In this document: piece after piece, positions 1 to 64,000 of the stretch | Layout: the number at the start of each line of letters is the position of its first letter | Position numbering within the stretch: position 1 is the first letter of the stretch | Assembly: GCA_965218095.1 (NCBI GenBank) | Contig: OZ244587.1 | Span: 1,120,001 to 1,184,000, forward strand | Reading direction: 5' to 3' | DNA length: 64,000 bases | Source: Candidatus Poribacteria bacterium | Lineage (GTDB): Bacteria; Poribacteria; WGA-4E; PCPOR2b | Position numbers and translations under genes: made by a program | The notes under the pieces: model-generated | Told to the model about the DNA's origin: nothing | Database searches by the model: none | Seen by the model: only the letters and a program-made list of their open reading frames with translations

Positions 1-3
1 CAA

Positions 4-132
4 ATGAACGAAATCCTTCATGATGTCGTAGATGTGTTTGGCAATCGTGTTATTCTGACAAGACAGAGGTGGGATGAACACATCCTGGCACATCATCCGG
101 AGATGCTTGGTCTCGCTGGAATGCCTGTATAA
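4..132 (+). pseudogene. Truncated small toxin-like ORF (RNase-toxin type N-terminus)
   Basis: Manual translation MNEILHDVVDVFGNRVILTRQRWDEHILAHHPEM..., resembling the 'LT.ERW.HI...HPEM' small toxin family; stops after 42 aa; at the window edge. Confidence 0.35.
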
Positions 133-216
133 ACAAGCCAAACCCGCTTGAAGCGCTTGCCACATGGTGCCCGTTGCTCATCAAGAATTATGGCGAAACT
201 CCATCCCACAAACTTC

Positions 217-1053
217 ATGAAAATTGGCGTCACCTCAGATCTGCATACCGATGTTACCCCGCTGAATAAACAGATTCTCCCGTATATTGTCGAAGTAGCT
301 GAAAAAGCAACTCTAGACATTTTCATCCTCGCCGGAGATCTCTCGCCCAACCTCCTTGAACTCGCCAATATCCTCGCCGCATTCACCGAATCCAATCTGA
401 ACTGTCCAAAATTGTACGTCCCGGGAAATCACGATATCTGGGCTATCGAACATCCCGACGTCACGAGCGAACAGAAATACCATGCCATTGCGGCAATCTG
501 TCGAAAGTGCGGATTCCATCCGCTGGACGCTGACCCTCTTGTTGAGAACGACATCGGTTTTTGCGGTACGATCGGTTGGTATGACTACTCGTTTCGACGC
601 GAGGAGTATAACTTTTCAGAAGAGAGGTACGCGTCGAAACAATTCCTGGGCTCGATCTGGAATGATTTGAATTACGCGAAGTGGGATGGAACAGACCCAG
701 AAATCGCGCATCGCTTTGAGGCGGGGCTGCAACACCAGATTCATTCGATTAGAGAGTCCGTTTCCCAGATTATCGTGACGACTCACCACGTTCCCTTCCG
801 AGAGTGCGTAATCTATCGCGAAAAATTGCCCTGGGACTTTTTTAGTGCGTTTATGGGCAGTCAGGGGCTCGGCAAGATTTGCCTTGAAGAACCGCTTGTC
901 ACGCACACCCTCTTTGGTCATACCCACACGCCAATGCAGCAGCAAATCGGTGATGTGACCGCGATCTGCTCTCCGGTTGGCTATCTGCATGAACCACCCG
1001 TGCAAGGCTTACCTGCTTATGCTCAAGAAAGACTAACCTGCTTTGAGATCTGA
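217..1053 (+). CDS. Calcineurin-like metallophosphoesterase
   Basis: Motifs SDLH, AGD, PGNHD, THH, GHTH in order; ATG at 217 gives the typical MKIGVTSDLH start. Confidence 0.9.
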   Translation: MKIGVTSDLHTDVTPLNKQILPYIVEVAEKATLDIFILAGDLSPNLLELANILAAFTESNLNCPKLYVPGNHDIWAIEHPDVTSEQKYHAIAAICRKCGFHPLDADPLVENDIGFCGTIGWYDYSFRREEYNFSEERYASKQFLGSIWNDLNYAKWDGTDPEIAHRFEAGLQHQIHSIRESVSQIIVTTHHVPFRECVIYREKLPWDFFSAFMGSQGLGKICLEEPLVTHTLFGHTHTPMQQQIGDVTAICSPVGYLHEPPVQGLPAYAQERLTCFEI

Positions 1054-1221
1054 CGCTTAGCGATGGATAAACGGTTTGTAAGCCAAGTTACGGAATCGTG
1101 GAACGTAGATTCGTACCATTCAAACGATGTGAAGAATCTTATCTCGAAAATCTACTAAGGTGTGATGTATGGCACAGGGTTAACCGGCTATCCGCAACCG
1201 TAACGAGGAGGTAACGATTGC

Positions 1222-4200
1222 ATGAACCATCTAAATCGACGGACTAGCGAATCAAGAAATCGGGTTATGGACTTCTTACGTTTTACGTTTTACGCATTGT
1301 ATTGTTTCTTTCTTTTTAACATTCTTGCTTCAGGGGCTCACGCCATCTTAAACGCCAGATTAGATCAAAACGGAATTACTGTCGAGTTTGATCTCCCAGA
1401 ACTTGAAGTCTCGACAATCGAACGTAATGGTATCCGGTATCAGGCGGTCAGCTTCGAGGGAAGCGGGTTTATTAATAAAGTCGGTAATCCACGCCTTCCT
1501 GTGTCGCGTGTCGTGCTCGGCGTGCCACCAGGCGTCGACTTTCACGTCGAAACCCTCCATGCAACAAATGAAACACGGCTCGGCTACCGCATCCCACCTG
1601 TCCCACATCGTGTGCCTCAGATCCGTGGAGATGACACGATTTCTCCTTCGCGCTCTGAAAACTTCCAGACGCTCGCAGAAAAATGGCGCGAAGATGGTCC
1701 CGCTTACCGAACACGCAGCGACTATCCCAAATCCCTTGCGCAAATTGTTTACGATGGCTACATCCGAGCCCAGCGGGTGATCTATCTGGAACTTCACCCG
1801 GTCCAGTATCAAACGAAATCGAGAGCGTTGCGGATTCACCCTCGCATGATTGTCCATGTCCACTTTGTGAATCAGGGACAATCAAATACCGGATTTCAGG
1901 GATCCAGTTTTTCGCCCTCCCGAGCCACAGTCGAAGAACCCGCCCCGTTTGAGCGGATGTACCAGAATTTTCTGTTGAACTACGATGACGCCAAACGTTG
2001 GCGCGTCCCGAGAACGAGCAGAAATACTGTCCCGGCAGCGCCCGCAGCGTCACGGCAGACGCTCGGGAAACGGTATAAGATTCTCGTCGATAAAACTGGC
2101 ATTTACCGCCTGACGAGCGAAGATCTGCGTCGAAAATGGGGGATTGATCTGAGAGGCGTGGATGCACGCCGTCTGCATCTGAAGACGAATAACCGGGAGA
2201 TTCCGATGTATATTCATGGTGAAGCGGATGGACGCTTCGATCGTGGAGACTACATCGAATTTCTCGGCCTGGATGCGAAGAGTCAGTATACGCGGTGGAA
2301 TGTCTATTGGTTGAGCGCAGAACAAACGCGTGGGGTGCGTGTTTCCGAAATCTATGCCAGTCCTGATGATCCTTTAGCAAAGCTCGTGCCCAGCTTTCGA
2401 TCGAAACTCCACTTTGAGGAAGATCATCTCCATAGTACCTTGCGGCAGGTTCACCCCGAAGATGTTTCACCGAGGGACAAGCACGGTTGGTTCGAGGCGC
2501 TCGACTTCTGGTACTGGACGGGCATCAAAAATCTGGCTGACGCGAATGAAGTCGATTTGGAGTTTCCGCTTTATGACCTGACTCAGAGCTTTGATCAACC
2601 AGGTATCCGCGTCACATTGCAAGGCGGAACGCCAACCGATCACGAGGTGCTTGTTTCAATCAACGGGGTCCGGATTGATGAAGCCAAATGGTCGAGTCAA
2701 AACATTACCACAGTTGAGCGAACATTACGGGTTTGGAACAACCTGCGAGATGCCGCCAAAGGTGAGAAGAATGTAATCACCCTCACCCGGGTTGATACCA
2801 CCACAGAAGAAAGTACCCGCCCCTATCCTTACCACGTTTATATTAATTCCTTCGATGTTGAGTATACCCGCCTGCTGAAGGCTGTCAACGATTACCTTGA
2901 ATTTACCTCTCCCGCCAGTACTGAGCTGCATGGCGTCCGAAAACGGCGTAATCTGGAATATACCATCCAGACCTTCCTTTCTCCCGATGTGGAGCTCTTT
3001 GAACACGATGGTGAAGTGTTGGTTTCAAAGTTGCAAAATCCGAAGATACAGCGCGTAAATCTGAATCGAGCAGAGCGGCTTCGTTTCCGCGAAATCCTCC
3101 GTTTCAACGCGGAACGTGACGACGAAGGTGAATCCGGGCAAATCCTACAGGACATTCCGCGCATCGCTTACAACGCAACCTTCCAGGTTCGTGATGCGCA
3201 TGACGCTAGGTATATTGCTGTCTCAGCCGCTGGTGTGCGTGAACCGGTCCGCGTCGAGATGGCACCGCCGAGCGATTTACTTTCTCCCTCCAATAGTGCA
3301 GATTATATCATCCTCAGTCACCCTGTATTCCTTGAGGCGGCAGAAAGATTGGCGCAGTGGCGATCGACACAAAAGGGTGGTGGATACCGAACGAAAGTCG
3401 TTGATGTGACCCAGATCTATGATCTCTTCAGCAACGGTATGGTTAATCCGAAAGCCATCAAAGCCTTCCTCAAGTACATTTACGAAAACTGGACGCCTCC
3501 TGCGCTTTCTTACGTCACAATTCTGGGGGATGGCACATTTGATCATCGCGGAATTGATGAGGAGCTCTATCCGGAACCTCCCGAATTGGCGGGCTATATC
3601 CCAACCCCCTACATCTGGACAACTTCCTTCGGGCAGACTTCCATCGATCACTGGTATACGACAGTCAAAGGCATTGACGAGCTCCCGGATTTCTACATTG
3701 GAAGGTTGAGCGTGGAAACGGTTGATCAAGCCAACAGTGTTGTCGAAAAGATTCTCAACTATGAAGGAAACCGCCCCAATGGAAGCTGGCGTCGTCGGAT
3801 CATCTCGGTGGCTGACGACGAAATCAATAACTCTGGCGATTCTATCTTCAAACGGAGCTTGACTGAGATTGCGAAAAACCACACGCTCCTCGGTTATGAA
3901 ACAATAGCAATCTATCTCGAAGATATCAATAAGATGGTCAAGGCGAACCCGGCAGTGTACCCTGGAAAGCTGCCGAAGTGGGTTGCAAAGGATATGATTA
4001 TTGATGCAATGGGCAAGGGGAGTGTTATTGCGCAATACGCCGGACACGGGGGGCGTATTGTTTGGGCGCATGAAGCAATCTATGATAACGCCGCTGTCGA
4101 TCGGGTGGACCAAACTGACCATCTCCCATTCATGCTGGTGTTGAGTTGTTATAACGGCTATTTTGATGCACCCGGCCAACCGAGCATAGCGGAAAAAATG

Positions 4201-7200
4201 CTCCGAAAGGAGAAAAGTGGCATTATCGGGATGTTGAGTGCCACACGCTTGACTTACGGCAGCGGTAACGATACCCTCAACCGGATCATCTTTGATGCGA
4301 TATTCAGACGAAACGAGCGTCAACTCGGTCCAATCAGCTTCGATTCCAAAGTGAAGCAACTGATACAGGACGGGCTTGGGCAGGTCAATATCGTCATGGA
4401 GTATACCCTCTTTGGCGATCCGGCGATGAAGCTCGCAATGGCGGATTATGAAGTTCAGGCAGAGATACAAACCAGAACGGTTGCGTCGGGACAACTTCTC
4501 AAAACTGCTCCCGGACAGATTGTCGATGTGACCTACGACCCGGTGATTAAGCAGAAGCGGTTTACTCCCGTTTCAAATTTCAATGGAAAGATTCAGGCGA
4601 AAGCAGTTTTCCCCGGCACATTTACAAGCGTTGAAGGGGAAGAAGAGACAATCGAGGTTTACTCCGGTAATGTTATAGTTGCCCAAGCAGCAACGGTGAG
4701 TCATGGCAGATTCCCCGGGTTTTCCCTCCCTGTTCCCAAAGGGATCAGCGCTGGCAACGCCCATGTTGAGTTTTATGCCGAGAACACGAGGCAAATCGCT
4801 GCCGGTGGAAGCTCCTTCACCGTGCTTGTACCGAAGATCGTCGACATACAGCCGGAGCTCGTTACCGGCAGTACAGGGAACACCAATCAACCGTCTCAGT
4901 TCCGCATCTCAGCGCAGGTTTCTGATGAATTGAAGGACCAAGGCATCAAGTCAGTCATTCTGGAGTGGCGCGACCCGGTAAAGAAGGAATGGTTCACAGA
5001 AACGATGATCAGGGACACATCACGCGGAAGTGGTTGGTATACTGTTTCCAAACCTTTACCGCTGCCCACCAACCGCAAAGCAGTGAGATATGAGATTACT
5101 GTCATCGACATCGACGATCAACAGGTAAATTCAGGTGCGCTGGAGTACCGTCCGTTCATATTTCCTGACGCACGAGTCATCGCCGGCGGCGGATTTTCAG
5201 GTTCGCTAATCTACTACGGATACTCCCGCGGCGAAGGAGGCTGGACGCTTAACGCAGACATTGAGCAGATTGAAGATATCGAGCTAAAAGAGAATCTAGA
5301 GGTCGCTTTCTTTGAAGGCAATCCGGACCGTGATAGCGATCTGGTGATCGATGCGGATGCAAAGCTCCTTGGGAAGACGCAGATTCGTCCCAGCGCATGG
5401 CAGCGTAAAAATCCAGTAGAACCCCACAAAACTTCACTGAAGGAAAGCCAGGGGAATGATGATCTGCTTCGACCACGTGCTTTTAAGGAGACGCCTCTCA
5501 ATACCAACTGGATCGCGACCGCAACGCTCCAGCATGAATTACCGATTGGCAACCACGAGATCTTCGCGTATGTCGATCCCGTATTTGATTCCGCCGAATT
5601 GCCTTATGGGAAACTGCGCGAAGGGGATGAGACAGACAACATCAATTCGCGTATCATCCAGGTTCAAAGTTTCCTCATCGGTAAGCAAGATCAGCACGTT
5701 TTTAGCCAAGATGCTATCATAGATTTCCGCATACCCGCTCGGGCTGTTCCACAACCCGCTGTCTTGACAATTATGCCGTTTAACGGCCAACAGCAGCCTA
5801 AAGCGGTGCATCAATCAAATCTAATATCGATTGCGCTGCCAAACGGCGATGATGCAGTGGCTTACAGCGCAACGCTGGATTTAGCAGCTTTGAATGCAAC
5901 GTCTATACAACAGCCAATCACAGCAGAACTTCGATTCGACCTCCCGGCATTGCAGGAGGCTGTCAAGGCAGAATTAGGCTTGGCAGAGATCTCTGAGCCG
6001 GTCCCTGATCAGATCGTTGCAATCAACGAAGGGGCAGAGCAGCAAGCGAAAGAGATCGGCATGTACCTTTGGGTGGAAGCGTTGAGTAAATGGGTACGCC
6101 TCGATTCAGAATTGATTACGTCGTCCAACGGATCAATACAAACCCAATCTGTAGTGGCGGATGTTAGCGAGTCAAATTACGGTGATGGCGAGATCTACAC
6201 AGTTAACATTGACCTAGCCGGCACACGTATTGGCAAATGGGTACTGTTCTTTACATCGCCCGAAACTTTCCGTGTGCTGGTTCATGAGGATGGAAAGCCG
6301 CTCAGGGAAATTGAGTCGAATCGCGTTGTTAATCGCATTGTTGACCAATCCACCGACACGCCAAGCACTTTCAGAAACGGCGTTGCCATCGGAATCGGCC
6401 CCAGCAAGAAGGCATTTCGGTTTGGAGATGTGCTTACCTTTCGGACGGCTCAAGGTCTAGTTAACGGCGAGGCTCTCACCTTTTATACATCAGGTTTCCG
6501 TAATGAGAATAACGGGACGGGTTCCCTTCAATACGTTCGTCTTGAGGAGAATTCAGCAATAGTGTCCGATCAGTGGGCTATCCTGTTTATCGATCCGGAT
6601 CGCTTCCAAGTAGAAGGAGAAAAGAGTGGTATCCTGTCGCGGAACGGTCAGCCGATCATTGGTAAAGTTAGAGAAGCGTTTGTCTCCCCTGAACTGGGTT
6701 TGCGTCTTAAAGTGTTACCGGGCGATTGGGAATTTGAGGCAGGAGACCACTTCCGGTTTAAGACAAAGAAGGCTGGACGGATACGTGCGGAAGTGCCGAT
6801 GTTCGGTACGTTGACACTGATGCGGAGTAACGATACTGTTCCGCCAGACCTCCAATTGACGATTGCCAAACAGAATTTTGTCGATGGCGATCCCGTCTCC
6901 CCAGAACCGCTCATCCAGGCGACCCTTACAGATGACAACGGTATTGACTACATCACTCGTCCGCTCGATCTTGGAATCAGTCGGAACAATCGTGAATTCC
7001 GGTTAATCCCAGAAACGGAGTATCGTCTCAGTCATCGGTCAGGTTCTAACCAGATTGTTCTAAACTACCAGTCTCCAAGGCTCGAACCTGGCACGTATCA
7101 AGTTCGCCTGACTGCAAGTGATCTCGACGGAAACGAATCTGAGGAGGAAGTTGAATTCCGTATCCATAAAATCCTTCAGCTACTCAGAGCCATGAACTAC

Positions 7201-7467
7201 CCAAACCCATTCAAGGAAGATACAGAGATTACCTGCGAGCTTACCGGTGCTGCTGACGAAATGACGGTCAAGATCTACAGCCTATCAGGGCGTTTGGTAC
7301 GGAAGTTCACGGAACCGGCTCCCGCCGGCTTCATGATGATGCCCTGGGACGGGCGCGACAGAGACGGCGAGGAGGTTGCAAATGGCGTGTACTACTGCAA
7401 GATCCGCGTCAAGATGCCGGAAGAGAAGGATTTGACGGAATACATCAAGATGATGAAGCTGAAGTGA
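1222..7467 (+). CDS. Large C25-family (gingipain/PorU-like) cysteine peptidase with propeptide and C-terminal T9SS/FlgD-type sorting domain
   Basis: Signal peptide; propeptide GNPRLP; KTGIYRLT and DYIEFLG...NVYWL (PorU-like); ADYIIL, ILGDG, IGRL; catalytic YAGHG and LSCYNGYFD; LFGDPAM; C-terminal NYPNPF...IYSLSGRLVR...WDGRD...NGVYY. Start may be 1267. Confidence 0.9.
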   Translation: MNHLNRRTSESRNRVMDFLRFTFYALYCFFLFNILASGAHAILNARLDQNGITVEFDLPELEVSTIERNGIRYQAVSFEGSGFINKVGNPRLPVSRVVLGVPPGVDFHVETLHATNETRLGYRIPPVPHRVPQIRGDDTISPSRSENFQTLAEKWREDGPAYRTRSDYPKSLAQIVYDGYIRAQRVIYLELHPVQYQTKSRALRIHPRMIVHVHFVNQGQSNTGFQGSSFSPSRATVEEPAPFERMYQNFLLNYDDAKRWRVPRTSRNTVPAAPAASRQTLGKRYKILVDKTGIYRLTSEDLRRKWGIDLRGVDARRLHLKTNNREIPMYIHGEADGRFDRGDYIEFLGLDAKSQYTRWNVYWLSAEQTRGVRVSEIYASPDDPLAKLVPSFRSKLHFEEDHLHSTLRQVHPEDVSPRDKHGWFEALDFWYWTGIKNLADANEVDLEFPLYDLTQSFDQPGIRVTLQGGTPTDHEVLVSINGVRIDEAKWSSQNITTVERTLRVWNNLRDAAKGEKNVITLTRVDTTTEESTRPYPYHVYINSFDVEYTRLLKAVNDYLEFTSPASTELHGVRKRRNLEYTIQTFLSPDVELFEHDGEVLVSKLQNPKIQRVNLNRAERLRFREILRFNAERDDEGESGQILQDIPRIAYNATFQVRDAHDARYIAVSAAGVREPVRVEMAPPSDLLSPSNSADYIILSHPVFLEAAERLAQWRSTQKGGGYRTKVVDVTQIYDLFSNGMVNPKAIKAFLKYIYENWTPPALSYVTILGDGTFDHRGIDEELYPEPPELAGYIPTPYIWTTSFGQTSIDHWYTTVKGIDELPDFYIGRLSVETVDQANSVVEKILNYEGNRPNGSWRRRIISVADDEINNSGDSIFKRSLTEIAKNHTLLGYETIAIYLEDINKMVKANPAVYPGKLPKWVAKDMIIDAMGKGSVIAQYAGHGGRIVWAHEAIYDNAAVDRVDQTDHLPFMLVLSCYNGYFDAPGQPSIAEKMLRKEKSGIIGMLSATRLTYGSGNDTLNRIIFDAIFRRNERQLGPISFDSKVKQLIQDGLGQVNIVMEYTLFGDPAMKLAMADYEVQAEIQTRTVASGQLLKTAPGQIVDVTYDPVIKQKRFTPVSNFNGKIQAKAVFPGTFTSVEGEEETIEVYSGNVIVAQAATVSHGRFPGFSLPVPKGISAGNAHVEFYAENTRQIAAGGSSFTVLVPKIVDIQPELVTGSTGNTNQPSQFRISAQVSDELKDQGIKSVILEWRDPVKKEWFTETMIRDTSRGSGWYTVSKPLPLPTNRKAVRYEITVIDIDDQQVNSGALEYRPFIFPDARVIAGGGFSGSLIYYGYSRGEGGWTLNADIEQIEDIELKENLEVAFFEGNPDRDSDLVIDADAKLLGKTQIRPSAWQRKNPVEPHKTSLKESQGNDDLLRPRAFKETPLNTNWIATATLQHELPIGNHEIFAYVDPVFDSAELPYGKLREGDETDNINSRIIQVQSFLIGKQDQHVFSQDAIIDFRIPARAVPQPAVLTIMPFNGQQQPKAVHQSNLISIALPNGDDAVAYSATLDLAALNATSIQQPITAELRFDLPALQEAVKAELGLAEISEPVPDQIVAINEGAEQQAKEIGMYLWVEALSKWVRLDSELITSSNGSIQTQSVVADVSESNYGDGEIYTVNIDLAGTRIGKWVLFFTSPETFRVLVHEDGKPLREIESNRVVNRIVDQSTDTPSTFRNGVAIGIGPSKKAFRFGDVLTFRTAQGLVNGEALTFYTSGFRNENNGTGSLQYVRLEENSAIVSDQWAILFIDPDRFQVEGEKSGILSRNGQPIIGKVREAFVSPELGLRLKVLPGDWEFEAGDHFRFKTKKAGRIRAEVPMFGTLTLMRSNDTVPPDLQLTIAKQNFVDGDPVSPEPLIQATLTDDNGIDYITRPLDLGISRNNREFRLIPETEYRLSHRSGSNQIVLNYQSPRLEPGTYQVRLTASDLDGNESEEEVEFRIHKILQLLRAMNYPNPFKEDTEITCELTGAADEMTVKIYSLSGRLVRKFTEPAPAGFMMMPWDGRDRDGEEVANGVYYCKIRVKMPEEKDLTEYIKMMKLK

Positions 7468-7542
7468 AACGTGATGCGTAAGTTGTGAATTCCGATGCCG
7501 ATTTGAATCAATGGGAATGAAAGAGGTGAGCACACGCAAGAA

Positions 7543-7980
7543 GTGGATTTTGTTCGTGAGACATTGAGATTTGCCCAAACGTTTTTGCATATAGGGGTCA
7601 CAAACATCTGGTTATATCGGATGCTGTTGGGACGGCTGTATTACGCTGCCCATCACCTTGGCAGACGACTGCTCATTGAAATGGGTTTGTAGCTGGATCA
7701 ATGGCATGCGAATGTGCATCAGCGTGTATTGAATGGGTTGCATCAGCGGTATGTGACAACTGGGCATATGACTGTAGAGACGTGGACCGCATTAGATCAA
7801 CTGCGTGGCTTACGCCAAACGGCAGATTATGAATTGGCAACGCGAGCACGGTTGAGGCATGTCAACCGTGCTGTATCATTATTCACGCAATTTTCTGGAG
7901 AATGCTGTCAAATCTTGGGGGTGTGGCTCAATGGACTTAAGAGAAACAGTTGCTCGAATTATTCAAGAAGAGCTAGGTGA
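7543..7980 (+). pseudogene. HEPN-domain protein with in-frame TAG at 7690-7692
   Basis: Reading through the stop gives GRLYYAAHH...VHQRV...LRQTADYE, matching the HEPN 'R.YYA.FH...R..ADY' pattern. Confidence 0.7.
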
Positions 7981-8164
7981 CGGTCTTAAAAGGATACGAT
8001 TCACAGGTCCCTATGAAGGCGAGGAGTTCCATGTTATCATCGCACTCCATGACGAACCGGACGATTTTGAGGGGCGAGACGCCCGCTTGCACTACCGTGT
8101 GTGGGAACTTGGCCGCGACATTACCCTCTGCGTGGAGTTTCCCGAAGAGACAATTGTTGTGTGA
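7931..8164 (+). CDS. Small putative minimal-nucleotidyltransferase-like partner of the HEPN gene
   Basis: 77 aa, overlaps the HEPN gene end; MNT-like size and layout but degenerate GS/DxD motifs. Confidence 0.4.
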   Translation: MDLRETVARIIQEELGDGLKRIRFTGPYEGEEFHVIIALHDEPDDFEGRDARLHYRVWELGRDITLCVEFPEETIVV

Positions 8165-8278
8165 AGCGTGAGCACACAACGATGATCCAATCCGCGAAAT
8201 CCCACAGAATCCGCGGTTCTATAGTTAATTTCCAAAAAGCCGCGGCAGTATAGAAACTTCAAACGGAGAACTGAATCT

Positions 8279-9409
8279 TTGAACTTTGGACAGATCCTTA
8301 AGCGACAGCACACAGTAAGCAATACACATCACGTTTCACCCTTCAGCTTCGGTCAGGACAAGCTGATCACGTCTCACGCATCATGTTTCGCGCATCACAT
8401 TTTACGTTTTATCATTCTAACTTTAATCGCTCTCCTCGGTTACACTGCCGCTGAAGCTGCGGAAAAGTATGCGGGCGATTTCTTGACGCTCGGCGTCGGA
8501 GCGCGACCTTTGGGGATGGGCGGCAGTTTTGCAGCTATTGCCGATGATTCCACCGCGACTTACTGGAATCCTGCCGGACTCGGCCGTTTGAGGCGTTCCG
8601 AAGTTACTTTTATGCATTCTAGCCTTGGTGATCTGGATAGCTACGATTTCGTCAACTACATTCACCCAATCGGCGAAAATGCATCCCTCGGGTTGAGTTG
8701 GCTGCGTGTCGGCATTGATGACATCCCGATCACGAGCCTACGACGTCCTGCTAACCCTGTCAGTCCAGCCAATCGCCCCGAAAAGATCGGAACCTTTAGC
8801 AGCACCGACAACGCCTTCTTCCTGTCATACGGCAGACAAGTCGGCTTGAACCTGGAATCAACGCCACTGAAATTGTTCGTTGGCGGGAATGCCAAATTAG
8901 TCTACATCACGGCGCTTAGAAACACGAATGCAATTGGCGTCGGCGGAGATGTTGGGGTTCTCTGGAGCACGAATCCTGAACAAGCTCATCGATTCTCAAT
9001 TGGCGTTGTCGCACAAGATTTTTTCAAGACAAAGCTATATTGGAACACACCGCCAGAAAACCCCGGTGAAGCAGCGAATACGGACACGATTCAACCCAAC
9101 CTGAAGATCGGTCTCTCTTACGGGCAAGACATCACGCCCCTGAACAGTCGCTTGTTATTGACAGTCGATACCGATAGCCTCTACTCCTTTGAGATGCACT
9201 ACGGCGCGGAATACGTCTTTGCCGATCTCCTGTCGTTAAGAATTGGCGTTCAGGAGCGCAAAGGCCTGAACACCATTCGCCTGATGACAGCTGGGGCTGG
9301 GCTGCGGCTCTCTTTCCTGACTGGCGCGGCTTTTTCCGTCGATTACGCTTTTTTGAGCAACGATGAACTAGGCAATAGCAATCGAATCTCTTTGATGACG
9401 AGGTTCTGA
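8279..9409 (+). CDS. PorV/PorQ-family outer-membrane beta-barrel protein
   Basis: FLTLGVGARPLGMGGSFAAIADDSTATYWNPAGL motif; C-terminal VDYAF...LGNSNRISL..F; true start uncertain. Confidence 0.85.
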   Translation: MNFGQILKRQHTVSNTHHVSPFSFGQDKLITSHASCFAHHILRFIILTLIALLGYTAAEAAEKYAGDFLTLGVGARPLGMGGSFAAIADDSTATYWNPAGLGRLRRSEVTFMHSSLGDLDSYDFVNYIHPIGENASLGLSWLRVGIDDIPITSLRRPANPVSPANRPEKIGTFSSTDNAFFLSYGRQVGLNLESTPLKLFVGGNAKLVYITALRNTNAIGVGGDVGVLWSTNPEQAHRFSIGVVAQDFFKTKLYWNTPPENPGEAANTDTIQPNLKIGLSYGQDITPLNSRLLLTVDTDSLYSFEMHYGAEYVFADLLSLRIGVQERKGLNTIRLMTAGAGLRLSFLTGAAFSVDYAFLSNDELGNSNRISLMTRF

Positions 9410-9442
9410 TGTGTGATACATGCCCCATGAACCACTACACTC

Positions 9443-10180
9443 ATGAACGCATTTGTCTACCTATTTCTTCTCCTTGTACTTTGCGTAGGAATATCCCAAT
9501 CAAGCCTCGCCAATGGAACGAGCGATAGCGATCTTTTCACCTTCGTGCGACTGAAGTACACAGGATCTGGATGGTTGGGCAACGGTTGGGATATAGATTG
9601 GCCCGCCTCCGATCGGAATTTTATCTGGCGCCTCAGACAAGCAACCAACATACCCATCGCCCTCCGCGAAAAGATCATCCCCGTCGGCTCCCCAGAACTT
9701 TTCAACTATCCCTTTGCTTACATCCTGGAAGTTGGCACACTCAAGCTAACTAACGCAGAAGCAGAAAATCTCCGCGAATATCTGTTGCGCGGTGGATTTA
9801 TCATGGTTGATGATTTTCACGGTGGACGGGAATGGCGCAATTTTTACCATCAACTCAAGAAGATCTTTCCCGACTATGAACCCGAAGATATACCGATTTC
9901 CCACCCTTTATTCCACTGTTTTTTCGACATCGATACGCTCATTCAGATCCCTGGACTCGCCTCCTTGTTCAATGGTCGCACCTACGAGCGGCCTGACGGT
10001 TACCCTGCCTACTGCCGTGGCATCTACGATGATTACGGCCGCTTAATGATAATGATCAATTTCAACACCGACCTTGGGGATGCATGGGAGCACTCAGCAC
10101 AAGAGTTCTATCCACGCAAATACTCTGACATGGCTTACCGGATGGGAATCAATGCGGTGGTCTATGCGCTGACACACTGA
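9443..10180 (+). CDS. DUF4159 domain protein
   Basis: FTFVRLKY, DWP.SD, YPFAY, LREYLLRGGF..VDDF, NTDLGDAWE, AYRMGINAVVYALTH. Confidence 0.85.
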   Translation: MNAFVYLFLLLVLCVGISQSSLANGTSDSDLFTFVRLKYTGSGWLGNGWDIDWPASDRNFIWRLRQATNIPIALREKIIPVGSPELFNYPFAYILEVGTLKLTNAEAENLREYLLRGGFIMVDDFHGGREWRNFYHQLKKIFPDYEPEDIPISHPLFHCFFDIDTLIQIPGLASLFNGRTYERPDGYPAYCRGIYDDYGRLMIMINFNTDLGDAWEHSAQEFYPRKYSDMAYRMGINAVVYALTH

Positions 10181-10211
10181 ATAGGCCCGCGTGTGTTGTC
10201 AAGTAAAAAGG

Positions 10212-10265
10212 CGAAGTGAAGAATCTCTGTAACGTTGGTGGAGATTCTTCGTTTCACTCAGTATG
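10212..10265. repeat. REP-like palindromic element abutting the kinase start codon
   Basis: GAAGAATCTC (10218-27) and GAGATTCTTC (10241-50) inverted repeat; a half-copy lies near 1130. Confidence 0.55.
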
Positions 10266-12728
10266 AAATGCCCCGCATGCGGAAATCAAATTCTATCTGG
10301 TGAAGCGTTTTGTAGTCACTGCGCAACTCCTGTCGAATCGATTGTATCGCTCACACCTGAAACTGCTCAACTCTGTCCAAGTTGCAGTGTGAACAACCCA
10401 CTTGCATCGAAACAGTGCCGTGTCTGTGGCGCGGAACTCCAACGGCTGCTTGGGGGTGGAAAACAGATCCGTGGCTATCGAATCGAGAAGGTGCTCGGCT
10501 GTGGCGGCTTCAGCGCAGTGTATCAGGCGACAAAGGCTGGGGGCGCCTATGCCATCAAAGAAATTCCAATCCGTGACGCTTCAGCGCAGCGCTTGTTCGA
10601 CTTTGAAGCGAAGATCATGGAATCTTTTTCTCACGAGAACCTGCCTGAGTTTTTCGAGCGCTTTTCCATCGCTGATATGCGGAGTGGAGTCTCTGAACAG
10701 CGCAGCTACATCGTGATGGAATTCATCGAAGGGGAAACGCTTGATGCCAAGATTCGTGTCGCCGCTGCCAATGGTGGGTTCCTCAAAGAATCAGAGGTTT
10801 TATCATGGGGCGTGAAGCTGTGCGATGTGTTGGAGGAACTTCACCAACATGCGATTGTTCACCGCGATATCAAGCCCGAAAATGTGAAAATCACCCTGGC
10901 GGGCGAACTCAAATTGATTGACTTCGGAATCGCGAAGATTTATAATCCGCTCGATCCGAAAACACGCACAAGCGCACACGGGTTTGGCAGTCAAGGATAT
11001 GCGCCGCCAGAACAATATACAGGCAGAACAGATACCCGTTCTGATGTTTATGGTTTGGGCGCGACAATGTATCACCTCCTCACAAACGAGTCCCCGGTAG
11101 ATTCCAGTATGCGTGCGGCGCAGATTCAAGAACTGGAGCCAATCCGCAAACTGAATCCGAAGATTTCCAAGACGCTTGAACAGTCAATCCTCAAGGCGAT
11201 GCCGCTGAAAGCTGACGCCCGCTATCCGTCAATGCGGGATTTCAAAGAAGCGTTGGCGGGGCATGTGAGGGGTCAACTGTTCGAGTGTCCTCGCTGCAAG
11301 GTAATGAACGATCCAGGGACGGGGGCGTGTGTCTCATGTGGGACGCAGTTTGGGAAGCTTGAAACCTTCGTGATGCGAAACGGGGAAACGATTGTCGGTA
11401 TCGAGAATTTTGCACGAACCTGCGATGCCCACTGGAGTGATGCCGTCCACCATCTGAAAAATGGTGATTTCGAGGCATGGCTGGCAGCACAAGGGCGTGG
11501 CGATCTCAAGGCGGTCATGGAACAATGCAAGCGGAAAGAGAAAGACCCCAATTTCGCGCTTGAGTTGTTCCTCCAGGAAGTGAATCTCGTCAAGGCGCGG
11601 CACAAGCCGTTTAAGTTCTCTGACGGTGTGGTGGTTCGACGTTTGGCGGACCTTGCAGATGTCTGTGATCAACACTGGACTGTCCTCAAGGAGCATTTTT
11701 ATAGCCGCGACATAGAGCGGTGGTTGCTGACATGGGCGCGCCAAGATCTCATCGATCTTCAGGCAGAGATCAAGGAACAGGTTAACGATCGAGACATCGC
11801 CCTTGAGACGTTTCTGGAGAAAGCAGGGCTCGTCAAACGCCCACGTTTAGGGGCAACGTTGGAAGAGGATTGGGGGTCGATCCCCCTGGACACCGTTGAA
11901 ACAAAAACCGTTACGCTGGAGAACCTGTCACGTGGACGACTTTTCGGAAAACTTCGTCTCCTGACAGATCTACCCGGCCTCACACTCGAACGTGAAACAT
12001 TTCAAGGGGTTCACGACCAGATTCAGATTCGACTCGACACGAGCCAGTGTAAGGCGAAGAAGCGGTATCAAGCAACCGTGCAGATCGAAAGCAACGGTGG
12101 GACAGTCGAGGCGCCGATCCGTTTTCGCGTCGAACATCCATGGACGGAACTCCTGTTGAGCGTCGGAATGTGGGCAGGCATCATCGGCCTATTGACGACT
12201 TCGCTGCGTCTCGGACTTTGCGGCATCGGTTACCGATATTTTGGATTGGTTGAAATTTCTTTCTGGCATATTAAGCAACTTGTTTTGCTTCCTATTCCGG
12301 TGTTCGCCGTCAGTGGCGTCATTTCAGCGTTACCCCTCATCGTCGCATTCAGCAAGGTTGCTCAGAAGATTCGATGGTATCTTATCATTCCACTGACCAT
12401 CATCCTATGGGCAGGGATAAGCGTCGGATTAATTTTGGGGGCTATCAATGGCTACTACGGCTTAATCTGGGTTTTGCGGCAGATCGGCATCGGGGTTGAG
12501 TGGGGGAATGCGATTTGGGAGTTGCTGCTACCCTGGGGATTTGCCGGCGTCGTAGTGGGGATGAGCGTGGGCATTTATCGAAAAGCGAAAATTTATGAAC
12601 AATGGTGGCTGCCACTGACTGCCATCATGCTTCCTATCGCCGGGCTGATTGGGTTAATGTACTTCGGACAGAGGGGATATGCACCGAAGTTGGTCGAGGT
12701 AATAATGCGAATATGTCGTGCAATGTGA
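10263..12728 (+). CDS. Hanks-type Ser/Thr protein kinase with zinc ribbons, internal repeats and C-terminal membrane domain
   Basis: CxxC pairs; GCGGFSAVY, AIKE, HRDIKPEN, DFG, GYAPPEQ, SDVYGLG; several C-terminal TM helices. Confidence 0.92.
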   Translation: MKCPACGNQILSGEAFCSHCATPVESIVSLTPETAQLCPSCSVNNPLASKQCRVCGAELQRLLGGGKQIRGYRIEKVLGCGGFSAVYQATKAGGAYAIKEIPIRDASAQRLFDFEAKIMESFSHENLPEFFERFSIADMRSGVSEQRSYIVMEFIEGETLDAKIRVAAANGGFLKESEVLSWGVKLCDVLEELHQHAIVHRDIKPENVKITLAGELKLIDFGIAKIYNPLDPKTRTSAHGFGSQGYAPPEQYTGRTDTRSDVYGLGATMYHLLTNESPVDSSMRAAQIQELEPIRKLNPKISKTLEQSILKAMPLKADARYPSMRDFKEALAGHVRGQLFECPRCKVMNDPGTGACVSCGTQFGKLETFVMRNGETIVGIENFARTCDAHWSDAVHHLKNGDFEAWLAAQGRGDLKAVMEQCKRKEKDPNFALELFLQEVNLVKARHKPFKFSDGVVVRRLADLADVCDQHWTVLKEHFYSRDIERWLLTWARQDLIDLQAEIKEQVNDRDIALETFLEKAGLVKRPRLGATLEEDWGSIPLDTVETKTVTLENLSRGRLFGKLRLLTDLPGLTLERETFQGVHDQIQIRLDTSQCKAKKRYQATVQIESNGGTVEAPIRFRVEHPWTELLLSVGMWAGIIGLLTTSLRLGLCGIGYRYFGLVEISFWHIKQLVLLPIPVFAVSGVISALPLIVAFSKVAQKIRWYLIIPLTIILWAGISVGLILGAINGYYGLIWVLRQIGIGVEWGNAIWELLLPWGFAGVVVGMSVGIYRKAKIYEQWWLPLTAIMLPIAGLIGLMYFGQRGYAPKLVEVIMRICRAM

Positions 12729-12731
12729 CTA

Positions 12732-13567
12732 GGTTCTGTTGACATTTCAAGGGAGCCATATAAGAGTGGAGACAAAGCTGAGAAATCCAAAATAACGGAC
12801 AGCTAGCTTCTCAAACCGAGAGAAGATACGACAATACCATTTTATCTTGTTGATGAAACACTCAACCCGATGTCTCTCTTTGTATAAGCGTTTGTCATAC
12901 GTTCTTTGGTCAACACGATGACTTTTGGGCGGTATCACCGCAATCGCTCCATTCGCCTCAATAACAGCGATAAAAGCGTCCGAATCGTACCCCTTGTCTC
13001 CAATCACATATTCACTGTTATATCCGATTATCAACCCTTCCGCCTCAGTTATGTCATGTCTCTGACCGGGGGTCAGATGAATTCTTAGCGGATTGCCTAG
13101 TCCGTCAACTGTGATGTGAATTTTTGTGCTGAAACCGCCCCGAGACCGACCTAATGCTTGGTTTTCAGTGCCACCCTTTTTTTTAAGGCGCCAGCTTTTT
13201 AAGGCGCCCGCCGCAGACGGGTGAGCGCGGCAGATGGTACTGTCCACAATAAGCGACTCGATATCGAGGTCAGAGGCGAAGTGGGGGTGCATCTGTGTGA
13301 AGATACCTTTGTCGCACCATCGAGCAAACCGCTTGTAGCGGGTGTTCCATTTGCCATAGGTGTCTGGTAGAAGTCTCCATTGAGCCCCACTACGAGTCAC
13401 CCACAGAACCGCTTCGACGAAGCGGCGTGTAGCAACTTCGTCGCCAACATAGATGGTGGGACAGCTAAGAAGAAACCGGTATATCTTATTCCATTGTTCA
13501 TCGGGTAAGGTTATTGGCGTCATTCTTCTATTATGCCACAACCTTATACTCAAATGTCAACAGAACC
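12732..13567 (-). mobile_element. IS5-family insertion sequence, copy 1
   Basis: Terminal IRs GGTTCTGTTGACATTT / AAATGTCAACAGAACC, flanked by TA in a CTAG context. Confidence 0.93.
12747..13523 (-). CDS. IS5-family transposase in a single fused frame
   Basis: G.QWR.LP..YG.W, VDST, GRSRGGFSTKIH, GDKGYDSD, YKERHRVECF. Confidence 0.9.
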   Translation of the reverse strand: MTPITLPDEQWNKIYRFLLSCPTIYVGDEVATRRFVEAVLWVTRSGAQWRLLPDTYGKWNTRYKRFARWCDKGIFTQMHPHFASDLDIESLIVDSTICRAHPSAAGALKSWRLKKKGGTENQALGRSRGGFSTKIHITVDGLGNPLRIHLTPGQRHDITEAEGLIIGYNSEYVIGDKGYDSDAFIAVIEANGAIAVIPPKSHRVDQRTYDKRLYKERHRVECFINKIKWYCRIFSRFEKLAVRYFGFLSFVSTLIWLP

Positions 13568-14000
13568 TAGTTCGTGTAAAGCCCGTTTTGCTTGTCCGGC
13601 ACTCGCGGGCTTTTTTATTTTTTGTATTTTACCCCAAAACGCCAATCAAAGCAATGACTATATTTACGGATTTTTCACCACTTTTTTGTTCGATTTTTGG
13701 CTTTGTTACAGTGTTCATAAAAACGTCTTCTGCTCGTATCAGAACACCATAATCTTTTGGGACCACATTGTTTTTTTATAAAGAAACCGGAGAGTCCTTG
13801 ATGTGACGGGACTCATCGATCAGTTGCAGGTTTGTGCGCTTGGTACGTGGCCGATTATCAAGAAGTGGACGACTGATTTCTTGCTTTCTCACCTGCTGCG
13901 CCGCAATGCGTCCCCATAGATTGACCACTATACTCTGGAGGTGTACATGATTCACTCGACTCTATGAAACCGATGCGCAGGGCGTCAATGGGAAATGGAC

Positions 14001-14029
14001 TTGACGAAACTGAGGTAATTGAGTAGAAT
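14001..14029 (+). promoter_or_regulatory. Sigma70-like promoter whose -10 box is the insertion target of the outer IS982-ended element
   Basis: TTGACG-17 nt-TAGAAT. Confidence 0.5.
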
Positions 14030-14171
14030 AACCCAAGTTGCCACCTTAGAAAGGAAATAACTTGATGGAGACAGCGAGGATAAAAAGCCGCACTTTTAAC
14101 TCAAAGCCTGCCGGTGTCACAATATATCACATTGATGTGACGATTTGTGATATTTTGTGACATTGTAATTA

Positions 14172-15094
14172 ACCCAAGTTGCTAGTAATTGAAAATCCAT
14201 GGGTTTTCCGTTAAAGTAGAGGTAATCCAAACCATAATACCTCAAAGGAGAAACCAAAGGAGAAACCCATGGACATCCAAATTGCAACCATTTTCTATCT
14301 CTGTGACAAGCGCTTAGAAGCACTCAACTCAAAACCACACCCACAAACGCAGATGTCTGATGCCGAAGTGATGACCACCGGCATCGTCGCTGCGTTGTTC
14401 TTCGGGGCAAACTTGCAAACCACTTGTGACTTTCTAAAGACTCATGGCTATATACCCAAGATGCTTTCAAAAAGTCGATTAAACCGATGTTCACCACATT
14501 GTTCAAAATCTTGGGACGAAGCTATGTGCAACTTAATCAACAGAAAATCTATGCACTGGATACCATACCAATTGCTGTTTGTTCCGCATTCGTCGGTCAA
14601 AAATCTACACCGATAAGGCATATCGAGGCTATCAAGCGTCCAAACGTCGGTATTTCTATGGCTTGAAAGTTCATCTGCTAGTGACTGCGAGTCGACACCC
14701 TGTTGAATTTTTTGTGACCCCAGCCAGTACAGGGGACGTTGAAGGGTTACAGTGGTTTGACTTCGACTTGCCACCGGGCTATGGTGACAAAGCATACAAT
14801 AATTATGAGATAGAAGATATTGTTACATCAGTCGTTAAAGCCAGTACGCAAGAAGAATTCCAAGCGGCTGTATCCACCATGGGAGACCTACTTGGCTAAT
14901 TACCATCGTAAGTCTGTTGAGACGGCTGGCAGTTTGATTAACAAACTGCTTCCACGTTCAATCCATGCAGTAACGCAACACGGATTTGAATTGAAAGTGG
15001 TCTTGTTTGTATTGGCTAGCAGTATCAATCAGCTCTGAGTTCACTCACATATTCAGTTCACTCACATATTCGATGAATAGGTCGCAACTTGGGT
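14172..15094 (+). mobile_element. IS982-family insertion sequence (inner element)
   Basis: ACCCAAGTTGC...GCAACTTGGGT ends; 9-bp target duplication TTGTAATTA at 14163-71 and 15095-103. Confidence 0.9.
14269..15038 (+). pseudogene. IS982 transposase, multiply frameshifted
   Basis: MSDAEVMT, LSKSRLNR, RGYQASKRRYFYGLKVH, YGDKAY and RKSVET..S spread over three frames. Confidence 0.88.
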
Positions 15095-15923
15095 TTGTAA
15101 TTATCAAAACCGTCTGCTAGAGGCACAGTTGCAGCAAGCGGAAAGTTTGACTGGGGTTGGCTTCTCCCCGTAGGTTGTGGGAGAGGCATCCTTGCTTCGA
15201 CGACCGCATCCGATAAAATATGTGACATTTTGTGACATCGCGATTATCAAAACCGTCTAGCGGGGGGTTAGGTGGGCTGTGGGAGAAGCATCCTTGCCTC
15301 GACGAACTTTGTCCGCATAAACATCCGCTCCCGCAGGCAAATCACACTCGAAACACAACATCCCCTGCACATCGGTAAGCAAGTTTCAAGAATAAACTTT
15401 ACATTTTGAGCGAGGTGTGGAAGGAAAAAGACGGGAAGGTTGGAAGGTTGGAAGGGATAAACTCTTCCATTCTTCCAATTCTTTAGGTGGCAACGTGGGT
15501 TTCCGAGTAACTTTCCGAGAACCTTCCCGTGCAAACCACCCAGAACTCAGTCATAGACTGGGTTCTCAACCTTTTTTGTCTCTATCAAATTCTCGCATTT
15601 ACTCTGAAAACTCTGAAACTTCCGAACATCTCTCAATAGAATTTACCATTGCCGTCGCTCTTTTTTAGATAGTTATTTCGAGTAGGTCGATTTTCCAAAA
15701 TCGACATTCGGGTGTCGAGATATGAATCTCGACTGGAATAGATAGCAACTTGGGTTAGAATAGGCGGAAACAGCTAGCAGGAGAATCATATAAAAGATTC
15801 ATCGTGAAGGCGTGTGAAATCACTGAGAATCTGTGATTCAGTGACCAACGGTGAGATAAGAAACACTCAACTTCGATTCGCGAAGAATTTTGGGCTCGTG
15901 GGCTCAAACACTGGAGGTAAGAA

Positions 15924-16877
15924 ATGGTAAATCTAGGTGCTGGACGCTTCATCTATGAAGTGTCCGGGGAAGACTGGGGCAACCTGCCGGAGGACTGGAC
16001 CTACAAAGAAGCCACTGCCGTGGCTGTAGACTCAGATGATAACGTCTATGTCTTCAATCGCGGTACGCACCCGATGATTGTCTTCGATCCCGACGGTAAT
16101 GTGCTTCGGACATGGGGCGATGGAATATTCGCCAATCCACACGGCGTGACCATCGGTCCTGACGGCACGGTCTACTGTGTTGACAACGGTGACCATACCG
16201 TCCGCAAGTTTACCCCTGATGGGAAGCTCCTAATGACGCTTGGCGAACCTCACCGATCTACGGCGCCGATGAGCGGTCAACCATTCAACAAGCCGACTCA
16301 TCTGGCCATTGATCCGCGCAGTGGAGACCTGTATGTGGCTGATGGCTACAGCAATGCGCGCGTACACAAGTATTCTCCAGATGGACAACTCCTGTTCTCC
16401 TGGGGAGAGTCCGGCACAGATCCAGGCCAGTTCAATATTGTCCATAACATAGCGACAGACAGAGAGGGTTGGGTATACATTGCTGACCGTGAGAACCATC
16501 GCGTACAGGTATTTGATCCGAATGGGAGGTACGAGACACAGTGGGGGAACTTATCCAGGGCGGCCTGCATTTGTCTGGACAACACGGATGAACCGTTGAT
16601 TTATGTCGGAGAGTATTTCGGCGGCATCGCCTCAAACGCAATAGGCACGCGCCTGGGCCCTCGAGTCTCTATCTTCGACGTCAAAGGAAATGTGTTAGCG
16701 CGACTGAGCGACGAGTCTTACGGAGATGAGCCGGGACGGTTTTACTCGCCCCATGGAATTGCTGTTGACTCCAAGGGGAACATCTATGTCGCTGAAGTGT
16801 CCTGGAGCGACTATGGCAGCAAGATGGATCCCCCGAGAGAGCCTCGTTCACTCCAGAAGTTGGTCAAGAAGAGTTGA
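15924..16877 (+). CDS. NHL-repeat beta-propeller protein (peptidyl-alpha-hydroxyglycine amidating lyase-like)
   Basis: Repeated NHL motifs (PHGVTIGPDG.VY, YVADGYSNARVHKY, YIADRENHRVQVFD); GGAGG RBS. Confidence 0.88.
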   Translation: MVNLGAGRFIYEVSGEDWGNLPEDWTYKEATAVAVDSDDNVYVFNRGTHPMIVFDPDGNVLRTWGDGIFANPHGVTIGPDGTVYCVDNGDHTVRKFTPDGKLLMTLGEPHRSTAPMSGQPFNKPTHLAIDPRSGDLYVADGYSNARVHKYSPDGQLLFSWGESGTDPGQFNIVHNIATDREGWVYIADRENHRVQVFDPNGRYETQWGNLSRAACICLDNTDEPLIYVGEYFGGIASNAIGTRLGPRVSIFDVKGNVLARLSDESYGDEPGRFYSPHGIAVDSKGNIYVAEVSWSDYGSKMDPPREPRSLQKLVKKS

Positions 16878-17030
16878 AGACACGTCGGCAGAAAGATACG
16901 CCACAGCAGTCTACGACAAGTTTGCCGGATAAAGCGGATTTCCCCAACGAGACTCCAAAACATGTTACCAGCCTCCAGGTTAGAAATCGGGATGGCTGCA
17001 TGTTCTACGACGGCAAATTTCGCTGTTGTG

Positions 17031-18008
17031 TTAGAATGGAACAGGAATACCGACCAGCTTCGCGACTGAAGTCAACGCTTCCTGATGTTCCTTGCCAACT
17101 GGAATGCCAATCTCCGACCATTCTCGTTCGCGTTCCCATTCCAGGCCACCCGGCAGATCTACCCGGTCGTAACCCGGAGCCGGTTTCATCTTTCGGGCAT
17201 CGCTGATGTGTCGATCCATCTCCTGTTTGAACTCGTCAATCGGTCGGAACCGCGCAATATCAATCGCAAGAATAAAAGCCCCCTGACCAGCTCCCTCCCA
17301 AATGGTGGGTGGGTCTGGCGGCTTATCGAATAACCAAATTCCCGCCATAAAACCGCCGAGCGCATGACTCACATGACCGAACCCCAACATCTTGAAGAAG
17401 GTTCCAGGAATGCGTTCAAACGCCTGTTCCAGCGGTTCGTGAAAATCAACGCCGGTCGCCATATCGACGACGATGGGCGGTTGATTGCCGCCCGGAATAG
17501 CGAAACTCATTGGTGATGCACCCGTTGCAGTCGCAATCACGTCCTCAGGACGGTGGCGAAAACGGTGGGCTGAAACCGCGAAGCCGACGCAATCTTCTTC
17601 AAGCGCAAGCCGCGAATACTTGCCCGCGCTGCCAAAGTGGAAATGGTTGCGACTCGTTGCAGCTCCCAGTCCCATCTCTTTGGCTTTCTTGGCCGCCGCC
17701 TTTGCGGCAGAATACGTAGCGAAATGTCCCATGCCGCCGTCACCGTCGAAGACCGCTGTTGTCGGGGACTCATCGACAATACGCACGTTTGGCCGCGGAT
17801 TCACCTTGCCGTCGAGCATCATCTGCACATACCCCGGCGTTTGGCGCGTTCCGTGACTAAATACCCCGCGCAGATCGGTGAGGACAAGCAGGTTGGCGAT
17901 GTGCGCCGCATCCTGTTCTGAGGCACCCGCTTTCTGGAAAGTTCCACTGATGAAACTTCGGAGTACATCTGGCATGACACGGATAAATTCTTTGGGCGGT
18001 ACATTCAT
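17031..18008 (-). CDS. Ldh_2-family (malate/L-lactate/sulfolactate-type) oxidoreductase
   Basis: DLRGVFSHG, DGDGGMG, NHFHFGSAGKY, VVDMATG. Confidence 0.88.
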   Translation of the reverse strand: MNVPPKEFIRVMPDVLRSFISGTFQKAGASEQDAAHIANLLVLTDLRGVFSHGTRQTPGYVQMMLDGKVNPRPNVRIVDESPTTAVFDGDGGMGHFATYSAAKAAAKKAKEMGLGAATSRNHFHFGSAGKYSRLALEEDCVGFAVSAHRFRHRPEDVIATATGASPMSFAIPGGNQPPIVVDMATGVDFHEPLEQAFERIPGTFFKMLGFGHVSHALGGFMAGIWLFDKPPDPPTIWEGAGQGAFILAIDIARFRPIDEFKQEMDRHISDARKMKPAPGYDRVDLPGGLEWEREREWSEIGIPVGKEHQEALTSVAKLVGIPVPF

Positions 18009-18184
18009 AACTTTTCTCCGTTGTTTGTTAGTTGGCTAACTTTCGGAAGGTTACAGCACTGCTTTGTAACCATTTCGACCCTGAAATGTCGTCATTATTT
18101 CGATCACACCCTCTGAAAATGAACCCCGATCCTTGATCGGGGTTTCGTCGGACTTCTCACACATGCTCTTAGATTTGGCGTTGT

Positions 18185-18213
18185 ATTATAACACCTGATT
18201 TCAGATTGATCAA
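18185..18213 (-). promoter_or_regulatory. Sigma70-like promoter for the Ldh_2 gene
   Basis: Minus strand TTGATC-17 nt-TATAAT. Confidence 0.45.
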
Positions 18214-18340
18214 TGGGATTGTGAAACCTCTGCTTACGATGCATTGATCATTATTGATTGCAGGTCGATTTTCTAAAATCGACGTCCAGGTCGTATCAAG
18301 ATGTGAATATCGGAGGCCTCATTCCGATCACCGATTTCGG

Positions 18341-18370
18341 TTGACACAGCTTTCCGGGTCAGTATAATAT
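18341..18370 (+). promoter_or_regulatory. Sigma70-like promoter upstream of the HEAT-repeat gene
   Basis: TTGACA-18 nt-TATAAT. Confidence 0.55.
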
Positions 18371-18538
18371 GTGGCGATGAACATGGTTGAATCTCTGAAC
18401 CAATCTCAACGGAAACGACATCGAAATTATGAAAAAAACGACATGGAAGGTTGGCACCCAAAAGAAGATAATCTTGTAAAATGACGGCCATCATTGAAGG
18501 CGTGAATTTTACTTGAAGGGTGAAGGGAGGGAACGAGA

Positions 18539-19540
18539 ATGAAGGCCTTGATGATTATCGGGTCAGCAATTTTGTTAGCAATTTTGTTGCAGTTGCTTAT
18601 ATGGATGGTCAGATCGTACATCAGAGATAAAAAGAATCTGTGTGAGTCCAGATCTAAAAGTGGGCATCAGTATAAATCTAATGAAGTGAACAGCCCGATC
18701 CGCATTGGCGAACCGGATCAATCGACTGATGTGCTTGCATTGGTCAAGCTATTGAAGGACCAAGATGAGGAAGTTCGTGCTAATGCTGTTTATGCGTTGG
18801 CGGAGATTGGGGAGCCTGCCGTGCCCGCGTTAATAAAGGCAATGAGCGATGAAGAAGTGGAAGTTCGTGAATATGCGGCTGGTACGTTAGGGCTGATTGG
18901 AAAGTCTTCCAAGGAAGCCGTGCCAACAGTGATAGAGGTGCTGAAGGATGTAGGAGAAGATCTGTGGGTTCGTCGAAACGCGGCTTATGCATTAGGCAAC
19001 ATCGGGCATCCTGCTGCTGTACCTGTCCTGGTAAGGATATTGACAGACAAAGAGGAGGACGAACGGACTCGTCAGTTCCATACCTCCATATCCAGGAAAT
19101 CATCTATTGCCCCTTTTCGATTTAATCCAATCACCGGACAGTGGTCAGCGTTGATAGAGGAAGAGGAAGCGGGGATTCGTGAATATGCAGCCATGGCATT
19201 ATGCGTGATTGGGGAACCTGCTGTCCCCACATTGATAGAGGCATTAAGGGATGCAGATGGGTGGGTCCGCCAAAAAGCGGCTTCTGCATTGGGCGCTATT
19301 GGGGAACCTGTGGCCGTGCCCGCGTTGATTGAAGCATTGAAGGACGAAGATGAAAAGGTTCGTGAATGGGCGGTTGTATCATTGGGGCAAATTGGCAACC
19401 CGGCACTGCCTGCATTGACTGAGGTATTGAGTGAGACGAATATGGTTGTCCGTGATCAGGTTATCGACGCCTTAATTCGAATAGGCACGCCTGAAGCGAT
19501 GAAAACATTGAAAGAGTACGCGCCTGGCGATCTCCCGTGA
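18539..19540 (+). CDS. Membrane-anchored HEAT (PBS-lyase-like) repeat protein
   Basis: N-terminal TM helix; repeated VR..AA.ALG.IG.PAVP.LIEAL.D units. Confidence 0.88.
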   Translation: MKALMIIGSAILLAILLQLLIWMVRSYIRDKKNLCESRSKSGHQYKSNEVNSPIRIGEPDQSTDVLALVKLLKDQDEEVRANAVYALAEIGEPAVPALIKAMSDEEVEVREYAAGTLGLIGKSSKEAVPTVIEVLKDVGEDLWVRRNAAYALGNIGHPAAVPVLVRILTDKEEDERTRQFHTSISRKSSIAPFRFNPITGQWSALIEEEEAGIREYAAMALCVIGEPAVPTLIEALRDADGWVRQKAASALGAIGEPVAVPALIEALKDEDEKVREWAVVSLGQIGNPALPALTEVLSETNMVVRDQVIDALIRIGTPEAMKTLKEYAPGDLP

Positions 19541-19724
19541 AGTTCTACGCTCTCTATCGCAGCATGCCAGGAATCTTTTTGCTGAAGACGAAGATTGTAA
19601 TCAAATCTTGGACGTGCTCATGCCCACCTGAGTTTGAAGCCCTAATCCATCTCATCAAAGCAAATAATTTTTCAGGTCGTATATACAAAGACGCTCCAAA
19701 TGTGTGGCGAAAGGAGTTCTCTTT

Positions 19725-20144
19725 ATGTCCAGTATGATCGTCGCTTCCTAACCACTTGCCGTTGAAGAAGGGGCTAAAGTTTTGATGGAAGGCGGCAATG
19801 CGGTTGACGCCGCTGCAGATCTGAGGGATTATCAACTCTGCGACAAACCCATCGTCGTCGGCGCCTATCGCGGATATACCATAAAAACCTGCCTGCTTCC
19901 CCACGGTGGACCGACGCTGCTGGCTATCCTGAATATTCTGGAAGGCGATGACCTCAGTTCGCTTGAGCATAATTCGCCTGAATACATTTATCGGGTCTCG
20001 ATGGCGATGAAAGCTGCCTTTGCAGACCGGAATCCTCATCTCAGCGACCCACAATTTGCGGCTATGCCGTTAGGATGGGTGATTTCCAAGGCGCGGACAC
20101 GGGCGGTGGCGGGATGGCGATTGCAGTTTCGTAGCAAATGCTAA
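19725..20144 (+). pseudogene. Gamma-glutamyltransferase remnant (nonsense codon, internal deletion, truncation)
   Basis: MSSMIVAS*PLAVEEGAKVL.EGGNAVDAA joined directly to DL.DY...YRGYTI...MKAAFADR. Confidence 0.8.
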
Positions 20145-20213
20145 CCTTTTCGCTCCCTCTATGTCTCTCCCCAAAGTTGGGGGGAGATAGGGGGCTTGAA
20201 ATAAGGAGAACTG

Positions 20214-21011
20214 ATGATGGCAAACACGGATAATTTTCCATGGCCCAACGGCTGTCAAGGTGCGGTCTCGATGAGTTTCGATGACGGCAGTCAGTCTCAA
20301 CTGGATATCGCGATACCGATACTCAAGGAATATGATTTGCTCGGCACATTCTACATCAACCCGCGCGGCGATGACTGGAAGGAGCGGCTTCAACCGTGGC
20401 GGGAGATCTCTCTTGCAGGGCATGAGGTGGGGAACCACACCATCCAACACATCTGCCCACGCAATTTGGGTTCAGGGCGCAGGAAATCCCTCGAAAATAC
20501 CACGCTGGAGGAGATCGAAGCCGACGTTGTGGAGGCGGAAAGACGACTTCACGCGCTTATCCCTCAGCACCCCGTCCGCACATTTTGTTATCCCTGTTAT
20601 CAGAGTTATGTCGGCGAGGGCCCAACACGACAAAGCTACGTTCCTATCATCGCAAAACATTTTCCCGCGGCGCGGGGTATGGGCGAGGCCCCGAATCACC
20701 CTGCATTGACAGATTTGCACTATCTGAGTGCTTCGGTCGTCGCGGGTTGGATGTCAGAAGCCAATCTCTGTAGGTTAGCGGGGGTGGCGCCCGAACAAAG
20801 CCGGTGGATGATTCTGGCCTTTCACAGGTTTCAGCAGGATCCCAGTTCTAGTCGAAGTCTGAGCGCCGCTTACCACGGTTCACCGCTTTCCGCCGACAGC
20901 CTCCGCGAATTGTGCGCGTATCTTGCGACCCACCGCGATCAGATCTGGATCGCTCCTGTGGTGACGGTTGCACAGAAGATTATCGCCTGGCGTGGAAGTG
21001 TGCAGTGTTAA
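20214..21011 (+). CDS. Polysaccharide deacetylase family protein
   Basis: SFDDG, GHEVGNHT..H, FCYP, ILAFH. Confidence 0.88.
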   Translation: MMANTDNFPWPNGCQGAVSMSFDDGSQSQLDIAIPILKEYDLLGTFYINPRGDDWKERLQPWREISLAGHEVGNHTIQHICPRNLGSGRRKSLENTTLEEIEADVVEAERRLHALIPQHPVRTFCYPCYQSYVGEGPTRQSYVPIIAKHFPAARGMGEAPNHPALTDLHYLSASVVAGWMSEANLCRLAGVAPEQSRWMILAFHRFQQDPSSSRSLSAAYHGSPLSADSLRELCAYLATHRDQIWIAPVVTVAQKIIAWRGSVQC

Positions 21012-21112
21012 CCAGGGATCTGTATCCGTTCGTCATTTGCTGACTGCCGACTGCTTTCGTGGGAGGAACCACAGCGGATGGGGAGAGCAGGAAAATCCCC
21101 TGGCCCCCTTAG

Positions 21113-21436
21113 CTAAAAAACGGTAATCTCCACGCCTGGTATCAAGATTTCTTTCTGATGGAATAACTCTTTCAGTTCCTCTTTGAGGTTAGTGAAGAAG
21201 TATGCAGAGTTTGTATCCTGGCCAAACTTGATGACTGTGTACACGATGACATAATCATGATAAACCTGTCCATCTTCTCGCCATGAATCCCTCAATGGAA
21301 AATCTCATATGATATGTGTCACGCCGCCAAATCTATCAAACAGTTGTTAATGCACGCGGTCATATTTTTCGATCCATGTGCCATCACTATACTGAAGAAG
21401 AAGATAGATTTCGTACTGAGTCACAACCTTTGTCAT
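21113..21436 (-). pseudogene. Small conserved hypothetical protein with two internal stops
   Basis: Manual read-through MTKVVTQYEIYLLLQYSDG...FDRFGGVT...WREDGQVYHD...LKEELKELFHQKEILI; a 66-codon partner ORF (21387-21587) upstream also has a stop. Confidence 0.55.
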
Positions 21437-21658
21437 CAAGCACCTCAAATGGTAGCTGTTTCTCCCGCAATAATTTCATTTGACGATCTGACACGAGATA
21501 CACATGGTCTTTAGAAGTTCTGGTGGTCCCGCCTTCCTGAATCAATAATCGCCATTAATGTTCCTCTGGTAATTTTATCAGTGGCATCTGGCTAACTTCC
21601 ATTCAAGTTATCTAGGTTCTGTTACGTTATCCTCAAGCGCCAAACCCAGATTTGTCGT

Positions 21659-22606
21659 TTACCGATAGACTGCTTGGATCATCGCTCGGATATAACCGAC
21701 AGCGAACGCCCGACCCGCCCATTGCGCATTTTCTTGCGAAAAGCCGGGCGTGTGATCCATCATGAACGATTCCTCAAAGCCTACTTCTCGATAGGTCTGC
21801 ATGGCCTCATACATATCCACGTTTTCTTCATCCACGAAAACTTCCTGGAAACTCCTTGGCGTGCCTCGAATGTTGCGGAAGTGGACGTAAGCGATTTTGT
21901 TTTGGGATGCGATGCGCCGGATAGCGGAGGGAACGTCCTCCCCCATTTCACGGACACACCCCTGGCAAAATAGCATAGCGTTTGCGTCGCTAGGAACCGT
22001 GTTGAACGTGCGCTCAAAGTGGTCGAGGGTCGAGAAAATCCGGGCGGCGCCGCCAAGCGGTTCTGGAATCGGTGGGTCGTCCGGGTGTATAGCGAGTTTT
22101 ACGCCGGCTTCTTCAGCCACCGGAACAATGCGTTCAAGGAAATACTGCAAATTCTCCAGGAGCTTTTCTTCGGAAATGTACTTTTCGGGAACGTCCGCCG
22201 GATCTTTCATGAACTCGTCATAATCAAAGGTGCTATAGCGAGCACCGCCGTGGCCAATCGTTGATGTCGTCCTGAAATCCCCGATCGGTTTGAAGTTGTA
22301 ACCCAGCGTCCAAATTCCCACGGTGCCAAAGTTTCTGATCATCGTGCACCACGCCTCGATCTTCTCGTCCCGGTCAGGCAAGGCAAGAGTAATCTCGTCC
22401 CAGCAGTTCATTCCCACGTTATCCAGCTTCATTCCGTGAGAATCGACCCGCTTGCTCATCTCCTTCCAGAAATCGGTGCGGTCGACCCCGTCTCTGAGGT
22501 TCGGTGGAGAGGGATTGATTGTGACATAATCCACGCCGATGGCTTTGAAGAAACTCAGGTTATCGTCATCAATGTGAGTCCAGGGAAGTTGCTCTTGAAT
22601 CGTCAT
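21659..22606 (-). CDS. uxuA: Mannonate dehydratase
   Basis: LQYFLERIVPVAEEAGVKLAIHPDDPP, FCQG, YVHFRN, MDHTP, RAFAVGYI; GGAGG RBS before ATG 22606. Confidence 0.88.
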   Translation of the reverse strand: MTIQEQLPWTHIDDDNLSFFKAIGVDYVTINPSPPNLRDGVDRTDFWKEMSKRVDSHGMKLDNVGMNCWDEITLALPDRDEKIEAWCTMIRNFGTVGIWTLGYNFKPIGDFRTTSTIGHGGARYSTFDYDEFMKDPADVPEKYISEEKLLENLQYFLERIVPVAEEAGVKLAIHPDDPPIPEPLGGAARIFSTLDHFERTFNTVPSDANAMLFCQGCVREMGEDVPSAIRRIASQNKIAYVHFRNIRGTPRSFQEVFVDEENVDMYEAMQTYREVGFEESFMMDHTPGFSQENAQWAGRAFAVGYIRAMIQAVYR

Positions 22607-22895
22607 TATAAGCACCTCCAGTTCAATCGGCATTTTCTCGTTGATGCTTCTTGATTCTGTGAAAAACTGTAATGGTCAAAAGGTTCAAGAGTTCATGGGT
22701 TCATTGAACTCTTGAACTCAAATCTCTGGTCGTTGGGTTGATACGCTAAATGCAACAGGTTTTTCCTTGGGAGTCGGAGTGGTTTCTCAGCCAGTACCGC
22801 TCCGGCGAAAAATTAAGCGTTCTAGCGTGTCGCCGCTGAGTGCGTCACATGTGCGTCACACTGCCCGCCAACGTGATGTAATATGCCGTCAGGAT

Positions 22896-23170
22896 ACTGT
22901 CATCAGACAGTTGGGTGGAGACTGTCATCAGACAGTTGGGTGGAGACTGTCATCAGACAGTTGGGTGGAGACTGTCATCAGACAGTTGGGTGGAGACTGT
23001 CATCAGACAGTTGGGTGGAGACTGTCATCAGACAGTTGGGTGGAGACTGTCATCAGACAGTTGGGTGGAGACTGTCATCAGACAGTTGGGTGGAGACTGT
23101 CATCAGACAGTTGGGTGGAGACTGTCATCAGACAGTTGGGTGGAGACTGTCATCAGACAGTTGGGTGGAG
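22896..23170. repeat. Perfect tandem array, 11 x 25 bp (ACTGTCATCAGACAGTTGGGTGGAG)
   Basis: Counted directly; each unit has a 6-bp stem ACTGTC/GACAGT with ATCA loop; no variable spacers. Confidence 0.97.
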
Positions 23171-23250
23171 ATCGGATATCCGTCTGGCAGCAACATACAG
23201 TCTAAGAACAATTCTGGCGTTCACTCAAGGCGCTGCTGAAGCTGTCAAAG

Positions 23251-25276
23251 ATGAGTTTTGATGGTCGAGAAGGGGTCTACAGCGGCATTGCCACAAAAGT
23301 GCTTTCATGCTTGATAGGATTCTTCCTTTGTCAGGAAATAGAATGTGAATTCCCATATTCTTCTCCTAGGTTCTATTGACATTTGAGTATAAGGTTGTGG
23401 CATAATAGAAGAATGATGCCAATAACCTTACCCGATGACCAATGGAATAAGATATACTCGTTTCTTCTAACTTGTCCCACCATCTATGTTGGCAACGAAG
23501 CGACAACACGCCGCTTTATCGAAACTGTTCTCTGGGCGACCCGTAGCGGGGCTCAATGGCGGATTCTGCCAGACACCTATGGTAAATCGAACACCCGCTA
23601 TAAGCGTTTTGCTCGGTGGTGCGACAAAGGTATCTTCACACAGATGCACCCCCACTTCGCCGCCGACCCCGATATCGAGTCGCTTATTGTGGACAGTACA
23701 ATCATTCGAGCGCACCCGTCTGCGGCGGGTGCCGAAAAAAAAAGGGTGGCACTGAAAACCAAGCGTTAGGCTGCTCTCGCGGGGGATTCAGTACAAAAAT
23801 TCACATCACCGTTGACGGCCTGGGTAATCCCCTAAGAATTCATCTGACGCCCGGTCAAAGAAACGACATAGCGGAAGCAGAAGCGTTGATACTTGGATAT
23901 AAAAGCGAGTATGTGATTGGAGACAAGGGATATGACTCCGACAATTTTATCGCCGTTATTGAGGCGAATGGAGCGATTGCGGTGATACCGCCAAAAAGTC
24001 ATCGTGTGGATCAAAGAGATTACGACAAACATCTGTACAAAGAGAGACATCGGGTTGAATGTTTCATTAACAAGATAAAGATGGTATCGCCGCATCTTCT
24101 CTCGGTTCGAGAAGTTAGCTATCCGTTATTTTGGATTTCTCAGCTTTGTCGCCACTCTTATATGGCTCCCTTGAAATGTCAACAGAACCTAGTATTCATG
24201 ATAACGATCTATTTTGTGAACATCATTTACTCAAAAGCAAAGTTTCGGAACGTGTTAAGAGTCTGATTGCGGAAAGGAAAACGATACCGGAAATCCGAGA
24301 GCAAGTCCACGCCATGTGGGCAGTTCAGGGCTGGCCGGAAGCAGACATTGAGGCAATGATTAAGGATGTCCTACCAAAAATCACGCCGATTTCTGCTACT
24401 GCCTTGGATCAAAAAGAGTTTGACCTGATCCGCTTTGCGGTGCCTAACTTCATTCCTGAGGGGTTGACCATCCTTGCGGGGCCCCCGAAGATTGGAAAAT
24501 CGTTTTTGTGCTTGAACATGGCGTTGGCCGTTGCTAGTGGGGGCTTTGCTGTGGGGAGTATCCCCATCCCTACTACAAGCAAGGTGCTTTATTGTGCCCT
24601 GGAAGACTCTGAAAGATAGCTGCAAGATCGGATGCGGATGTTAGGAATTGACGGCATCCCGGAAAACTTGTATTTTCTCCCGCTCGGCGGTTTCCCGACG
24701 GTGCTTGATGAGCTTGGCTGGTCTCTCCTTGAACGGGAGATCGATGCACATGGCTTTAAGTTTGTAATAGTTGATACTTGGCAACGAGTCAAAACGTCCA
24801 AAACGGGCAAGGGTAGCAATTTGACGCTGTACGAGGAAGATTATGAGCTACCCGGCAAGCTTCAGGCTTTCGCCACTCAGAAAGGGATCGCTATTTTGGT
24901 TGTTCATCAAGGCAAAGATGAAGATAATCCATTTCACGATATAAGCGGATTAACCGGAATGCAAGCAGCACCTAACGCATTGATTACGTTGCGAAGGAAG
25001 AACGGGGGCATCGTGTGCAGTGTTGCGGGACGGGACTTTGAATCAAGAGAGTTAGCGATGTCGTTTGACAAGGGGCATTGGCAAATCGAAGGGGATGCAG
25101 ATATGGCATTTGGGGTTGAGAAACCAGAGCGGGGGCGTTATAGCCCGGTACTAAATAGCGATTCTGTAAAGGATCTTCTGAAAAAACTGATCAAGGGGGC
25201 GTGGTATCTGATCAAGTGGTGGTATCTGATGCCGTTTATCAGCGGGCTGCTGGGTGAGCTTCCGTTGGGGCTTTGA
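23251..25276 (+). pseudogene. AAA_25/RepA-like helicase with N-terminal Cys/His motif, interrupted by IS5 and a TAG at 24617
   Basis: GLTILAGPPKIGKS Walker A, VLYCALEDSER*LQDR, VIVDT Walker B, ILVVH, DISG..G; removing the IS and one TA restores the frame from ATG 23251. Confidence 0.8.
23369..24189 (+). mobile_element. IS5-family insertion sequence, copy 2 (A9 frameshift site plus an inactivating extra base near 24080)
   Basis: Same terminal IRs and TA flanks as copy 1; two overlapping ORFs joined at GAAAAAAAAAGGG. Confidence 0.93.
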
Positions 25277-25371
25277 ATTGTAGCAGGGCGTGGTGTGAAA
25301 GAAGGGTAAGCCTTCCTGTACGACTCCGCAGTCGTTCGTGTCTTGGAAAACTCCGATGCGGGTATTCTACT

Positions 25372-25997
25372 CTAACAACGACCGATACCGTACCTCCGCT
25401 GCTTCGCTGCTTCGCTGCTCGGAATGATCTTGTATGACATGCGACTTGCATTCGCTCTCTGCTGCGTGGCCTCCGCCTTTGCCTGTACTATCTGGTCTTC
25501 AATCTTATTATTCCCCTTCACCTCCACGATTACCCACGAGTCATCATCCTTCTGCATCAGGAAGTCAGGGTAATACCGCCTGATGGCATGGGATTCAGGG
25601 TCAATGTACTGGATGTAGAAGTCTGATTGTCCATACGTCAACATTCCCGTGAAATAGACCTTTTCACTTTCCCTTCCCTCAATAGAGACCAGAATAACGC
25701 GCGTTCGGGCGTAGAGTCAAAAGCATAGGTATCGAGATGAAAACTCTTGTGCTCGTAATTTCTCCCTTCCGGTGTATCGTCTGTTACAACCAAGCTCGGA
25801 GTCGATCGAACTTTGTAGTATCCATCCTCCGGCTCTTTGACCAATTCGATCTCTTCTGGTTCGTGGTGTTCAAATTCCTTCAGATTATACAGAGCCTTAA
25901 AAAGACGCGGAATAATCCAGTCGTTTGGTTTTTTGAGGATGGACAGATATTTTCTGAGATGTGGCATGTTTCGTGAATGAACTCCGATCTGAACCAA
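25372..25997 (-). pseudogene. C-terminal remnant of a type III restriction (Res)-like endonuclease
   Basis: FDSTPE...FYIQYID...YYPDF...IVEVKG PD-(D/E)xK motif; frameshift near 25650; 5' part missing. Confidence 0.72.
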
Positions 25998-26010
25998 TGA
26001 ATCCCTGAAC

Positions 26011-27960
26011 TCATTTCCCTTCTCGCCGACGAGCTATTTCATGACCATCAAACAGGTCGTAAGCAATCGTCCCTTGACTTTGCGCCGGTGGAGAGGCGCC
26101 GAGAATATGACAGAAGGTCGGTACCACATCGGCGGCGTGGATGTAGCCGTGCGCATCATAGTCACGCTCGTAACCCTTTTTGACCCCCGGTCCAGCTAAC
26201 AGCAGTGTTCCAAAACTGGACGAAAGGTCGTTTCGGGTGGGAATAAAGCCGCCGTGGTGTGCGCCGTAGACTTCGGGAGCCCCGACCGACCCGCCACCGA
26301 CGATTCCCTTCCACTGACCGTAGTAACCACTAACATAGCCGTGGTCCCAGGCGAAGACGACATCGCCGCACTGGTCACCCCATTGACCGAGGAGGTAGGC
26401 GTCCCGCTTCGGTAGGGCGATGGCGATGGGCGTCCGACCAATCCCTTCATCGACCCAGGTTCGCAGCGCCAAAAGGAGCTCGCGCTCGATTTCGTCGAAC
26501 GCAGGGCCCACATCCGCGTTGATGAAGATGTCGAAGCCTTTGTCGTCCTTGAGGTAAGCGCGAGTCTTCTCCCAATCGATGTCCTTTTCCAGGACCTCAT
26601 CGCGCTCGACCTCTTCCGCACCGTCCTTGAGGACGGTGAATCCCTGATCGACGAGGAACTTGCGAATGTTGGCAATGCGAACGTCCGGGTAAGCGCCGTG
26701 ATCACCGAGGACGCTGATATAAGCCTCCACATCCACCGCCTCCCAGATCCGTCCCAGAACCCGGTCGCCAACCTGATACGCCCGACGGAAGTAGTCCATC
26801 GCCTGGTCTGCGTTGCCTGGGTCGTAGCCCGGACAGACGGGGTCTACATCGTTGAGGTGGATGTGGTTCAGGTAGTCGTAGAGGTGCCAATGGCAGATAA
26901 AGAAGGAGCAGCCCCGTTCATGGAGCATGTAGTTGGCGACATCGGCGAACCAGAGTCCTTGATATTCGCACTCCTCAAGCGCTGTGTCGAAGTCCGCCAT
27001 ACCCGACGTGTAAGGCGTCATGGAGGCATGTTCTTGATAGGGGCCGAAGCGTTCAATGAGGCCTGCGGCTAAGTCGTCCGGATAAGTGAATCCGTCGGCA
27101 TACGTGACCTGTGAACGGTAGAGTTTCAGGTGTTCCCCATCAGGCGAGAGTTCGATGACCTTAAACCGGACGGACGCTCGTTGCTCTCTACCATCGATCC
27201 GGAAGGTTTCAATTGCCCAATCGCTCCACTGACCGACTTCAGCTTCGGCGACTCGGGCACCGCCATCTTTCCCCCGACAGATCAGCAAGCGGTCATACCC
27301 TTCCCCGCGGCTATCAAGGGTGAGCAGGTGAAAGGTGTTGACGTCACTGGCAAGACGAGCATGAATCTCAATAATCGATTCAAGCGGTGGTGACTGACTC
27401 GGTGGTAGATTCTCCCAGCCAGCAGCGGGACGCAGCGGCAGAATTGGCTGGACGCTCCGTTGCGCCCGACGGACAGCCGTTCCGTCATGGTCCATCTGGA
27501 CGGTGGCGACATCCTTACCGGTGGTGTAGGCTTGACAAGAGGCCACCTCATAGGCGGTGCTGGCGTGGCCGGGGTGACCGAAGCCGTCCACCACAAACCC
27601 GGATTTGACGCCTGAAGGGTGAGCAGCAGGGTAGTGGACAGCGACGCTTGTTTTGCCTTCACGCTCCAGTGCATTCCAGATCCGCTCGGCATTAGGAGCG
27701 TGACCGTCGAAACTATCGATGCGTTTGCCGGGAGCGACCTCCACACGCCAGCGGGTGACGCCGTGTGTGCCGGTGTGTGCGCCGGTAGAAAGGGTCGCCC
27801 AATTCGTCGGCGTCCAAACCGGAAAGGAAGGAAAGGTCTGGTTTACTGTGCCTTCTTTGAGCATTCGTTCAAAGTTCGGCAGACAGCCATCGGCAACAAA
27901 TTTCTTCATCATCGGGACGATAAAACCATCCATCCCGTAGGCATAGATTTTTTTGGACAT
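26011..27960 (-). CDS. Alkaline-phosphatase-superfamily phosphodiesterase/nucleotide pyrophosphatase
   Basis: GMDG, PVWTPTNWATLSTGAHTGTHG, DYLNH, GDHG, ADVVPTF. Confidence 0.85.
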   Translation of the reverse strand: MSKKIYAYGMDGFIVPMMKKFVADGCLPNFERMLKEGTVNQTFPSFPVWTPTNWATLSTGAHTGTHGVTRWRVEVAPGKRIDSFDGHAPNAERIWNALEREGKTSVAVHYPAAHPSGVKSGFVVDGFGHPGHASTAYEVASCQAYTTGKDVATVQMDHDGTAVRRAQRSVQPILPLRPAAGWENLPPSQSPPLESIIEIHARLASDVNTFHLLTLDSRGEGYDRLLICRGKDGGARVAEAEVGQWSDWAIETFRIDGREQRASVRFKVIELSPDGEHLKLYRSQVTYADGFTYPDDLAAGLIERFGPYQEHASMTPYTSGMADFDTALEECEYQGLWFADVANYMLHERGCSFFICHWHLYDYLNHIHLNDVDPVCPGYDPGNADQAMDYFRRAYQVGDRVLGRIWEAVDVEAYISVLGDHGAYPDVRIANIRKFLVDQGFTVLKDGAEEVERDEVLEKDIDWEKTRAYLKDDKGFDIFINADVGPAFDEIERELLLALRTWVDEGIGRTPIAIALPKRDAYLLGQWGDQCGDVVFAWDHGYVSGYYGQWKGIVGGGSVGAPEVYGAHHGGFIPTRNDLSSSFGTLLLAGPGVKKGYERDYDAHGYIHAADVVPTFCHILGASPPAQSQGTIAYDLFDGHEIARRREGK

Positions 27961-28119
27961 AGAAATCTCCTTTTGAAATCAACGAATCATCGTAAAACTT
28001 AATGGAATCTACCCAGGACTATTGATTCACGAACTTTCAACTTTGAAAATTACTAAGAACTTGACCGACCCCAGCCGCATATTGAGTCTCGATAATGTCC
28101 CCGAAAAGACCGGATTGTG

Positions 28120-28365
28120 TTAAAGCCCACTAAATCCTTTTGTATCGGGTTGACCGAGAGCGTCCGACCTTCTGAATGAGGTCCTTTTCAAGTAGGGCAT
28201 GCAAATCGCGTTTAAGTAAAGGATTTTTGCGTAAAAGTATCGCTCTCCGCATTCAGTGCGAACCTCTGCCTCCACATTTTCGACGATGTACGATTTCCCA
28301 TGAAGCCAGTGTTGCTTTTTCACTTTCTTTTTTTCTGTTCGATCGCCACAGAATTCACAAATCAT
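28120..28365 (-). pseudogene. YgiT/MqsA-type zinc-finger protein, degraded
   Basis: MICEFCG...IVENVEAEV(R)TECGERYF; one Cys lost and divergent C-terminus. Confidence 0.6.
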
Positions 28366-29084
28366 ATCTTCCCTGATACCGATGTCTGCGAATCCCCACA
28401 AATCATCGAAACCAGCGATCCCAAATCCACCACCTCGAAGTCAGGGCGAGCGCTTGCTTTTGGAGTTGCGCCAAACCCTCGTTTCCCCTTTCTCCGATTG
28501 ACCCAGACAGTGGACAGCCCCATCTGCTTTGCCGGGATAATATCGTGATAGACGCTTTGCCCAATGTGGAGAATCTTGTGGGGAGGAACCCCAATTCGCT
28601 CAATTGCAAACTCGAAATTCCGTAACGCGGGCTTATAGGATTTGATCCGTTCTGCGGGGATGATAAAGTCAAACGCCACCTTGGGATATTTCAAGGACTC
28701 GGCGAAGAGATCCAAATCGACGTTTGAGATGACCGCCAGTCGAAAGGATTTCTTCAGGGCTTGCAATGCCTCAACCGTATCTGGAAACGGTTGCCAATCC
28801 TTCAGCGAATCGGCGAGACAATCGAGTTCAGCGGAGATCGGTACAAAACCCAGTTTTTGACCAAACCCCTGTATCACTTTTCTCAGAATTTCACGGCACT
28901 TCACATATTCTCCCGCCTCCGCTTCCGATTCTAGTTGCGCATAAAGTTCAAGAATCTGCACTTCACTCAGGTCGATCCGATGGAAGGAAAGCACCGGCCT
29001 TACAGCGGTGAGGATTCCACTTTCCCAATCAATTAGCGTTCCATAGCAATCAAAACTGAGAGCCTCGTATTGATCAGTCTTCAT
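28362..29084 (-). CDS. Haloacid dehalogenase type II (HAD superfamily)
   Basis: FDCYGTLIDWE, PFPDT, ISNVD, SYKP, QSVYHDI.PA. Confidence 0.9.
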   Translation of the reverse strand: MKTDQYEALSFDCYGTLIDWESGILTAVRPVLSFHRIDLSEVQILELYAQLESEAEAGEYVKCREILRKVIQGFGQKLGFVPISAELDCLADSLKDWQPFPDTVEALQALKKSFRLAVISNVDLDLFAESLKYPKVAFDFIIPAERIKSYKPALRNFEFAIERIGVPPHKILHIGQSVYHDIIPAKQMGLSTVWVNRRKGKRGFGATPKASARPDFEVVDLGSLVSMICGDSQTSVSGKI

Positions 29085-29282
29085 AACTTTTCCTAACCGT
29101 CGGGTCTCAAATCCAGTCGCCGCTGGATCCTTGCGAAGGTTCCATAACCTTCGCAAGGTTAAATTACCAAGAATTATACCATATCAGCATCAGAGAGAGC
29201 GACGATTTATCCATCTAATTGGACTAAACAAGTATTTGCCCGAAACGTCCAAGTAGTGTCACATAAAAAGGCGTGCACAGAT

Positions 29283-30127
29283 ATGCTATTAACGAGTGGA
29301 AAGCCCGGCGGACTGGATGTTTGCCACATGGCAGATTTGTCGATTGAGCAGCGCTTGCGGCTTTACGGTCGAGGATACTATGAACCGCTGTGGCCAGTCG
29401 TCGCCGGAGAATTTGTGACCTTGACCTTAGCGACGCTGCTACGCCACGAATGGGGCAAGAATCCTGCTCTGGGTTGACGTAGATGGTCACCCAATGGGAG
29501 ACGAATACGAGACTGATGGCAGGCAGCTCATCAATGTATTCGTAGAGGGAGCAGCCCCCACCGAGCGGATTGATCTCTTGCGCGGCACAGCGGCCCTGTG
29601 CCGTTGGAACATTGCGCTGCCAAGCAAGGGAACTGATGTCGTGATTTGTGTTTTGTGGGGTGGAACGGAGAAGCGTGGGACAGCCCGGGACCAACGTGTT
29701 ACGTGGGACGGCACGTTACACGTGTCAGGAGGGCGCTTTCTGGACGCCCAGCCAATTCTGCGATGTCGTTCAGATGGAGAATTCTGAGACCATAACATGG
29801 CAGTCCGCCGCGGCAGGAAACAACGCCGGATTGGCCCTCAAAGTCCAAGGAGGCGCAGCGACTGTGTGCCACTTCTCGTCGGGACCGTGTTCATTTGAGT
29901 TCAGGCTGAATCAGGTGACGCTGGCTCCAATGGTGGTCAATGCCGGGGGCGTGGGACGCCACGTCACCGTCGGCCCAACGCTCAGAGAAAACGGGCCTCG
30001 GAAAGTTAAACTCACCTATTGGGATACCAAGCAAGTTGGCGGCGTATTCCCCTATTGGGTGCGGGTTGTCTAGGTTGATCAAGCCATTGCCTGGAGCAGT
30101 CCAGTGTATGTGACACGTCTACTTTGA
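29283..30127 (+). pseudogene. Fragmented C-terminal part of a DUF3604-like protein
   Basis: Terminal YWVRVV*VDQAIAWSSPVYV motif; several frameshifts. Confidence 0.55.
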
Positions 30128-30172
30128 AAATCGACGAATGGACGAAACATTTGTCAGAAAAGGAGATCTACA

Positions 30173-31078
30173 ATGTCTTCAGAAGTACATTCTTCCATTG
30201 AAGAATCGCCAATACAGCGAGGGCTCACGCCCCAGCAAATCCAACAGTTCAAGGATGATGGCTTTCTAATCATCCGCAATCTACTCCCCCGCGAGGCGCT
30301 TCAGCCGTTGATTGATGAACTGGCGCAGCAGGTCGATGAGGCAACGAATGAAGCGGTACAGCGAGGGCTGCTCGATCCGGCGTACAGGTTTGAGGACACG
30401 CCCTTTGAAACCCGTTTGGCGCTAGTGTGCCAAGCCTGCTCGGAGCGCAACTGGCCGTGGAAACACTATTTTTCTGGTCAAAAACCAAGAACTGCCGGGA
30501 TGTTCACGCTCAGAATGGCGCCCGCTTTACTGGACGTGGTGGAATCGCTGATTGGGGATGAAATTCTGGCGCACCCGCAATTTAACATCCGCACCAAAAT
30601 GCCGGACCAGGAGATAACAGTCATCCCCTGGCACCAGGACCTAGCGTACCTGAAATCGGAAGAAGCGGGGGACACGTTGGTTGTGAATTTCTGGATTCCG
30701 CTTGTGAATGCCACAGCCGTCAACGGTTGTATGGAGGTCATGCGGGGGTCACATCGTCTGGGACTGCTGCCACATAGCCGTCTCATATCAACACCTGGCC
30801 ATAAGGGGGGCACAGGTATCCCCGATACCGACCTGCCGACCTGTGAAGTTATGACCGGGGAAGTCAGCGTGGGTGATGTCTTGATGACGACAGAACGGTT
30901 GGTGCATCGATCGATTCCCAACCGGTCAAATACCGTCCGCTGGAGCGTCGATACACGGTACAACCAAATTGGGCTTCCGACCGGTCGTGCGAATGTCCCC
31001 GGCTTTGTCGCCCGCAGCCGCAGAAATCCTGAGAGTGTGGCGCAATCACATTACGACTGGAATCGGCTTTTTACCTGA
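30173..31078 (+). CDS. Phytanoyl-CoA dioxygenase (PhyH) family protein
   Basis: PWHQD, WIPL.....NGCM, GSH, VHRS.PN.S..VRWS.D.RY. Confidence 0.9.
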   Translation: MSSEVHSSIEESPIQRGLTPQQIQQFKDDGFLIIRNLLPREALQPLIDELAQQVDEATNEAVQRGLLDPAYRFEDTPFETRLALVCQACSERNWPWKHYFSGQKPRTAGMFTLRMAPALLDVVESLIGDEILAHPQFNIRTKMPDQEITVIPWHQDLAYLKSEEAGDTLVVNFWIPLVNATAVNGCMEVMRGSHRLGLLPHSRLISTPGHKGGTGIPDTDLPTCEVMTGEVSVGDVLMTTERLVHRSIPNRSNTVRWSVDTRYNQIGLPTGRANVPGFVARSRRNPESVAQSHYDWNRLFT

Positions 31079-31180
31079 AAGGTCAGAATTGTAGGTCGAG
31101 ATTCAGATCTCGACATTGTGGAAACTACGTTCCTGTGTCGATTTTGGAAAATTGGCCTACACATCAATAAGGAGATAGCA

Positions 31181-32521
31181 GTGGGAGACACAACGACGAG
31201 AGATGTCGCGGCCTTACTGGAGGAAAGTTACTGTGCAGACAGTCCACGTTCGCAGGAACTCTTTGAGCGGGCGCGAAAGGTGATGCCAGGTGGGGCAAAA
31301 GGCGCTTACTTTCACCAGCCGTACCCTCTCACGATGGAGCGTGGCGAGGGGTGTTACCTGTATGATGTAGAAGGGCAGCAATATGTAGACTTTGCCAATC
31401 ACCACACGGTGCAGGTTCTGGGACATAACTACCCGGCGGTCGTGGAAGCCGTGCAAAAACAGATGGTGCGAGGCATTGCGTTAGGGGGCCCTGTTGGTGT
31501 TGAGACAGAGTTATGCGAGGAGATGTGTCGTCGGGTGGCATCGCTGGACCGTATACGGTTCTGCAACTCCGGCACCGAGGCGACGTTGCACGCCATACGA
31601 CTGGCGCGCGGTTTCAGTGGACGCCCCAAAATCGCCAAGTTCGAGGGCGGCTATCATGGCAGCCACGATGTCGTCGAAGTCAGTTCCTCGCCCGCTCTGG
31701 ACAAAGTGGGTTCTGAAACGGCGCCCAATCCCGTCCCCTCGGCGGGCGGAATGTCCCCTCACGCGGTTAAAGAGGTCGTCGTACTCCCTTACAACGACGA
31801 AGCCTCCGTTGAGAAACTCGTCGTTCAGCATCGTGATGAACTTGCCTGCGTCATCTTCGATACCAAAGCTGGCATCCTGCCGCAGCGTAAGGAGTTCGTC
31901 CAGTTCGTCCGAGAGATTACTCGAGAAAACGACCTGCTGCTCATCCTTGATGAAATCGTCGGCTTCCGAGTCGGGACGGGCGGGTTGCAGGAGTACTACG
32001 GCATTACCCCTGACTTGACCACTTATGGAAAGGTTGTCGGCGGTGGCTTTCCTGTCGGCGCGTTTGGCGGGCAGGCGGACATCATGGATTTATTGGACAG
32101 TACGCGAGGAAGCACGGGCTTCTTCCAGAGCGGCACATTCAGCGCACACCCCATCACGATGACTGCGGGATTGGCGACCCTGAGACAACTGACGCCTGAC
32201 GCTTTTGCCTACCTGAACGGGTTAGGCGACCGGCTGCGCACCGGGCTGAACGACCTGTTCGCTCGTAACAATATAGCTGCGAAAGCGGTGAACACGGGCT
32301 CGGTGTTCAGCATTCACTTCACCGGCGAAGATCTCATTAACTATCGCAGCCTTGCCCGCACCGACAAGGCGATAGCGCATCGCGTCTTCCTCTCGCTATT
32401 GGAGCAGGGGTATTTCCTGAGTCACGGACTGTCAATGAACGCGCTGTCGCTGCCGACGGAAACCAGCCATGTGGAGGGATTGATAGACGCCGTGGAAAAA
32501 GCTGTCGAGCAGGCGAAGTAA
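31181..32521 (+). CDS. Class III aminotransferase, glutamate-1-semialdehyde aminomutase-like
   Basis: NSGTEAT, FEGGYHG, LILDEI..FR, PDLTTYGKVVGGGFPVG, SGTFS; GTG start after AGGAG. Confidence 0.88.
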   Translation: MGDTTTRDVAALLEESYCADSPRSQELFERARKVMPGGAKGAYFHQPYPLTMERGEGCYLYDVEGQQYVDFANHHTVQVLGHNYPAVVEAVQKQMVRGIALGGPVGVETELCEEMCRRVASLDRIRFCNSGTEATLHAIRLARGFSGRPKIAKFEGGYHGSHDVVEVSSSPALDKVGSETAPNPVPSAGGMSPHAVKEVVVLPYNDEASVEKLVVQHRDELACVIFDTKAGILPQRKEFVQFVREITRENDLLLILDEIVGFRVGTGGLQEYYGITPDLTTYGKVVGGGFPVGAFGGQADIMDLLDSTRGSTGFFQSGTFSAHPITMTAGLATLRQLTPDAFAYLNGLGDRLRTGLNDLFARNNIAAKAVNTGSVFSIHFTGEDLINYRSLARTDKAIAHRVFLSLLEQGYFLSHGLSMNALSLPTETSHVEGLIDAVEKAVEQAK

Positions 32522-32583
32522 TTGTTCAAAACCATCATTTTCAGAAGTTAGAATCTCGGTTCGCTTCTTAGCAGGAGAGCAAC

Positions 32584-32895
32584 ATGAAACATTTAAACGT
32601 CGTTCTCATCTTCGGCTGCCTGATTTTATCTGGAGTGATTACGTTTGCCTAAGATGAAGGCACAACCGCAACTAGTAGAGTGTATGGTCAGATTAAAGGA
32701 CGTCCCCCGCTGACCGCTGAGGAGTTGAAGCCCGGTGGGATCACTGAGATGGATCCCTCGGAGTTACATCCCATTGCTGGTGTCAGAGTGGTTATCGTTC
32801 GTACTGACGGAACTGAATACGAAACAGCGACGGATAGCCATGGGGAGTATGAATTCTCAAGCCTACCTAGGATATTAACCAATGAGTATTTATAG
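32584..32895 (+). pseudogene. Secreted carboxypeptidase-regulatory-like domain protein with TAA at 32650
   Basis: Signal peptide then stop; PIAGVRV...TDSHGEYEFSSLP. Confidence 0.55.
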
Positions 32896-33013
32896 AGATA
32901 GCTACGGAGATCGGTTTGGCAGATCTGTCACGGTTGTCGCCGGAGGCGAGCACTATGTGCCAATACAGATGGCGAAAAATCGATCTAAATGAAGATTACT
33001 GATTCCATTAGCG

Positions 33014-33205
33014 ATGAACCTGGTATTCTCCGCAAGCTGCATCTTCTGGATATGGATGCTTATTAACTGTGTGACTGAAAAACTCGTTGAGGGAAATGGC
33101 AAAGTTGTTTGGATTATTTTCGTCGCTTTCGTTCCTTTGATAGGCGGTACGATTTATTTCTTTGTGAGGCGACCAACACGCTTAATAGTACAAGAGAAGA
33201 GGTGA
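33014..33205 (+). CDS. PLDc_N-domain small membrane protein (possibly 5' truncated)
   Basis: FWIWMLINC...KVVWII...PLIG..IYFFVRRP. Confidence 0.7.
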   Translation: MNLVFSASCIFWIWMLINCVTEKLVEGNGKVVWIIFVAFVPLIGGTIYFFVRRPTRLIVQEKR

Positions 33206-33598
33206 CCAATTAGTATAACCGTAGTCGCGTGGATCATCATCTTAATATTTGGTGCAGCTCTGGGCACTGCGGTTATGCTGCTTATTCCCATAGTGCCTGA
33301 AATAGGGTGGGCTAGGGCAGCGACCACGCCTGACCAAGCGGTAAGGGTTTCTATGGGGGGGCGGGGATAGTCTCAGGTATAGCCATGCTTAAGAGGCTCA
33401 ACTGGGGCCGTCTGCTGTACCTGTGGTATGTGCCTATTTCGTTCGTTCTCTCCTGAATTCGTTATGGATTTCAGCCGATGTTTATACTGGAGATCGCTTT
33501 ATACGTTGTTGTTTTTGGGATCCTCATGAGGCCCGCCTCATTAGCGTTTTTTCGCAGAAAATCGTCCTGAATCATCTTGAAATAGGGGGTAAATCATC

Positions 33599-34768
33599 AT
33601 GTCTGACACTAACACCCACACATACGATTTGCTTATCCGCGCCGGGCGCGTTGTTTGTCCGGCGACCGGGCTGGCTGGGCCAGGCGCCGTGGCGGTCCGG
33701 GGGGATCGAATCGCTGCTGTCGGCGATAACATCAACGGGGCTGCACAGGAGACACTGGATTTCCCGGACGCCATGCTGCTTCCGGGGCTGGTGGATATGC
33801 ACGCCCATCCCGCACACGAAGGTTCAAAGTACGGGGTTGACCCCGACGTTCATTTCCTTCCCCGAGGTGTTACCACTGTGCTTTCTCAGGGAGATGCGGG
33901 CGCCGCCAACTGGACCCAATACCGTGAATCTGTCATCGAAGGCGCACGCACGCGCGTCCGGCTGGCTATCAACCTGTCCGCCCGCGGCGAATCTATGCCG
34001 GGCGGTTGCTTTGAGAATTTAGATGATGTGGATGTAGATGCCTGCGTCGGAGCAATTGAAGATGGAGGCAAGGCAATCTGGGGCATCGCCGTTAACATCA
34101 GCGCCTCCTGCTGCGGCGACACAGCCCCCCACGAGGTGATGCGGCGAGCGCTGGCTGTCGCCGACCGAACCGGCTGTCCGCTGCTTTTCGGCACACATCG
34201 GCAGGCGGAGTTCCCTTTGGACGAGCAATTGGCGTTGCTGCGGCCCGGCGACATTGTCACCTACTGTTTCCAGAGCGATGTTGACTGCATTGTGAAGGAG
34301 GGTCATATCCGGGACGAGGTTTGGGAAGCCCGCGAGAGGGGCGTCTTGTTCGATGTGGGGCACGGCATGAATTCGTTCAACTTTGACGTAGCGGAGGTGG
34401 CGATTGCGGATGGGTTTCCGCCAGATACGATCTCGACGGACCAGTACCTTCAACATGTAGGGAGCAGCCCTCAACATGACTTGCCTCGCACCCTTTCCAA
34501 GCTAATGGCTGCCGGAATGTCTGAGGCAGATGCCCTGGCGCGAGTGACGGCACGTCCAGCAGAATTGTTAGGACTGTCTGGAGAGGTTGGAACGTTAGCG
34601 CCCGGTGCGTGCGCTGACCTCGCTGTATTGCGCTGGAATCCGGATGCGCTGCTCCTGCGAGACGTCACGGGCGCTGAGCGTCCGGGAGGCTGCTGGGAGC
34701 CGATTCTCACTGTGCGGGTGGGGGAAATCGTCCGTCCCGAGCCTAATACATTGTCTAATAAATCCTGA
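33599..34768 (+). CDS. Amidohydrolase (dihydroorotase/deacetylase-like)
   Basis: PGLVDMHAH, GVTTV, LRPGD, FDVGHG..SF, ISTD, GACADL. Confidence 0.88.
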   Translation: MSDTNTHTYDLLIRAGRVVCPATGLAGPGAVAVRGDRIAAVGDNINGAAQETLDFPDAMLLPGLVDMHAHPAHEGSKYGVDPDVHFLPRGVTTVLSQGDAGAANWTQYRESVIEGARTRVRLAINLSARGESMPGGCFENLDDVDVDACVGAIEDGGKAIWGIAVNISASCCGDTAPHEVMRRALAVADRTGCPLLFGTHRQAEFPLDEQLALLRPGDIVTYCFQSDVDCIVKEGHIRDEVWEARERGVLFDVGHGMNSFNFDVAEVAIADGFPPDTISTDQYLQHVGSSPQHDLPRTLSKLMAAGMSEADALARVTARPAELLGLSGEVGTLAPGACADLAVLRWNPDALLLRDVTGAERPGGCWEPILTVRVGEIVRPEPNTLSNKS

Positions 34769-34959
34769 CATGTTATGAATAGAACGCTGATGACGCGGAT
34801 TTTCACGGATTTGATTCAAAATCCGTGCGAATCTGTGCTATCTTGAGCTCAAAGATCAACTCAAGCATACAAATAGAGGATATAGCAGAAGATTTGATAG
34901 AGAAGCCAACTCGGCCATGGAAGGAAAACGTATATCATGGGCCGAAGCCAGAATATGAG

Positions 34960-35127
34960 AATCCAAGACATCGCGATCCAGTTGCGCCAAATATTCAAGG
35001 CGACCCAGAAGTCTTCGAGATCGAAAACGAAGCGATAGATCCCAACGAGCACATAGCAGCAACGATCGAGTCAATCGTTCTGGACCTGGGGGCCGGGAGA
35101 CGTATTGATCGACGAAACTCAACCTAG
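34960..35127 (+). pseudogene. Class I SAM methyltransferase N-terminal remnant
   Basis: PNIQGDPEVFEIENEAIDP...VLDLGAG then truncation. Confidence 0.4.
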
Positions 35128-35179
35128 GCATTCAATGATCAAGAAACAGTATCCTAACGGAAAAAGGCGGAGGTAAATC

Positions 35180-36289
35180 ATGTTAATTATTGATGGCGAC
35201 TATCCCATGGCGCATGGCGCGGTTGACCTGAATCGGGATCTGACCCTTCCGATTGACGAAGTCCGCGCGGTGCAGGAAGGCTCGCGGGAAGCAGCACGAT
35301 GGCCCGCATCTGAAACGATGGCGTCCCTGCCGGAAATGCGACGCGGAAAAATTGCAGCGGCGCTGGTTAAAATCTCGGGACGGATTCAGCGGAAAGGCAG
35401 CCCCATCTGGGGATACAGGAGTGGTGATATTGCCTATGCCGCGGCCCAAGCGGGCCTTGCCTACTATCGGATTCTGGAGCGTAGAGGCGAGGCGCGTATC
35501 CTGAAGACTCGTGAAGATTTCAACGCCCACATACAGACCTGGTCGGAAGCTGAGAGTTATAACGATTTGCCAATCGGCATGGTCCTCGGTATGGAGGGGG
35601 CAGACCCCATTCTCTGGCCCGAACATGTTCACGAGTGGTGGGAAAGCGGACTGCGAACAATCAACCTGGCACATTACGGTGTCAGCACATATTCCCACGG
35701 GACAGGCAGACCCGGTGGTCTGCTGCCTCCCGCCAAACCGCTCCTGCGTGAGATGGACGGGCTGGGGATGATTCTCGACCTCACCCATACCGCTGATGAA
35801 GCTTTCTGGCAGGCGCTGGATCTGTTCTCCGGCCCGGTGATGGCAAGCCACCAAAACTGTCGGGCGTTGGTCCCCGGCGAACGACAGTTTTCCGATGAAC
35901 AACTCAAAGTTATCCTGGAACGCGGCGGGGTGATTGGCGCATCAATGGATACTTGGATGCTCTACCCGAGAGGAAACCTGGATTGGGGTGGGAAGGTTTT
36001 TCCAGCCCGTCGTAGCCGCTTCCCGAGAGAGGCTGTCACCCTGGAGAATCTGGTGGACAACATGGACCATGTGTGCCAGTTGGCGGGGAATTCGCAGCAC
36101 GCCGCCATTGGCGGGGATACAGATGGCCAGGGCGGGAAAGACGGCGCCCCGTACGAAATCGACACAGTGGCAGATTACCAGAAGATTGCGGAGGTCCTTG
36201 AGAGGCGTGGGTATGCGCAGGAGGATATCGTCAACGTAATGTACCGCAACTGGCAGCAATTTTATGAGCAGTGGCTCCCCGCTGCGTGA
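35180..36289 (+). CDS. Membrane dipeptidase (M19) family protein
   Basis: MEGAD, ILDLTH, ASHQNCRALVP..RQ, IGGDTDG. Confidence 0.88.
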   Translation: MLIIDGDYPMAHGAVDLNRDLTLPIDEVRAVQEGSREAARWPASETMASLPEMRRGKIAAALVKISGRIQRKGSPIWGYRSGDIAYAAAQAGLAYYRILERRGEARILKTREDFNAHIQTWSEAESYNDLPIGMVLGMEGADPILWPEHVHEWWESGLRTINLAHYGVSTYSHGTGRPGGLLPPAKPLLREMDGLGMILDLTHTADEAFWQALDLFSGPVMASHQNCRALVPGERQFSDEQLKVILERGGVIGASMDTWMLYPRGNLDWGGKVFPARRSRFPREAVTLENLVDNMDHVCQLAGNSQHAAIGGDTDGQGGKDGAPYEIDTVADYQKIAEVLERRGYAQEDIVNVMYRNWQQFYEQWLPAA

Positions 36290-36323
36290 ACAGATGTTGC
36301 CAACGAAAAAGGAGTGTTAATGC

Positions 36324-37793
36324 ATGAGAGTGATTACTGGCGCAATTGGTCATGAGACAAGCACGTTTACCACAGTCGCCACCACCTGGGAAAGCTATCG
36401 TAATGAGCGATTCGGCTATCTAATCGGAGACGAAATCATCAGCAAGTTCCGCGACACCAACACGACCATTGGCGGATTCATTGAGGGAGCAGAGGCATAC
36501 GGATTTGAGCTTATCCCCACGATCTTTGCCAACGCGCATCCGAGTGCGCCAACGCCGCGGGATATCTTTGATGCCATTCTGAAGGATATGCTGGACCGAA
36601 TTGCTGAAGCAGGCCCGATTGAAGGCGTCCTCCTTGACCTGCACGGCGCGATGGTAGCGGAGGGCATCGACGACGGCGAAGGTCATATCCTGACGGCCGT
36701 GCGAGATTTGGTCGGACCACAGGTCCCTATCTTGGCGGAGTTAGACATTCATTCCAACGTCTCCAAGCGCATGGTCGAGATGGCTGATGTGTTGATCGGG
36801 CGGGAGACCTACCCGGAGATCGATCAGGCGGAGCGAGCCCGCGAATGCGCTGATGTTCTGGTGGGCATGCTCCGAGATGGCCTGCGCCCCACCATGGCGC
36901 TGCACCAGATTCCCCTGGTCTGGGGGATGAATCAGGTCACGGCGCACTCGCCGATGCGGGAAGCGATTGCTGAATTACACAGAATAGAGGCGCAGCCCGG
37001 GGTAATTTGTGGCTCGATTGCCACCTGCTATCCATTGGCTGACATCCCGGACCTGGGCGCGTCGGTTTATATCGTCACCGACAACGATCAGGCGTTAGCA
37101 CAGCAGTACGCGGATGAATTGGCGGAATGGATCTGGGAGCGCCGGGCGGATTGGCATACATCCATGCCGCCGGCGCGTGAGGCACTCGCGCAAGCTGAAG
37201 CGGCAGGAAAATATCCGGTGATTTTTGCCGATCGAAATGATAACACCGGCGGCGGTTCACCGGGGGACAGTACCGGCGTATTGCAGACGTTTATTGATGC
37301 TGGATTGGAGGACGCCTGTCTCCTCTACATCGTCGATCCGGAGGCGGTGGCGCAATGCCAGCAGGCTGGCGTGGGAGCGACGTTGACCTTAGATGTAGGT
37401 GGGAAATCAACCCCCCTCCAGGGACAACCCATCAGCATGACGGTGGAAATTGTCGCGCTTTCAGATGGTCGCTTCCGCTACGACGGTCCGAGGAATGCCG
37501 GACTGGAAGGCAGCATGGGCCCCTCGGCATATATCAGACAGGGTGGGATTCATGTCCTGCTGGTAACCGAACGTGAGCAACCTTACGGTACCGCTTTTGC
37601 GCGAACCATGGGTTTAGACCCACGCCGGATGCGTTACATCGGCATCAAATCCACCGTGCATTTTCGGGCCGGCTTCGAGTCGTGGGCGAGGGCAATCTAC
37701 ACGGTGTCCGAACCGGGAGTACATAACCCAACTGGGGGAGAATTGCCGTTCCACAATCTGGGTCGGAAGCTGTATCCATTTGATGACATTTAG
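36324..37793 (+). CDS. M81 metallopeptidase (MlrC family)
   Basis: HETSTF, LHGAM, DDGEG, LDIHSN, DNTGGG.PGD, KSTVHFRA.F. Confidence 0.9.
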   Translation: MRVITGAIGHETSTFTTVATTWESYRNERFGYLIGDEIISKFRDTNTTIGGFIEGAEAYGFELIPTIFANAHPSAPTPRDIFDAILKDMLDRIAEAGPIEGVLLDLHGAMVAEGIDDGEGHILTAVRDLVGPQVPILAELDIHSNVSKRMVEMADVLIGRETYPEIDQAERARECADVLVGMLRDGLRPTMALHQIPLVWGMNQVTAHSPMREAIAELHRIEAQPGVICGSIATCYPLADIPDLGASVYIVTDNDQALAQQYADELAEWIWERRADWHTSMPPAREALAQAEAAGKYPVIFADRNDNTGGGSPGDSTGVLQTFIDAGLEDACLLYIVDPEAVAQCQQAGVGATLTLDVGGKSTPLQGQPISMTVEIVALSDGRFRYDGPRNAGLEGSMGPSAYIRQGGIHVLLVTEREQPYGTAFARTMGLDPRRMRYIGIKSTVHFRAGFESWARAIYTVSEPGVHNPTGGELPFHNLGRKLYPFDDI

Positions 37794-38132
37794 GAGGAAT
37801 GGTTCATTTTCCTGTGCTATCGCTAAATATCTGATAAGCCGCACGATGACCGATCCATGCGTGAAACGTGAAACCGCTTACGCATCACGCTTCATATATG
37901 GCGTCGTGCAGTTGAGGGTCCCAATCACACGGATCGGCGCTGTTCATTTTCCGTCAGAGTTAGGTTGATATTTTTCAAAGCGCCGAAAAATCGGAGAACA
38001 AGCTAGCAGCTTGTTCTCCTAAAATCGTCAGCCAAATCGTGAACCATTCCCACGAATCTTCTCACAAACTTAGTGATAGTAGACCATCCCGCCTCACTCA
38101 TTACTGCGCATGACAGATTAATGGACAAAACA

Positions 38133-39665
38133 TCACAACCTGCAATAAACCCCGTCGCTCACCAAATCTTTACACTGATAGCGCCAATCCTCCTCCGGAT
38201 TATCGAAGAGATAACGCGCCTCTTTCGGGCCCCAGGCGCCGGCTGGATAGCCATAAATGTTGATGTTCGGGTTTTCTTTCCAGGCCTTTAAAATGGGGTC
38301 CACAAATCGCCAACAGGCCTCTACGGCGTCGGCACGGGTGTAGAGCGTCGCATCACCCAACATGCAATCCAGCAGCAGACGTTCGTAAGCGGAGGGAAGA
38401 TAGGCATCTGTCAGATCCGAATAATGGAAGTCCATATTCACATCTTCGATCTGAAAACCGGCGCCCGGCATCTTCATCCCAAATTTCAGCAAAATCCCTT
38501 CATCGGGCTGAATCCAAATAATCAACTGATTACAATTACGACCGAGATTGTTTTGGGTAAATAAATGATGGGGAGTTTGCTTGAAATAAATGACTACCTC
38601 CGTCACGCGGGTGGGAAGGCGTTTTCCAGTACGGATATAAAAGGGGACGCCGCCCCAACGCCAGTTATCGATATACAATTTCAGTGCGACATAAGTTTCC
38701 GCCCGGGAATCCAGAGCGACATTTTTTTCACTGCGGTAAGCCAAAACTTTTTCGCCATGAATTATTGATTCTGTGTACTGACCACGTACCACATATTTCC
38801 CCACGTCTTCGGGGTTAATCGGGCGTAAAGACTGGAAGACTTTTACGGTTTCATTCCGCACGCCATCGGCGTCAAAACTGGCGGGCGGCTCCATGGCGAT
38901 AGTCCCCAGTACCTGCAGCAGGTGATTTTGCACCATATCCCTCAACGCCCCGCATTCATCATAATACCCACCACGGTTTTCCACACCGATAGATTCTGCG
39001 GCAGTCACTTCGACATGATGAATAAAATTCTGATTCCACAACGGTTCAAAAATGCCGTTAGAGAAACGAAACGCCAGCATATTTTGCACCGTTTCCTTGC
39101 CTAAATAATGATCAATTCGATAAATTTGACATCCCTGGAAGATCTGCTGTATTTTGGCATTTAAAGCTCGGGCAGAGTCGAGATTATAACCAAATGGTTT
39201 TTCGATAATGATGCGTTTCCATCCGTCCCCATTTCCCTGATGCTGCAGGCCCTGTGCACCAAGATGTTGAGGGATAATTCCATACATACTGGGTGGGGTG
39301 GACACATAAAAAATATAATTCTCCCCGGTCTTTAATTCCCGGTCTATTTCAGAAAGCCTAGCTTTCACTTTTTCATATTCTGCGCCATCATTGGTATTGA
39401 TGGATTGATAATACAATCTTTTTGAAAAAACCCTGAGCAATTTCATCTCGACCGGCTTTCTCTTGCTATACAATTTGACGCCTTCGATCATCCGTTTTTG
39501 AAATGCCTCATCCGAAAATGTCGTTCGACTGACTCCTAACACGGCAAATTGCTTTGGAAGCACGTTTTGCTGATACAAATCAAAGAGCGCCGGCACGAGT
39601 TTTCGCTGGGTTAAATCTCCAGATGCGCCAAAAATGACCAGGGTACAATTGTCAGGTAGTTTCAT
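38133..39665 (-). CDS. zwf: Glucose-6-phosphate 1-dehydrogenase
   Basis: IFGASGDL..RKL.PAL, IEKPFG, RIDHYLGKE, RDMVQNH, RTGKRL, AYERLL.D. Confidence 0.96.
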   Translation of the reverse strand: MKLPDNCTLVIFGASGDLTQRKLVPALFDLYQQNVLPKQFAVLGVSRTTFSDEAFQKRMIEGVKLYSKRKPVEMKLLRVFSKRLYYQSINTNDGAEYEKVKARLSEIDRELKTGENYIFYVSTPPSMYGIIPQHLGAQGLQHQGNGDGWKRIIIEKPFGYNLDSARALNAKIQQIFQGCQIYRIDHYLGKETVQNMLAFRFSNGIFEPLWNQNFIHHVEVTAAESIGVENRGGYYDECGALRDMVQNHLLQVLGTIAMEPPASFDADGVRNETVKVFQSLRPINPEDVGKYVVRGQYTESIIHGEKVLAYRSEKNVALDSRAETYVALKLYIDNWRWGGVPFYIRTGKRLPTRVTEVVIYFKQTPHHLFTQNNLGRNCNQLIIWIQPDEGILLKFGMKMPGAGFQIEDVNMDFHYSDLTDAYLPSAYERLLLDCMLGDATLYTRADAVEACWRFVDPILKAWKENPNINIYGYPAGAWGPKEARYLFDNPEEDWRYQCKDLVSDGVYCRL

Positions 39666-39917
39666 TTTTTTCTCCCGCGTTTTCAAGCTTCAATTTTTTT
39701 TCTTAACAGCGTGGCCGCTAAATTGCTGACGCAGTGCAGCCGGGACTTTCATTGGAAAGGGCAGCGGTATATGTTAGTGACTTTTCTTGTTCGCAGAGGG
39801 TTAAGTTTATCGATCAATTCCTCCGAGTTCAATATTTTGGCTCATGTCAAAAGAAAGTGCAAAAGTGTTAAAAAATCCACGAAATCATTGGTGTGAATTT
39901 TGCCGTTGCACGAAGTC

Positions 39918-40330
39918 TTACTAAAGTTTGGACAATTTGTTTGCAATTTATGTAGTGTTATCAAGGGTTTGTTGAATATCGGGTGAATATTCGGCAATTA
40001 AGTGGCTTGAGGGATTGTTGCAGAAAATAATCACCTCTCGTGGCACCTAAGCACCTTGAAAACGAAAATCTGTCTGTTTTCCAACTGCGTATCGGCATCA
40101 TTTTGGCAGATGACCGCCGGATTCGATGGGACGTGGCAATCGCTTGGCAGGTTGCCAACCTGCGCCACGACGGAGTTTAAGCCCATGTGATGGAAATGTT
40201 CAATGTTGATGAAGCCTTTTGCCTCCACATACTGTAAAGTCAAAAGAGAATGATTTCTGAGTGCTGTTTCGCATCACCAGAAGGGGTCTCAACCAGCCAT
40301 CTGTGTTGTGAATTGTACAAACTTTAGTAA
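39918..40330. mobile_element. Internally deleted IS / MITE with 20-bp terminal IRs
   Basis: TTACTAAAGTTTGGACAATT vs AATTGTACAAACTTTAGTAA (19/20); no intact transposase. Confidence 0.7.
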
Positions 40331-40627
40331 TATTAACTTAGAGAGTTTATTAGTAGTATCGACATCATAGACCCTATTCAAAACAGAAGTGATGACTTTC
40401 CGATAACTTTCTAAGTCGCCTGCTCTGCCAATTTCAGGTTATCGGACATTTCTGATCTTCTCAACAGAGCGTTTGATATTATCAAACGAAAAAGTATGAT
40501 CCGCAACAAACATCTTCTCCTTGAATGCCAGCATAAATACTTCGCACTCCTCAAGACTTCCATTGAAAATAACTTCATCGGCTAGGTTGTCCTTGTTCTA
40601 ACGATACACGAGCCTGAGTTTGTATTG

Positions 40628-41131
40628 TTATATTCGTTTTCTAATCTTTTCGTCTTTGCCGCGTGGTTCTATTCCTTCCCATCTTCTACCTTCGATTTTG
40701 CTTTTTTTCATGTGTGCTTCGTCTATCATATCTCTTAATGGTTTTGCGTATGATATAAAGTAGGTTTCTATTTGTTCTTGTGTCATTGGTTTATTTATGT
40801 CCTCTTTCAGGTCTATGAGGCTTTGGTGGTGTAGGGCTAGAATACGCCGGATTGCTTCGAGTGAGTCGTTTATGCTTCCTGATAGGTCTACTAGCTCGGC
40901 TCTTGTTTGTCTTCTTCCTAGTATTTGTGATATTTTTTCAATCTTCCAGCCTAAGTCTCGTATTTTGATTTTTAGTTTATGTCTTATCTTTTCTGACTCT
41001 GGTTTATCTGGTTTTCTTTTGGCTGCCCAAATGCCCACTGCTATTGCTCCTATTGCTCCTATTGCTCCCAATATTCCTGCTATGAGTCCTATTGTGTCCT
41101 TGTATTCAATCAAAAATTCTATAATACTCAT
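40628..41131 (-). CDS. Hypothetical protein, N-terminal TM helix plus coiled coil
   Basis: 167-aa ORF with RBS; strongly A-rich coding strand; GAI x3 from a 9-bp tandem repeat. Confidence 0.7.
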   Translation of the reverse strand: MSIIEFLIEYKDTIGLIAGILGAIGAIGAIAVGIWAAKRKPDKPESEKIRHKLKIKIRDLGWKIEKISQILGRRQTRAELVDLSGSINDSLEAIRRILALHHQSLIDLKEDINKPMTQEQIETYFISYAKPLRDMIDEAHMKKSKIEGRRWEGIEPRGKDEKIRKRI

Positions 41132-41187
41132 TGTCTTCCTTTCTGCTGCTGTGCCGGGAGCGCGGCATCCCGGCTATTGATAGTTAG

Positions 41188-41217
41188 AATATCCGGTAAG
41201 TTTAATTATCGGATATT
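41188..41217. other. dif-like recombination-site candidate
   Basis: AATATCCGGTAA-GTTTAA-TTATCGGATATT: inverted arms (11/12) with 6-bp spacer, intergenic. Confidence 0.55.
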
Positions 41218-41226
41218 TTAAGGAAT

Positions 41227-41793
41227 TTAGGGCTGTCCATTAGTTAATTTTCTAAAACGGTGATAATTACCAGGAATTTTCCAAAACTCTTCAGGGCTGT
41301 CCCATAATGAATTCGGCACCTTGTATTGTGTGCCTTTCTTATTTATACTGGTGTGAACCATACTGATAAATCGGAACTTATAATCATTAAGAAAGTCGTT
41401 TTCTTTCCAGAATTTTTTCCCGATACATTGGCAATACTTCACAACACATGCCGCTCCTTTTAATTGCTCCGTGACATGCCTTGCCGTTTTAGAATCCTGG
41501 GTTTGAATTTCGATACAGATAATCCACTTCCTCCCCTTTTTATCGTGAGATACAATCACAAAATCAGCACGCTTACGCTCGCCTTTTAATCCCTTAAAAA
41601 CATAAACGGGTGTCTTAAAAGTTTCCGCCCCTATAACAATTGAGTCGTCAGGCAGCCCAGTTATTCTTACAGTTGTATCTGCCTGCTTATCTGTTAGTTC
41701 AACAGAAAGAGATCTACCTTGTCCCTGCTGTAACGGCACTTGGACATCATTATTACAAACAAGCATTTCTCTCAATATTTCAATATCATTCAT
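41227..41793 (-). CDS. Putative PD-(D/E)xK-fold nuclease
   Basis: RKRADFVIV...ICIEIQ...QLKGA; starts immediately after the ATPase. Confidence 0.6.
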   Translation of the reverse strand: MNDIEILREMLVCNNDVQVPLQQGQGRSLSVELTDKQADTTVRITGLPDDSIVIGAETFKTPVYVFKGLKGERKRADFVIVSHDKKGRKWIICIEIQTQDSKTARHVTEQLKGAACVVKYCQCIGKKFWKENDFLNDYKFRFISMVHTSINKKGTQYKVPNSLWDSPEEFWKIPGNYHRFRKLTNGQP

Positions 41794-41798
41794 AGGTT

Positions 41799-43460
41799 TT
41801 ATTCTGCCCCCCATATAATGTCTTCCTGAATGCGATTCATTCTATCTATTGTCTCATCAAAACTGGAGGCTTCAATGCCAAGCACGGGATCGATCTTAGC
41901 CTCTACGAAAGTAAATCCGCTTTGGCTTTCCTTTTGCTCCTTCTCTAATGGCAGAGCCATATAGACCTTGACTTGGTCGGATCGGATTAACTCCGAATCC
42001 TGATAACCGTTTTCTTTAGCAATCCTTTTCAGGTGTGGTTTATCGTGGTTGAGCATGATGAGGGTGTTTAACTCTTTGATGATGTAATCGCTGTGGGTTG
42101 TGATAAAGATTTTGACACCTAAGTTTACCAATTGCGCAAAAAGCCTAGCAATGCGACACTGATTTTCCGGATGTAGGTTTAACTCTGGCTCATCTACCAT
42201 AAGCAGATGCCCTTTTTGAGCAACATGACGCAGATAAAAACCCATATCGAATAGCGAACGAACGCTACTTGAACTTTCAGCCATCTTCAATTCAATCTCT
42301 GCCCCTTTGGGAATATAGGAGCGTTGATTGTCTTGTGTTATTTTATACTCGCCACCGATAATATCAGCGAAGTTTGCTAACACTTCAGGGTGTTCTTTGG
42401 CAATAAAACTCTGCATCTTCGTAATGTCTCCAAGTTTGCGTATAAAGTCCACATTTTCCTCTATCGGCATAGGATACCTCGGGTAAGAATCTGAGATTAA
42501 CGGTTGCGGCCTAACCTCTTGGTCCGCTTGCACGATCTGCTCTAGTAAACGGTGTCGAGCAAAATCAAGTTCTCTGTGGAAAATAGAGGCTCCGGTGCGT
42601 TCGACTGAAGATATAAAAGGAGACGGAAAATAATCGGAAAAAATAACGGTGCCGATAGCGGCGTTAATGAGGTCTTCTATCATGAAAGGGGTGTCATTTA
42701 GGCTTCCCTCCAATGTCGATCTAATTATTAACTCGTTGCTCCTCGTTTCCTTGGCAAAGGTAATGCCTCTCTCAGAACCGTATCTTATTTCGCCTGCCCA
42801 TCTTTTATCAAATATGTCAATTGGTCCTATTTTGATGTCAAATTTACTGTCGCTAAATAGTCCATCAGTTGCTGCAAAAACCTTCCGCTCCAGCAGGTGA
42901 TCGATATACCGTTTGTTTACTTCTGCAAGCAGTTGATCTGCCTGTTTAACATATTCTGTCAATTCAACTTTGACGCCACCTTCTGTAGACAATAGTCGGA
43001 TTTGACTGTCCGTCATCTTGAAATCTGCCAGTACCGCCCAAGACTTCAAGAAACCGTAGAGTGCATAGGTTGCGTAGGTTTTACCGGTGTTATTCTTGCC
43101 GCAAAGAGCGGTTAAATCTCCTAGCGTAAATTCTGCCTGTTTTAAGACACCAAAATTTTCTAACTCTATTTTCAGATCCCCGACCATCAATTCCTCTTTT
43201 AATCCGTCGCTATCAATGCTCCATAGCCCGCGTGTCGGATTATTTGCCTTACCGTCGTTTTTTAGTCTACTCAAACCGTGCACAGTAGGGCCTATTATCG
43301 TGGAGGTCTGCGGTAAACCTCCACAGCTAAGGTGAACTTCTGTTACTTTTTCTTCGATGTTCCGATAGGGAACAGCCGTCTGTTTATCAAAAAATTCTAA
43401 GATCAGATTAGCCGCAACTTTCGCTGTTAAAGGTTTGTTCTTGTAAGGGTAGTCTTGCAT
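41799..43460 (-). CDS. AAA_15/AAA_21-type ABC ATPase with extra N-terminal domain
   Basis: IELENFG, GKNNTGKT, SSSVRS, MVDEPELNLHP, ITTHSDY. Confidence 0.9.
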   Translation of the reverse strand: MQDYPYKNKPLTAKVAANLILEFFDKQTAVPYRNIEEKVTEVHLSCGGLPQTSTIIGPTVHGLSRLKNDGKANNPTRGLWSIDSDGLKEELMVGDLKIELENFGVLKQAEFTLGDLTALCGKNNTGKTYATYALYGFLKSWAVLADFKMTDSQIRLLSTEGGVKVELTEYVKQADQLLAEVNKRYIDHLLERKVFAATDGLFSDSKFDIKIGPIDIFDKRWAGEIRYGSERGITFAKETRSNELIIRSTLEGSLNDTPFMIEDLINAAIGTVIFSDYFPSPFISSVERTGASIFHRELDFARHRLLEQIVQADQEVRPQPLISDSYPRYPMPIEENVDFIRKLGDITKMQSFIAKEHPEVLANFADIIGGEYKITQDNQRSYIPKGAEIELKMAESSSSVRSLFDMGFYLRHVAQKGHLLMVDEPELNLHPENQCRIARLFAQLVNLGVKIFITTHSDYIIKELNTLIMLNHDKPHLKRIAKENGYQDSELIRSDQVKVYMALPLEKEQKESQSGFTFVEAKIDPVLGIEASSFDETIDRMNRIQEDIIWGAE

Positions 43461-43624
43461 AGTATTTTCTCCTCTCTCAATCTCTTGAAGTTTTACCAAA
43501 AGATACGTTCCTCCTTAGTGGCATTTGTCACTTGTCACGGCATCTTTCAAACTCCTCCGCCGTGAGCTGTTTTATGTTTGTCATGGATTACGTTGATCAC
43601 AACTTCTATATTCCAGTCAAATGC

Positions 43625-43654
43625 AATATCCGATAAGAGAACTTATCAACCGTT
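43625..43654. other. dif-like recombination-site candidate
   Basis: AATATCCGATAA-GAGAAC-TTATCAACCGTT; left arm is the exact reverse complement of the right arm at 41206-17. Confidence 0.5.
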
Positions 43655-44249
43655 CCATGTTAATGAAGTTTGATATTTCTTTTTTACAATGAACCAAAAT
43701 CCATTTGTCTCACTCTCTTGCCTAAAACGAACCATTATCGCCCCGCGTGAAAACCACTACATTAGGGGACAAAACTAGACGACGCCTAACAGACATGGAA
43801 ATCTCCTATTGAATTTGCAATTTTCTTCATGGGATTCGGCTTTCTAGCCTTCATGCCCGGTCAATGGGTGTGGGAGACGCCACTGTGCAGTGGCGTCTCC
43901 CACGAAAGCCAATACAATTATACCATATTTTGCTATTTGAATCAAAACCTCCGCTCCGGCGATTTCTCCCTCATTTTCTGAGGAATGGTATACTCGATTC
44001 ACGGCGGTTTGAGTAGCATCACCAGGGGGTTGGTCAGTTTTGCTATCTCTTTTTCGAGTCGGCTCGCTTTCTGTTCCAACTGGTCTATTCTCGCTTGTAA
44101 CCTTTCGACTGTCTCTGCTAACATCTGATAACATCTCCCCTTCTCAACTATCATTCATCTTAATCCTCTTGTATCCTTCCTCTTGTGAACACCGACACAC
44201 AAGAGGAAAGCGCGGATGGCGTAAATGCAGCAAAAACTGAAACCTGAAT

Positions 44250-44277
44250 CTATCGTAGAATAGACATTATGTCTACT
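44250..44277 (+). other. dif-like site candidate
   Basis: CTATCGTAGAA-TAGACA-TTATGTCTACT versus B. subtilis dif ACTTCCTAGAA-TATATA-TTATGTAAACT (7/11 and 9/11). Confidence 0.45.
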
Positions 44278-44646
44278 CAAATGTATAGACAAATGTCTAT
44301 TAAACAAGCCGCCGCACATTTCGGAGTAACCGAAACCACAATTCGCCGACGGATAAAGGCGGGAAAGTTCAAAGCCACGCGCAAAGGCAAGCGTATCTAT
44401 GTGCACATCGAACTAGACACCGCGTCTAGACAAAATGCTCAAAATGTGCACTCACCTGATGAAACTATCAAGCTGCAGCAGTCCGAGATCAATCACCTCC
44501 GAGAACAGGTGGATAAACTCACCAGTCTGCTCGCCATGCAGACCCAGCAGAACAGCAACCTCATCGCACAGCTACCAAAGCCCCGCCCTTCGTTCACTAA
44601 CCAGATTCGCAGTTTTTTTACCCGGCTCATCGGAAGCCCCGAATAA
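44269..44646 (+). CDS. Excisionase-like HTH protein with coiled-coil tail
   Basis: MSIKQAAAHFGVTETTIRRRIKAGKF; C-terminal heptads. Confidence 0.8.
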   Translation: MSTQMYRQMSIKQAAAHFGVTETTIRRRIKAGKFKATRKGKRIYVHIELDTASRQNAQNVHSPDETIKLQQSEINHLREQVDKLTSLLAMQTQQNSNLIAQLPKPRPSFTNQIRSFFTRLIGSPE

Positions 44647-45340
44647 TCCACCACACAACTAAGAACACGCCATGCCCCATGGCAAAGGTAACGATGAAAG
44701 CCCCAAGCAGATCTCTCACCGCTTTCGCCCGTGCTTTCCATACCCTTTGTGGATGTTTGTTTTCCCATTCTTGATATTGCTTCTCTTTCTCTATCGCGTT
44801 ATCAATCATTTTTTCGAGTTGACCCTTCTTGAAAGACCTTGCTGCTGCCATCGACTGGACATCTGCCAAAATCTTTTCCTTCGGGGAAAAAGGGGGGGGA
44901 ATAGGATGAAGGTCTATACCGAACGCTTCCAACCTTTCATCGCTTGTCAGATCTTCTTTACACCAGTGGCGAACAAGTGACGGAGGCAGATTGAGTTGTG
45001 ATGCGATGTCCTTGATTTTCATGCCTTCGTTTCTCAATTTCCTTGCGCTCTGCTTGTCTTTGTCCTTTGCGGCTCGTTTTTTTTTATATGCTGCGATCTC
45101 TTTTTCATATTCAAGCAATTGATCCCAACTCTTTATCACAAGTTTTTTTATCTCACCCTGAATTGACCGAGGGCGATAAGTGGATGTGTGAAAATAGAAA
45201 TCCAAGTGTTCCGGCGGTTTGTGGGACGCTTGATATCCCCCTATCAACCCAATAAAGCCGACAGTGGCAAAAGCCCCAATAATAGAAGCTACCAGCCACA
45301 AGCGGTTGAATCCCCTGTGATACTTGTTGAGCCATCGCAT
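44627..45340 (-). CDS. Hypothetical two-TM protein with internal HTH
   Basis: RGFNRLW N-terminus, WIIRGF C-terminus, internal LRNEGMKIKDIASQLNLPPSLVRHW. Confidence 0.7.
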   Translation of the reverse strand: MRWLNKYHRGFNRLWLVASIIGAFATVGFIGLIGGYQASHKPPEHLDFYFHTSTYRPRSIQGEIKKLVIKSWDQLLEYEKEIAAYKKKRAAKDKDKQSARKLRNEGMKIKDIASQLNLPPSLVRHWCKEDLTSDERLEAFGIDLHPIPPPFSPKEKILADVQSMAAARSFKKGQLEKMIDNAIEKEKQYQEWENKHPQRVWKARAKAVRDLLGAFIVTFAMGHGVFLVVWWIIRGFR

Positions 45341-45345
45341 AGTTA

Positions 45346-46266
45346 TCACTTCCCCTTCCCATAGAAGAACCTTGCGACCGCGCCCCGTTCCGCGAGCTCC
45401 GCTTTGGCATAATGCGCCGGCATCTGTGGCGACTTCCACCTGCCTGCGTTCTGCATATCGACGACCGAAGCCCCAGCCTGAGCGAGCGAGACAGCACTGC
45501 CGACCCTGAGCGAATGACCAGAGATAAATCCTTCGACACCCGCAGTTTTGGCACGGGCTTGGATGATACGCCGAGCTGAGACGGTGGTGAGCCTCCCGCT
45601 TTGGACATGATCCCCGCGTCTGATATGCCTGAACAACGCCCCGCTTTGAATCTCAGCGCTTGTGCAGTAACGATCTATCAACTTCAGTGTGGGACCGCCA
45701 ACATACAATACCTCGCCCCGACCCTCCTGATCGGTCTTGGACGATCTTATCCTCAGTGTGTTCTTGTGCAGATCTCCGACATTGACCGCGACGGCTTCCG
45801 AAATTCTCAACAGACAATCGCTCATGAGCCTGATAAGCGCTGCGTCTCGAAGCCCTGCGATCGTTTTATCGGCTTCGGCAAGGGTAACAACCCTCAACAT
45901 CTCCTCGCGCTCCACGCCGTCCACCTGCCCTTTGCCGCGTTCCTTCCCTTCACGGCGGATACCTGCCAATGTCTTACTGGTAACTTCACCAACGATCTCA
46001 ATGCCATGATTCTTTGCCAACCACTTCGCCGCGGCAACCACCTGTGCGATCGTCGAGGGGGATTTGCCCTCAGTGTGAAGCTCGGTGATGTAATCCGCCA
46101 GTCGCCCGTCGGTTAAGATCTGACCACTGAGCCATGCTTCAAGCTCCCTCGATAGTCTCTGGTATCGCTTGAGCGTGCTATCTGCGATACTCGATTGAAT
46201 CAACTCTTTCGTCTCTTGGCGGATAGCGAGTTCTGTTTTCTGTTGCCGTGTTACCAATTCGTTCAT
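45346..46266 (-). CDS. Tyrosine recombinase, Cre-like
   Basis: LRDAALI...LRISE, SKTDQ.G.G, SGHSLRVG, GRWKS..M..HY: complete R-K-H-R-W-Y set. Confidence 0.93.
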   Translation of the reverse strand: MNELVTRQQKTELAIRQETKELIQSSIADSTLKRYQRLSRELEAWLSGQILTDGRLADYITELHTEGKSPSTIAQVVAAAKWLAKNHGIEIVGEVTSKTLAGIRREGKERGKGQVDGVEREEMLRVVTLAEADKTIAGLRDAALIRLMSDCLLRISEAVAVNVGDLHKNTLRIRSSKTDQEGRGEVLYVGGPTLKLIDRYCTSAEIQSGALFRHIRRGDHVQSGRLTTVSARRIIQARAKTAGVEGFISGHSLRVGSAVSLAQAGASVVDMQNAGRWKSPQMPAHYAKAELAERGAVARFFYGKGK

Positions 46267-46589
46267 GTATTCACTCCTCTCAATTGAGCCTCGCCCCGGT
46301 CGGTGAGATGCCAGCACCTCTGTTCGCGATCATAAAGGACTTCAACTAGCGTTGGCTCTTGGGTAGCGAGGCAATTCATGTCAATTGAGCCGGTGAGTTG
46401 CTGGTGTTGGTTCTTGGCAATCAACTGAACAATCGTGTTAATGAATGCGTATCCATGCTCACCCCTAATGGCAAGGGGCTGATTCATGAGGGTAATATTC
46501 AAATCTGCATAGCTAGTGCCGGTGATTTCAAAGACTTCCTCGACATTGACTTGAACTTCCTGGCTTATTCTAATTGGATCTATTTGCAT
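46263..46589 (-). CDS. Hypothetical protein coupled to the recombinase gene
   Basis: GGAGG RBS; stop overlaps the recombinase ATG (ATGA). Confidence 0.6.
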   Translation of the reverse strand: MQIDPIRISQEVQVNVEEVFEITGTSYADLNITLMNQPLAIRGEHGYAFINTIVQLIAKNQHQQLTGSIDMNCLATQEPTLVEVLYDREQRCWHLTDRGEAQLRGVNT

Positions 46590-46628
46590 GGGGCTGTCCT
46601 CCGATTTTGTTCATGATCAATCATCCTG

Positions 46629-47201
46629 TTAAGGTGCGCTCCACTTGATATTCCCCATCGCATCTTCGACGATGACCGCTGCGCCTGCCCCGTTGTCCTC
46701 TACTTCCACCATATTCATATGGTCATCCGAACTGACCAACGTAATCCCTCTGCCATCGGCACTTCCCCTGCGTCCCAACGTTACAAAGCTGTGCCTATCG
46801 TGGCTTCGTAGAGCCAACCGTTGCGTGAATGCCGCGTCCGCTGGATCACATAGTAACACCTGATTGCCCTTCTCCTCTTCGCTTAGTAACCAAACCCCAA
46901 TACCACGATTATTCTTATTGCTTATCATGATAGAATTCGCGTCATCGTGGACACTTAACGCCATCTGTGGAGTGCCTGCCTTATCCGACAGTCTTATCAT
47001 ATTCCCATCCTCACCACTAATCAGATCAATCATGTGTTCCCCCGCGTGATTGACCACTGTGAGCCGGGAACACACAATATCATCAAATACCCCACTTCGC
47101 TGTGCAATCAACGGCGGTGAAACAATCGCCCCGACCGCAAGCCCAATTAACATGATTACTGCCCCTAACCCCATAGATCTGACACAGATTCTTCGTTTCA
47201 T
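46629..47201 (-). CDS. Hypothetical exported beta-strand-rich protein
   Basis: Signal-like N-terminus, 'FDDIVCSRLTVV..G' then short beta repeats; start may be later. Confidence 0.65.
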   Translation of the reverse strand: MKRRICVRSMGLGAVIMLIGLAVGAIVSPPLIAQRSGVFDDIVCSRLTVVNHAGEHMIDLISGEDGNMIRLSDKAGTPQMALSVHDDANSIMISNKNNRGIGVWLLSEEEKGNQVLLCDPADAAFTQRLALRSHDRHSFVTLGRRGSADGRGITLVSSDDHMNMVEVEDNGAGAAVIVEDAMGNIKWSAP

Positions 47202-47265
47202 GCCCTGCTCCTACTATCCCCTTGGATGGGCACCGATTGACTGGGGATGTCGCACAATCGGCGTT

Positions 47266-47295
47266 AATGTTCGGTAAAATGATTTACATAAATCT
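47266..47295. other. dif-like site candidate
   Basis: AATGTTCGGTAA-AATGAT-TTACATAAATCT; overlaps a XerD-like arm (TTATGTAAATC, minus strand 47281-91). Confidence 0.4.
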
Positions 47296-47445
47296 ATTAT
47301 AACCGATGCGATGCCCAGATTGCAACGGGAAACCCTGCCATACAGCGTGCTTTTTATCTTGTAATATATTGCATGGGATATTATAATAAAAGGAACGCAG
47401 AATATTGTTCTGAATATCCCAAAACACAGGGAGGGAGGGAGGATT

Positions 47446-47643
47446 GTGAGGGAACGCTACACCGAAAGACTTACCATCAACCTGACAGAAACTTTGAAAG
47501 ACAAAATCAAGAACGCTGCCGCTAAGTTGGATTGGAATGTTTCTGATGTTGTGCGCGAATGTGTAGAGGTTGAACTCTCCCGGCTCATCGACCGTGAAAC
47601 CAAACGGACAAAACGTAGGACACAGCAAAACGATAACTCGTAA
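47446..47643 (+). CDS. CopG/ribbon-helix-helix-like DNA-binding protein
   Basis: RLTINLTETLKDKIKNAAAKLDWNVSDVVRECVE; GGAGG RBS. Confidence 0.7.
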   Translation: MRERYTERLTINLTETLKDKIKNAAAKLDWNVSDVVRECVEVELSRLIDRETKRTKRRTQQNDNS

Positions 47644-47710
47644 AACCCACGCCAACACTGAGCCGGGCAGTTTTTTAGACCCCGGACAATTTATAGGACA
47701 GGAGCTGAAT

Positions 47711-47890
47711 ATGAACATCAAGAAAACGCTTCAGGGGTAGGAGGAAACACTCGCCCAAGAAGCAAAGGACGGGAACGATGATGCAATCGCTATCCTCGAC
47801 TGGATGAAACGGAACAGATGGCTCAAGTCGCAACGACAATTGAAACCAAAGCATTATCTCAAAGGCGTTAAACCTAAAATTGAGGTCTGA
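47711..47890 (+). pseudogene. Small ORF with internal TAG
   Basis: AGGAG RBS; MNIKKTLQG*EETLAQEAKDG... reads through to TGA. Confidence 0.35.
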
Positions 47891-47899
47891 TCACGGAAA

Positions 47900-48457
47900 A
47901 TGATGTCTTTGAACCCGAAACCATTGATAAAGAAAATCAACAGCTCCAATCACAACTGGAGGCAACCGAAGATGAACGATCAACGACGTCATGTCGATAT
48001 TTACTCCGCCGTGCCACAGGAACTGAAAGAACGTCGCCAGTGGGTCATGTGGAGATGGACAAAACGGGAGGACGAGGACAAGCCCACAAAACCGCCATAT
48101 AAGCCCACTAGTCGATTTCTCAATCGCCAGAAAGCCAAGAACAATGATCCATATACGTGGACGGATTTTCAGTCGGTGTACAAACCGCAACTCTCTGATA
48201 CACCTTGCTTCGGTGTGCTACCTGAAGATTATGACGATCGGGGAACAGAATGCGGCTGCGTTTTTTCAGGGATTGGCTTCGTGTTTAGAAAAGATGACCC
48301 ATACTGCGGAATAGACCTCGACGATTGCCTCTACCGCGATGAAAACGGGAAGATTCAGATTAAGCCCTGGGCACAGCCGATTGTTGATATGCTAACGCCT
48401 ATTGCCTACGCTGAGGTATCCCCAAGTGGTAAAGGTATCAAGTTTTGGAAGTCTTAA
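47900..48457 (+). pseudogene. Truncated primase-polymerase (phage NrS-1 polymerase-like N-terminal domain)
   Basis: PQELKERRQWVMW, TKPPY, NDPYTW, GIGFVF, GIDLDDC, YAEVSPSGKGI, then an abrupt stop. Confidence 0.82.
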
Positions 48458-48637
48458 CATGAAGCCAATATTTTATTATTTCCACATCCCTTAGTCTTAG
48501 CCTCGGCCTTAACCTTCATCGACATCCTGAAAAAGAGGCGGACGGAATGGTTTGTGCGTGATGAGCGACCCTTCGGATTGGGCTGCTGCTTGCGTCGTCA
48601 AGAAGACGTGTCCTGCCTTTGAAAGGTTTACTACAAT

Positions 48638-49045
48638 TCACCTCCTATCAAGGTAAAATTCAACGTCGGGGTTGGTAACGACCGGAATATGTACACGCAC
48701 TTCACCATCTTCGTAACCGAGATTAAAATTCTCATGTTCGCGGATGATAGATCCAGCGCTGAATTTAAGAAATTTGACTGATGTGAGAAGACACTTAAAA
48801 GTTCCTAGCACTTGCCGGGTGTAAGCACAGTAGGACAAGATCTCTGTATCAGCAAATGGTTACTGGGCAGCCGGATCAGGGTATATTTGGTTTGAAATAC
48901 CGCCGATAGAACGTAAAACAACCTCACTCCACTCACCTTCGTAAATGGCGGTATTAAAGTGGGGCCTCCATTCATTTGATGAAATTTGATCAAGGTCGGC
49001 ACGGAGATGATCCGCGTCAAATTCAAAAGGAAGCTCAAAACTCAT
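48638..49045 (-). pseudogene. Aspartyl/asparaginyl beta-hydroxylase-family remnant
   Basis: LPFEFD...WRPHFN...YEGEWS; TAA at 48860; IREH...EVRVHIPVVTNPDVEFY; truncated. Confidence 0.72.
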
Positions 49046-49057
49046 AAATCACCCTTG

Positions 49058-50137
49058 TTATTCTTGTCTAATCCGGCGCTCGAAAGCACGAATTTCTTCC
49101 CCGCCCTCCAGAACGCCTATTTCTAGGTGAAACTCCCGGACTTCGCCGGGCTGGATGTACTGAAGGTAGTCATGCTTGCGGTTCCAGGCGCGACCCAGCA
49201 TACTGACATTGCCGGGTTCGATCCCCGTTACATAAGTCCCTCTGTGGAAGTGCTGCCAATGGGTGACGACAGGCATCTCCTGAATGGGGAATTTCCAGTA
49301 CAGTCCCAGTTGCAGGTTGTCGTTAATTAAGCCCACATGCACGTTGCCCTCAGCATCGGCGACGGGACGGTGTATGTACACATCGTCGTGCGCTTCTGTC
49401 TGCGGCATGAGAGCTACTTCGTAATCGTCGGGACTTACTTCCCGGTCTTCCAGCCATTCCGTGGTCTTCTCGCTGTTGAGAACCAGGCGGGCGCCGGCAT
49501 CAAGGAGCGGGAAGCCCGGATTGGTATGGTAGACGAACATCAGCGGCGAGCCATCCACACTAAGATTCTCGATACGGTCGTGGATGCGCAGGCATTTCTC
49601 GCCCAGCACTGTGGAGATCGCTCGGGTGAGTTCCAAGTTCGTGCCGAAGACTACCGCCTCGCGCATCCTGCCGCGTACTCGCACCACGTAATCCTCTCCT
49701 TCCCAGCCACAATCGGCTACGACACCTTTGGCTGGGATAAAGGAGAGGCGGCCGTGCAGGCCCAGTTCCTCATTTTCTTCGTCGGGGTCCACTTCCGGAT
49801 GGCCGGTGAAGATCATGCCGCAACTGGTCACGAGACCGCCAAAAAAGCCGCGCATCCAGCCATAGCCCTGGGGCTCGTAAAAGGCTGGTCCCACATCCCC
49901 GGTATTGCCGCGGAAACACAGGGACATCCCCTTATAGTGGGCGAAGGCGATATCCAGGGAGCGGCCCGGTAGGATGGAAAAACAGAGTCCGGAGGCATTG
50001 AAGACTTCAATCAGATCAGCGCCCTGTTCATTCCCTTCTACCAGTTCCGCCCGACGGGCTGAAGCCAGTTGGGTCATATCTCCGACCATTTCCAGGAGTT
50101 GCTTTTTTGTGTACTTTCGTCCAAAAAGCTGTGGCAT
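49058..50137 (-). CDS. DUF4432 / aldose-1-epimerase-like protein
   Basis: ILPGRSLDI, FFGGLVTSCG, LHGRLS..PA, YHTNPGFPLL, YVTGIEPG. Confidence 0.85.
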   Translation of the reverse strand: MPQLFGRKYTKKQLLEMVGDMTQLASARRAELVEGNEQGADLIEVFNASGLCFSILPGRSLDIAFAHYKGMSLCFRGNTGDVGPAFYEPQGYGWMRGFFGGLVTSCGMIFTGHPEVDPDEENEELGLHGRLSFIPAKGVVADCGWEGEDYVVRVRGRMREAVVFGTNLELTRAISTVLGEKCLRIHDRIENLSVDGSPLMFVYHTNPGFPLLDAGARLVLNSEKTTEWLEDREVSPDDYEVALMPQTEAHDDVYIHRPVADAEGNVHVGLINDNLQLGLYWKFPIQEMPVVTHWQHFHRGTYVTGIEPGNVSMLGRAWNRKHDYLQYIQPGEVREFHLEIGVLEGGEEIRAFERRIRQE

Positions 50138-50300
50138 GATTTGTCCTCCTAAACATTTGAGTTGGGGGATGGTGAAAAGTTCGGTTCACACTGTTTACAC
50201 GCTTTGAAAAATCCCGTCGCCTGTAAATTTCATATTTCGCATTGATTTGTACGCAGTCTGAAACCTTCCAGAATCCCATTCGCATATTGGCCAATTTTAA

Positions 50301-51590
50301 TCACCGCCCCTGCCAGCGCCCGCGCACTGGGTGCTTCTGGGCTCGCTCGAACAAGTCTGCCCATTCCCTGGAGCCATCATCCGGCTGGGGTTCTAACCGC
50401 ACGCCTTCGACGTAGGCTGGCCCATGCCCGGCGCCGAAGTAGCCATACCCCTGTCTACTACTGCCCATGCGGATGCAACTGCCATCCGGGTAGACAATGG
50501 TATTGATGATCCGTGGTTTTGGGCGGTCATAGAGCTCGCCTCTCTCTCTGAATTCTCTGAGTGTATCTTCAGGGACGCGATACCTTTCAATGGTCTCCTC
50601 GTCTACCTCAACGCCCAGCCCAGGTCCATCCGGCACCTTGTGGTACCCGCCGACAACCTCGATCTCCTTTTTCAACAACTGGTGGCTGTAAAGGTTTATG
50701 CAGGTAATCGCTGGCCAGGTGGCATGGGTCAAGACCGCGCCGAGATGGGCGGCCCAGGTCGTCGTCAGGCCATTCCCCACCAACTGCAACCAAAAAGGCA
50801 TGCGTGCTTCAGCGCTTAGAATCCCTTGTTTTATAACTGTAGACTTTCCAGCACAAATGACGTACCCATCGCAGACCCCCTCGCGGATATTCGTAATATA
50901 AGGCGGAAATCCGAAATGCATAGCAATCGGCCGGTTAATCGCCTGACGAATCTGGATATTCCCGAGCACATCGTCTTGGGGAATGGGCGTCTCAAACATT
51001 GCCACATTGTCGTACCTTTCCAGTTTTTTAATGATAGGAATCGCCGCTGCCGCATTCTGCCAGGTAGCGTTGGCGTCGAGGTCTAGCTTAAAATGCGACG
51101 GCACGACCTGGGCGATGGCATCGACCTGCGCTGCGATGTCCCACCAAGGTCGGGCCTTGAGCTTGAAACTGGTGTAGCCCTTCGCCACTGCCTCCTTAGC
51201 TTCGGCAGCCCAATCTTCGGGGGAGGCATCGATAGACCACCAGGAAATCGGAACCGAATCCCGCACCTTGGCCCCCATCAATTCGTAAACCGGTACTTCC
51301 AACACCTTCCCGACCACGTCGAATAACGCCATCTGTAGTCCGGCGCCCAGGGAATCATCGTTCATCAGTTTTGCCGGGCTCTGTCCTTTCACCTTTTTTA
51401 CGGTATCGTTCGTCACCCGCGCCCAGGTATAATGAATCACAGTCTCGCCCCAGCCTATGTGCCCGGTATCTGTTGTCACCTTGCACAACTCTAAAATCGC
51501 CCAGTTGTATACCTCCCGCTCAGTGATCTTCTGCTGCCGAAGGGTAAATGGCACATCCACGATAATGCGTTCTACATCTACGACCTTCAT
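50301..51590 (-). CDS. Enolase-superfamily enzyme (mandelate racemase/muconate lactonizing type)
   Basis: GWGE, MALFD..GK, FKLK, LDANA, FETP, PDGPGLGVE. Confidence 0.88.
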   Translation of the reverse strand: MKVVDVERIIVDVPFTLRQQKITEREVYNWAILELCKVTTDTGHIGWGETVIHYTWARVTNDTVKKVKGQSPAKLMNDDSLGAGLQMALFDVVGKVLEVPVYELMGAKVRDSVPISWWSIDASPEDWAAEAKEAVAKGYTSFKLKARPWWDIAAQVDAIAQVVPSHFKLDLDANATWQNAAAAIPIIKKLERYDNVAMFETPIPQDDVLGNIQIRQAINRPIAMHFGFPPYITNIREGVCDGYVICAGKSTVIKQGILSAEARMPFWLQLVGNGLTTTWAAHLGAVLTHATWPAITCINLYSHQLLKKEIEVVGGYHKVPDGPGLGVEVDEETIERYRVPEDTLREFRERGELYDRPKPRIINTIVYPDGSCIRMGSSRQGYGYFGAGHGPAYVEGVRLEPQPDDGSREWADLFERAQKHPVRGRWQGR

Positions 51591-51825
51591 TGTATTATCC
51601 TTTCTAGTTAATCGGTAATATGGTAAAATTATGTCAGTCTATCATTGAGTTTTTTTACATGATTCCCGACGGGGCGCCTCCAGAAGGGATTACAGCTATT
51701 AACCTTTGGTAGTTTTGGAATGTGGATTCAATAACGACGGGTATAAAGCCCTGGACTACGGAGAATTGTATGATAGCCTGGCCCCTTGTGGGCGTTGAGT
51801 TTGGTACGAACTAGCACCATTGGTT

Positions 51826-51853
51826 ATTATAAGCATTTGCAGATCTATGTCAA
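51826..51853 (-). promoter_or_regulatory. Sigma70-like promoter
   Basis: Minus strand TTGACA-16 nt-TATAAT. Confidence 0.5.
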
Positions 51854-52043
51854 CAAGAAAAAGTGGCGAATCCGATAGGGATGACCGTCAAACTTGTACA
51901 CTTTGAAGCGTAAATGCTCGGGCAGCTACCAAAACCCATTGTACCAACCATTTGGTCGATCTTCGATCGGGGTCTACCATTGATTATCTAACTGTTCAAA
52001 TACTTCTGCCGTGCACCAATAGGTGGATAGAGAGGAATGAATT

Positions 52044-53156
52044 ATGAGAATCGATCGCATTGATGTGTATTATGTTAGCCTGCCGCTCATTTACCCCTGG
52101 CGCACGGCCTATGGCGAGGATGCTGCTGTACATTCGGTGCTCGTGCGCATGGGATCGGATGAATACGTGGGATGGGGCGAGACCACGCCGCTCAAAGCCC
52201 CGGCGTACTCGCCCGAAAGCACGATGTCGGCATACCACACGATAGCTGAGTTTATCGCACCGGTGCTGGTGGGTCAAACGTTTGACACCGCCGACGAACT
52301 GCTAGCGGTATATAATTGGATCAAGGGTAACCCGTTTGCCAAGGCGGGTCCCGAAATTGCCTGGTGGATGCTCAAAGCGAGCATGGAAGGTGCGCCGCTG
52401 CACAAACTGCTAGGCGGCACCTTCAGAAAGGTAGATGCAGGCGCCGATTTTGGCATACAGGATTCCATTGACATGCTGTTGGAGAAGATTCAGGGAGCTG
52501 TTGACAATGGCTTCAAACGGGTTAAGCTCAAGGTGCGGCCAGGTTGGGATCTGGAGATGTTGCAGGCGGCCCGTGCGAGTTTCCCCCAGCAAACCTTCCA
52601 TATTGATTGTAACTCTGGATATACGCTGGACGATATTGGCTTCTTTAAGGGGGTAGATAAGTTGGGATTGGCGATGATTGAGCAGCCATTGTATCACAAC
52701 GACCTGCTGGAGCACGCCGAGTTGCAGAAGCGGATCGAGACGCCGGTTTGTTTGGACGAGTCAATTACATCGGTGCGCGCTTTTGAATGGGCATTGAAGC
52801 TGAAGTCGTGTCAGATCCTCAACCTCAAGACCGGCCGCGTCGGTGGTTTGTCGGTGGCGGTGAAGCTGCACAACATGGCGCGTGACGCCGGCATCCCATG
52901 CTGGGTGGGCAGCATGTTGGAGAGCGGCATCGGCGGTGGCATCTTAATCGAGTTGGCGACGCTCGACAATTTCACTTACCCCGGTGACATCTTTCCCAGT
53001 AATTTTTTCTACCGACAGGATTTGACAGAACTGGAACTAGTGTTGAATGATGACTGCACCTTTACGCCATCGCGGACGCCCGGGACGCCATATAAGCCGG
53101 TGTTGGAGCGTGTTGAGAAGGCGGCGCTGCACAGCCAAACCATTCTGCCGAAGTGA
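52044..53156 (+). CDS. menC: o-succinylbenzoate synthase / N-acylamino-acid racemase subfamily enzyme
   Basis: RVKLKV.PGWD, DCNSGY, MIEQP, CLDESI, NLK.GRVGG, MLESG, PGDI; no other men genes nearby, so a racemase role is possible. Confidence 0.8.
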   Translation: MRIDRIDVYYVSLPLIYPWRTAYGEDAAVHSVLVRMGSDEYVGWGETTPLKAPAYSPESTMSAYHTIAEFIAPVLVGQTFDTADELLAVYNWIKGNPFAKAGPEIAWWMLKASMEGAPLHKLLGGTFRKVDAGADFGIQDSIDMLLEKIQGAVDNGFKRVKLKVRPGWDLEMLQAARASFPQQTFHIDCNSGYTLDDIGFFKGVDKLGLAMIEQPLYHNDLLEHAELQKRIETPVCLDESITSVRAFEWALKLKSCQILNLKTGRVGGLSVAVKLHNMARDAGIPCWVGSMLESGIGGGILIELATLDNFTYPGDIFPSNFFYRQDLTELELVLNDDCTFTPSRTPGTPYKPVLERVEKAALHSQTILPK

Positions 53157-53449
53157 CGAGATTACAGTTCATCGTTAGGTTTCTTAATCCCGATTTATCG
53201 GGGCACAGCCTGACCTACTTTACTGACACAGTTCTACTTTCTGCGAAGACTTTAGAGATCCTGTCATTCGATGGGTTGATGACAGACGGGATTATGGGGA
53301 AACCCGAAGGATTGGCATCGGCCACACCGAAGGATTTTTCTTCGGATCACGCATACTTTACGCGGACGCAAAATCCGCATAATCAATGCGCAGGAGGCAA
53401 AGAATCATGAAAAAAGAACGCAATAAGTAGATTAGGGCTTTAAGGGTTG

Positions 53450-53524
53450 ATTGGCGCCGGGTAGTTCTTCAACAAATCCGATGTATCCTTCTGGGACTTT
53501 TTTGAAAACTGCGGTGAATTTCAT
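53450..53524 (-). pseudogene. HicB-family antitoxin remnant
   Basis: GGAGG RBS; MKFTAVF/KVPEGYIGFVEELPGAN with a frameshift and truncation. Confidence 0.7.
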
Positions 53525-53604
53525 ATCGGAACCTCCCTAGCTGTTAGACGTTTCTTTATGTTCTGTGTTTAATGAGAAGCCCCCCCCTAGCCCCCCGCAA
53601 GCGG

Positions 53605-53879
53605 GCTTACTATTACCCACAAGTCTGCAAAGTCGGACGGGGAACGGCTTCACCCGCGTCTTGCTTGACTTAACCCTTACGTGCAAGTTGAGAAAGTCGG
53701 CGGTTCTTTGCTCCCAAGTCAGATAGAGAGCCCGGGACGGCCGTCATCTGGGGAGGATGGCAGCGGTTGAGAGATATTTCTGACACCTTTTTCCTTTTAC
53801 ACGCTGCTGAAATGAACGATAGTTGTTAGCTTTAACATAGACGGCGCCTACCTCCGGGGACTTGTGGGTAATAGTAAGC
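53605..53879. mobile_element. MITE with perfect 21-bp terminal IRs
   Basis: GCTTACTATTACCCACAAGTC / GACTTGTGGGTAATAGTAAGC; no ORF inside. Confidence 0.8.
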
Positions 53880-53950
53880 TTCTTAAGGGGAAGAAATCTT
53901 TGTGAGGGAAGGTTTGCGACATTCCCTTTAGATTATGGGAACGGTAAGTC

Positions 53951-54934
53951 TCATCTTGATTCTTCTATTGCTACATGTATACTTTTTGCTGCGGTTGCCC
54001 CAAAAGCGCCCATCACGGGTTTCCCATCTTGATCCCGAAGATTCGATCTTCGCGCATCATTCAATGGCAATGATGAAAAGATATAACGCCCATATTCCGG
54101 GCTGAGCGCTTCAACCGTGATTCTCAGAACTTTGCCAGCATTTGATTTTCGACTCACATAGAAATCTTCTTTTCCGATAGAAACACCGTGCTTTTCTGTC
54201 AGATCTTTATCCCTGGACGATGAATATGAAGTGAGGAATCTAGATTCTGGTTTATCTTCACGGATGCGTGCTGGTACTTCAACGGTAACGAGGTATGAAG
54301 TCACATCCAAATCTGATTTCCAAAAAATTGCCTTTTCATCATTGATCTTCAGTGTTATGAGGTCGTCATCAAAGGTCGAAAGTGTATCAATATCGATGAA
54401 TTCAACCGGAGGATACACCGTTGTCACACCGGTAATCGTTTTATCGAACGCTCTGGAATAGATTTCTATTCGATATTGGGCATAGAGTTTTACCTGAAAA
54501 CGGTTTGATTTTGGTTTGTAGCCTCCATCGGGGATTACATTTCTGGCATCTTCGCCGTTGAAACCTTCATGATACCGAATGACGACCCTATCAGCTAGCT
54601 CAACATACTGAAATTCGTATTCTTCGCCTGAATTCAAATTTGTCACTGTGACGATAGCCGTCGTATCCTGGACAAGCGGGAGGGTTTCGTCGTATTCATC
54701 GATCTCGCCATCTCCGTCATTATCAATTCCGTCGTATACATCAGAATCCGTAATCGCCTCGGTTCTGATTATCCGGATGATAGAATCTTGCGGGTTATCG
54801 TGTTGAAGCCGTCCCAAAACTTTTAATTCCGGTTGGTAATTTCCAAAATCATCTCTGAAATCGGCAACATCCAGTTCTCGTTCACATGAGAGACAAACCG
54901 TTGACAAAAGCACAATCAGCGAAATTCTTATCAT
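53951..54934 (-). CDS. DUF4249-like lipoprotein partner of the TonB receptor
   Basis: Lipobox VCLSC after ATG 54934; C-terminal SN.....MGAFGA; internal DGIDNDGDGEIDE motif. Confidence 0.75.
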   Translation of the reverse strand: MIRISLIVLLSTVCLSCERELDVADFRDDFGNYQPELKVLGRLQHDNPQDSIIRIIRTEAITDSDVYDGIDNDGDGEIDEYDETLPLVQDTTAIVTVTNLNSGEEYEFQYVELADRVVIRYHEGFNGEDARNVIPDGGYKPKSNRFQVKLYAQYRIEIYSRAFDKTITGVTTVYPPVEFIDIDTLSTFDDDLITLKINDEKAIFWKSDLDVTSYLVTVEVPARIREDKPESRFLTSYSSSRDKDLTEKHGVSIGKEDFYVSRKSNAGKVLRITVEALSPEYGRYIFSSLPLNDARRSNLRDQDGKPVMGAFGATAAKSIHVAIEESR

Positions 54935-54950
54935 CTGCACTGTTTTGCTC

Positions 54951-57278
54951 CTAGAACTCGAATTCCAATCCAAAGGACGGGATAATTGGGAACATACTGA
55001 TCGCTCTAACTTCTGAAGGTGAACTATCGTGATTCCAAAGATAGATGAGATAGTTGTAATGATTCGTAAAATTGATGACCTGAAGCTTGAATTTCCCATT
55101 CACCCCAAAGGGTGAGATGTCTCTAATCCAGGCGATATCTCCCCGAACATAGGGTGGATAACGGGATGAATTCCTTCTGCCCTGGATACTGATAACTCTC
55201 GCATAGGGATTATCCAGCGCGTCGCCCTCATGATAGACTTTGCCGACGACCGGCGTATACGGTTGACCGCTTGACATAGTCCAGGACAGCGATACCCGAT
55301 TTCTCATGCTCACCTGATAACTGGCAACCAAGTTGAGTGAATGCAGTCTTGAGTATTTGGGCGTATAAACCTCAGACGCTTGATTCTCAGTTTTTTCGAT
55401 CTTGCCATCACCATTGAAATCGAATCGTCTTTCAATATTCGAATATGAATAGCCGAGCCAGCCTGAAACTTTTCCAGTGGTTTTCTTCAGAAAAAACTCC
55501 AATCCCCAAACACGCCCTGTGCCAGCTATGAACTCATCAAACTCAATGCCGGGGTCATTATCCGGATTGTTGGTGAGGACATTGCTATAGGGTTTATAAT
55601 AGGTTTCAATGGATCCGGTAAACCCCGGATTGAACCATCGTTCTATTCCAAGAATGAAATGCTGATTCTTTATTGCATCAAATTCTTCGGGTACTGGTAG
55701 CCAGAAATCGACAAGCTGCAGAACTTGATCTTCATCATTGACAGTGAAAAGGAATTGATTGAACCCGCCCCAACTTCCCTTAAATGTCAAGTTTTCCGTT
55801 AACAGGTATTTGAATCCGAGCCGTGGATCAAGATAGATGTTATCATGTAACTCATATTTGGAACCTCGCAACCCCAATTGAAGTGAGAGCAGGTTATTGA
55901 CTTTCCATCTATCCTGAACAAAAGCGCTGAAGACGTAGGGGTTTTGCTTGATGTCAAAGAAATTGACGTTATCCACATGAAAGTTAAATTCCATGCTCAG
56001 TTTCTTTAGCGCGGCTCCCAGTTTCAGGGTATGCCGAGGAGATAGGTACCATGTTAATCGTTCCGAGACTGAAACGTCCTGAATTTGATTGGTTGCGTTG
56101 GCGATTGTTTCGTCTTGGTTTCCACTGCTGTCAATTTCTGTGTGTTTCAGATCCACATCAAAATCAAAATTGGAGCGCGTCAGGACAAATTCTGAGAAGA
56201 ACCTTGCGTTAGGAACAAATCGCCACTTCAGACTGGGGGCGTTATTTCCCCAATCCCAGTTAAAATCTGTTTTGTCATCAGAATCCTCCTCATCAAAGAA
56301 GAACCTCAAGACATCGCGTCCATCGAAGGTCGAAAACGTCAACCTGTTTTCTGAATTCAGATCGCTGAAGATTTTGATTTGACCGTCCCAGAAGTAATAC
56401 CTCCAGTCCTGATCTTCTCCCCTTACTCTATTGGATTGCGCAGCAAGGAGATCAAAATAGGTTCTTCTACCGGAGATAATCCAGGCGCCCTTGTAGAACG
56501 GTCCTTCCAGCATCATTTTGCTACTGAGGAGCGAGATTTCTCCCTTTCCCTTGATTTGCTTTCCTTCTCTTGATGTAATGTCCAAAACAGATGACAGTCT
56601 ACCGGGGTATTCTGCGGGATAGCCACCAGCCAGGAATTTAGCATCGGCGATCGTATCTGCGTTAAACGTCGAGAATAACCCGACAAGATGATACGGATTA
56701 TAAATCTCTGCACCATCAACCAGAATTAGGTTTTCATCAGGACTTCCACCACGCACGACCAGCGCAGAGCTAAAGTCGCTTTGTGAAGTGACACTCGGGA
56801 GTTGCTGTATTGTCCGAAAAACATCGGCTTCAACAAATGACGGTGTACTGACTATCTCTTTGGAACTGATATTTGTGCGACTGATTTCCACATCTTCTTT
56901 GAATCGCGTTTTTTCGCCAGTCACCGTCACTTCATCAAGTCGAATTGCTTCCGGCGCGACCTCAACATCAAATCTCAACTCGCCGTTGGGTTGAACTTCT
57001 ATTTCCTTTTCAACCCGCTCATATCGTGTCATTGAAACGATTAACTTGTATTTACCTGGCGGTATGCCGTTCAATACATAATATCCATGCACATCGGTTG
57101 TTGCGGCAAATTGAGTGTTTTGCAGCATTACATTGGTATACGGCAATGGTTCTCCGGTGACCTTGTCATGCAAGTACCCATTGATACGACCCGTCCCCTG
57201 AGCAAACAGGAGCGTTGGCAAGAACGCCATCAACGAGAGTGTTAAGACACTGGTGTTCCGGTTAAATATCTGGCGCAT
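54951..57278 (-). CDS. TonB-dependent receptor
   Basis: CarboxypepD-like N-domain, plug (VRGGSPDENL..VDG..IYNPYH), GGYPAEY, terminal FEF. Confidence 0.93.
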   Translation of the reverse strand: MRQIFNRNTSVLTLSLMAFLPTLLFAQGTGRINGYLHDKVTGEPLPYTNVMLQNTQFAATTDVHGYYVLNGIPPGKYKLIVSMTRYERVEKEIEVQPNGELRFDVEVAPEAIRLDEVTVTGEKTRFKEDVEISRTNISSKEIVSTPSFVEADVFRTIQQLPSVTSQSDFSSALVVRGGSPDENLILVDGAEIYNPYHLVGLFSTFNADTIADAKFLAGGYPAEYPGRLSSVLDITSREGKQIKGKGEISLLSSKMMLEGPFYKGAWIISGRRTYFDLLAAQSNRVRGEDQDWRYYFWDGQIKIFSDLNSENRLTFSTFDGRDVLRFFFDEEDSDDKTDFNWDWGNNAPSLKWRFVPNARFFSEFVLTRSNFDFDVDLKHTEIDSSGNQDETIANATNQIQDVSVSERLTWYLSPRHTLKLGAALKKLSMEFNFHVDNVNFFDIKQNPYVFSAFVQDRWKVNNLLSLQLGLRGSKYELHDNIYLDPRLGFKYLLTENLTFKGSWGGFNQFLFTVNDEDQVLQLVDFWLPVPEEFDAIKNQHFILGIERWFNPGFTGSIETYYKPYSNVLTNNPDNDPGIEFDEFIAGTGRVWGLEFFLKKTTGKVSGWLGYSYSNIERRFDFNGDGKIEKTENQASEVYTPKYSRLHSLNLVASYQVSMRNRVSLSWTMSSGQPYTPVVGKVYHEGDALDNPYARVISIQGRRNSSRYPPYVRGDIAWIRDISPFGVNGKFKLQVINFTNHYNYLIYLWNHDSSPSEVRAISMFPIIPSFGLEFEF

Positions 57279-57417
57279 TAGACCTTTTTTCTTTCGGCTT
57301 GATGCCAGGAAGAGTTTCCCCAAATGCTTTTTGGGCAAGGATTTCTGTGCAATTGGGGCACTCAGTTCGGGACAGGTGATCGAAGATTAGTATCGAATCT
57401 GAAGCATGAGTTCCGAC

Positions 57418-57446
57418 ATTGTAGCTTAAAGTAACCTGAATGTCAA
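57418..57446 (-). promoter_or_regulatory. Sigma70-like promoter for the TonB receptor
   Basis: Minus strand TTGACA-17 nt-TACAAT. Confidence 0.55.
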
Positions 57447-57587
57447 GTATTCATGGGCTTTCTACGTCCATCCACACACAACCACGCTCAAAGCCCCTTT
57501 GCTAGTAAATTGTAGGCGGATTTCACGAAATCAGTGGGAATCCCCCGTTATCACTGCGTTTTTCCAATTTTTGCCGATACTCAGAAG

Positions 57588-58157
57588 TTAGTCATTCTTC
57601 TTTACCATGTATTTCGTCTGCACAAATCCAAAGTCGAAAATGGTCGTACGCATGTGGGTCAAGTTAATGCTTTTCTCTAAAGAACCGAAGAGCGGTATCC
57701 CGTCTCCAAGTATGACGGGGATTGTCGTCACTGTAAACTCATCGACCAAACCCTCGGAAAGAAATCGTTGAATTGTAATTCCACCATCAACGTACACACG
57801 CTCTGCCCCTTCGTCTGCGAGCCTCTCGAGAAGATCCTGTGGCGCGTCCGATGAATGGGTGACAGTATTCGGCACATTTGGCGGAAAAGAAATCGCGTTG
57901 CGACTCAGAACGACAATTGGCTTTCCCTCATAAGGCCACTCGCCGAAAGACAATACAGTTTCATAGGTCTTTCGCCCCATGACGATTGTGTCGACTGAGT
58001 CCAAGAACGCCTTAAAGCCGCAATCTTCGCCACGCGGAACAGTGGCGTTTGATTCGTTCAACCAGTCAAGTTCACCATCCTTCCCAGCGATGAACCCATC
58101 CAAGCTGGTTGCAATGTAGACGGATACTTTTACGGGCATTTCTTGCGATGTCAACAT
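57588..58157 (-). CDS. Dihydrofolate-reductase/RibD C-terminal family protein
   Basis: YIATSLDGFIA, MGRKTYE, VDGG, IPVILGDGIPLF. Confidence 0.9.
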   Translation of the reverse strand: MLTSQEMPVKVSVYIATSLDGFIAGKDGELDWLNESNATVPRGEDCGFKAFLDSVDTIVMGRKTYETVLSFGEWPYEGKPIVVLSRNAISFPPNVPNTVTHSSDAPQDLLERLADEGAERVYVDGGITIQRFLSEGLVDEFTVTTIPVILGDGIPLFGSLEKSINLTHMRTTIFDFGFVQTKYMVKKND

Positions 58158-58284
58158 CTAGATCCTATTTCTGCGCGGAAACGCGCAATGAATGGGATAA
58201 GAGAAAACGGGAAATCGGGGATTTGATAATCGAAGATCACTACTACCAACCATGTGATAAGAAGGGCTAGAGAGCTTCAACTCT

Positions 58285-59091
58285 CTAGCCCTTCTTTCCC
58301 ACCCCCAGGATATGTGCGCTGACACCTATAAGCGTTGTTTCATCTTCTATTAAGCGCAGCGCGTCAAGAATAATCTCTCTCCGTTCAATGTCCGCCCACC
58401 GCTCCTCAAGATCTCCCAAAAGCCATGCTGGTCCTTCCAGTCCCATTGTTTTCAGATGGCGAAGTCCTGCCTCTTCGATTTCCTCTGGCAATTCATCCGG
58501 TCTGTGCAAGTATGCTGTCGTGAAATAGTGGGGGACTTCCTTCGGATTGAGGTGTTTTCCATCTCGCAAGTCTTTTTGTACAGTTTCACGAAACTCGGGG
58601 TCAGACAACAATCCCTGCCTCAATCCATCAAGAAGGGGCACGAACCTCGATATGACAGCACAGAAAGCCAAGCCACCCTTTTTTAAGACTCGACGAGTTT
58701 CTTTCAGTACCCGAATTCGATCCGACCGGTCCTGAAGGTGATAGAGCGGTCCTAGCAATAGCACCGCCTCCATAGAGTCGAACTCGAAATCAAGACTTCT
58801 GGCATCTCCTTGGCAGATGCTTGCAAGGATACCCTCACTGTCCGTAGCCTTTGCCTGCTCCACATGCAAGGGAACAATGTCGACCAGATGCACTTTATAC
58901 GATCCCTTCGCAAGCCAGAAGGCGTAGGCTCCTGATCCGCCTCCGACATCAAGAATCTGGGCAGGCGGAGGCGGCAAATACCTCAGCAGGATTTCCTTTG
59001 TTCTTTCAAATTCCACACGGGAAGGCCCCTTGGCAAGACGAGTTGCCTCTCCTTTGACAGTCTCGTAGTGTCTGACCATCTTCGAATCCAT
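58285..59091 (-). CDS. Class I SAM-dependent methyltransferase
   Basis: ILDVGGGSG, GDAR.L, LLLGPLYHL, RVLKKGG. Confidence 0.9.
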   Translation of the reverse strand: MDSKMVRHYETVKGEATRLAKGPSRVEFERTKEILLRYLPPPPAQILDVGGGSGAYAFWLAKGSYKVHLVDIVPLHVEQAKATDSEGILASICQGDARSLDFEFDSMEAVLLLGPLYHLQDRSDRIRVLKETRRVLKKGGLAFCAVISRFVPLLDGLRQGLLSDPEFRETVQKDLRDGKHLNPKEVPHYFTTAYLHRPDELPEEIEEAGLRHLKTMGLEGPAWLLGDLEERWADIERREIILDALRLIEDETTLIGVSAHILGVGKKG

Positions 59092-59162
59092 TATCGATTT
59101 CTCCTAGATTGGGCGTTTATCCGCTCCAACACTGAAATGAATAGCTTTCGATTTCCTATGTT

Positions 59163-59279
59163 GCCTAACGTATCGCCGGTTTGTGAGCCCTAGCTCCTCG
59201 GTTGAGCCCGTCGAAGCATGTCAAGGAGTTGCCGAAGGCCAATACCGACAACCTTGCAGCGCAAACCGTGCTGTTATGC
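59163..59279 (-). other. Integron attC site
   Basis: Minus strand GCATAAC-agcaCGGTTTGcg...caCAAACCGgcgatac-GTTAGGC: RYYYAAC/GTTRRRY-type ends with complementary inner boxes; 117 bp, intergenic. Confidence 0.75.
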
Positions 59280-59304
59280 GTAACTTGCGTAGCCCACGGC
59301 TCCC

Positions 59305-60164
59305 TCAGTCAAGTAATCTCAGCCCGTCAAAGGCCACCCGGTAGCCGTGTTTCCCAGCATACTCATCAAGCTCATCATGCTCCAAATTCCCCTCGTGAGA
59401 TATGTGAGTCGCATAGACTATTCCATTGTCCTTGAGCAATCCAACTTCGCGAAATCGATCAGCGTGAGCGATGACGTCTCGTGATCCCAGATGGTCTGCC
59501 GGCCTTGAGTCAAGACCAATTCCATAGGTGTGATCGAGGACAAGCAAGTCATACCGTGTGCGGTGGAGTAGAAGATGCTCCCAGACCTCCTCGGACAGAA
59601 CCGACGTGTCGGTGCCATAGAATACTGCATGGTACCCTTGCTCTATTGAATATAGTAGATATCCTTGATCAGTGCCGTGGTTAGCAGGGTACCCGGTAAC
59701 GCGGTAGTTCCCTACCGCGTTACCGGGTACAGCGTAACGGATAACACATTCATCTTCAGTGCGGCCTGTGTGTCTGGGTCGAAAATGCTCCCGTATTCAC
59801 ATCTTCGACACACAATCTCATCGACAGCTCTCAGGGTTTCACTGGAGCCAACAAAGAGCAAATCACTGGAGACCACTGTTCCGTATTCTGCGTGTCTAGA
59901 GATGATGAACTCGGTATCTAAATGGTCTTCGTGAGAGTGCGTTTGTAGACAGACGCTGATGCCGGCGAGAGAGAGATTGTGTTCGAACGACGCGACTGCT
60001 ACGTCGGGCCCAATGTCAACAAGCAAATCATCGTTGATGATGATTGAAGATCGCCGGCGCAGGTTCTTTCCGCCAACCCTTCTGGCATCCGTGCATACTT
60101 GGCAGGTGCAGAAAGGAATCGGCATTGATGGCGCTGCCGCTGTTCCGAGAAAGGTCACTTGCAT
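59305..60164 (-). pseudogene. PhnP-like metallo-beta-lactamase-fold hydrolase, frameshifted at about 59710
   Basis: FLGT....P.PFCTC.VC, THSHEDH, then YPANH, YGTDT, LDHT, ATHISH, AFDG in another frame. Confidence 0.85.
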
Positions 60165-60318
60165 CCGCTAGGCTACCCTCCAGTTTTCGCCATCGCAATC
60201 GGGGTATTCAAGGTGCTCACTGATTTGGGGGAGGCGGCCGTAGCAAAAGTATGGACATGTTGTTCCCAGTCGGTTCAACAAGTGATTGAGCATCCAGAAT
60301 TCTCCTGCGCGCATATTC

Positions 60319-60385
60319 GCATAACGTTCTCCGGTTTGCGAACCCGCGAAGCGGGTTGCCGAAGGCTAAGTCCCGCGGAGCCGCT
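60319..60385 (-). other. Truncated attC site
   Basis: Minus strand ...CGCAAACCGGAGAAC-GTTATGC; shares CCGGTTTG and GTTGCCGAAGGC with the 59163 site; other half missing. Confidence 0.6.
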
Positions 60386-60567
60386 ATAGTGCAGACACAA
60401 TGACGGCACCAAGTGCAGGGCAATACTTTGGGTTTGATGAAGGCCCGTAACAAACTCCATGTTGAAGGCGATGTCGCCTATACATCCCGACTCTCTTAAG
60501 AGCGAAGAAGCAATAGTACCGAAATGCGACATCGCGCTGCTTACTCCTGTGCCAATCTACAGACAGG

Positions 60568-61533
60568 TTATCTCCACCTAGACTTCAGGTCCGCTTCAAT
60601 CTCCGGCCAAGCTACTTGCAGTTTTGCTGCTCCGACCATCAAGGCATACACAACATCGTTAAACTCCTCTGGGATCCCCGTTTCGTGGGTAAATGCCCTC
60701 ACAAACTCAGCGGATTCTTCACCTACTTTTTTACAAATCTCGTTTTTGTCCCCTAAGAGTTTTGAAGTAGACGAACCCATTGGGTTTTGAGCGACTGCAA
60801 CAATTCTGCGGTACTCTTCCTCCCATGGATTGGTGATTTTCCGTCCAATCAACGAGATGTCGCTAAACCGTACAACCTCAGCCACCCTAAGGCCTGTTCT
60901 AGACATTGCACTATCGGGCGATTTGTCTCCGCGATATACGACCTCGACACACCAATCGTGGGTGCCTTCCGCTACAGTGTTCTCAGTGTCACCAGCATAG
61001 GCAACGACGCTGAATTGCAAATCTCTTAATTGGAGTTGTTGCGAAAGGTATTGACAAGATGTTCGTTCATATTTCTTGTTTATGGCAATAGACACGGGTG
61101 GCGAAGATTCAGGAATTAGTCCTTCTCGGTTCAACAAACAGAGAGCAGGCCGTTTGAACTGAGCATTCGGGTCGAACCAATCGTAAGTATTGAGAACCCC
61201 AAGCGGAGAATTGCTAGCCCCCAATATGTACTCATCGAACAAATCGTCTCCGGTAAGGCCATAGGCGACTTCTCCACGTTGGATGCAATCATTGACACGT
61301 TGAGGCACATCCTCTCCCCGTGCTGACACGATGTCAAGGATTCCTTTGCTCCGGTCAGCCTGATCGAACTCGCCTGTATCGCGGACACCGATTTCTCTGA
61401 GGAGACTGTTCACATATTCACTCAAGCCCCTGTTTTTCGGAATATAGAGTGTCGCCCTTGGTTCAGGGACAAATTGACCGATGGTTTCTCGAAACACGTT
61501 TTTCTCCTCTAAAGCAAATGGGTAAGGCATCAA
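60568..61533 (-). CDS. Divergent ATP phosphoribosyltransferase (HisG-like) fused to phosphoribosyl-ATP pyrophosphatase (HisE-like)
   Basis: IPK.RGL, RGEDVP, GLTGDDLFDE, KY, GDTE; then SSTSKLL...KKVGEESAEF...EEFNDVVY...EIEADLKSR. Confidence 0.78.
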   Translation of the reverse strand: MMPYPFALEEKNVFRETIGQFVPEPRATLYIPKNRGLSEYVNSLLREIGVRDTGEFDQADRSKGILDIVSARGEDVPQRVNDCIQRGEVAYGLTGDDLFDEYILGASNSPLGVLNTYDWFDPNAQFKRPALCLLNREGLIPESSPPVSIAINKKYERTSCQYLSQQLQLRDLQFSVVAYAGDTENTVAEGTHDWCVEVVYRGDKSPDSAMSRTGLRVAEVVRFSDISLIGRKITNPWEEEYRRIVAVAQNPMGSSTSKLLGDKNEICKKVGEESAEFVRAFTHETGIPEEFNDVVYALMVGAAKLQVAWPEIEADLKSRWR

Positions 61534-61563
61534 TGCCGGTGTGGCAGGTGGTAGAGTGGTAAG

Positions 61564-62592
61564 CTACGAATCCAGGCGGCTCCAATCAAAAACCGCCGAG
61601 AGATACTCATCCTTCTTTGAAGTCAGGCCCGTGTAGATTTCCTGACAGTCCGTCGGCGAAGCGAGATGGGTAAGCAGGGGTTCGACGATAATACGGTCTT
61701 CAACGATCCAGTTCACAAGTTGCCGGTAGTTTTCCACGATGTTGTGGCGACACCGATCCACTTCGTGGGGTGGCCACCGCCATTCCAGCGAACCAATCAT
61801 TCGGATGGCTTCGAGGTGGATTCTCAACAGCATAGGGGTCGCGTCGAAGACCGCCTTCGCCCGAGGGCTGCCGAGCAGAATCGTTTCACCGTAACCGCGC
61901 GTGAGCATGACCGCCTCTGCAACCAGTTCACTGACGCCAATCGCCTCCACTGCGATGTGAACGCCTTTGCCGCCGGTCCAGTCCATGACGTACTCTTTCA
62001 GGTCAGTCTCATTCGGATTCACTACCCGCTTTATGCCGCATTGTTTCGCTTTTTCAATCCGAATCGGGCTAAGTTCTGAAGCGAGAACATCAGCGCCTGC
62101 CAGTTGAAATAATTGGGCGGCGAAGTTCCCTACCAAACCAAGCCCAATCACCAAAACAGTATCGCCAGGTTGAACTGAGGAGGATCTGACCGCGCTGATA
62201 CTCACTCCTGCCATTCGGGCAAAAACGATTTTCTCCCCAGGCGCGTCCTTCGGCGTCGGCAACGCACATTGGACGGCGTCCGCTTTGACCAGGGAGGCGT
62301 GATTGGAGAAACTCAACACCCGGTCTCCGGGCTTGCACATGGTTACATCCGACCCGATGTCGAGTACTTCGCCCAGGTGACCATACCCGGTGTTCGTGGG
62401 ATACGGATGGCGCTCCTTTCTGAACGGCATCTCCACCACCAGCCCGGTGAATCCGGCACCCTCGGTCCCTGCACTGACGATGGAGTATTCCGCCCGCACC
62501 AGTGCCTGGTTTGGCGCCAGTTTGCCATCAATCTCGCGTTCAAACAATTCAGCCTTATTCATTTCGGTAAAAACAATCTGATACGTTTTCAA
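61564..62592 (-). CDS. Medium-chain (Zn-ADH-like) dehydrogenase
   Basis: SIVSAGTE, GY..LGEV, PGDRV, IGLGLVG. Confidence 0.88.
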   Translation of the reverse strand: MKTYQIVFTEMNKAELFEREIDGKLAPNQALVRAEYSIVSAGTEGAGFTGLVVEMPFRKERHPYPTNTGYGHLGEVLDIGSDVTMCKPGDRVLSFSNHASLVKADAVQCALPTPKDAPGEKIVFARMAGVSISAVRSSSVQPGDTVLVIGLGLVGNFAAQLFQLAGADVLASELSPIRIEKAKQCGIKRVVNPNETDLKEYVMDWTGGKGVHIAVEAIGVSELVAEAVMLTRGYGETILLGSPRAKAVFDATPMLLRIHLEAIRMIGSLEWRWPPHEVDRCRHNIVENYRQLVNWIVEDRIIVEPLLTHLASPTDCQEIYTGLTSKKDEYLSAVFDWSRLDS

Positions 62593-62682
62593 TGGTTTCT
62601 CCTATATAATTCCCTAGTGACTTTCTTCCAAATCACGATTGATCTGAATTTGGAAAATCACAAATGATTCGCAGGGTTTTAC

Positions 62683-63465
62683 TCACGCCGGCCCATATTG
62701 CCCCATATATCCGGTACGGGCACCGAGGATTTCCTTGAGCTCACCTTCGCTTGCGTCAATGACTTCCTGCGCCGGACTGCATCCGGGCCAGCACTGCATC
62801 CAGGGCGGAGTGAAACCGTAGAACATGGTATAACGAGTTCGCTCGGAGAGGATCGGCACGCCGGTATGAATCAACGCCTCTGTGAAGTGCATCACCGATC
62901 CGGCCTTTGCCTCAACCTGAACCACCATCGCCGGATCGAAGATCTCCCGCCAGTCCTTTGCCTCCATTCGATGTGAGGCATTGAGGATCATTGTCCCGCC
63001 ATCTTGGGGGCTGACGTCCGTCAAGTAGGTAGCGTTATTGAGAAACGTCGTGTTGATGTAGGGATGGTTGTTCGCCGGCACGATACCGTATTTCGGTCGA
63101 ATGCCGCGATGCCAGCCCATTTTGGCCCGATCGCGCAGTTCATCGCGCTTTGTTTTCCGGTCCGGGTGTGGGAGTTTGATCATTGCATGGCAGCATTCAA
63201 AACGTGGCGGCGTTCCCAAAAGCTGTTTCAGGACCGGCAGAATCTTCGGGGACATCATCCAGTCCCGAAAAATCTGGTCGTAATTCACCATATTGTCGAT
63301 GTTCTTGATGTCCCCAGTATCCTTATGAACCATAGTCGAGACCTTGCTTTCATAGAGCCGGTCCAGGGCGTCCTTGAACGCTTCGATTTCTTCAAGACTG
63401 AAGACGTTCTCCTGAAGAACCCAGCCATGAACAGCGAAATGATGGAGTTGCGCGTTAGTCAGCAT
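62683..63465 (-). CDS. PhyH-family dioxygenase
   Basis: GWHRG, YLTDV....GGT....SH, AGSV..F.EAL.H. Confidence 0.85.
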   Translation of the reverse strand: MLTNAQLHHFAVHGWVLQENVFSLEEIEAFKDALDRLYESKVSTMVHKDTGDIKNIDNMVNYDQIFRDWMMSPKILPVLKQLLGTPPRFECCHAMIKLPHPDRKTKRDELRDRAKMGWHRGIRPKYGIVPANNHPYINTTFLNNATYLTDVSPQDGGTMILNASHRMEAKDWREIFDPAMVVQVEAKAGSVMHFTEALIHTGVPILSERTRYTMFYGFTPPWMQCWPGCSPAQEVIDASEGELKEILGARTGYMGQYGPA

Positions 63466-63545
63466 AGCTAACTCCTGTTGATGGTTGATAGTTATTGGTT
63501 ATCGTTCTCGATACAAGGCAAGGGGGAATAGCTTAAATCTTGCCC

Positions 63546-63714
63546 CATAGGGATCAACTTAACGGATCTAGCACACCTCTACACCCGCCGACGAATCAGC
63601 GAGCTACCAAGCGGCGTCCGATGAATCGGACTTTCGAGGGCCTAAGAGCCTGATTTATCGGGCGCGGTTCTTTAGTGCGGTGACTTCATCACCGCGCTTA
63701 ACTTAATCCGTATG
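63546..63714. repeat. MITE-like element with imperfect terminal IRs and internal hairpins
   Basis: CATAGGGATCAACTTAA / TTAACTTAATCCGTATG (14/17); internal GTCCGATGAATCGGAC and GCGGTGACTTCATCACCGC. Confidence 0.6.
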
Positions 63715-63721
63715 AAATGGC

Positions 63722-64000
63722 TTAAATCTTCCCCTCTTTTGTCCACTGCTCCATCAGTTCCTTCCTGTACGCCGCCTGACGTTCTTTATTCTCCCTAGCG
63801 CGTTGGGCAAAGTAGACAAACCCTAACGCCCGCCGCGGTCGCTCGCTAGGATTTGCATCCGCCCGGTGAATCGTCATACAGTGATGCGCGATCAGATCTC
63901 CCGGCACCGCATGAATCGGCGCCTCCGCCGCGTAATCCGCCTCACCATAGTCTGTAACCCCCTGGGAAAACCCCAGCACGGCTGTCTGGCGGTGTGGCCG
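63722..64000 (-). CDS. PhyH-family dioxygenase, C-terminal part (runs off the window)
   Basis: PGD...HH..TIHRA..N.S.RPRRA. Confidence 0.75.
   Translation of the reverse strand, partial: RPHRQTAVLGFSQGVTDYGEADYAAEAPIHAVPGDLIAHHCMTIHRADANPSERPRRALGFVYFAQRARENKERQAAYRKELMEQWTKEGKI

Follow-up and report, generated by a model that had tools for sequence, protein, structure and literature searches.

Dif-like sites border replaceable gene cassettes in chromosomal arrays of Candidatus Poribacteria

A 64,000-nucleotide stretch of a Candidatus Poribacteria genome (contig OZ244587.1, positions 1,120,001 to 1,184,000; hereafter the window, from genome G000) contains short inverted repeats in the gaps between gene blocks, close to a gene for a Cre-like tyrosine recombinase. 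The question raised by this locus is whether the repeats are recombination sites that delimit exchangeable gene modules, and which enzyme would act on them. An initial annotation had proposed that dif-like sites bracket three gene blocks here, with host XerCD or the adjacent Cre-like enzyme as the actor. All the strings quoted in it were found where it had placed them, and each quoted site was scored against an arm matrix derived from 10 unambiguous sites.

The site family has the consensus AATrTCCGATAA-N6-TTATCGGAyATT, a 12-6-12 inverted repeat whose canonical form, AATGTCCGATAA-N6-TTATCGGACATT, has palindromic 12-bp arms. With an inner GATAA-N6-TTATC and a spacer fixed at 6 bp, the proposed Xer/dif-like geometry held. 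When the whole of G000 was searched for arms of at least 9 bits each, 10 inverted pairs were found at a spacing of 6 bp and 0–2 at each of the 79 other spacings in the range 0–79; at up to six mismatches, 22 inverted arm pairs had the 6-bp spacing, compared with 1–6 for any of the remaining spacings between 0 and 15. The arms are thus not scattered without fixed spacing, the outcome that the annotation had named as adverse to its reading, and the 6-bp spacing is strongly enriched. With at most one mismatch, the pattern was present in 36 of 41 related genomes, while the control, the pattern read backwards, was present in one of the 41. By family, exact sites were found in 24/25 (f1), 10/10 (f3), 5/100 (f2), 2/4 (f4) and 0/11 (other families). 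The site family is far beyond chance.

Within the window, the initial list of sites was sustained in part. The site at 41188–41217 (AATATCCGGTAA-GTTTAA-TTATCGGATATT) scored 41.6 bits, the top of the genome and unmatched by any other genome position at the same spacing; it lies between the stop of a 195-aa gene and the start of a 167-aa gene, separating two cassettes. The site at 43625–43654 was confirmed as a hybrid head site of 21.4 bits (genome rank 12), in which a good, canonical left arm (AATATCCGATAA) and the spacer GAGAAC are followed by an odd right arm (TTATCAACCGTT), and the whole of it is conserved in four other genomes. The half-arms at 40395 and 40439 are real arms of the family, the left (ACTTTCCGATAA) fair at 11.9 bits and the right (TTATCGGACATT) perfect at 21.0 bits, but they stand 32 bp apart and therefore do not make an arm-6-arm site. 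Such pairs at 32-bp spacing number only two genome-wide, and 40395–40450, the distal end of the array, is either a degenerate or a split site. The other two candidates are not members of the family: 44250 scored −9.6 bits, equalled by about 24,000 other genome positions, and 47266 scored 4.7 bits, a level at which spacing 6 gives 261 pairs compared with a mean of 268 at other spacings. In three relatives the sequence orthologous to 47266 is without the CCG core. Since 47266 was one of its two brackets, the HTH/recombinase block is not bracketed by sites as had been claimed. The TAGACA/TGTCTA palindromes local to 44250 are a motif different from the dif-like family.

Read from its head, the window array consists of a leader, the hybrid site at 43625, a PDC-M47 pair, the site at 41188, an orphan 167-aa gene and the degenerate end at 40395–40450. 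The leader (43655–43945, minus strand) adjoins the odd arm and contains a promoter-like match, TTGATT-17-TGnTATAAT at 43945–43917, which is directed into the array and is a consensus match only. It is 89% identical in G003 over 43629–43935, and a 59-bp core (43629–43687) is 97–98% identical in G017 and G022; the leader is single-copy and present in 7 of 41 genomes, and the combination of leader and hybrid site occurs in these seven only. The two-gene defence cassette (41227–43499, minus strand; PADLOC and Pfam) encodes a PDC-M47B-like protein of 195 aa (41227–41814, minus strand; PADLOC 179.3 bits) and a PDC-M47A/PD-T4-4 A-like AAA ATPase (41799–43499, minus strand; PADLOC 595.4 bits for M47A, Pfam AAA_15 and AAA_21), the M47A family match of which begins at residue 109, so that the true start may be near 43187. 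The 167-aa gene (40628–41131, minus strand) had no Pfam, NCBIfam or PADLOC match and, of the 121 genomes of the order, was found in G000 alone. On the other side of the leader lie a 125-aa HTH_17/excisionase-like small DNA-binding protein (44269–44646, plus strand; Pfam HTH_17 35.1 bits, NCBIfam 'excise' domain 24.3 bits and under its cut-off), a 270-aa ORF with weak HTH matches (44627–45439, minus strand) and the Cre-like tyrosine recombinase (45346–46269, minus strand; 307 aa from ATG, with the ORF reaching to 46317; Pfam Phage_integrase 57 bits). Contigs of run X10 skip 43965–45337, so that there the recombinase stop adjoins the leader.

The whole feature is held in a strain-variable island of 8.9 kb (39834–48733). 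The evidence comes from contigs: in one from run X7 (2,996 nt, depth 24), 39833 is followed immediately by 48734, and the island bins have a depth of about 7–9. Neither end of the island is a dif-like site, and end repeats were looked for and not found. The excision or inversion junctions anticipated at the sites were not seen at any of them in the assembled contigs examined, in which loss of the whole island was seen.

Array loci were picked by the analyst from clusters of pattern matches, with ORFs taken from our own greedy calls. An overlap of more than 15 bp with a called gene was seen for 14 of 67 sites, compared with 4,839 of 5,600 random 30-mers, in agreement with the claim that the sites lie between gene modules. 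They are intergenic and sit at gene 3' ends: of 55 upstream stop codons, 10 were supplied by the TAA of the arm itself and 27 lay no more than 14 bp away, the next start codon followed 14–100 bp downstream, and the flanking genes were co-directional in 49 of 59. The cassettes are small, co-oriented and mostly orphans; cargo includes complete anti-phage systems, with the PDC-M47 pair in the window and, in a cassette elsewhere, a type III restriction-modification system. An 80-aa cassette is common to loci L055 and L019, and a 96-aa cassette of the 2.86-Mb array of G000 is 87% identical in G016 and begins 5 bp past the site. A second structured element of ~75 nt, an imperfect hairpin that is array-specific, was also observed; it gave no match in an Rfam search.

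Homology-block ends fell within 20 bp of a site centre in 40 of 802 cases, compared with 0.44% for random positions. When G022 was compared with G014, shared flanks of 93–94% identity were found to terminate at two sites, between which the 15.1 kb of one genome and the 5.4 kb of the other are nearly all unrelated. At orthologous loci the flank-side arm and spacer were identical, the cargo-side arm was different and the sequence beyond it was unrelated. The same pattern was seen between the window and G003, where homology stops at 43629, within the hybrid site, with the odd arm and spacer identical, and in the locus pairs L055/L056 and L067/L068. Cargo replacement falls exactly at the sites, and the module borders in related genomes coincide with sites at nucleotide resolution, contrary to the second outcome that the annotation had named as adverse, borders that do not coincide with sites. 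The annotation had asked whether homologues of each module end at sites. Borders lay inside sites at several loci; in four other genomes the ATPase/nuclease pair has homologues without flanking sites, which counts against the mechanism favoured below.

The 69 sites have 45 distinct spacers, with recurrent classes between genomes and loci. Same-spacer pairs numbered 39, compared with about 1.1 expected, an excess that is inflated because the pairs include orthologous positions. Inverted same-spacer pairs occur in G019 and G015, and the spacers of xer-linked sites were not seen at cassette sites. The recurrence of spacer classes agrees with the suggestion that differing spacers would limit recombination between sites.

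A gene for a Xer-like tyrosine recombinase lies outside the window, at 860655–861557 of G000, and is the only full canonical Xer-type gene of that genome. One match per genome was obtained in 29 of 41 relatives, and counted by family the orthologue was found in 21/24 (f1), 5/5 (f3), 0/6 (f2) and 2/5 (f4). A full site with the same arms stands 137–257 bp upstream of the gene in 28 of 29 related genomes; the exception, G019, has a half-site only near xer. The comparison with a chromosomal dif called for by the annotation thus gave a match, between the cassette sites and the candidate dif beside the genome's only full Xer-type gene, and site and gene have the same phylogenetic range. Extra half-sites are present at the xer promoter. 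The nearest solved relatives of the Xer-like protein are XerA (5hxy) and XerD, with the catalytic motifs aligned, and its scores lie under every NCBIfam Xer cut-off (XerC 194.9/335, XerD 192.5/330, XerA 180.8/220, XerS 103.8/267). Inverted 12-bp arms, one catalytic Xer-type gene and linkage of xer to a site, three of the marks of a single-recombinase Xer system, are present. As regards two further marks, a position at the replication terminus and dependence on FtsK, dnaA of G000 is at 2.71 Mb and the xer-linked site at 0.86 Mb, GC skew is noisy, and the FtsK_SpoIIIE family gave a weak match only (25.7 bits). The proposal of a host Xer actor would be kept in altered form, as one Xer-like recombinase on palindromic arms and not as XerC plus XerD.

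On balance we favour, with some reservation, the interpretation that the arrays are dif modules on the chromosome, which the single Xer-like recombinase would exchange at sites with matching spacers, as has been proposed for the pdif modules of Acinetobacter. The sites would be extra copies of the lineage's dif-like site; each 12-bp palindromic arm would bind one recombinase monomer, and strands would be exchanged in the 6-bp spacer. Lying at cassette 3' ends, the sites would mark off local modules of the chromosome. With symmetric arms, the spacer alone would set the identity and direction of a site: same-spacer sites would recombine, and different-spacer sites, the xer-linked one included, would not. 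A module between two different spacers could be swapped for a module with the same spacer pair in two recombination steps, a cointegration and then a resolution, with incoming or sister DNA as the partner. In engineering, cassettes are exchanged between heterospecific lox sites, and such logic would be the counterpart of that method in nature. We infer both the two-step exchange and the acting enzyme, which by association with the sites is probably the host Xer-like recombinase.

It is unlikely, in our judgement, that the arrays are instead a self-contained integron analogue, in which the window-type Cre-like enzyme would recognise the odd arm or all arms, capture cassettes at the hybrid head site that follows the leader promoter, and shuffle them, and the likeness to the xer-linked site would reflect mimicry or shared ancestry. 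The best solved relatives of the window recombinase are Tre and Cre (E 3e-11), and its catalytic residues (R, K, HxxR, W, Y) are present and aligned. The order recombinase, leader, hybrid site and co-oriented cassettes is found in the window, G003 and G011; of the eight Cre-like copies or fragments in G000, five lie within 2 kb of a site, and one perfect site lies ~8 bp past a recombinase stop codon. Three of the seven leaders are within 2 kb of a Cre-like gene; this and the five G000 copies count against exchange by the Xer-like recombinase. Site-linked copies fall mostly outside a large clade of unlinked copies, and only the window-type subfamily stands at array heads, behind a conserved leader and hybrid site, in some arrays. 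In G092 (family f2) the eight sites all lie on a single contig and follow the Cre-like gene, and a search at E 1e-20 gave no Xer orthologue, which likewise counts against exchange by the Xer-like recombinase; as a metagenome bin of 91% completeness, G092 may be mis-binned or be missing the gene. Set against these points, none of 20 Cre-like homologue loci (398 kb) has a dif-like site. G014, G015 and G019 have 6, 9 and 2 sites and variable modules yet no Cre-like match, while G021 and G029 have 15 and 12 Cre-like matches and only 4 and 2 sites. The leader and hybrid site of G017 and G022 have no recombinase nearby, and the arms equal those beside xer in the 28 genomes noted above. The Cre-like gene is not the general partner of the sites.

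It is likewise unlikely that the two enzymes are combined, in an integron analogue built on the chromosome-dimer system, where a mobile Cre-like platform would capture cassettes and the host Xer would shuffle those with matching spacers. The platform would comprise the window-type Cre-like recombinase, the leader promoter and the hybrid head site and would move between Poribacteria lineages; the Cre-like enzyme would act on the odd arm and the host Xer on the canonical one, and the ~75-nt hairpin would serve either as a further, attC-like junction or in expression. If true, cassette arrays would have been invented independently here, as stores of defence systems and orphan genes in unculturable symbionts.

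That the sites are relics, either scars of past Xer-dependent (IMEX-like) integrations or decayed dif duplicates near which ordinary island turnover happens to end, is very unlikely. One weak arm at many sites, the split distal end of the window array, the gain or loss of the whole 8.9-kb island with non-site ends and the lack of site junctions in contigs would suit such a history, but the arms stay near consensus across an order while spacers vary, several independent loci have breakpoints that, resolved to the nucleotide, lie within sites, spacer classes recur, and the arrays of G000 (at 1.16, 2.86 and 5.43 Mb) lie away from the xer-linked site. It is hardly credible that the sites are regulatory palindromes without a recombination role, operators or terminators for a dimeric protein and possibly for the Xer-like protein as a repressor, since their intergenic position shortly upstream of start codons and the half-sites overlapping the xer promoter region in G000 and G014 would fit, but neither homology ending inside sites with replaced cargo nor recurrent spacer classes would be explained, most sites have no following T-run, and no terminator-like site was called within 40300–44400.

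To our knowledge, modules bounded by Xer sites have so far been described almost only on Acinetobacter plasmids, and their movement is still debated; among the titles listed in a literature search, none described a dif/Xer system in Poribacteria. Exchange by the host Xer-like recombinase, if correct, would place the same module logic on the chromosomes of a distant uncultured phylum and in a simpler form, with one recombinase, symmetric arms and spacer-only identity. It would give a clean natural setting in which to study how a Xer recombinase exchanges cassettes between matching spacers, would be evidence that cassette arrays can arise from dimer-resolution machinery, outside integrons, and would also define the dif/Xer system of Poribacteria. 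Site scanning would offer a route to accessory and defence genes in sponge-symbiont metagenomes.

The available text of PMC11705084 describes Acinetobacter pdif modules as having inverted or divergent central regions, with no excision and with recombination only between matching central regions; further papers on these plasmid modules are PMC6449649 and PMC12907356. As here, the modules in that text (PMC11705084) are bounded by mimics of the host chromosomal dif with an ATAA-N6-TTAT core, and the two sites that flank a module often differ in their central regions or carry them inverted. Modules also recur in different contexts, and here different cargo is found at the same locus or site pair. 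The Poribacteria sites differ in being chromosomal (all copies lie on chromosomal contigs of 5–7 Mb) and in belonging to an uncultured sponge-symbiont phylum, and they combine palindromic arms with a single Xer-like gene, whereas pdif sites have alternating XerC/XerD arms and are plasmid-borne. Unlike pdif modules, the cassettes here are small, co-oriented and mostly orphans, with a site at the gene 3' end that sometimes supplies the stop codon; their cargo includes defence systems, whereas pdif cargo is drug resistance genes, and some arrays also possess a conserved leader together with a hybrid head site and a second structured element.

With the single-recombinase systems XerS/difSL, XerH/difH and archaeal XerA (PMC2731167, PMC3325230, PMC5357621), the Xer-like protein shares conserved catalytic motifs, and with XerS/difSL the linkage of the xer gene to its site. 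Unlike in those systems, many extra site copies bound cassettes here, and the protein scores under all the NCBIfam Xer cut-offs. IMEX (PMC9226527), integrative elements such as the CTX and TLC phages that exploit Xer, also use a mimic of the host Xer site, often with one degenerate arm, to which 43625 may be compared; unlike IMEX, the arrays are not at the xer-linked site, and no cassette is a phage or plasmid genome. The likeness to Cre/loxP lies in the window recombinase, which among solved structures is most like Cre, and in palindromic arms and spacer-defined identity, the logic of two-site cassette exchange. The sites here are 12-6-12, in contrast to 13-8-13, and the Cre-like family is mostly not beside such sites.

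Integrons are built from IntI, attI, attC and Pc. Like them, the present arrays consist of compact, co-oriented cassettes, many of unknown function and some with defence cargo, and have a recombination site at each 3' end; in 7 of 41 genomes there is a head site beside a leader whose promoter is a consensus match only, sometimes beside a tyrosine recombinase. Unlike them, they have no IntI: the integron-integrase model TIGR02249 gave 86.6 bits with the Xer-like protein against a cut-off of 265 and no match to the Cre-like protein at E 0.01, and the NCBIfam Xer and integron models were all far under their cut-offs for the latter. The recombinase is co-directional with the cassettes and often absent, and the cassette junctions, judged on their 30 bp, are duplex-type 12-6-12 palindromes and not attC. 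The arrays are thus integron-like, but use another site and probably another enzyme.

The dif-like sites of the window were found to be real and part of something larger than the initial annotation had seen, namely a lineage-wide family of sites bounding exchangeable cassettes, of which a single small array, together with a leader and a Cre-like platform, lies in the window. Each site consists of two inverted 12-bp arms around a 6-bp spacer and is named here by its window start. When the arm AATATCCGATAA was sought as an inverted pair, with up to six mismatches, throughout the Poribacteria genome G000 (a single contig of 6.35 Mb, GC 50%, in which the window spans C1:1120001-1184000), 22 pairs were recovered at 6-bp spacing, and the remaining spacings between 0 and 15 yielded 1–6 each. 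With a 14-nt arm matrix built from 10 clear sites and a threshold of 9 bits for either arm, 10 pairs were returned at spacing 6, against 0–2 at any of the remaining spacings between 0 and 79; the seeds of this matrix had 6-bp spacing, which makes its excess partly circular, and the mismatch count is free of that circularity. Direct arm pairs also peaked at a spacing of 52 bp, the cause being a tandem repeat of 66-bp period (G000 629848–630376) that contains the arm-like word GAAATATCCGATAT and has no relation to the sites. Many single matches to the arm core were likewise due to a dispersed repeat carrying TTATCGGATAAGG (flanks ATTTTTGACCATTGA... and ...TAAGTGTTGACA), present at 14 places in G000, for example at 252366, 372768, and 502730, and probably representing an insertion-sequence end. 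The exact site core was also present in six viral contigs (IMG/VR), a number that by our own estimate lies near chance level for such a collection. Viral contigs L097 and L100 (62–63% GC) hold the exact core within a longer palindrome, and distant tyrosine recombinases (27–33% identity) lie 0.4–0.7 kb from it.

The strings quoted by the initial annotation were all present where it had placed them in the window. Site 41188 scored 41.6 bits, the best or near-best of the genome. At site 43625 (21.4 bits), the left arm was good and the right arm odd. This odd arm, ACGGTTGATAA, has seven copies in G000, one of which lies ~340 bp beyond the last site of an array at 2.86 Mb with a partner arm that is not a site. 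The supposed half-arms at 40395 and 40439 proved to be two arms with a gap of 32 bp between them. The proposed site at 44250 scored at background (−9.6 bits) and was discarded; the start of the HTH_17 gene is overlapped here by two TAGACA...TGTCTA palindromes (44250–44300), possibly an operator separate from the dif-like family. The 47266 candidate was also at background (4.7 bits), the region had no CCG core in three relatives, and the suggestion that this position brackets the recombinase block was abandoned with it, the position not being a site.

Clear sites were located in G000 at 0.862, 1.161, 1.164, 1.871, 2.318, 2.860–2.863, 4.424, 5.427, 5.433, and 6.300 Mb. Three arrays are present, at 1.160–1.164, 2.859–2.863, and 5.427–5.433 Mb. 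The 2.860–2.863-Mb cluster comprises six sites within 3.3 kb, one with a 7-bp spacer. Its genes are all co-oriented with a site after each, the TAA of the arm serving as the stop codon in two, and 25–35 bp, with a ribosome-binding site ahead, lead from the site to the next start. An IS-truncated Cre-like gene has its stop codon ~8 bp before the perfect site 5427482 (5.427 Mb); this gene is interrupted by a transposase-like ORF that reads from the other strand (L002:6208-6999; G000 ~5.4262–5.4270 Mb). The 5.5 kb separating this site from the next hold a type III restriction-modification system, with scores of 604.9 bits for Mod and 492.4 bits for Res. In the window, sites 43625 and 41188 enclose PDC-M47, a candidate defence system of two genes (595.4 and 179.3 bits), and the 167-aa orphan protein of the next cassette had no homologue in the 120 other genomes of the order (present in 1 of 121). 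An RNase H cassette gene (L001:9554-10125) is probably a pseudogene, a short tandem duplication near 9920–9960 having split it.

The geometry of the cassette borders was analyzed for 67 sites at 28 loci, with ORFs called by our own greedy heuristic. Of the 67 sites, 14 shared more than 15 bp with a called gene, compared with 4,839 of 5,600 random 30-mers. The genes flanking a site were co-directional in 49 of 59 cases. No more than 14 bp separated the site from the upstream stop in 27 of 55 cases, and in 10 of 55 that stop was the arm's own TAA.

The prediction that module borders in related genomes would coincide with sites was upheld in several comparisons. The window is homologous to G003 (89%) from 43935 down to 43629; this homology ends within site 43625, and the cargo differs beyond it. 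When 29 loci, which had been picked for holding sites, were each compared with all the others, 40 of 802 homology-block ends lay no more than 20 bp from the centre of a site, against 0.44% of positions drawn at random from these loci. In G022 and G014, orthologous loci have flanks that are 93–94% identical and end exactly at two sites; between these lie 15.1 kb with further sites versus 5.4 kb, nearly all of it unrelated. At both borders, the spacer and the flank-side arm are identical, including the rare variants TCTGATAA and TTACCGG, and on the cargo side the outer bases of the arm are different, with unrelated sequence beyond. The same pattern, in which flank-side arm and spacer are kept, was observed in L067/L068 and at five hybrid head sites, those that pair a canonical arm with the odd arm. 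A gene for an 80-aa product is common to the arrays of G017 and JAJEDB (73%), a 96-aa cassette gene of the G000 array also occurs in G016 and G009 (87%) with homology beginning 5 bp past the site, and a 450-bp module stands ahead of different sites at two G022 loci. The ATPase pair did not follow the prediction: its homologues in G017, G022, G013, and G007 (69–76% nucleotide identity) had no sites within the 17–19 kb examined, and this cassette therefore exists outside site-bounded contexts too.

A second array element of ~75 nt was found between some cassettes, directly upstream of a ribosome-binding site and ATG. Copies lie at L001:10558-10652, at L074:9287-9382, 10707-10802, and 11057-11152, at L002:14207-14302, and near 2.5406 Mb in G000. 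Of the 24 array loci (477 kb), 19 carry the element, in 31 copies overall, and the 53 control loci (20 Cre-like, 29 xer, and 4 ATPase) are free of it; the three G000 copies are all near dif-like sites. On the 5′ side of the 80-aa cassette, G017 carries this element where JAJEDB has a dif-like site. The element forms an imperfect inverted repeat of 13 pairs, with 82% of cells paired versus 36–52% when the partners were slid. Covariation in this helix was modest, being reached by 3 of 500 shuffles, and RNAalifold gave a 5-pair helix only. No Rfam match was obtained at E values up to 1 for L001, L061, and L074.

Eight Phage_integrase matches were detected in G000. The 301-aa Xer-like gene at 860655–861557 was the best by far (134 bits), the others being the Cre-like family and fragments. 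The scores of its product resemble those of XerC, XerD, and XerA but fall under every curated cut-off, and the nearest solved structures were XerA (5hxy) and XerD. Immediately upstream of the gene are one full site (spacer GAATAC) and two further right arms, one adjoining the start codon. Exactly one match per genome was present in 29 of 41 relatives, with a high-scoring site 137–257 bp upstream in 28 of the 29, and the xer-linked spacer varies little within a genus (13 of 16 loci of genus g4 have CTAATC). The exception is G019 (L024, L072), where only the promoter-proximal half-site is left at the Xer-like gene; this genome has exactly two full sites elsewhere, with the same spacer, in inverted order and 4.5 kb apart, which may represent an invertible segment or a relocated dif. 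By family, exact sites were found in 24/25 (f1), 10/10 (f3), 5/100 (f2), 2/4 (f4), and 0/11 (remaining families), a reversed control pattern giving 0 in every genome, and the Xer-like gene in 21/24 (f1), 5/5 (f3), 0/6 (f2), and 2/5 (f4). The phylogenetic ranges of site and gene agree. A site next to a single xer gene is the arrangement of single-recombinase Xer systems, as set out in excerpts of two reports (PMC2731167, PMC3325230). The cumulative GC skew of G000 is irregular, with a minimum at 2.53 Mb, a maximum at 0.38 Mb, and several reversals; dnaA lies at 2.71 Mb and the xer-linked site at 0.86 Mb. The sole FtsK_SpoIIIE (PF01580) match in G000 was weak (1453490–1453642, 25.7 bits), and any canonical FtsK may be absent or highly diverged.

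The adjacent Cre-like recombinase (window 45346–46269) had also been put forward as the enzyme acting at the sites. Cre/Tre was closest to it among solved structures (E 3e-11), with the catalytic residues aligned, and the family is multi-copy: it was found in 26 of the 41 relatives, and as many as 15 matches came from a single genome. A general partnership with the sites was not supported: none of 20 homologue loci (57–62% identity, 398 kb in all) had a dif-like site, and site counts across genomes do not track Cre-like counts. At 19 of these 20 loci (L077–L096, from 11 genomes), the common unit is ~0.8–1.5 kb, with only 254 bp at L088, and these short units may be a separate small mobile element. 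Some of them are followed by a palindrome beginning GTAGGGAACAAC. A closer association was seen locally, with a site within 2 kb of five of the eight Cre-like copies or fragments in G000. The leader, a conserved stretch of 50–130 bp next to the odd arm, is single-copy together with its hybrid site in 7 of 41 genomes; three of those seven, and also JAJEDB/G092, have a Cre-like gene no further than 2 kb away from the two. In contigs of sequencing run X10, the recombinase stop is joined straight to the leader. All eight sites of G092 are on one contig, behind its Cre-like gene, in a family otherwise without site and Xer orthologue, a pattern possibly arising from mis-binning. A tree of 27 Cre-like copies, with a midpoint root only, placed the window clade, a 76% paralogue, and the 5.427-Mb fragment outside a large unlinked clade, and JAJEDB within that clade on a long branch.

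The array region has a GC content of ~40–42% (window 39–44 kb) and is flanked by zwf (38133–39686) and a DUF4432 gene (49058–50137). An 8.9-kb island, 39834–48733, is absent from a more abundant co-occurring strain, as one contig of run X7 (depth 24) joins 39833 to 48734; depth over the island in this run was ~7–9. No repeats were found at the island ends. One reading fits the evidence both for and against a Cre-like role: the Cre-like enzyme would move the platform or island, and the Xer-like enzyme would work the cassettes. The absence of the whole island from the strain in X7, with ends that are not dif-like, supports this division of work. The strain comparison used Logan contigs, in which rare junctions are invisible, and left out the small-share runs X1–X6; among the contigs compared, no single-cassette join ending at a site was found. 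Cover in run X11 was nearly nil over 40670–41136 (the 167-aa gene), and no contig bridged the gap. The contig ends near 43658 and 41253, weak evidence in themselves, may be explained by branching at sites. Two repeats were also noted in this region. A MITE-like unit at 39918–40330 has 20-bp terminal inverted repeats (95% complementary), and its first 73 bp are multi-copy in related genomes, with ~20 copies listed in G022, for example. A ~125-bp repeat at 43809–43931, inside the conserved leader region, has many copies in related genomes and holds a perfect 16-bp inverted repeat (43870–43885/43888–43903); one G022 copy lies 41 bp from a dif-like site.

A total of 45 distinct spacers was counted among 69 sites, giving 39 same-spacer pairs, some of them at orthologous positions, versus ~1.1 expected under uniform spacers. 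The spacers CCGAGT and GACCTC form a pair that is found, with its order kept, at two loci of a single genome, and the variable locus is bounded by GAAATA and GCCCCG spacers in G022 and G014 alike. No xer-linked spacer was seen at a cassette site among the site lists examined. For Acinetobacter, extracts of a published study state that most module-flanking Xer sites are inverted or have divergent central regions, that excision was not seen, and that recombination is confined to closely related central regions, leading to a model of cointegration and resolution (PMC11705084). The Poribacteria data fit this model; symmetric arms would leave the spacer as the sole determinant, a simplification relative to Acinetobacter. 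The literature search, as far as its partial texts extend, returned no description of this dif-like cassette system. The system has the look of an integron and appears to work as the Acinetobacter dif modules do, yet it lacks some of the features that define each.
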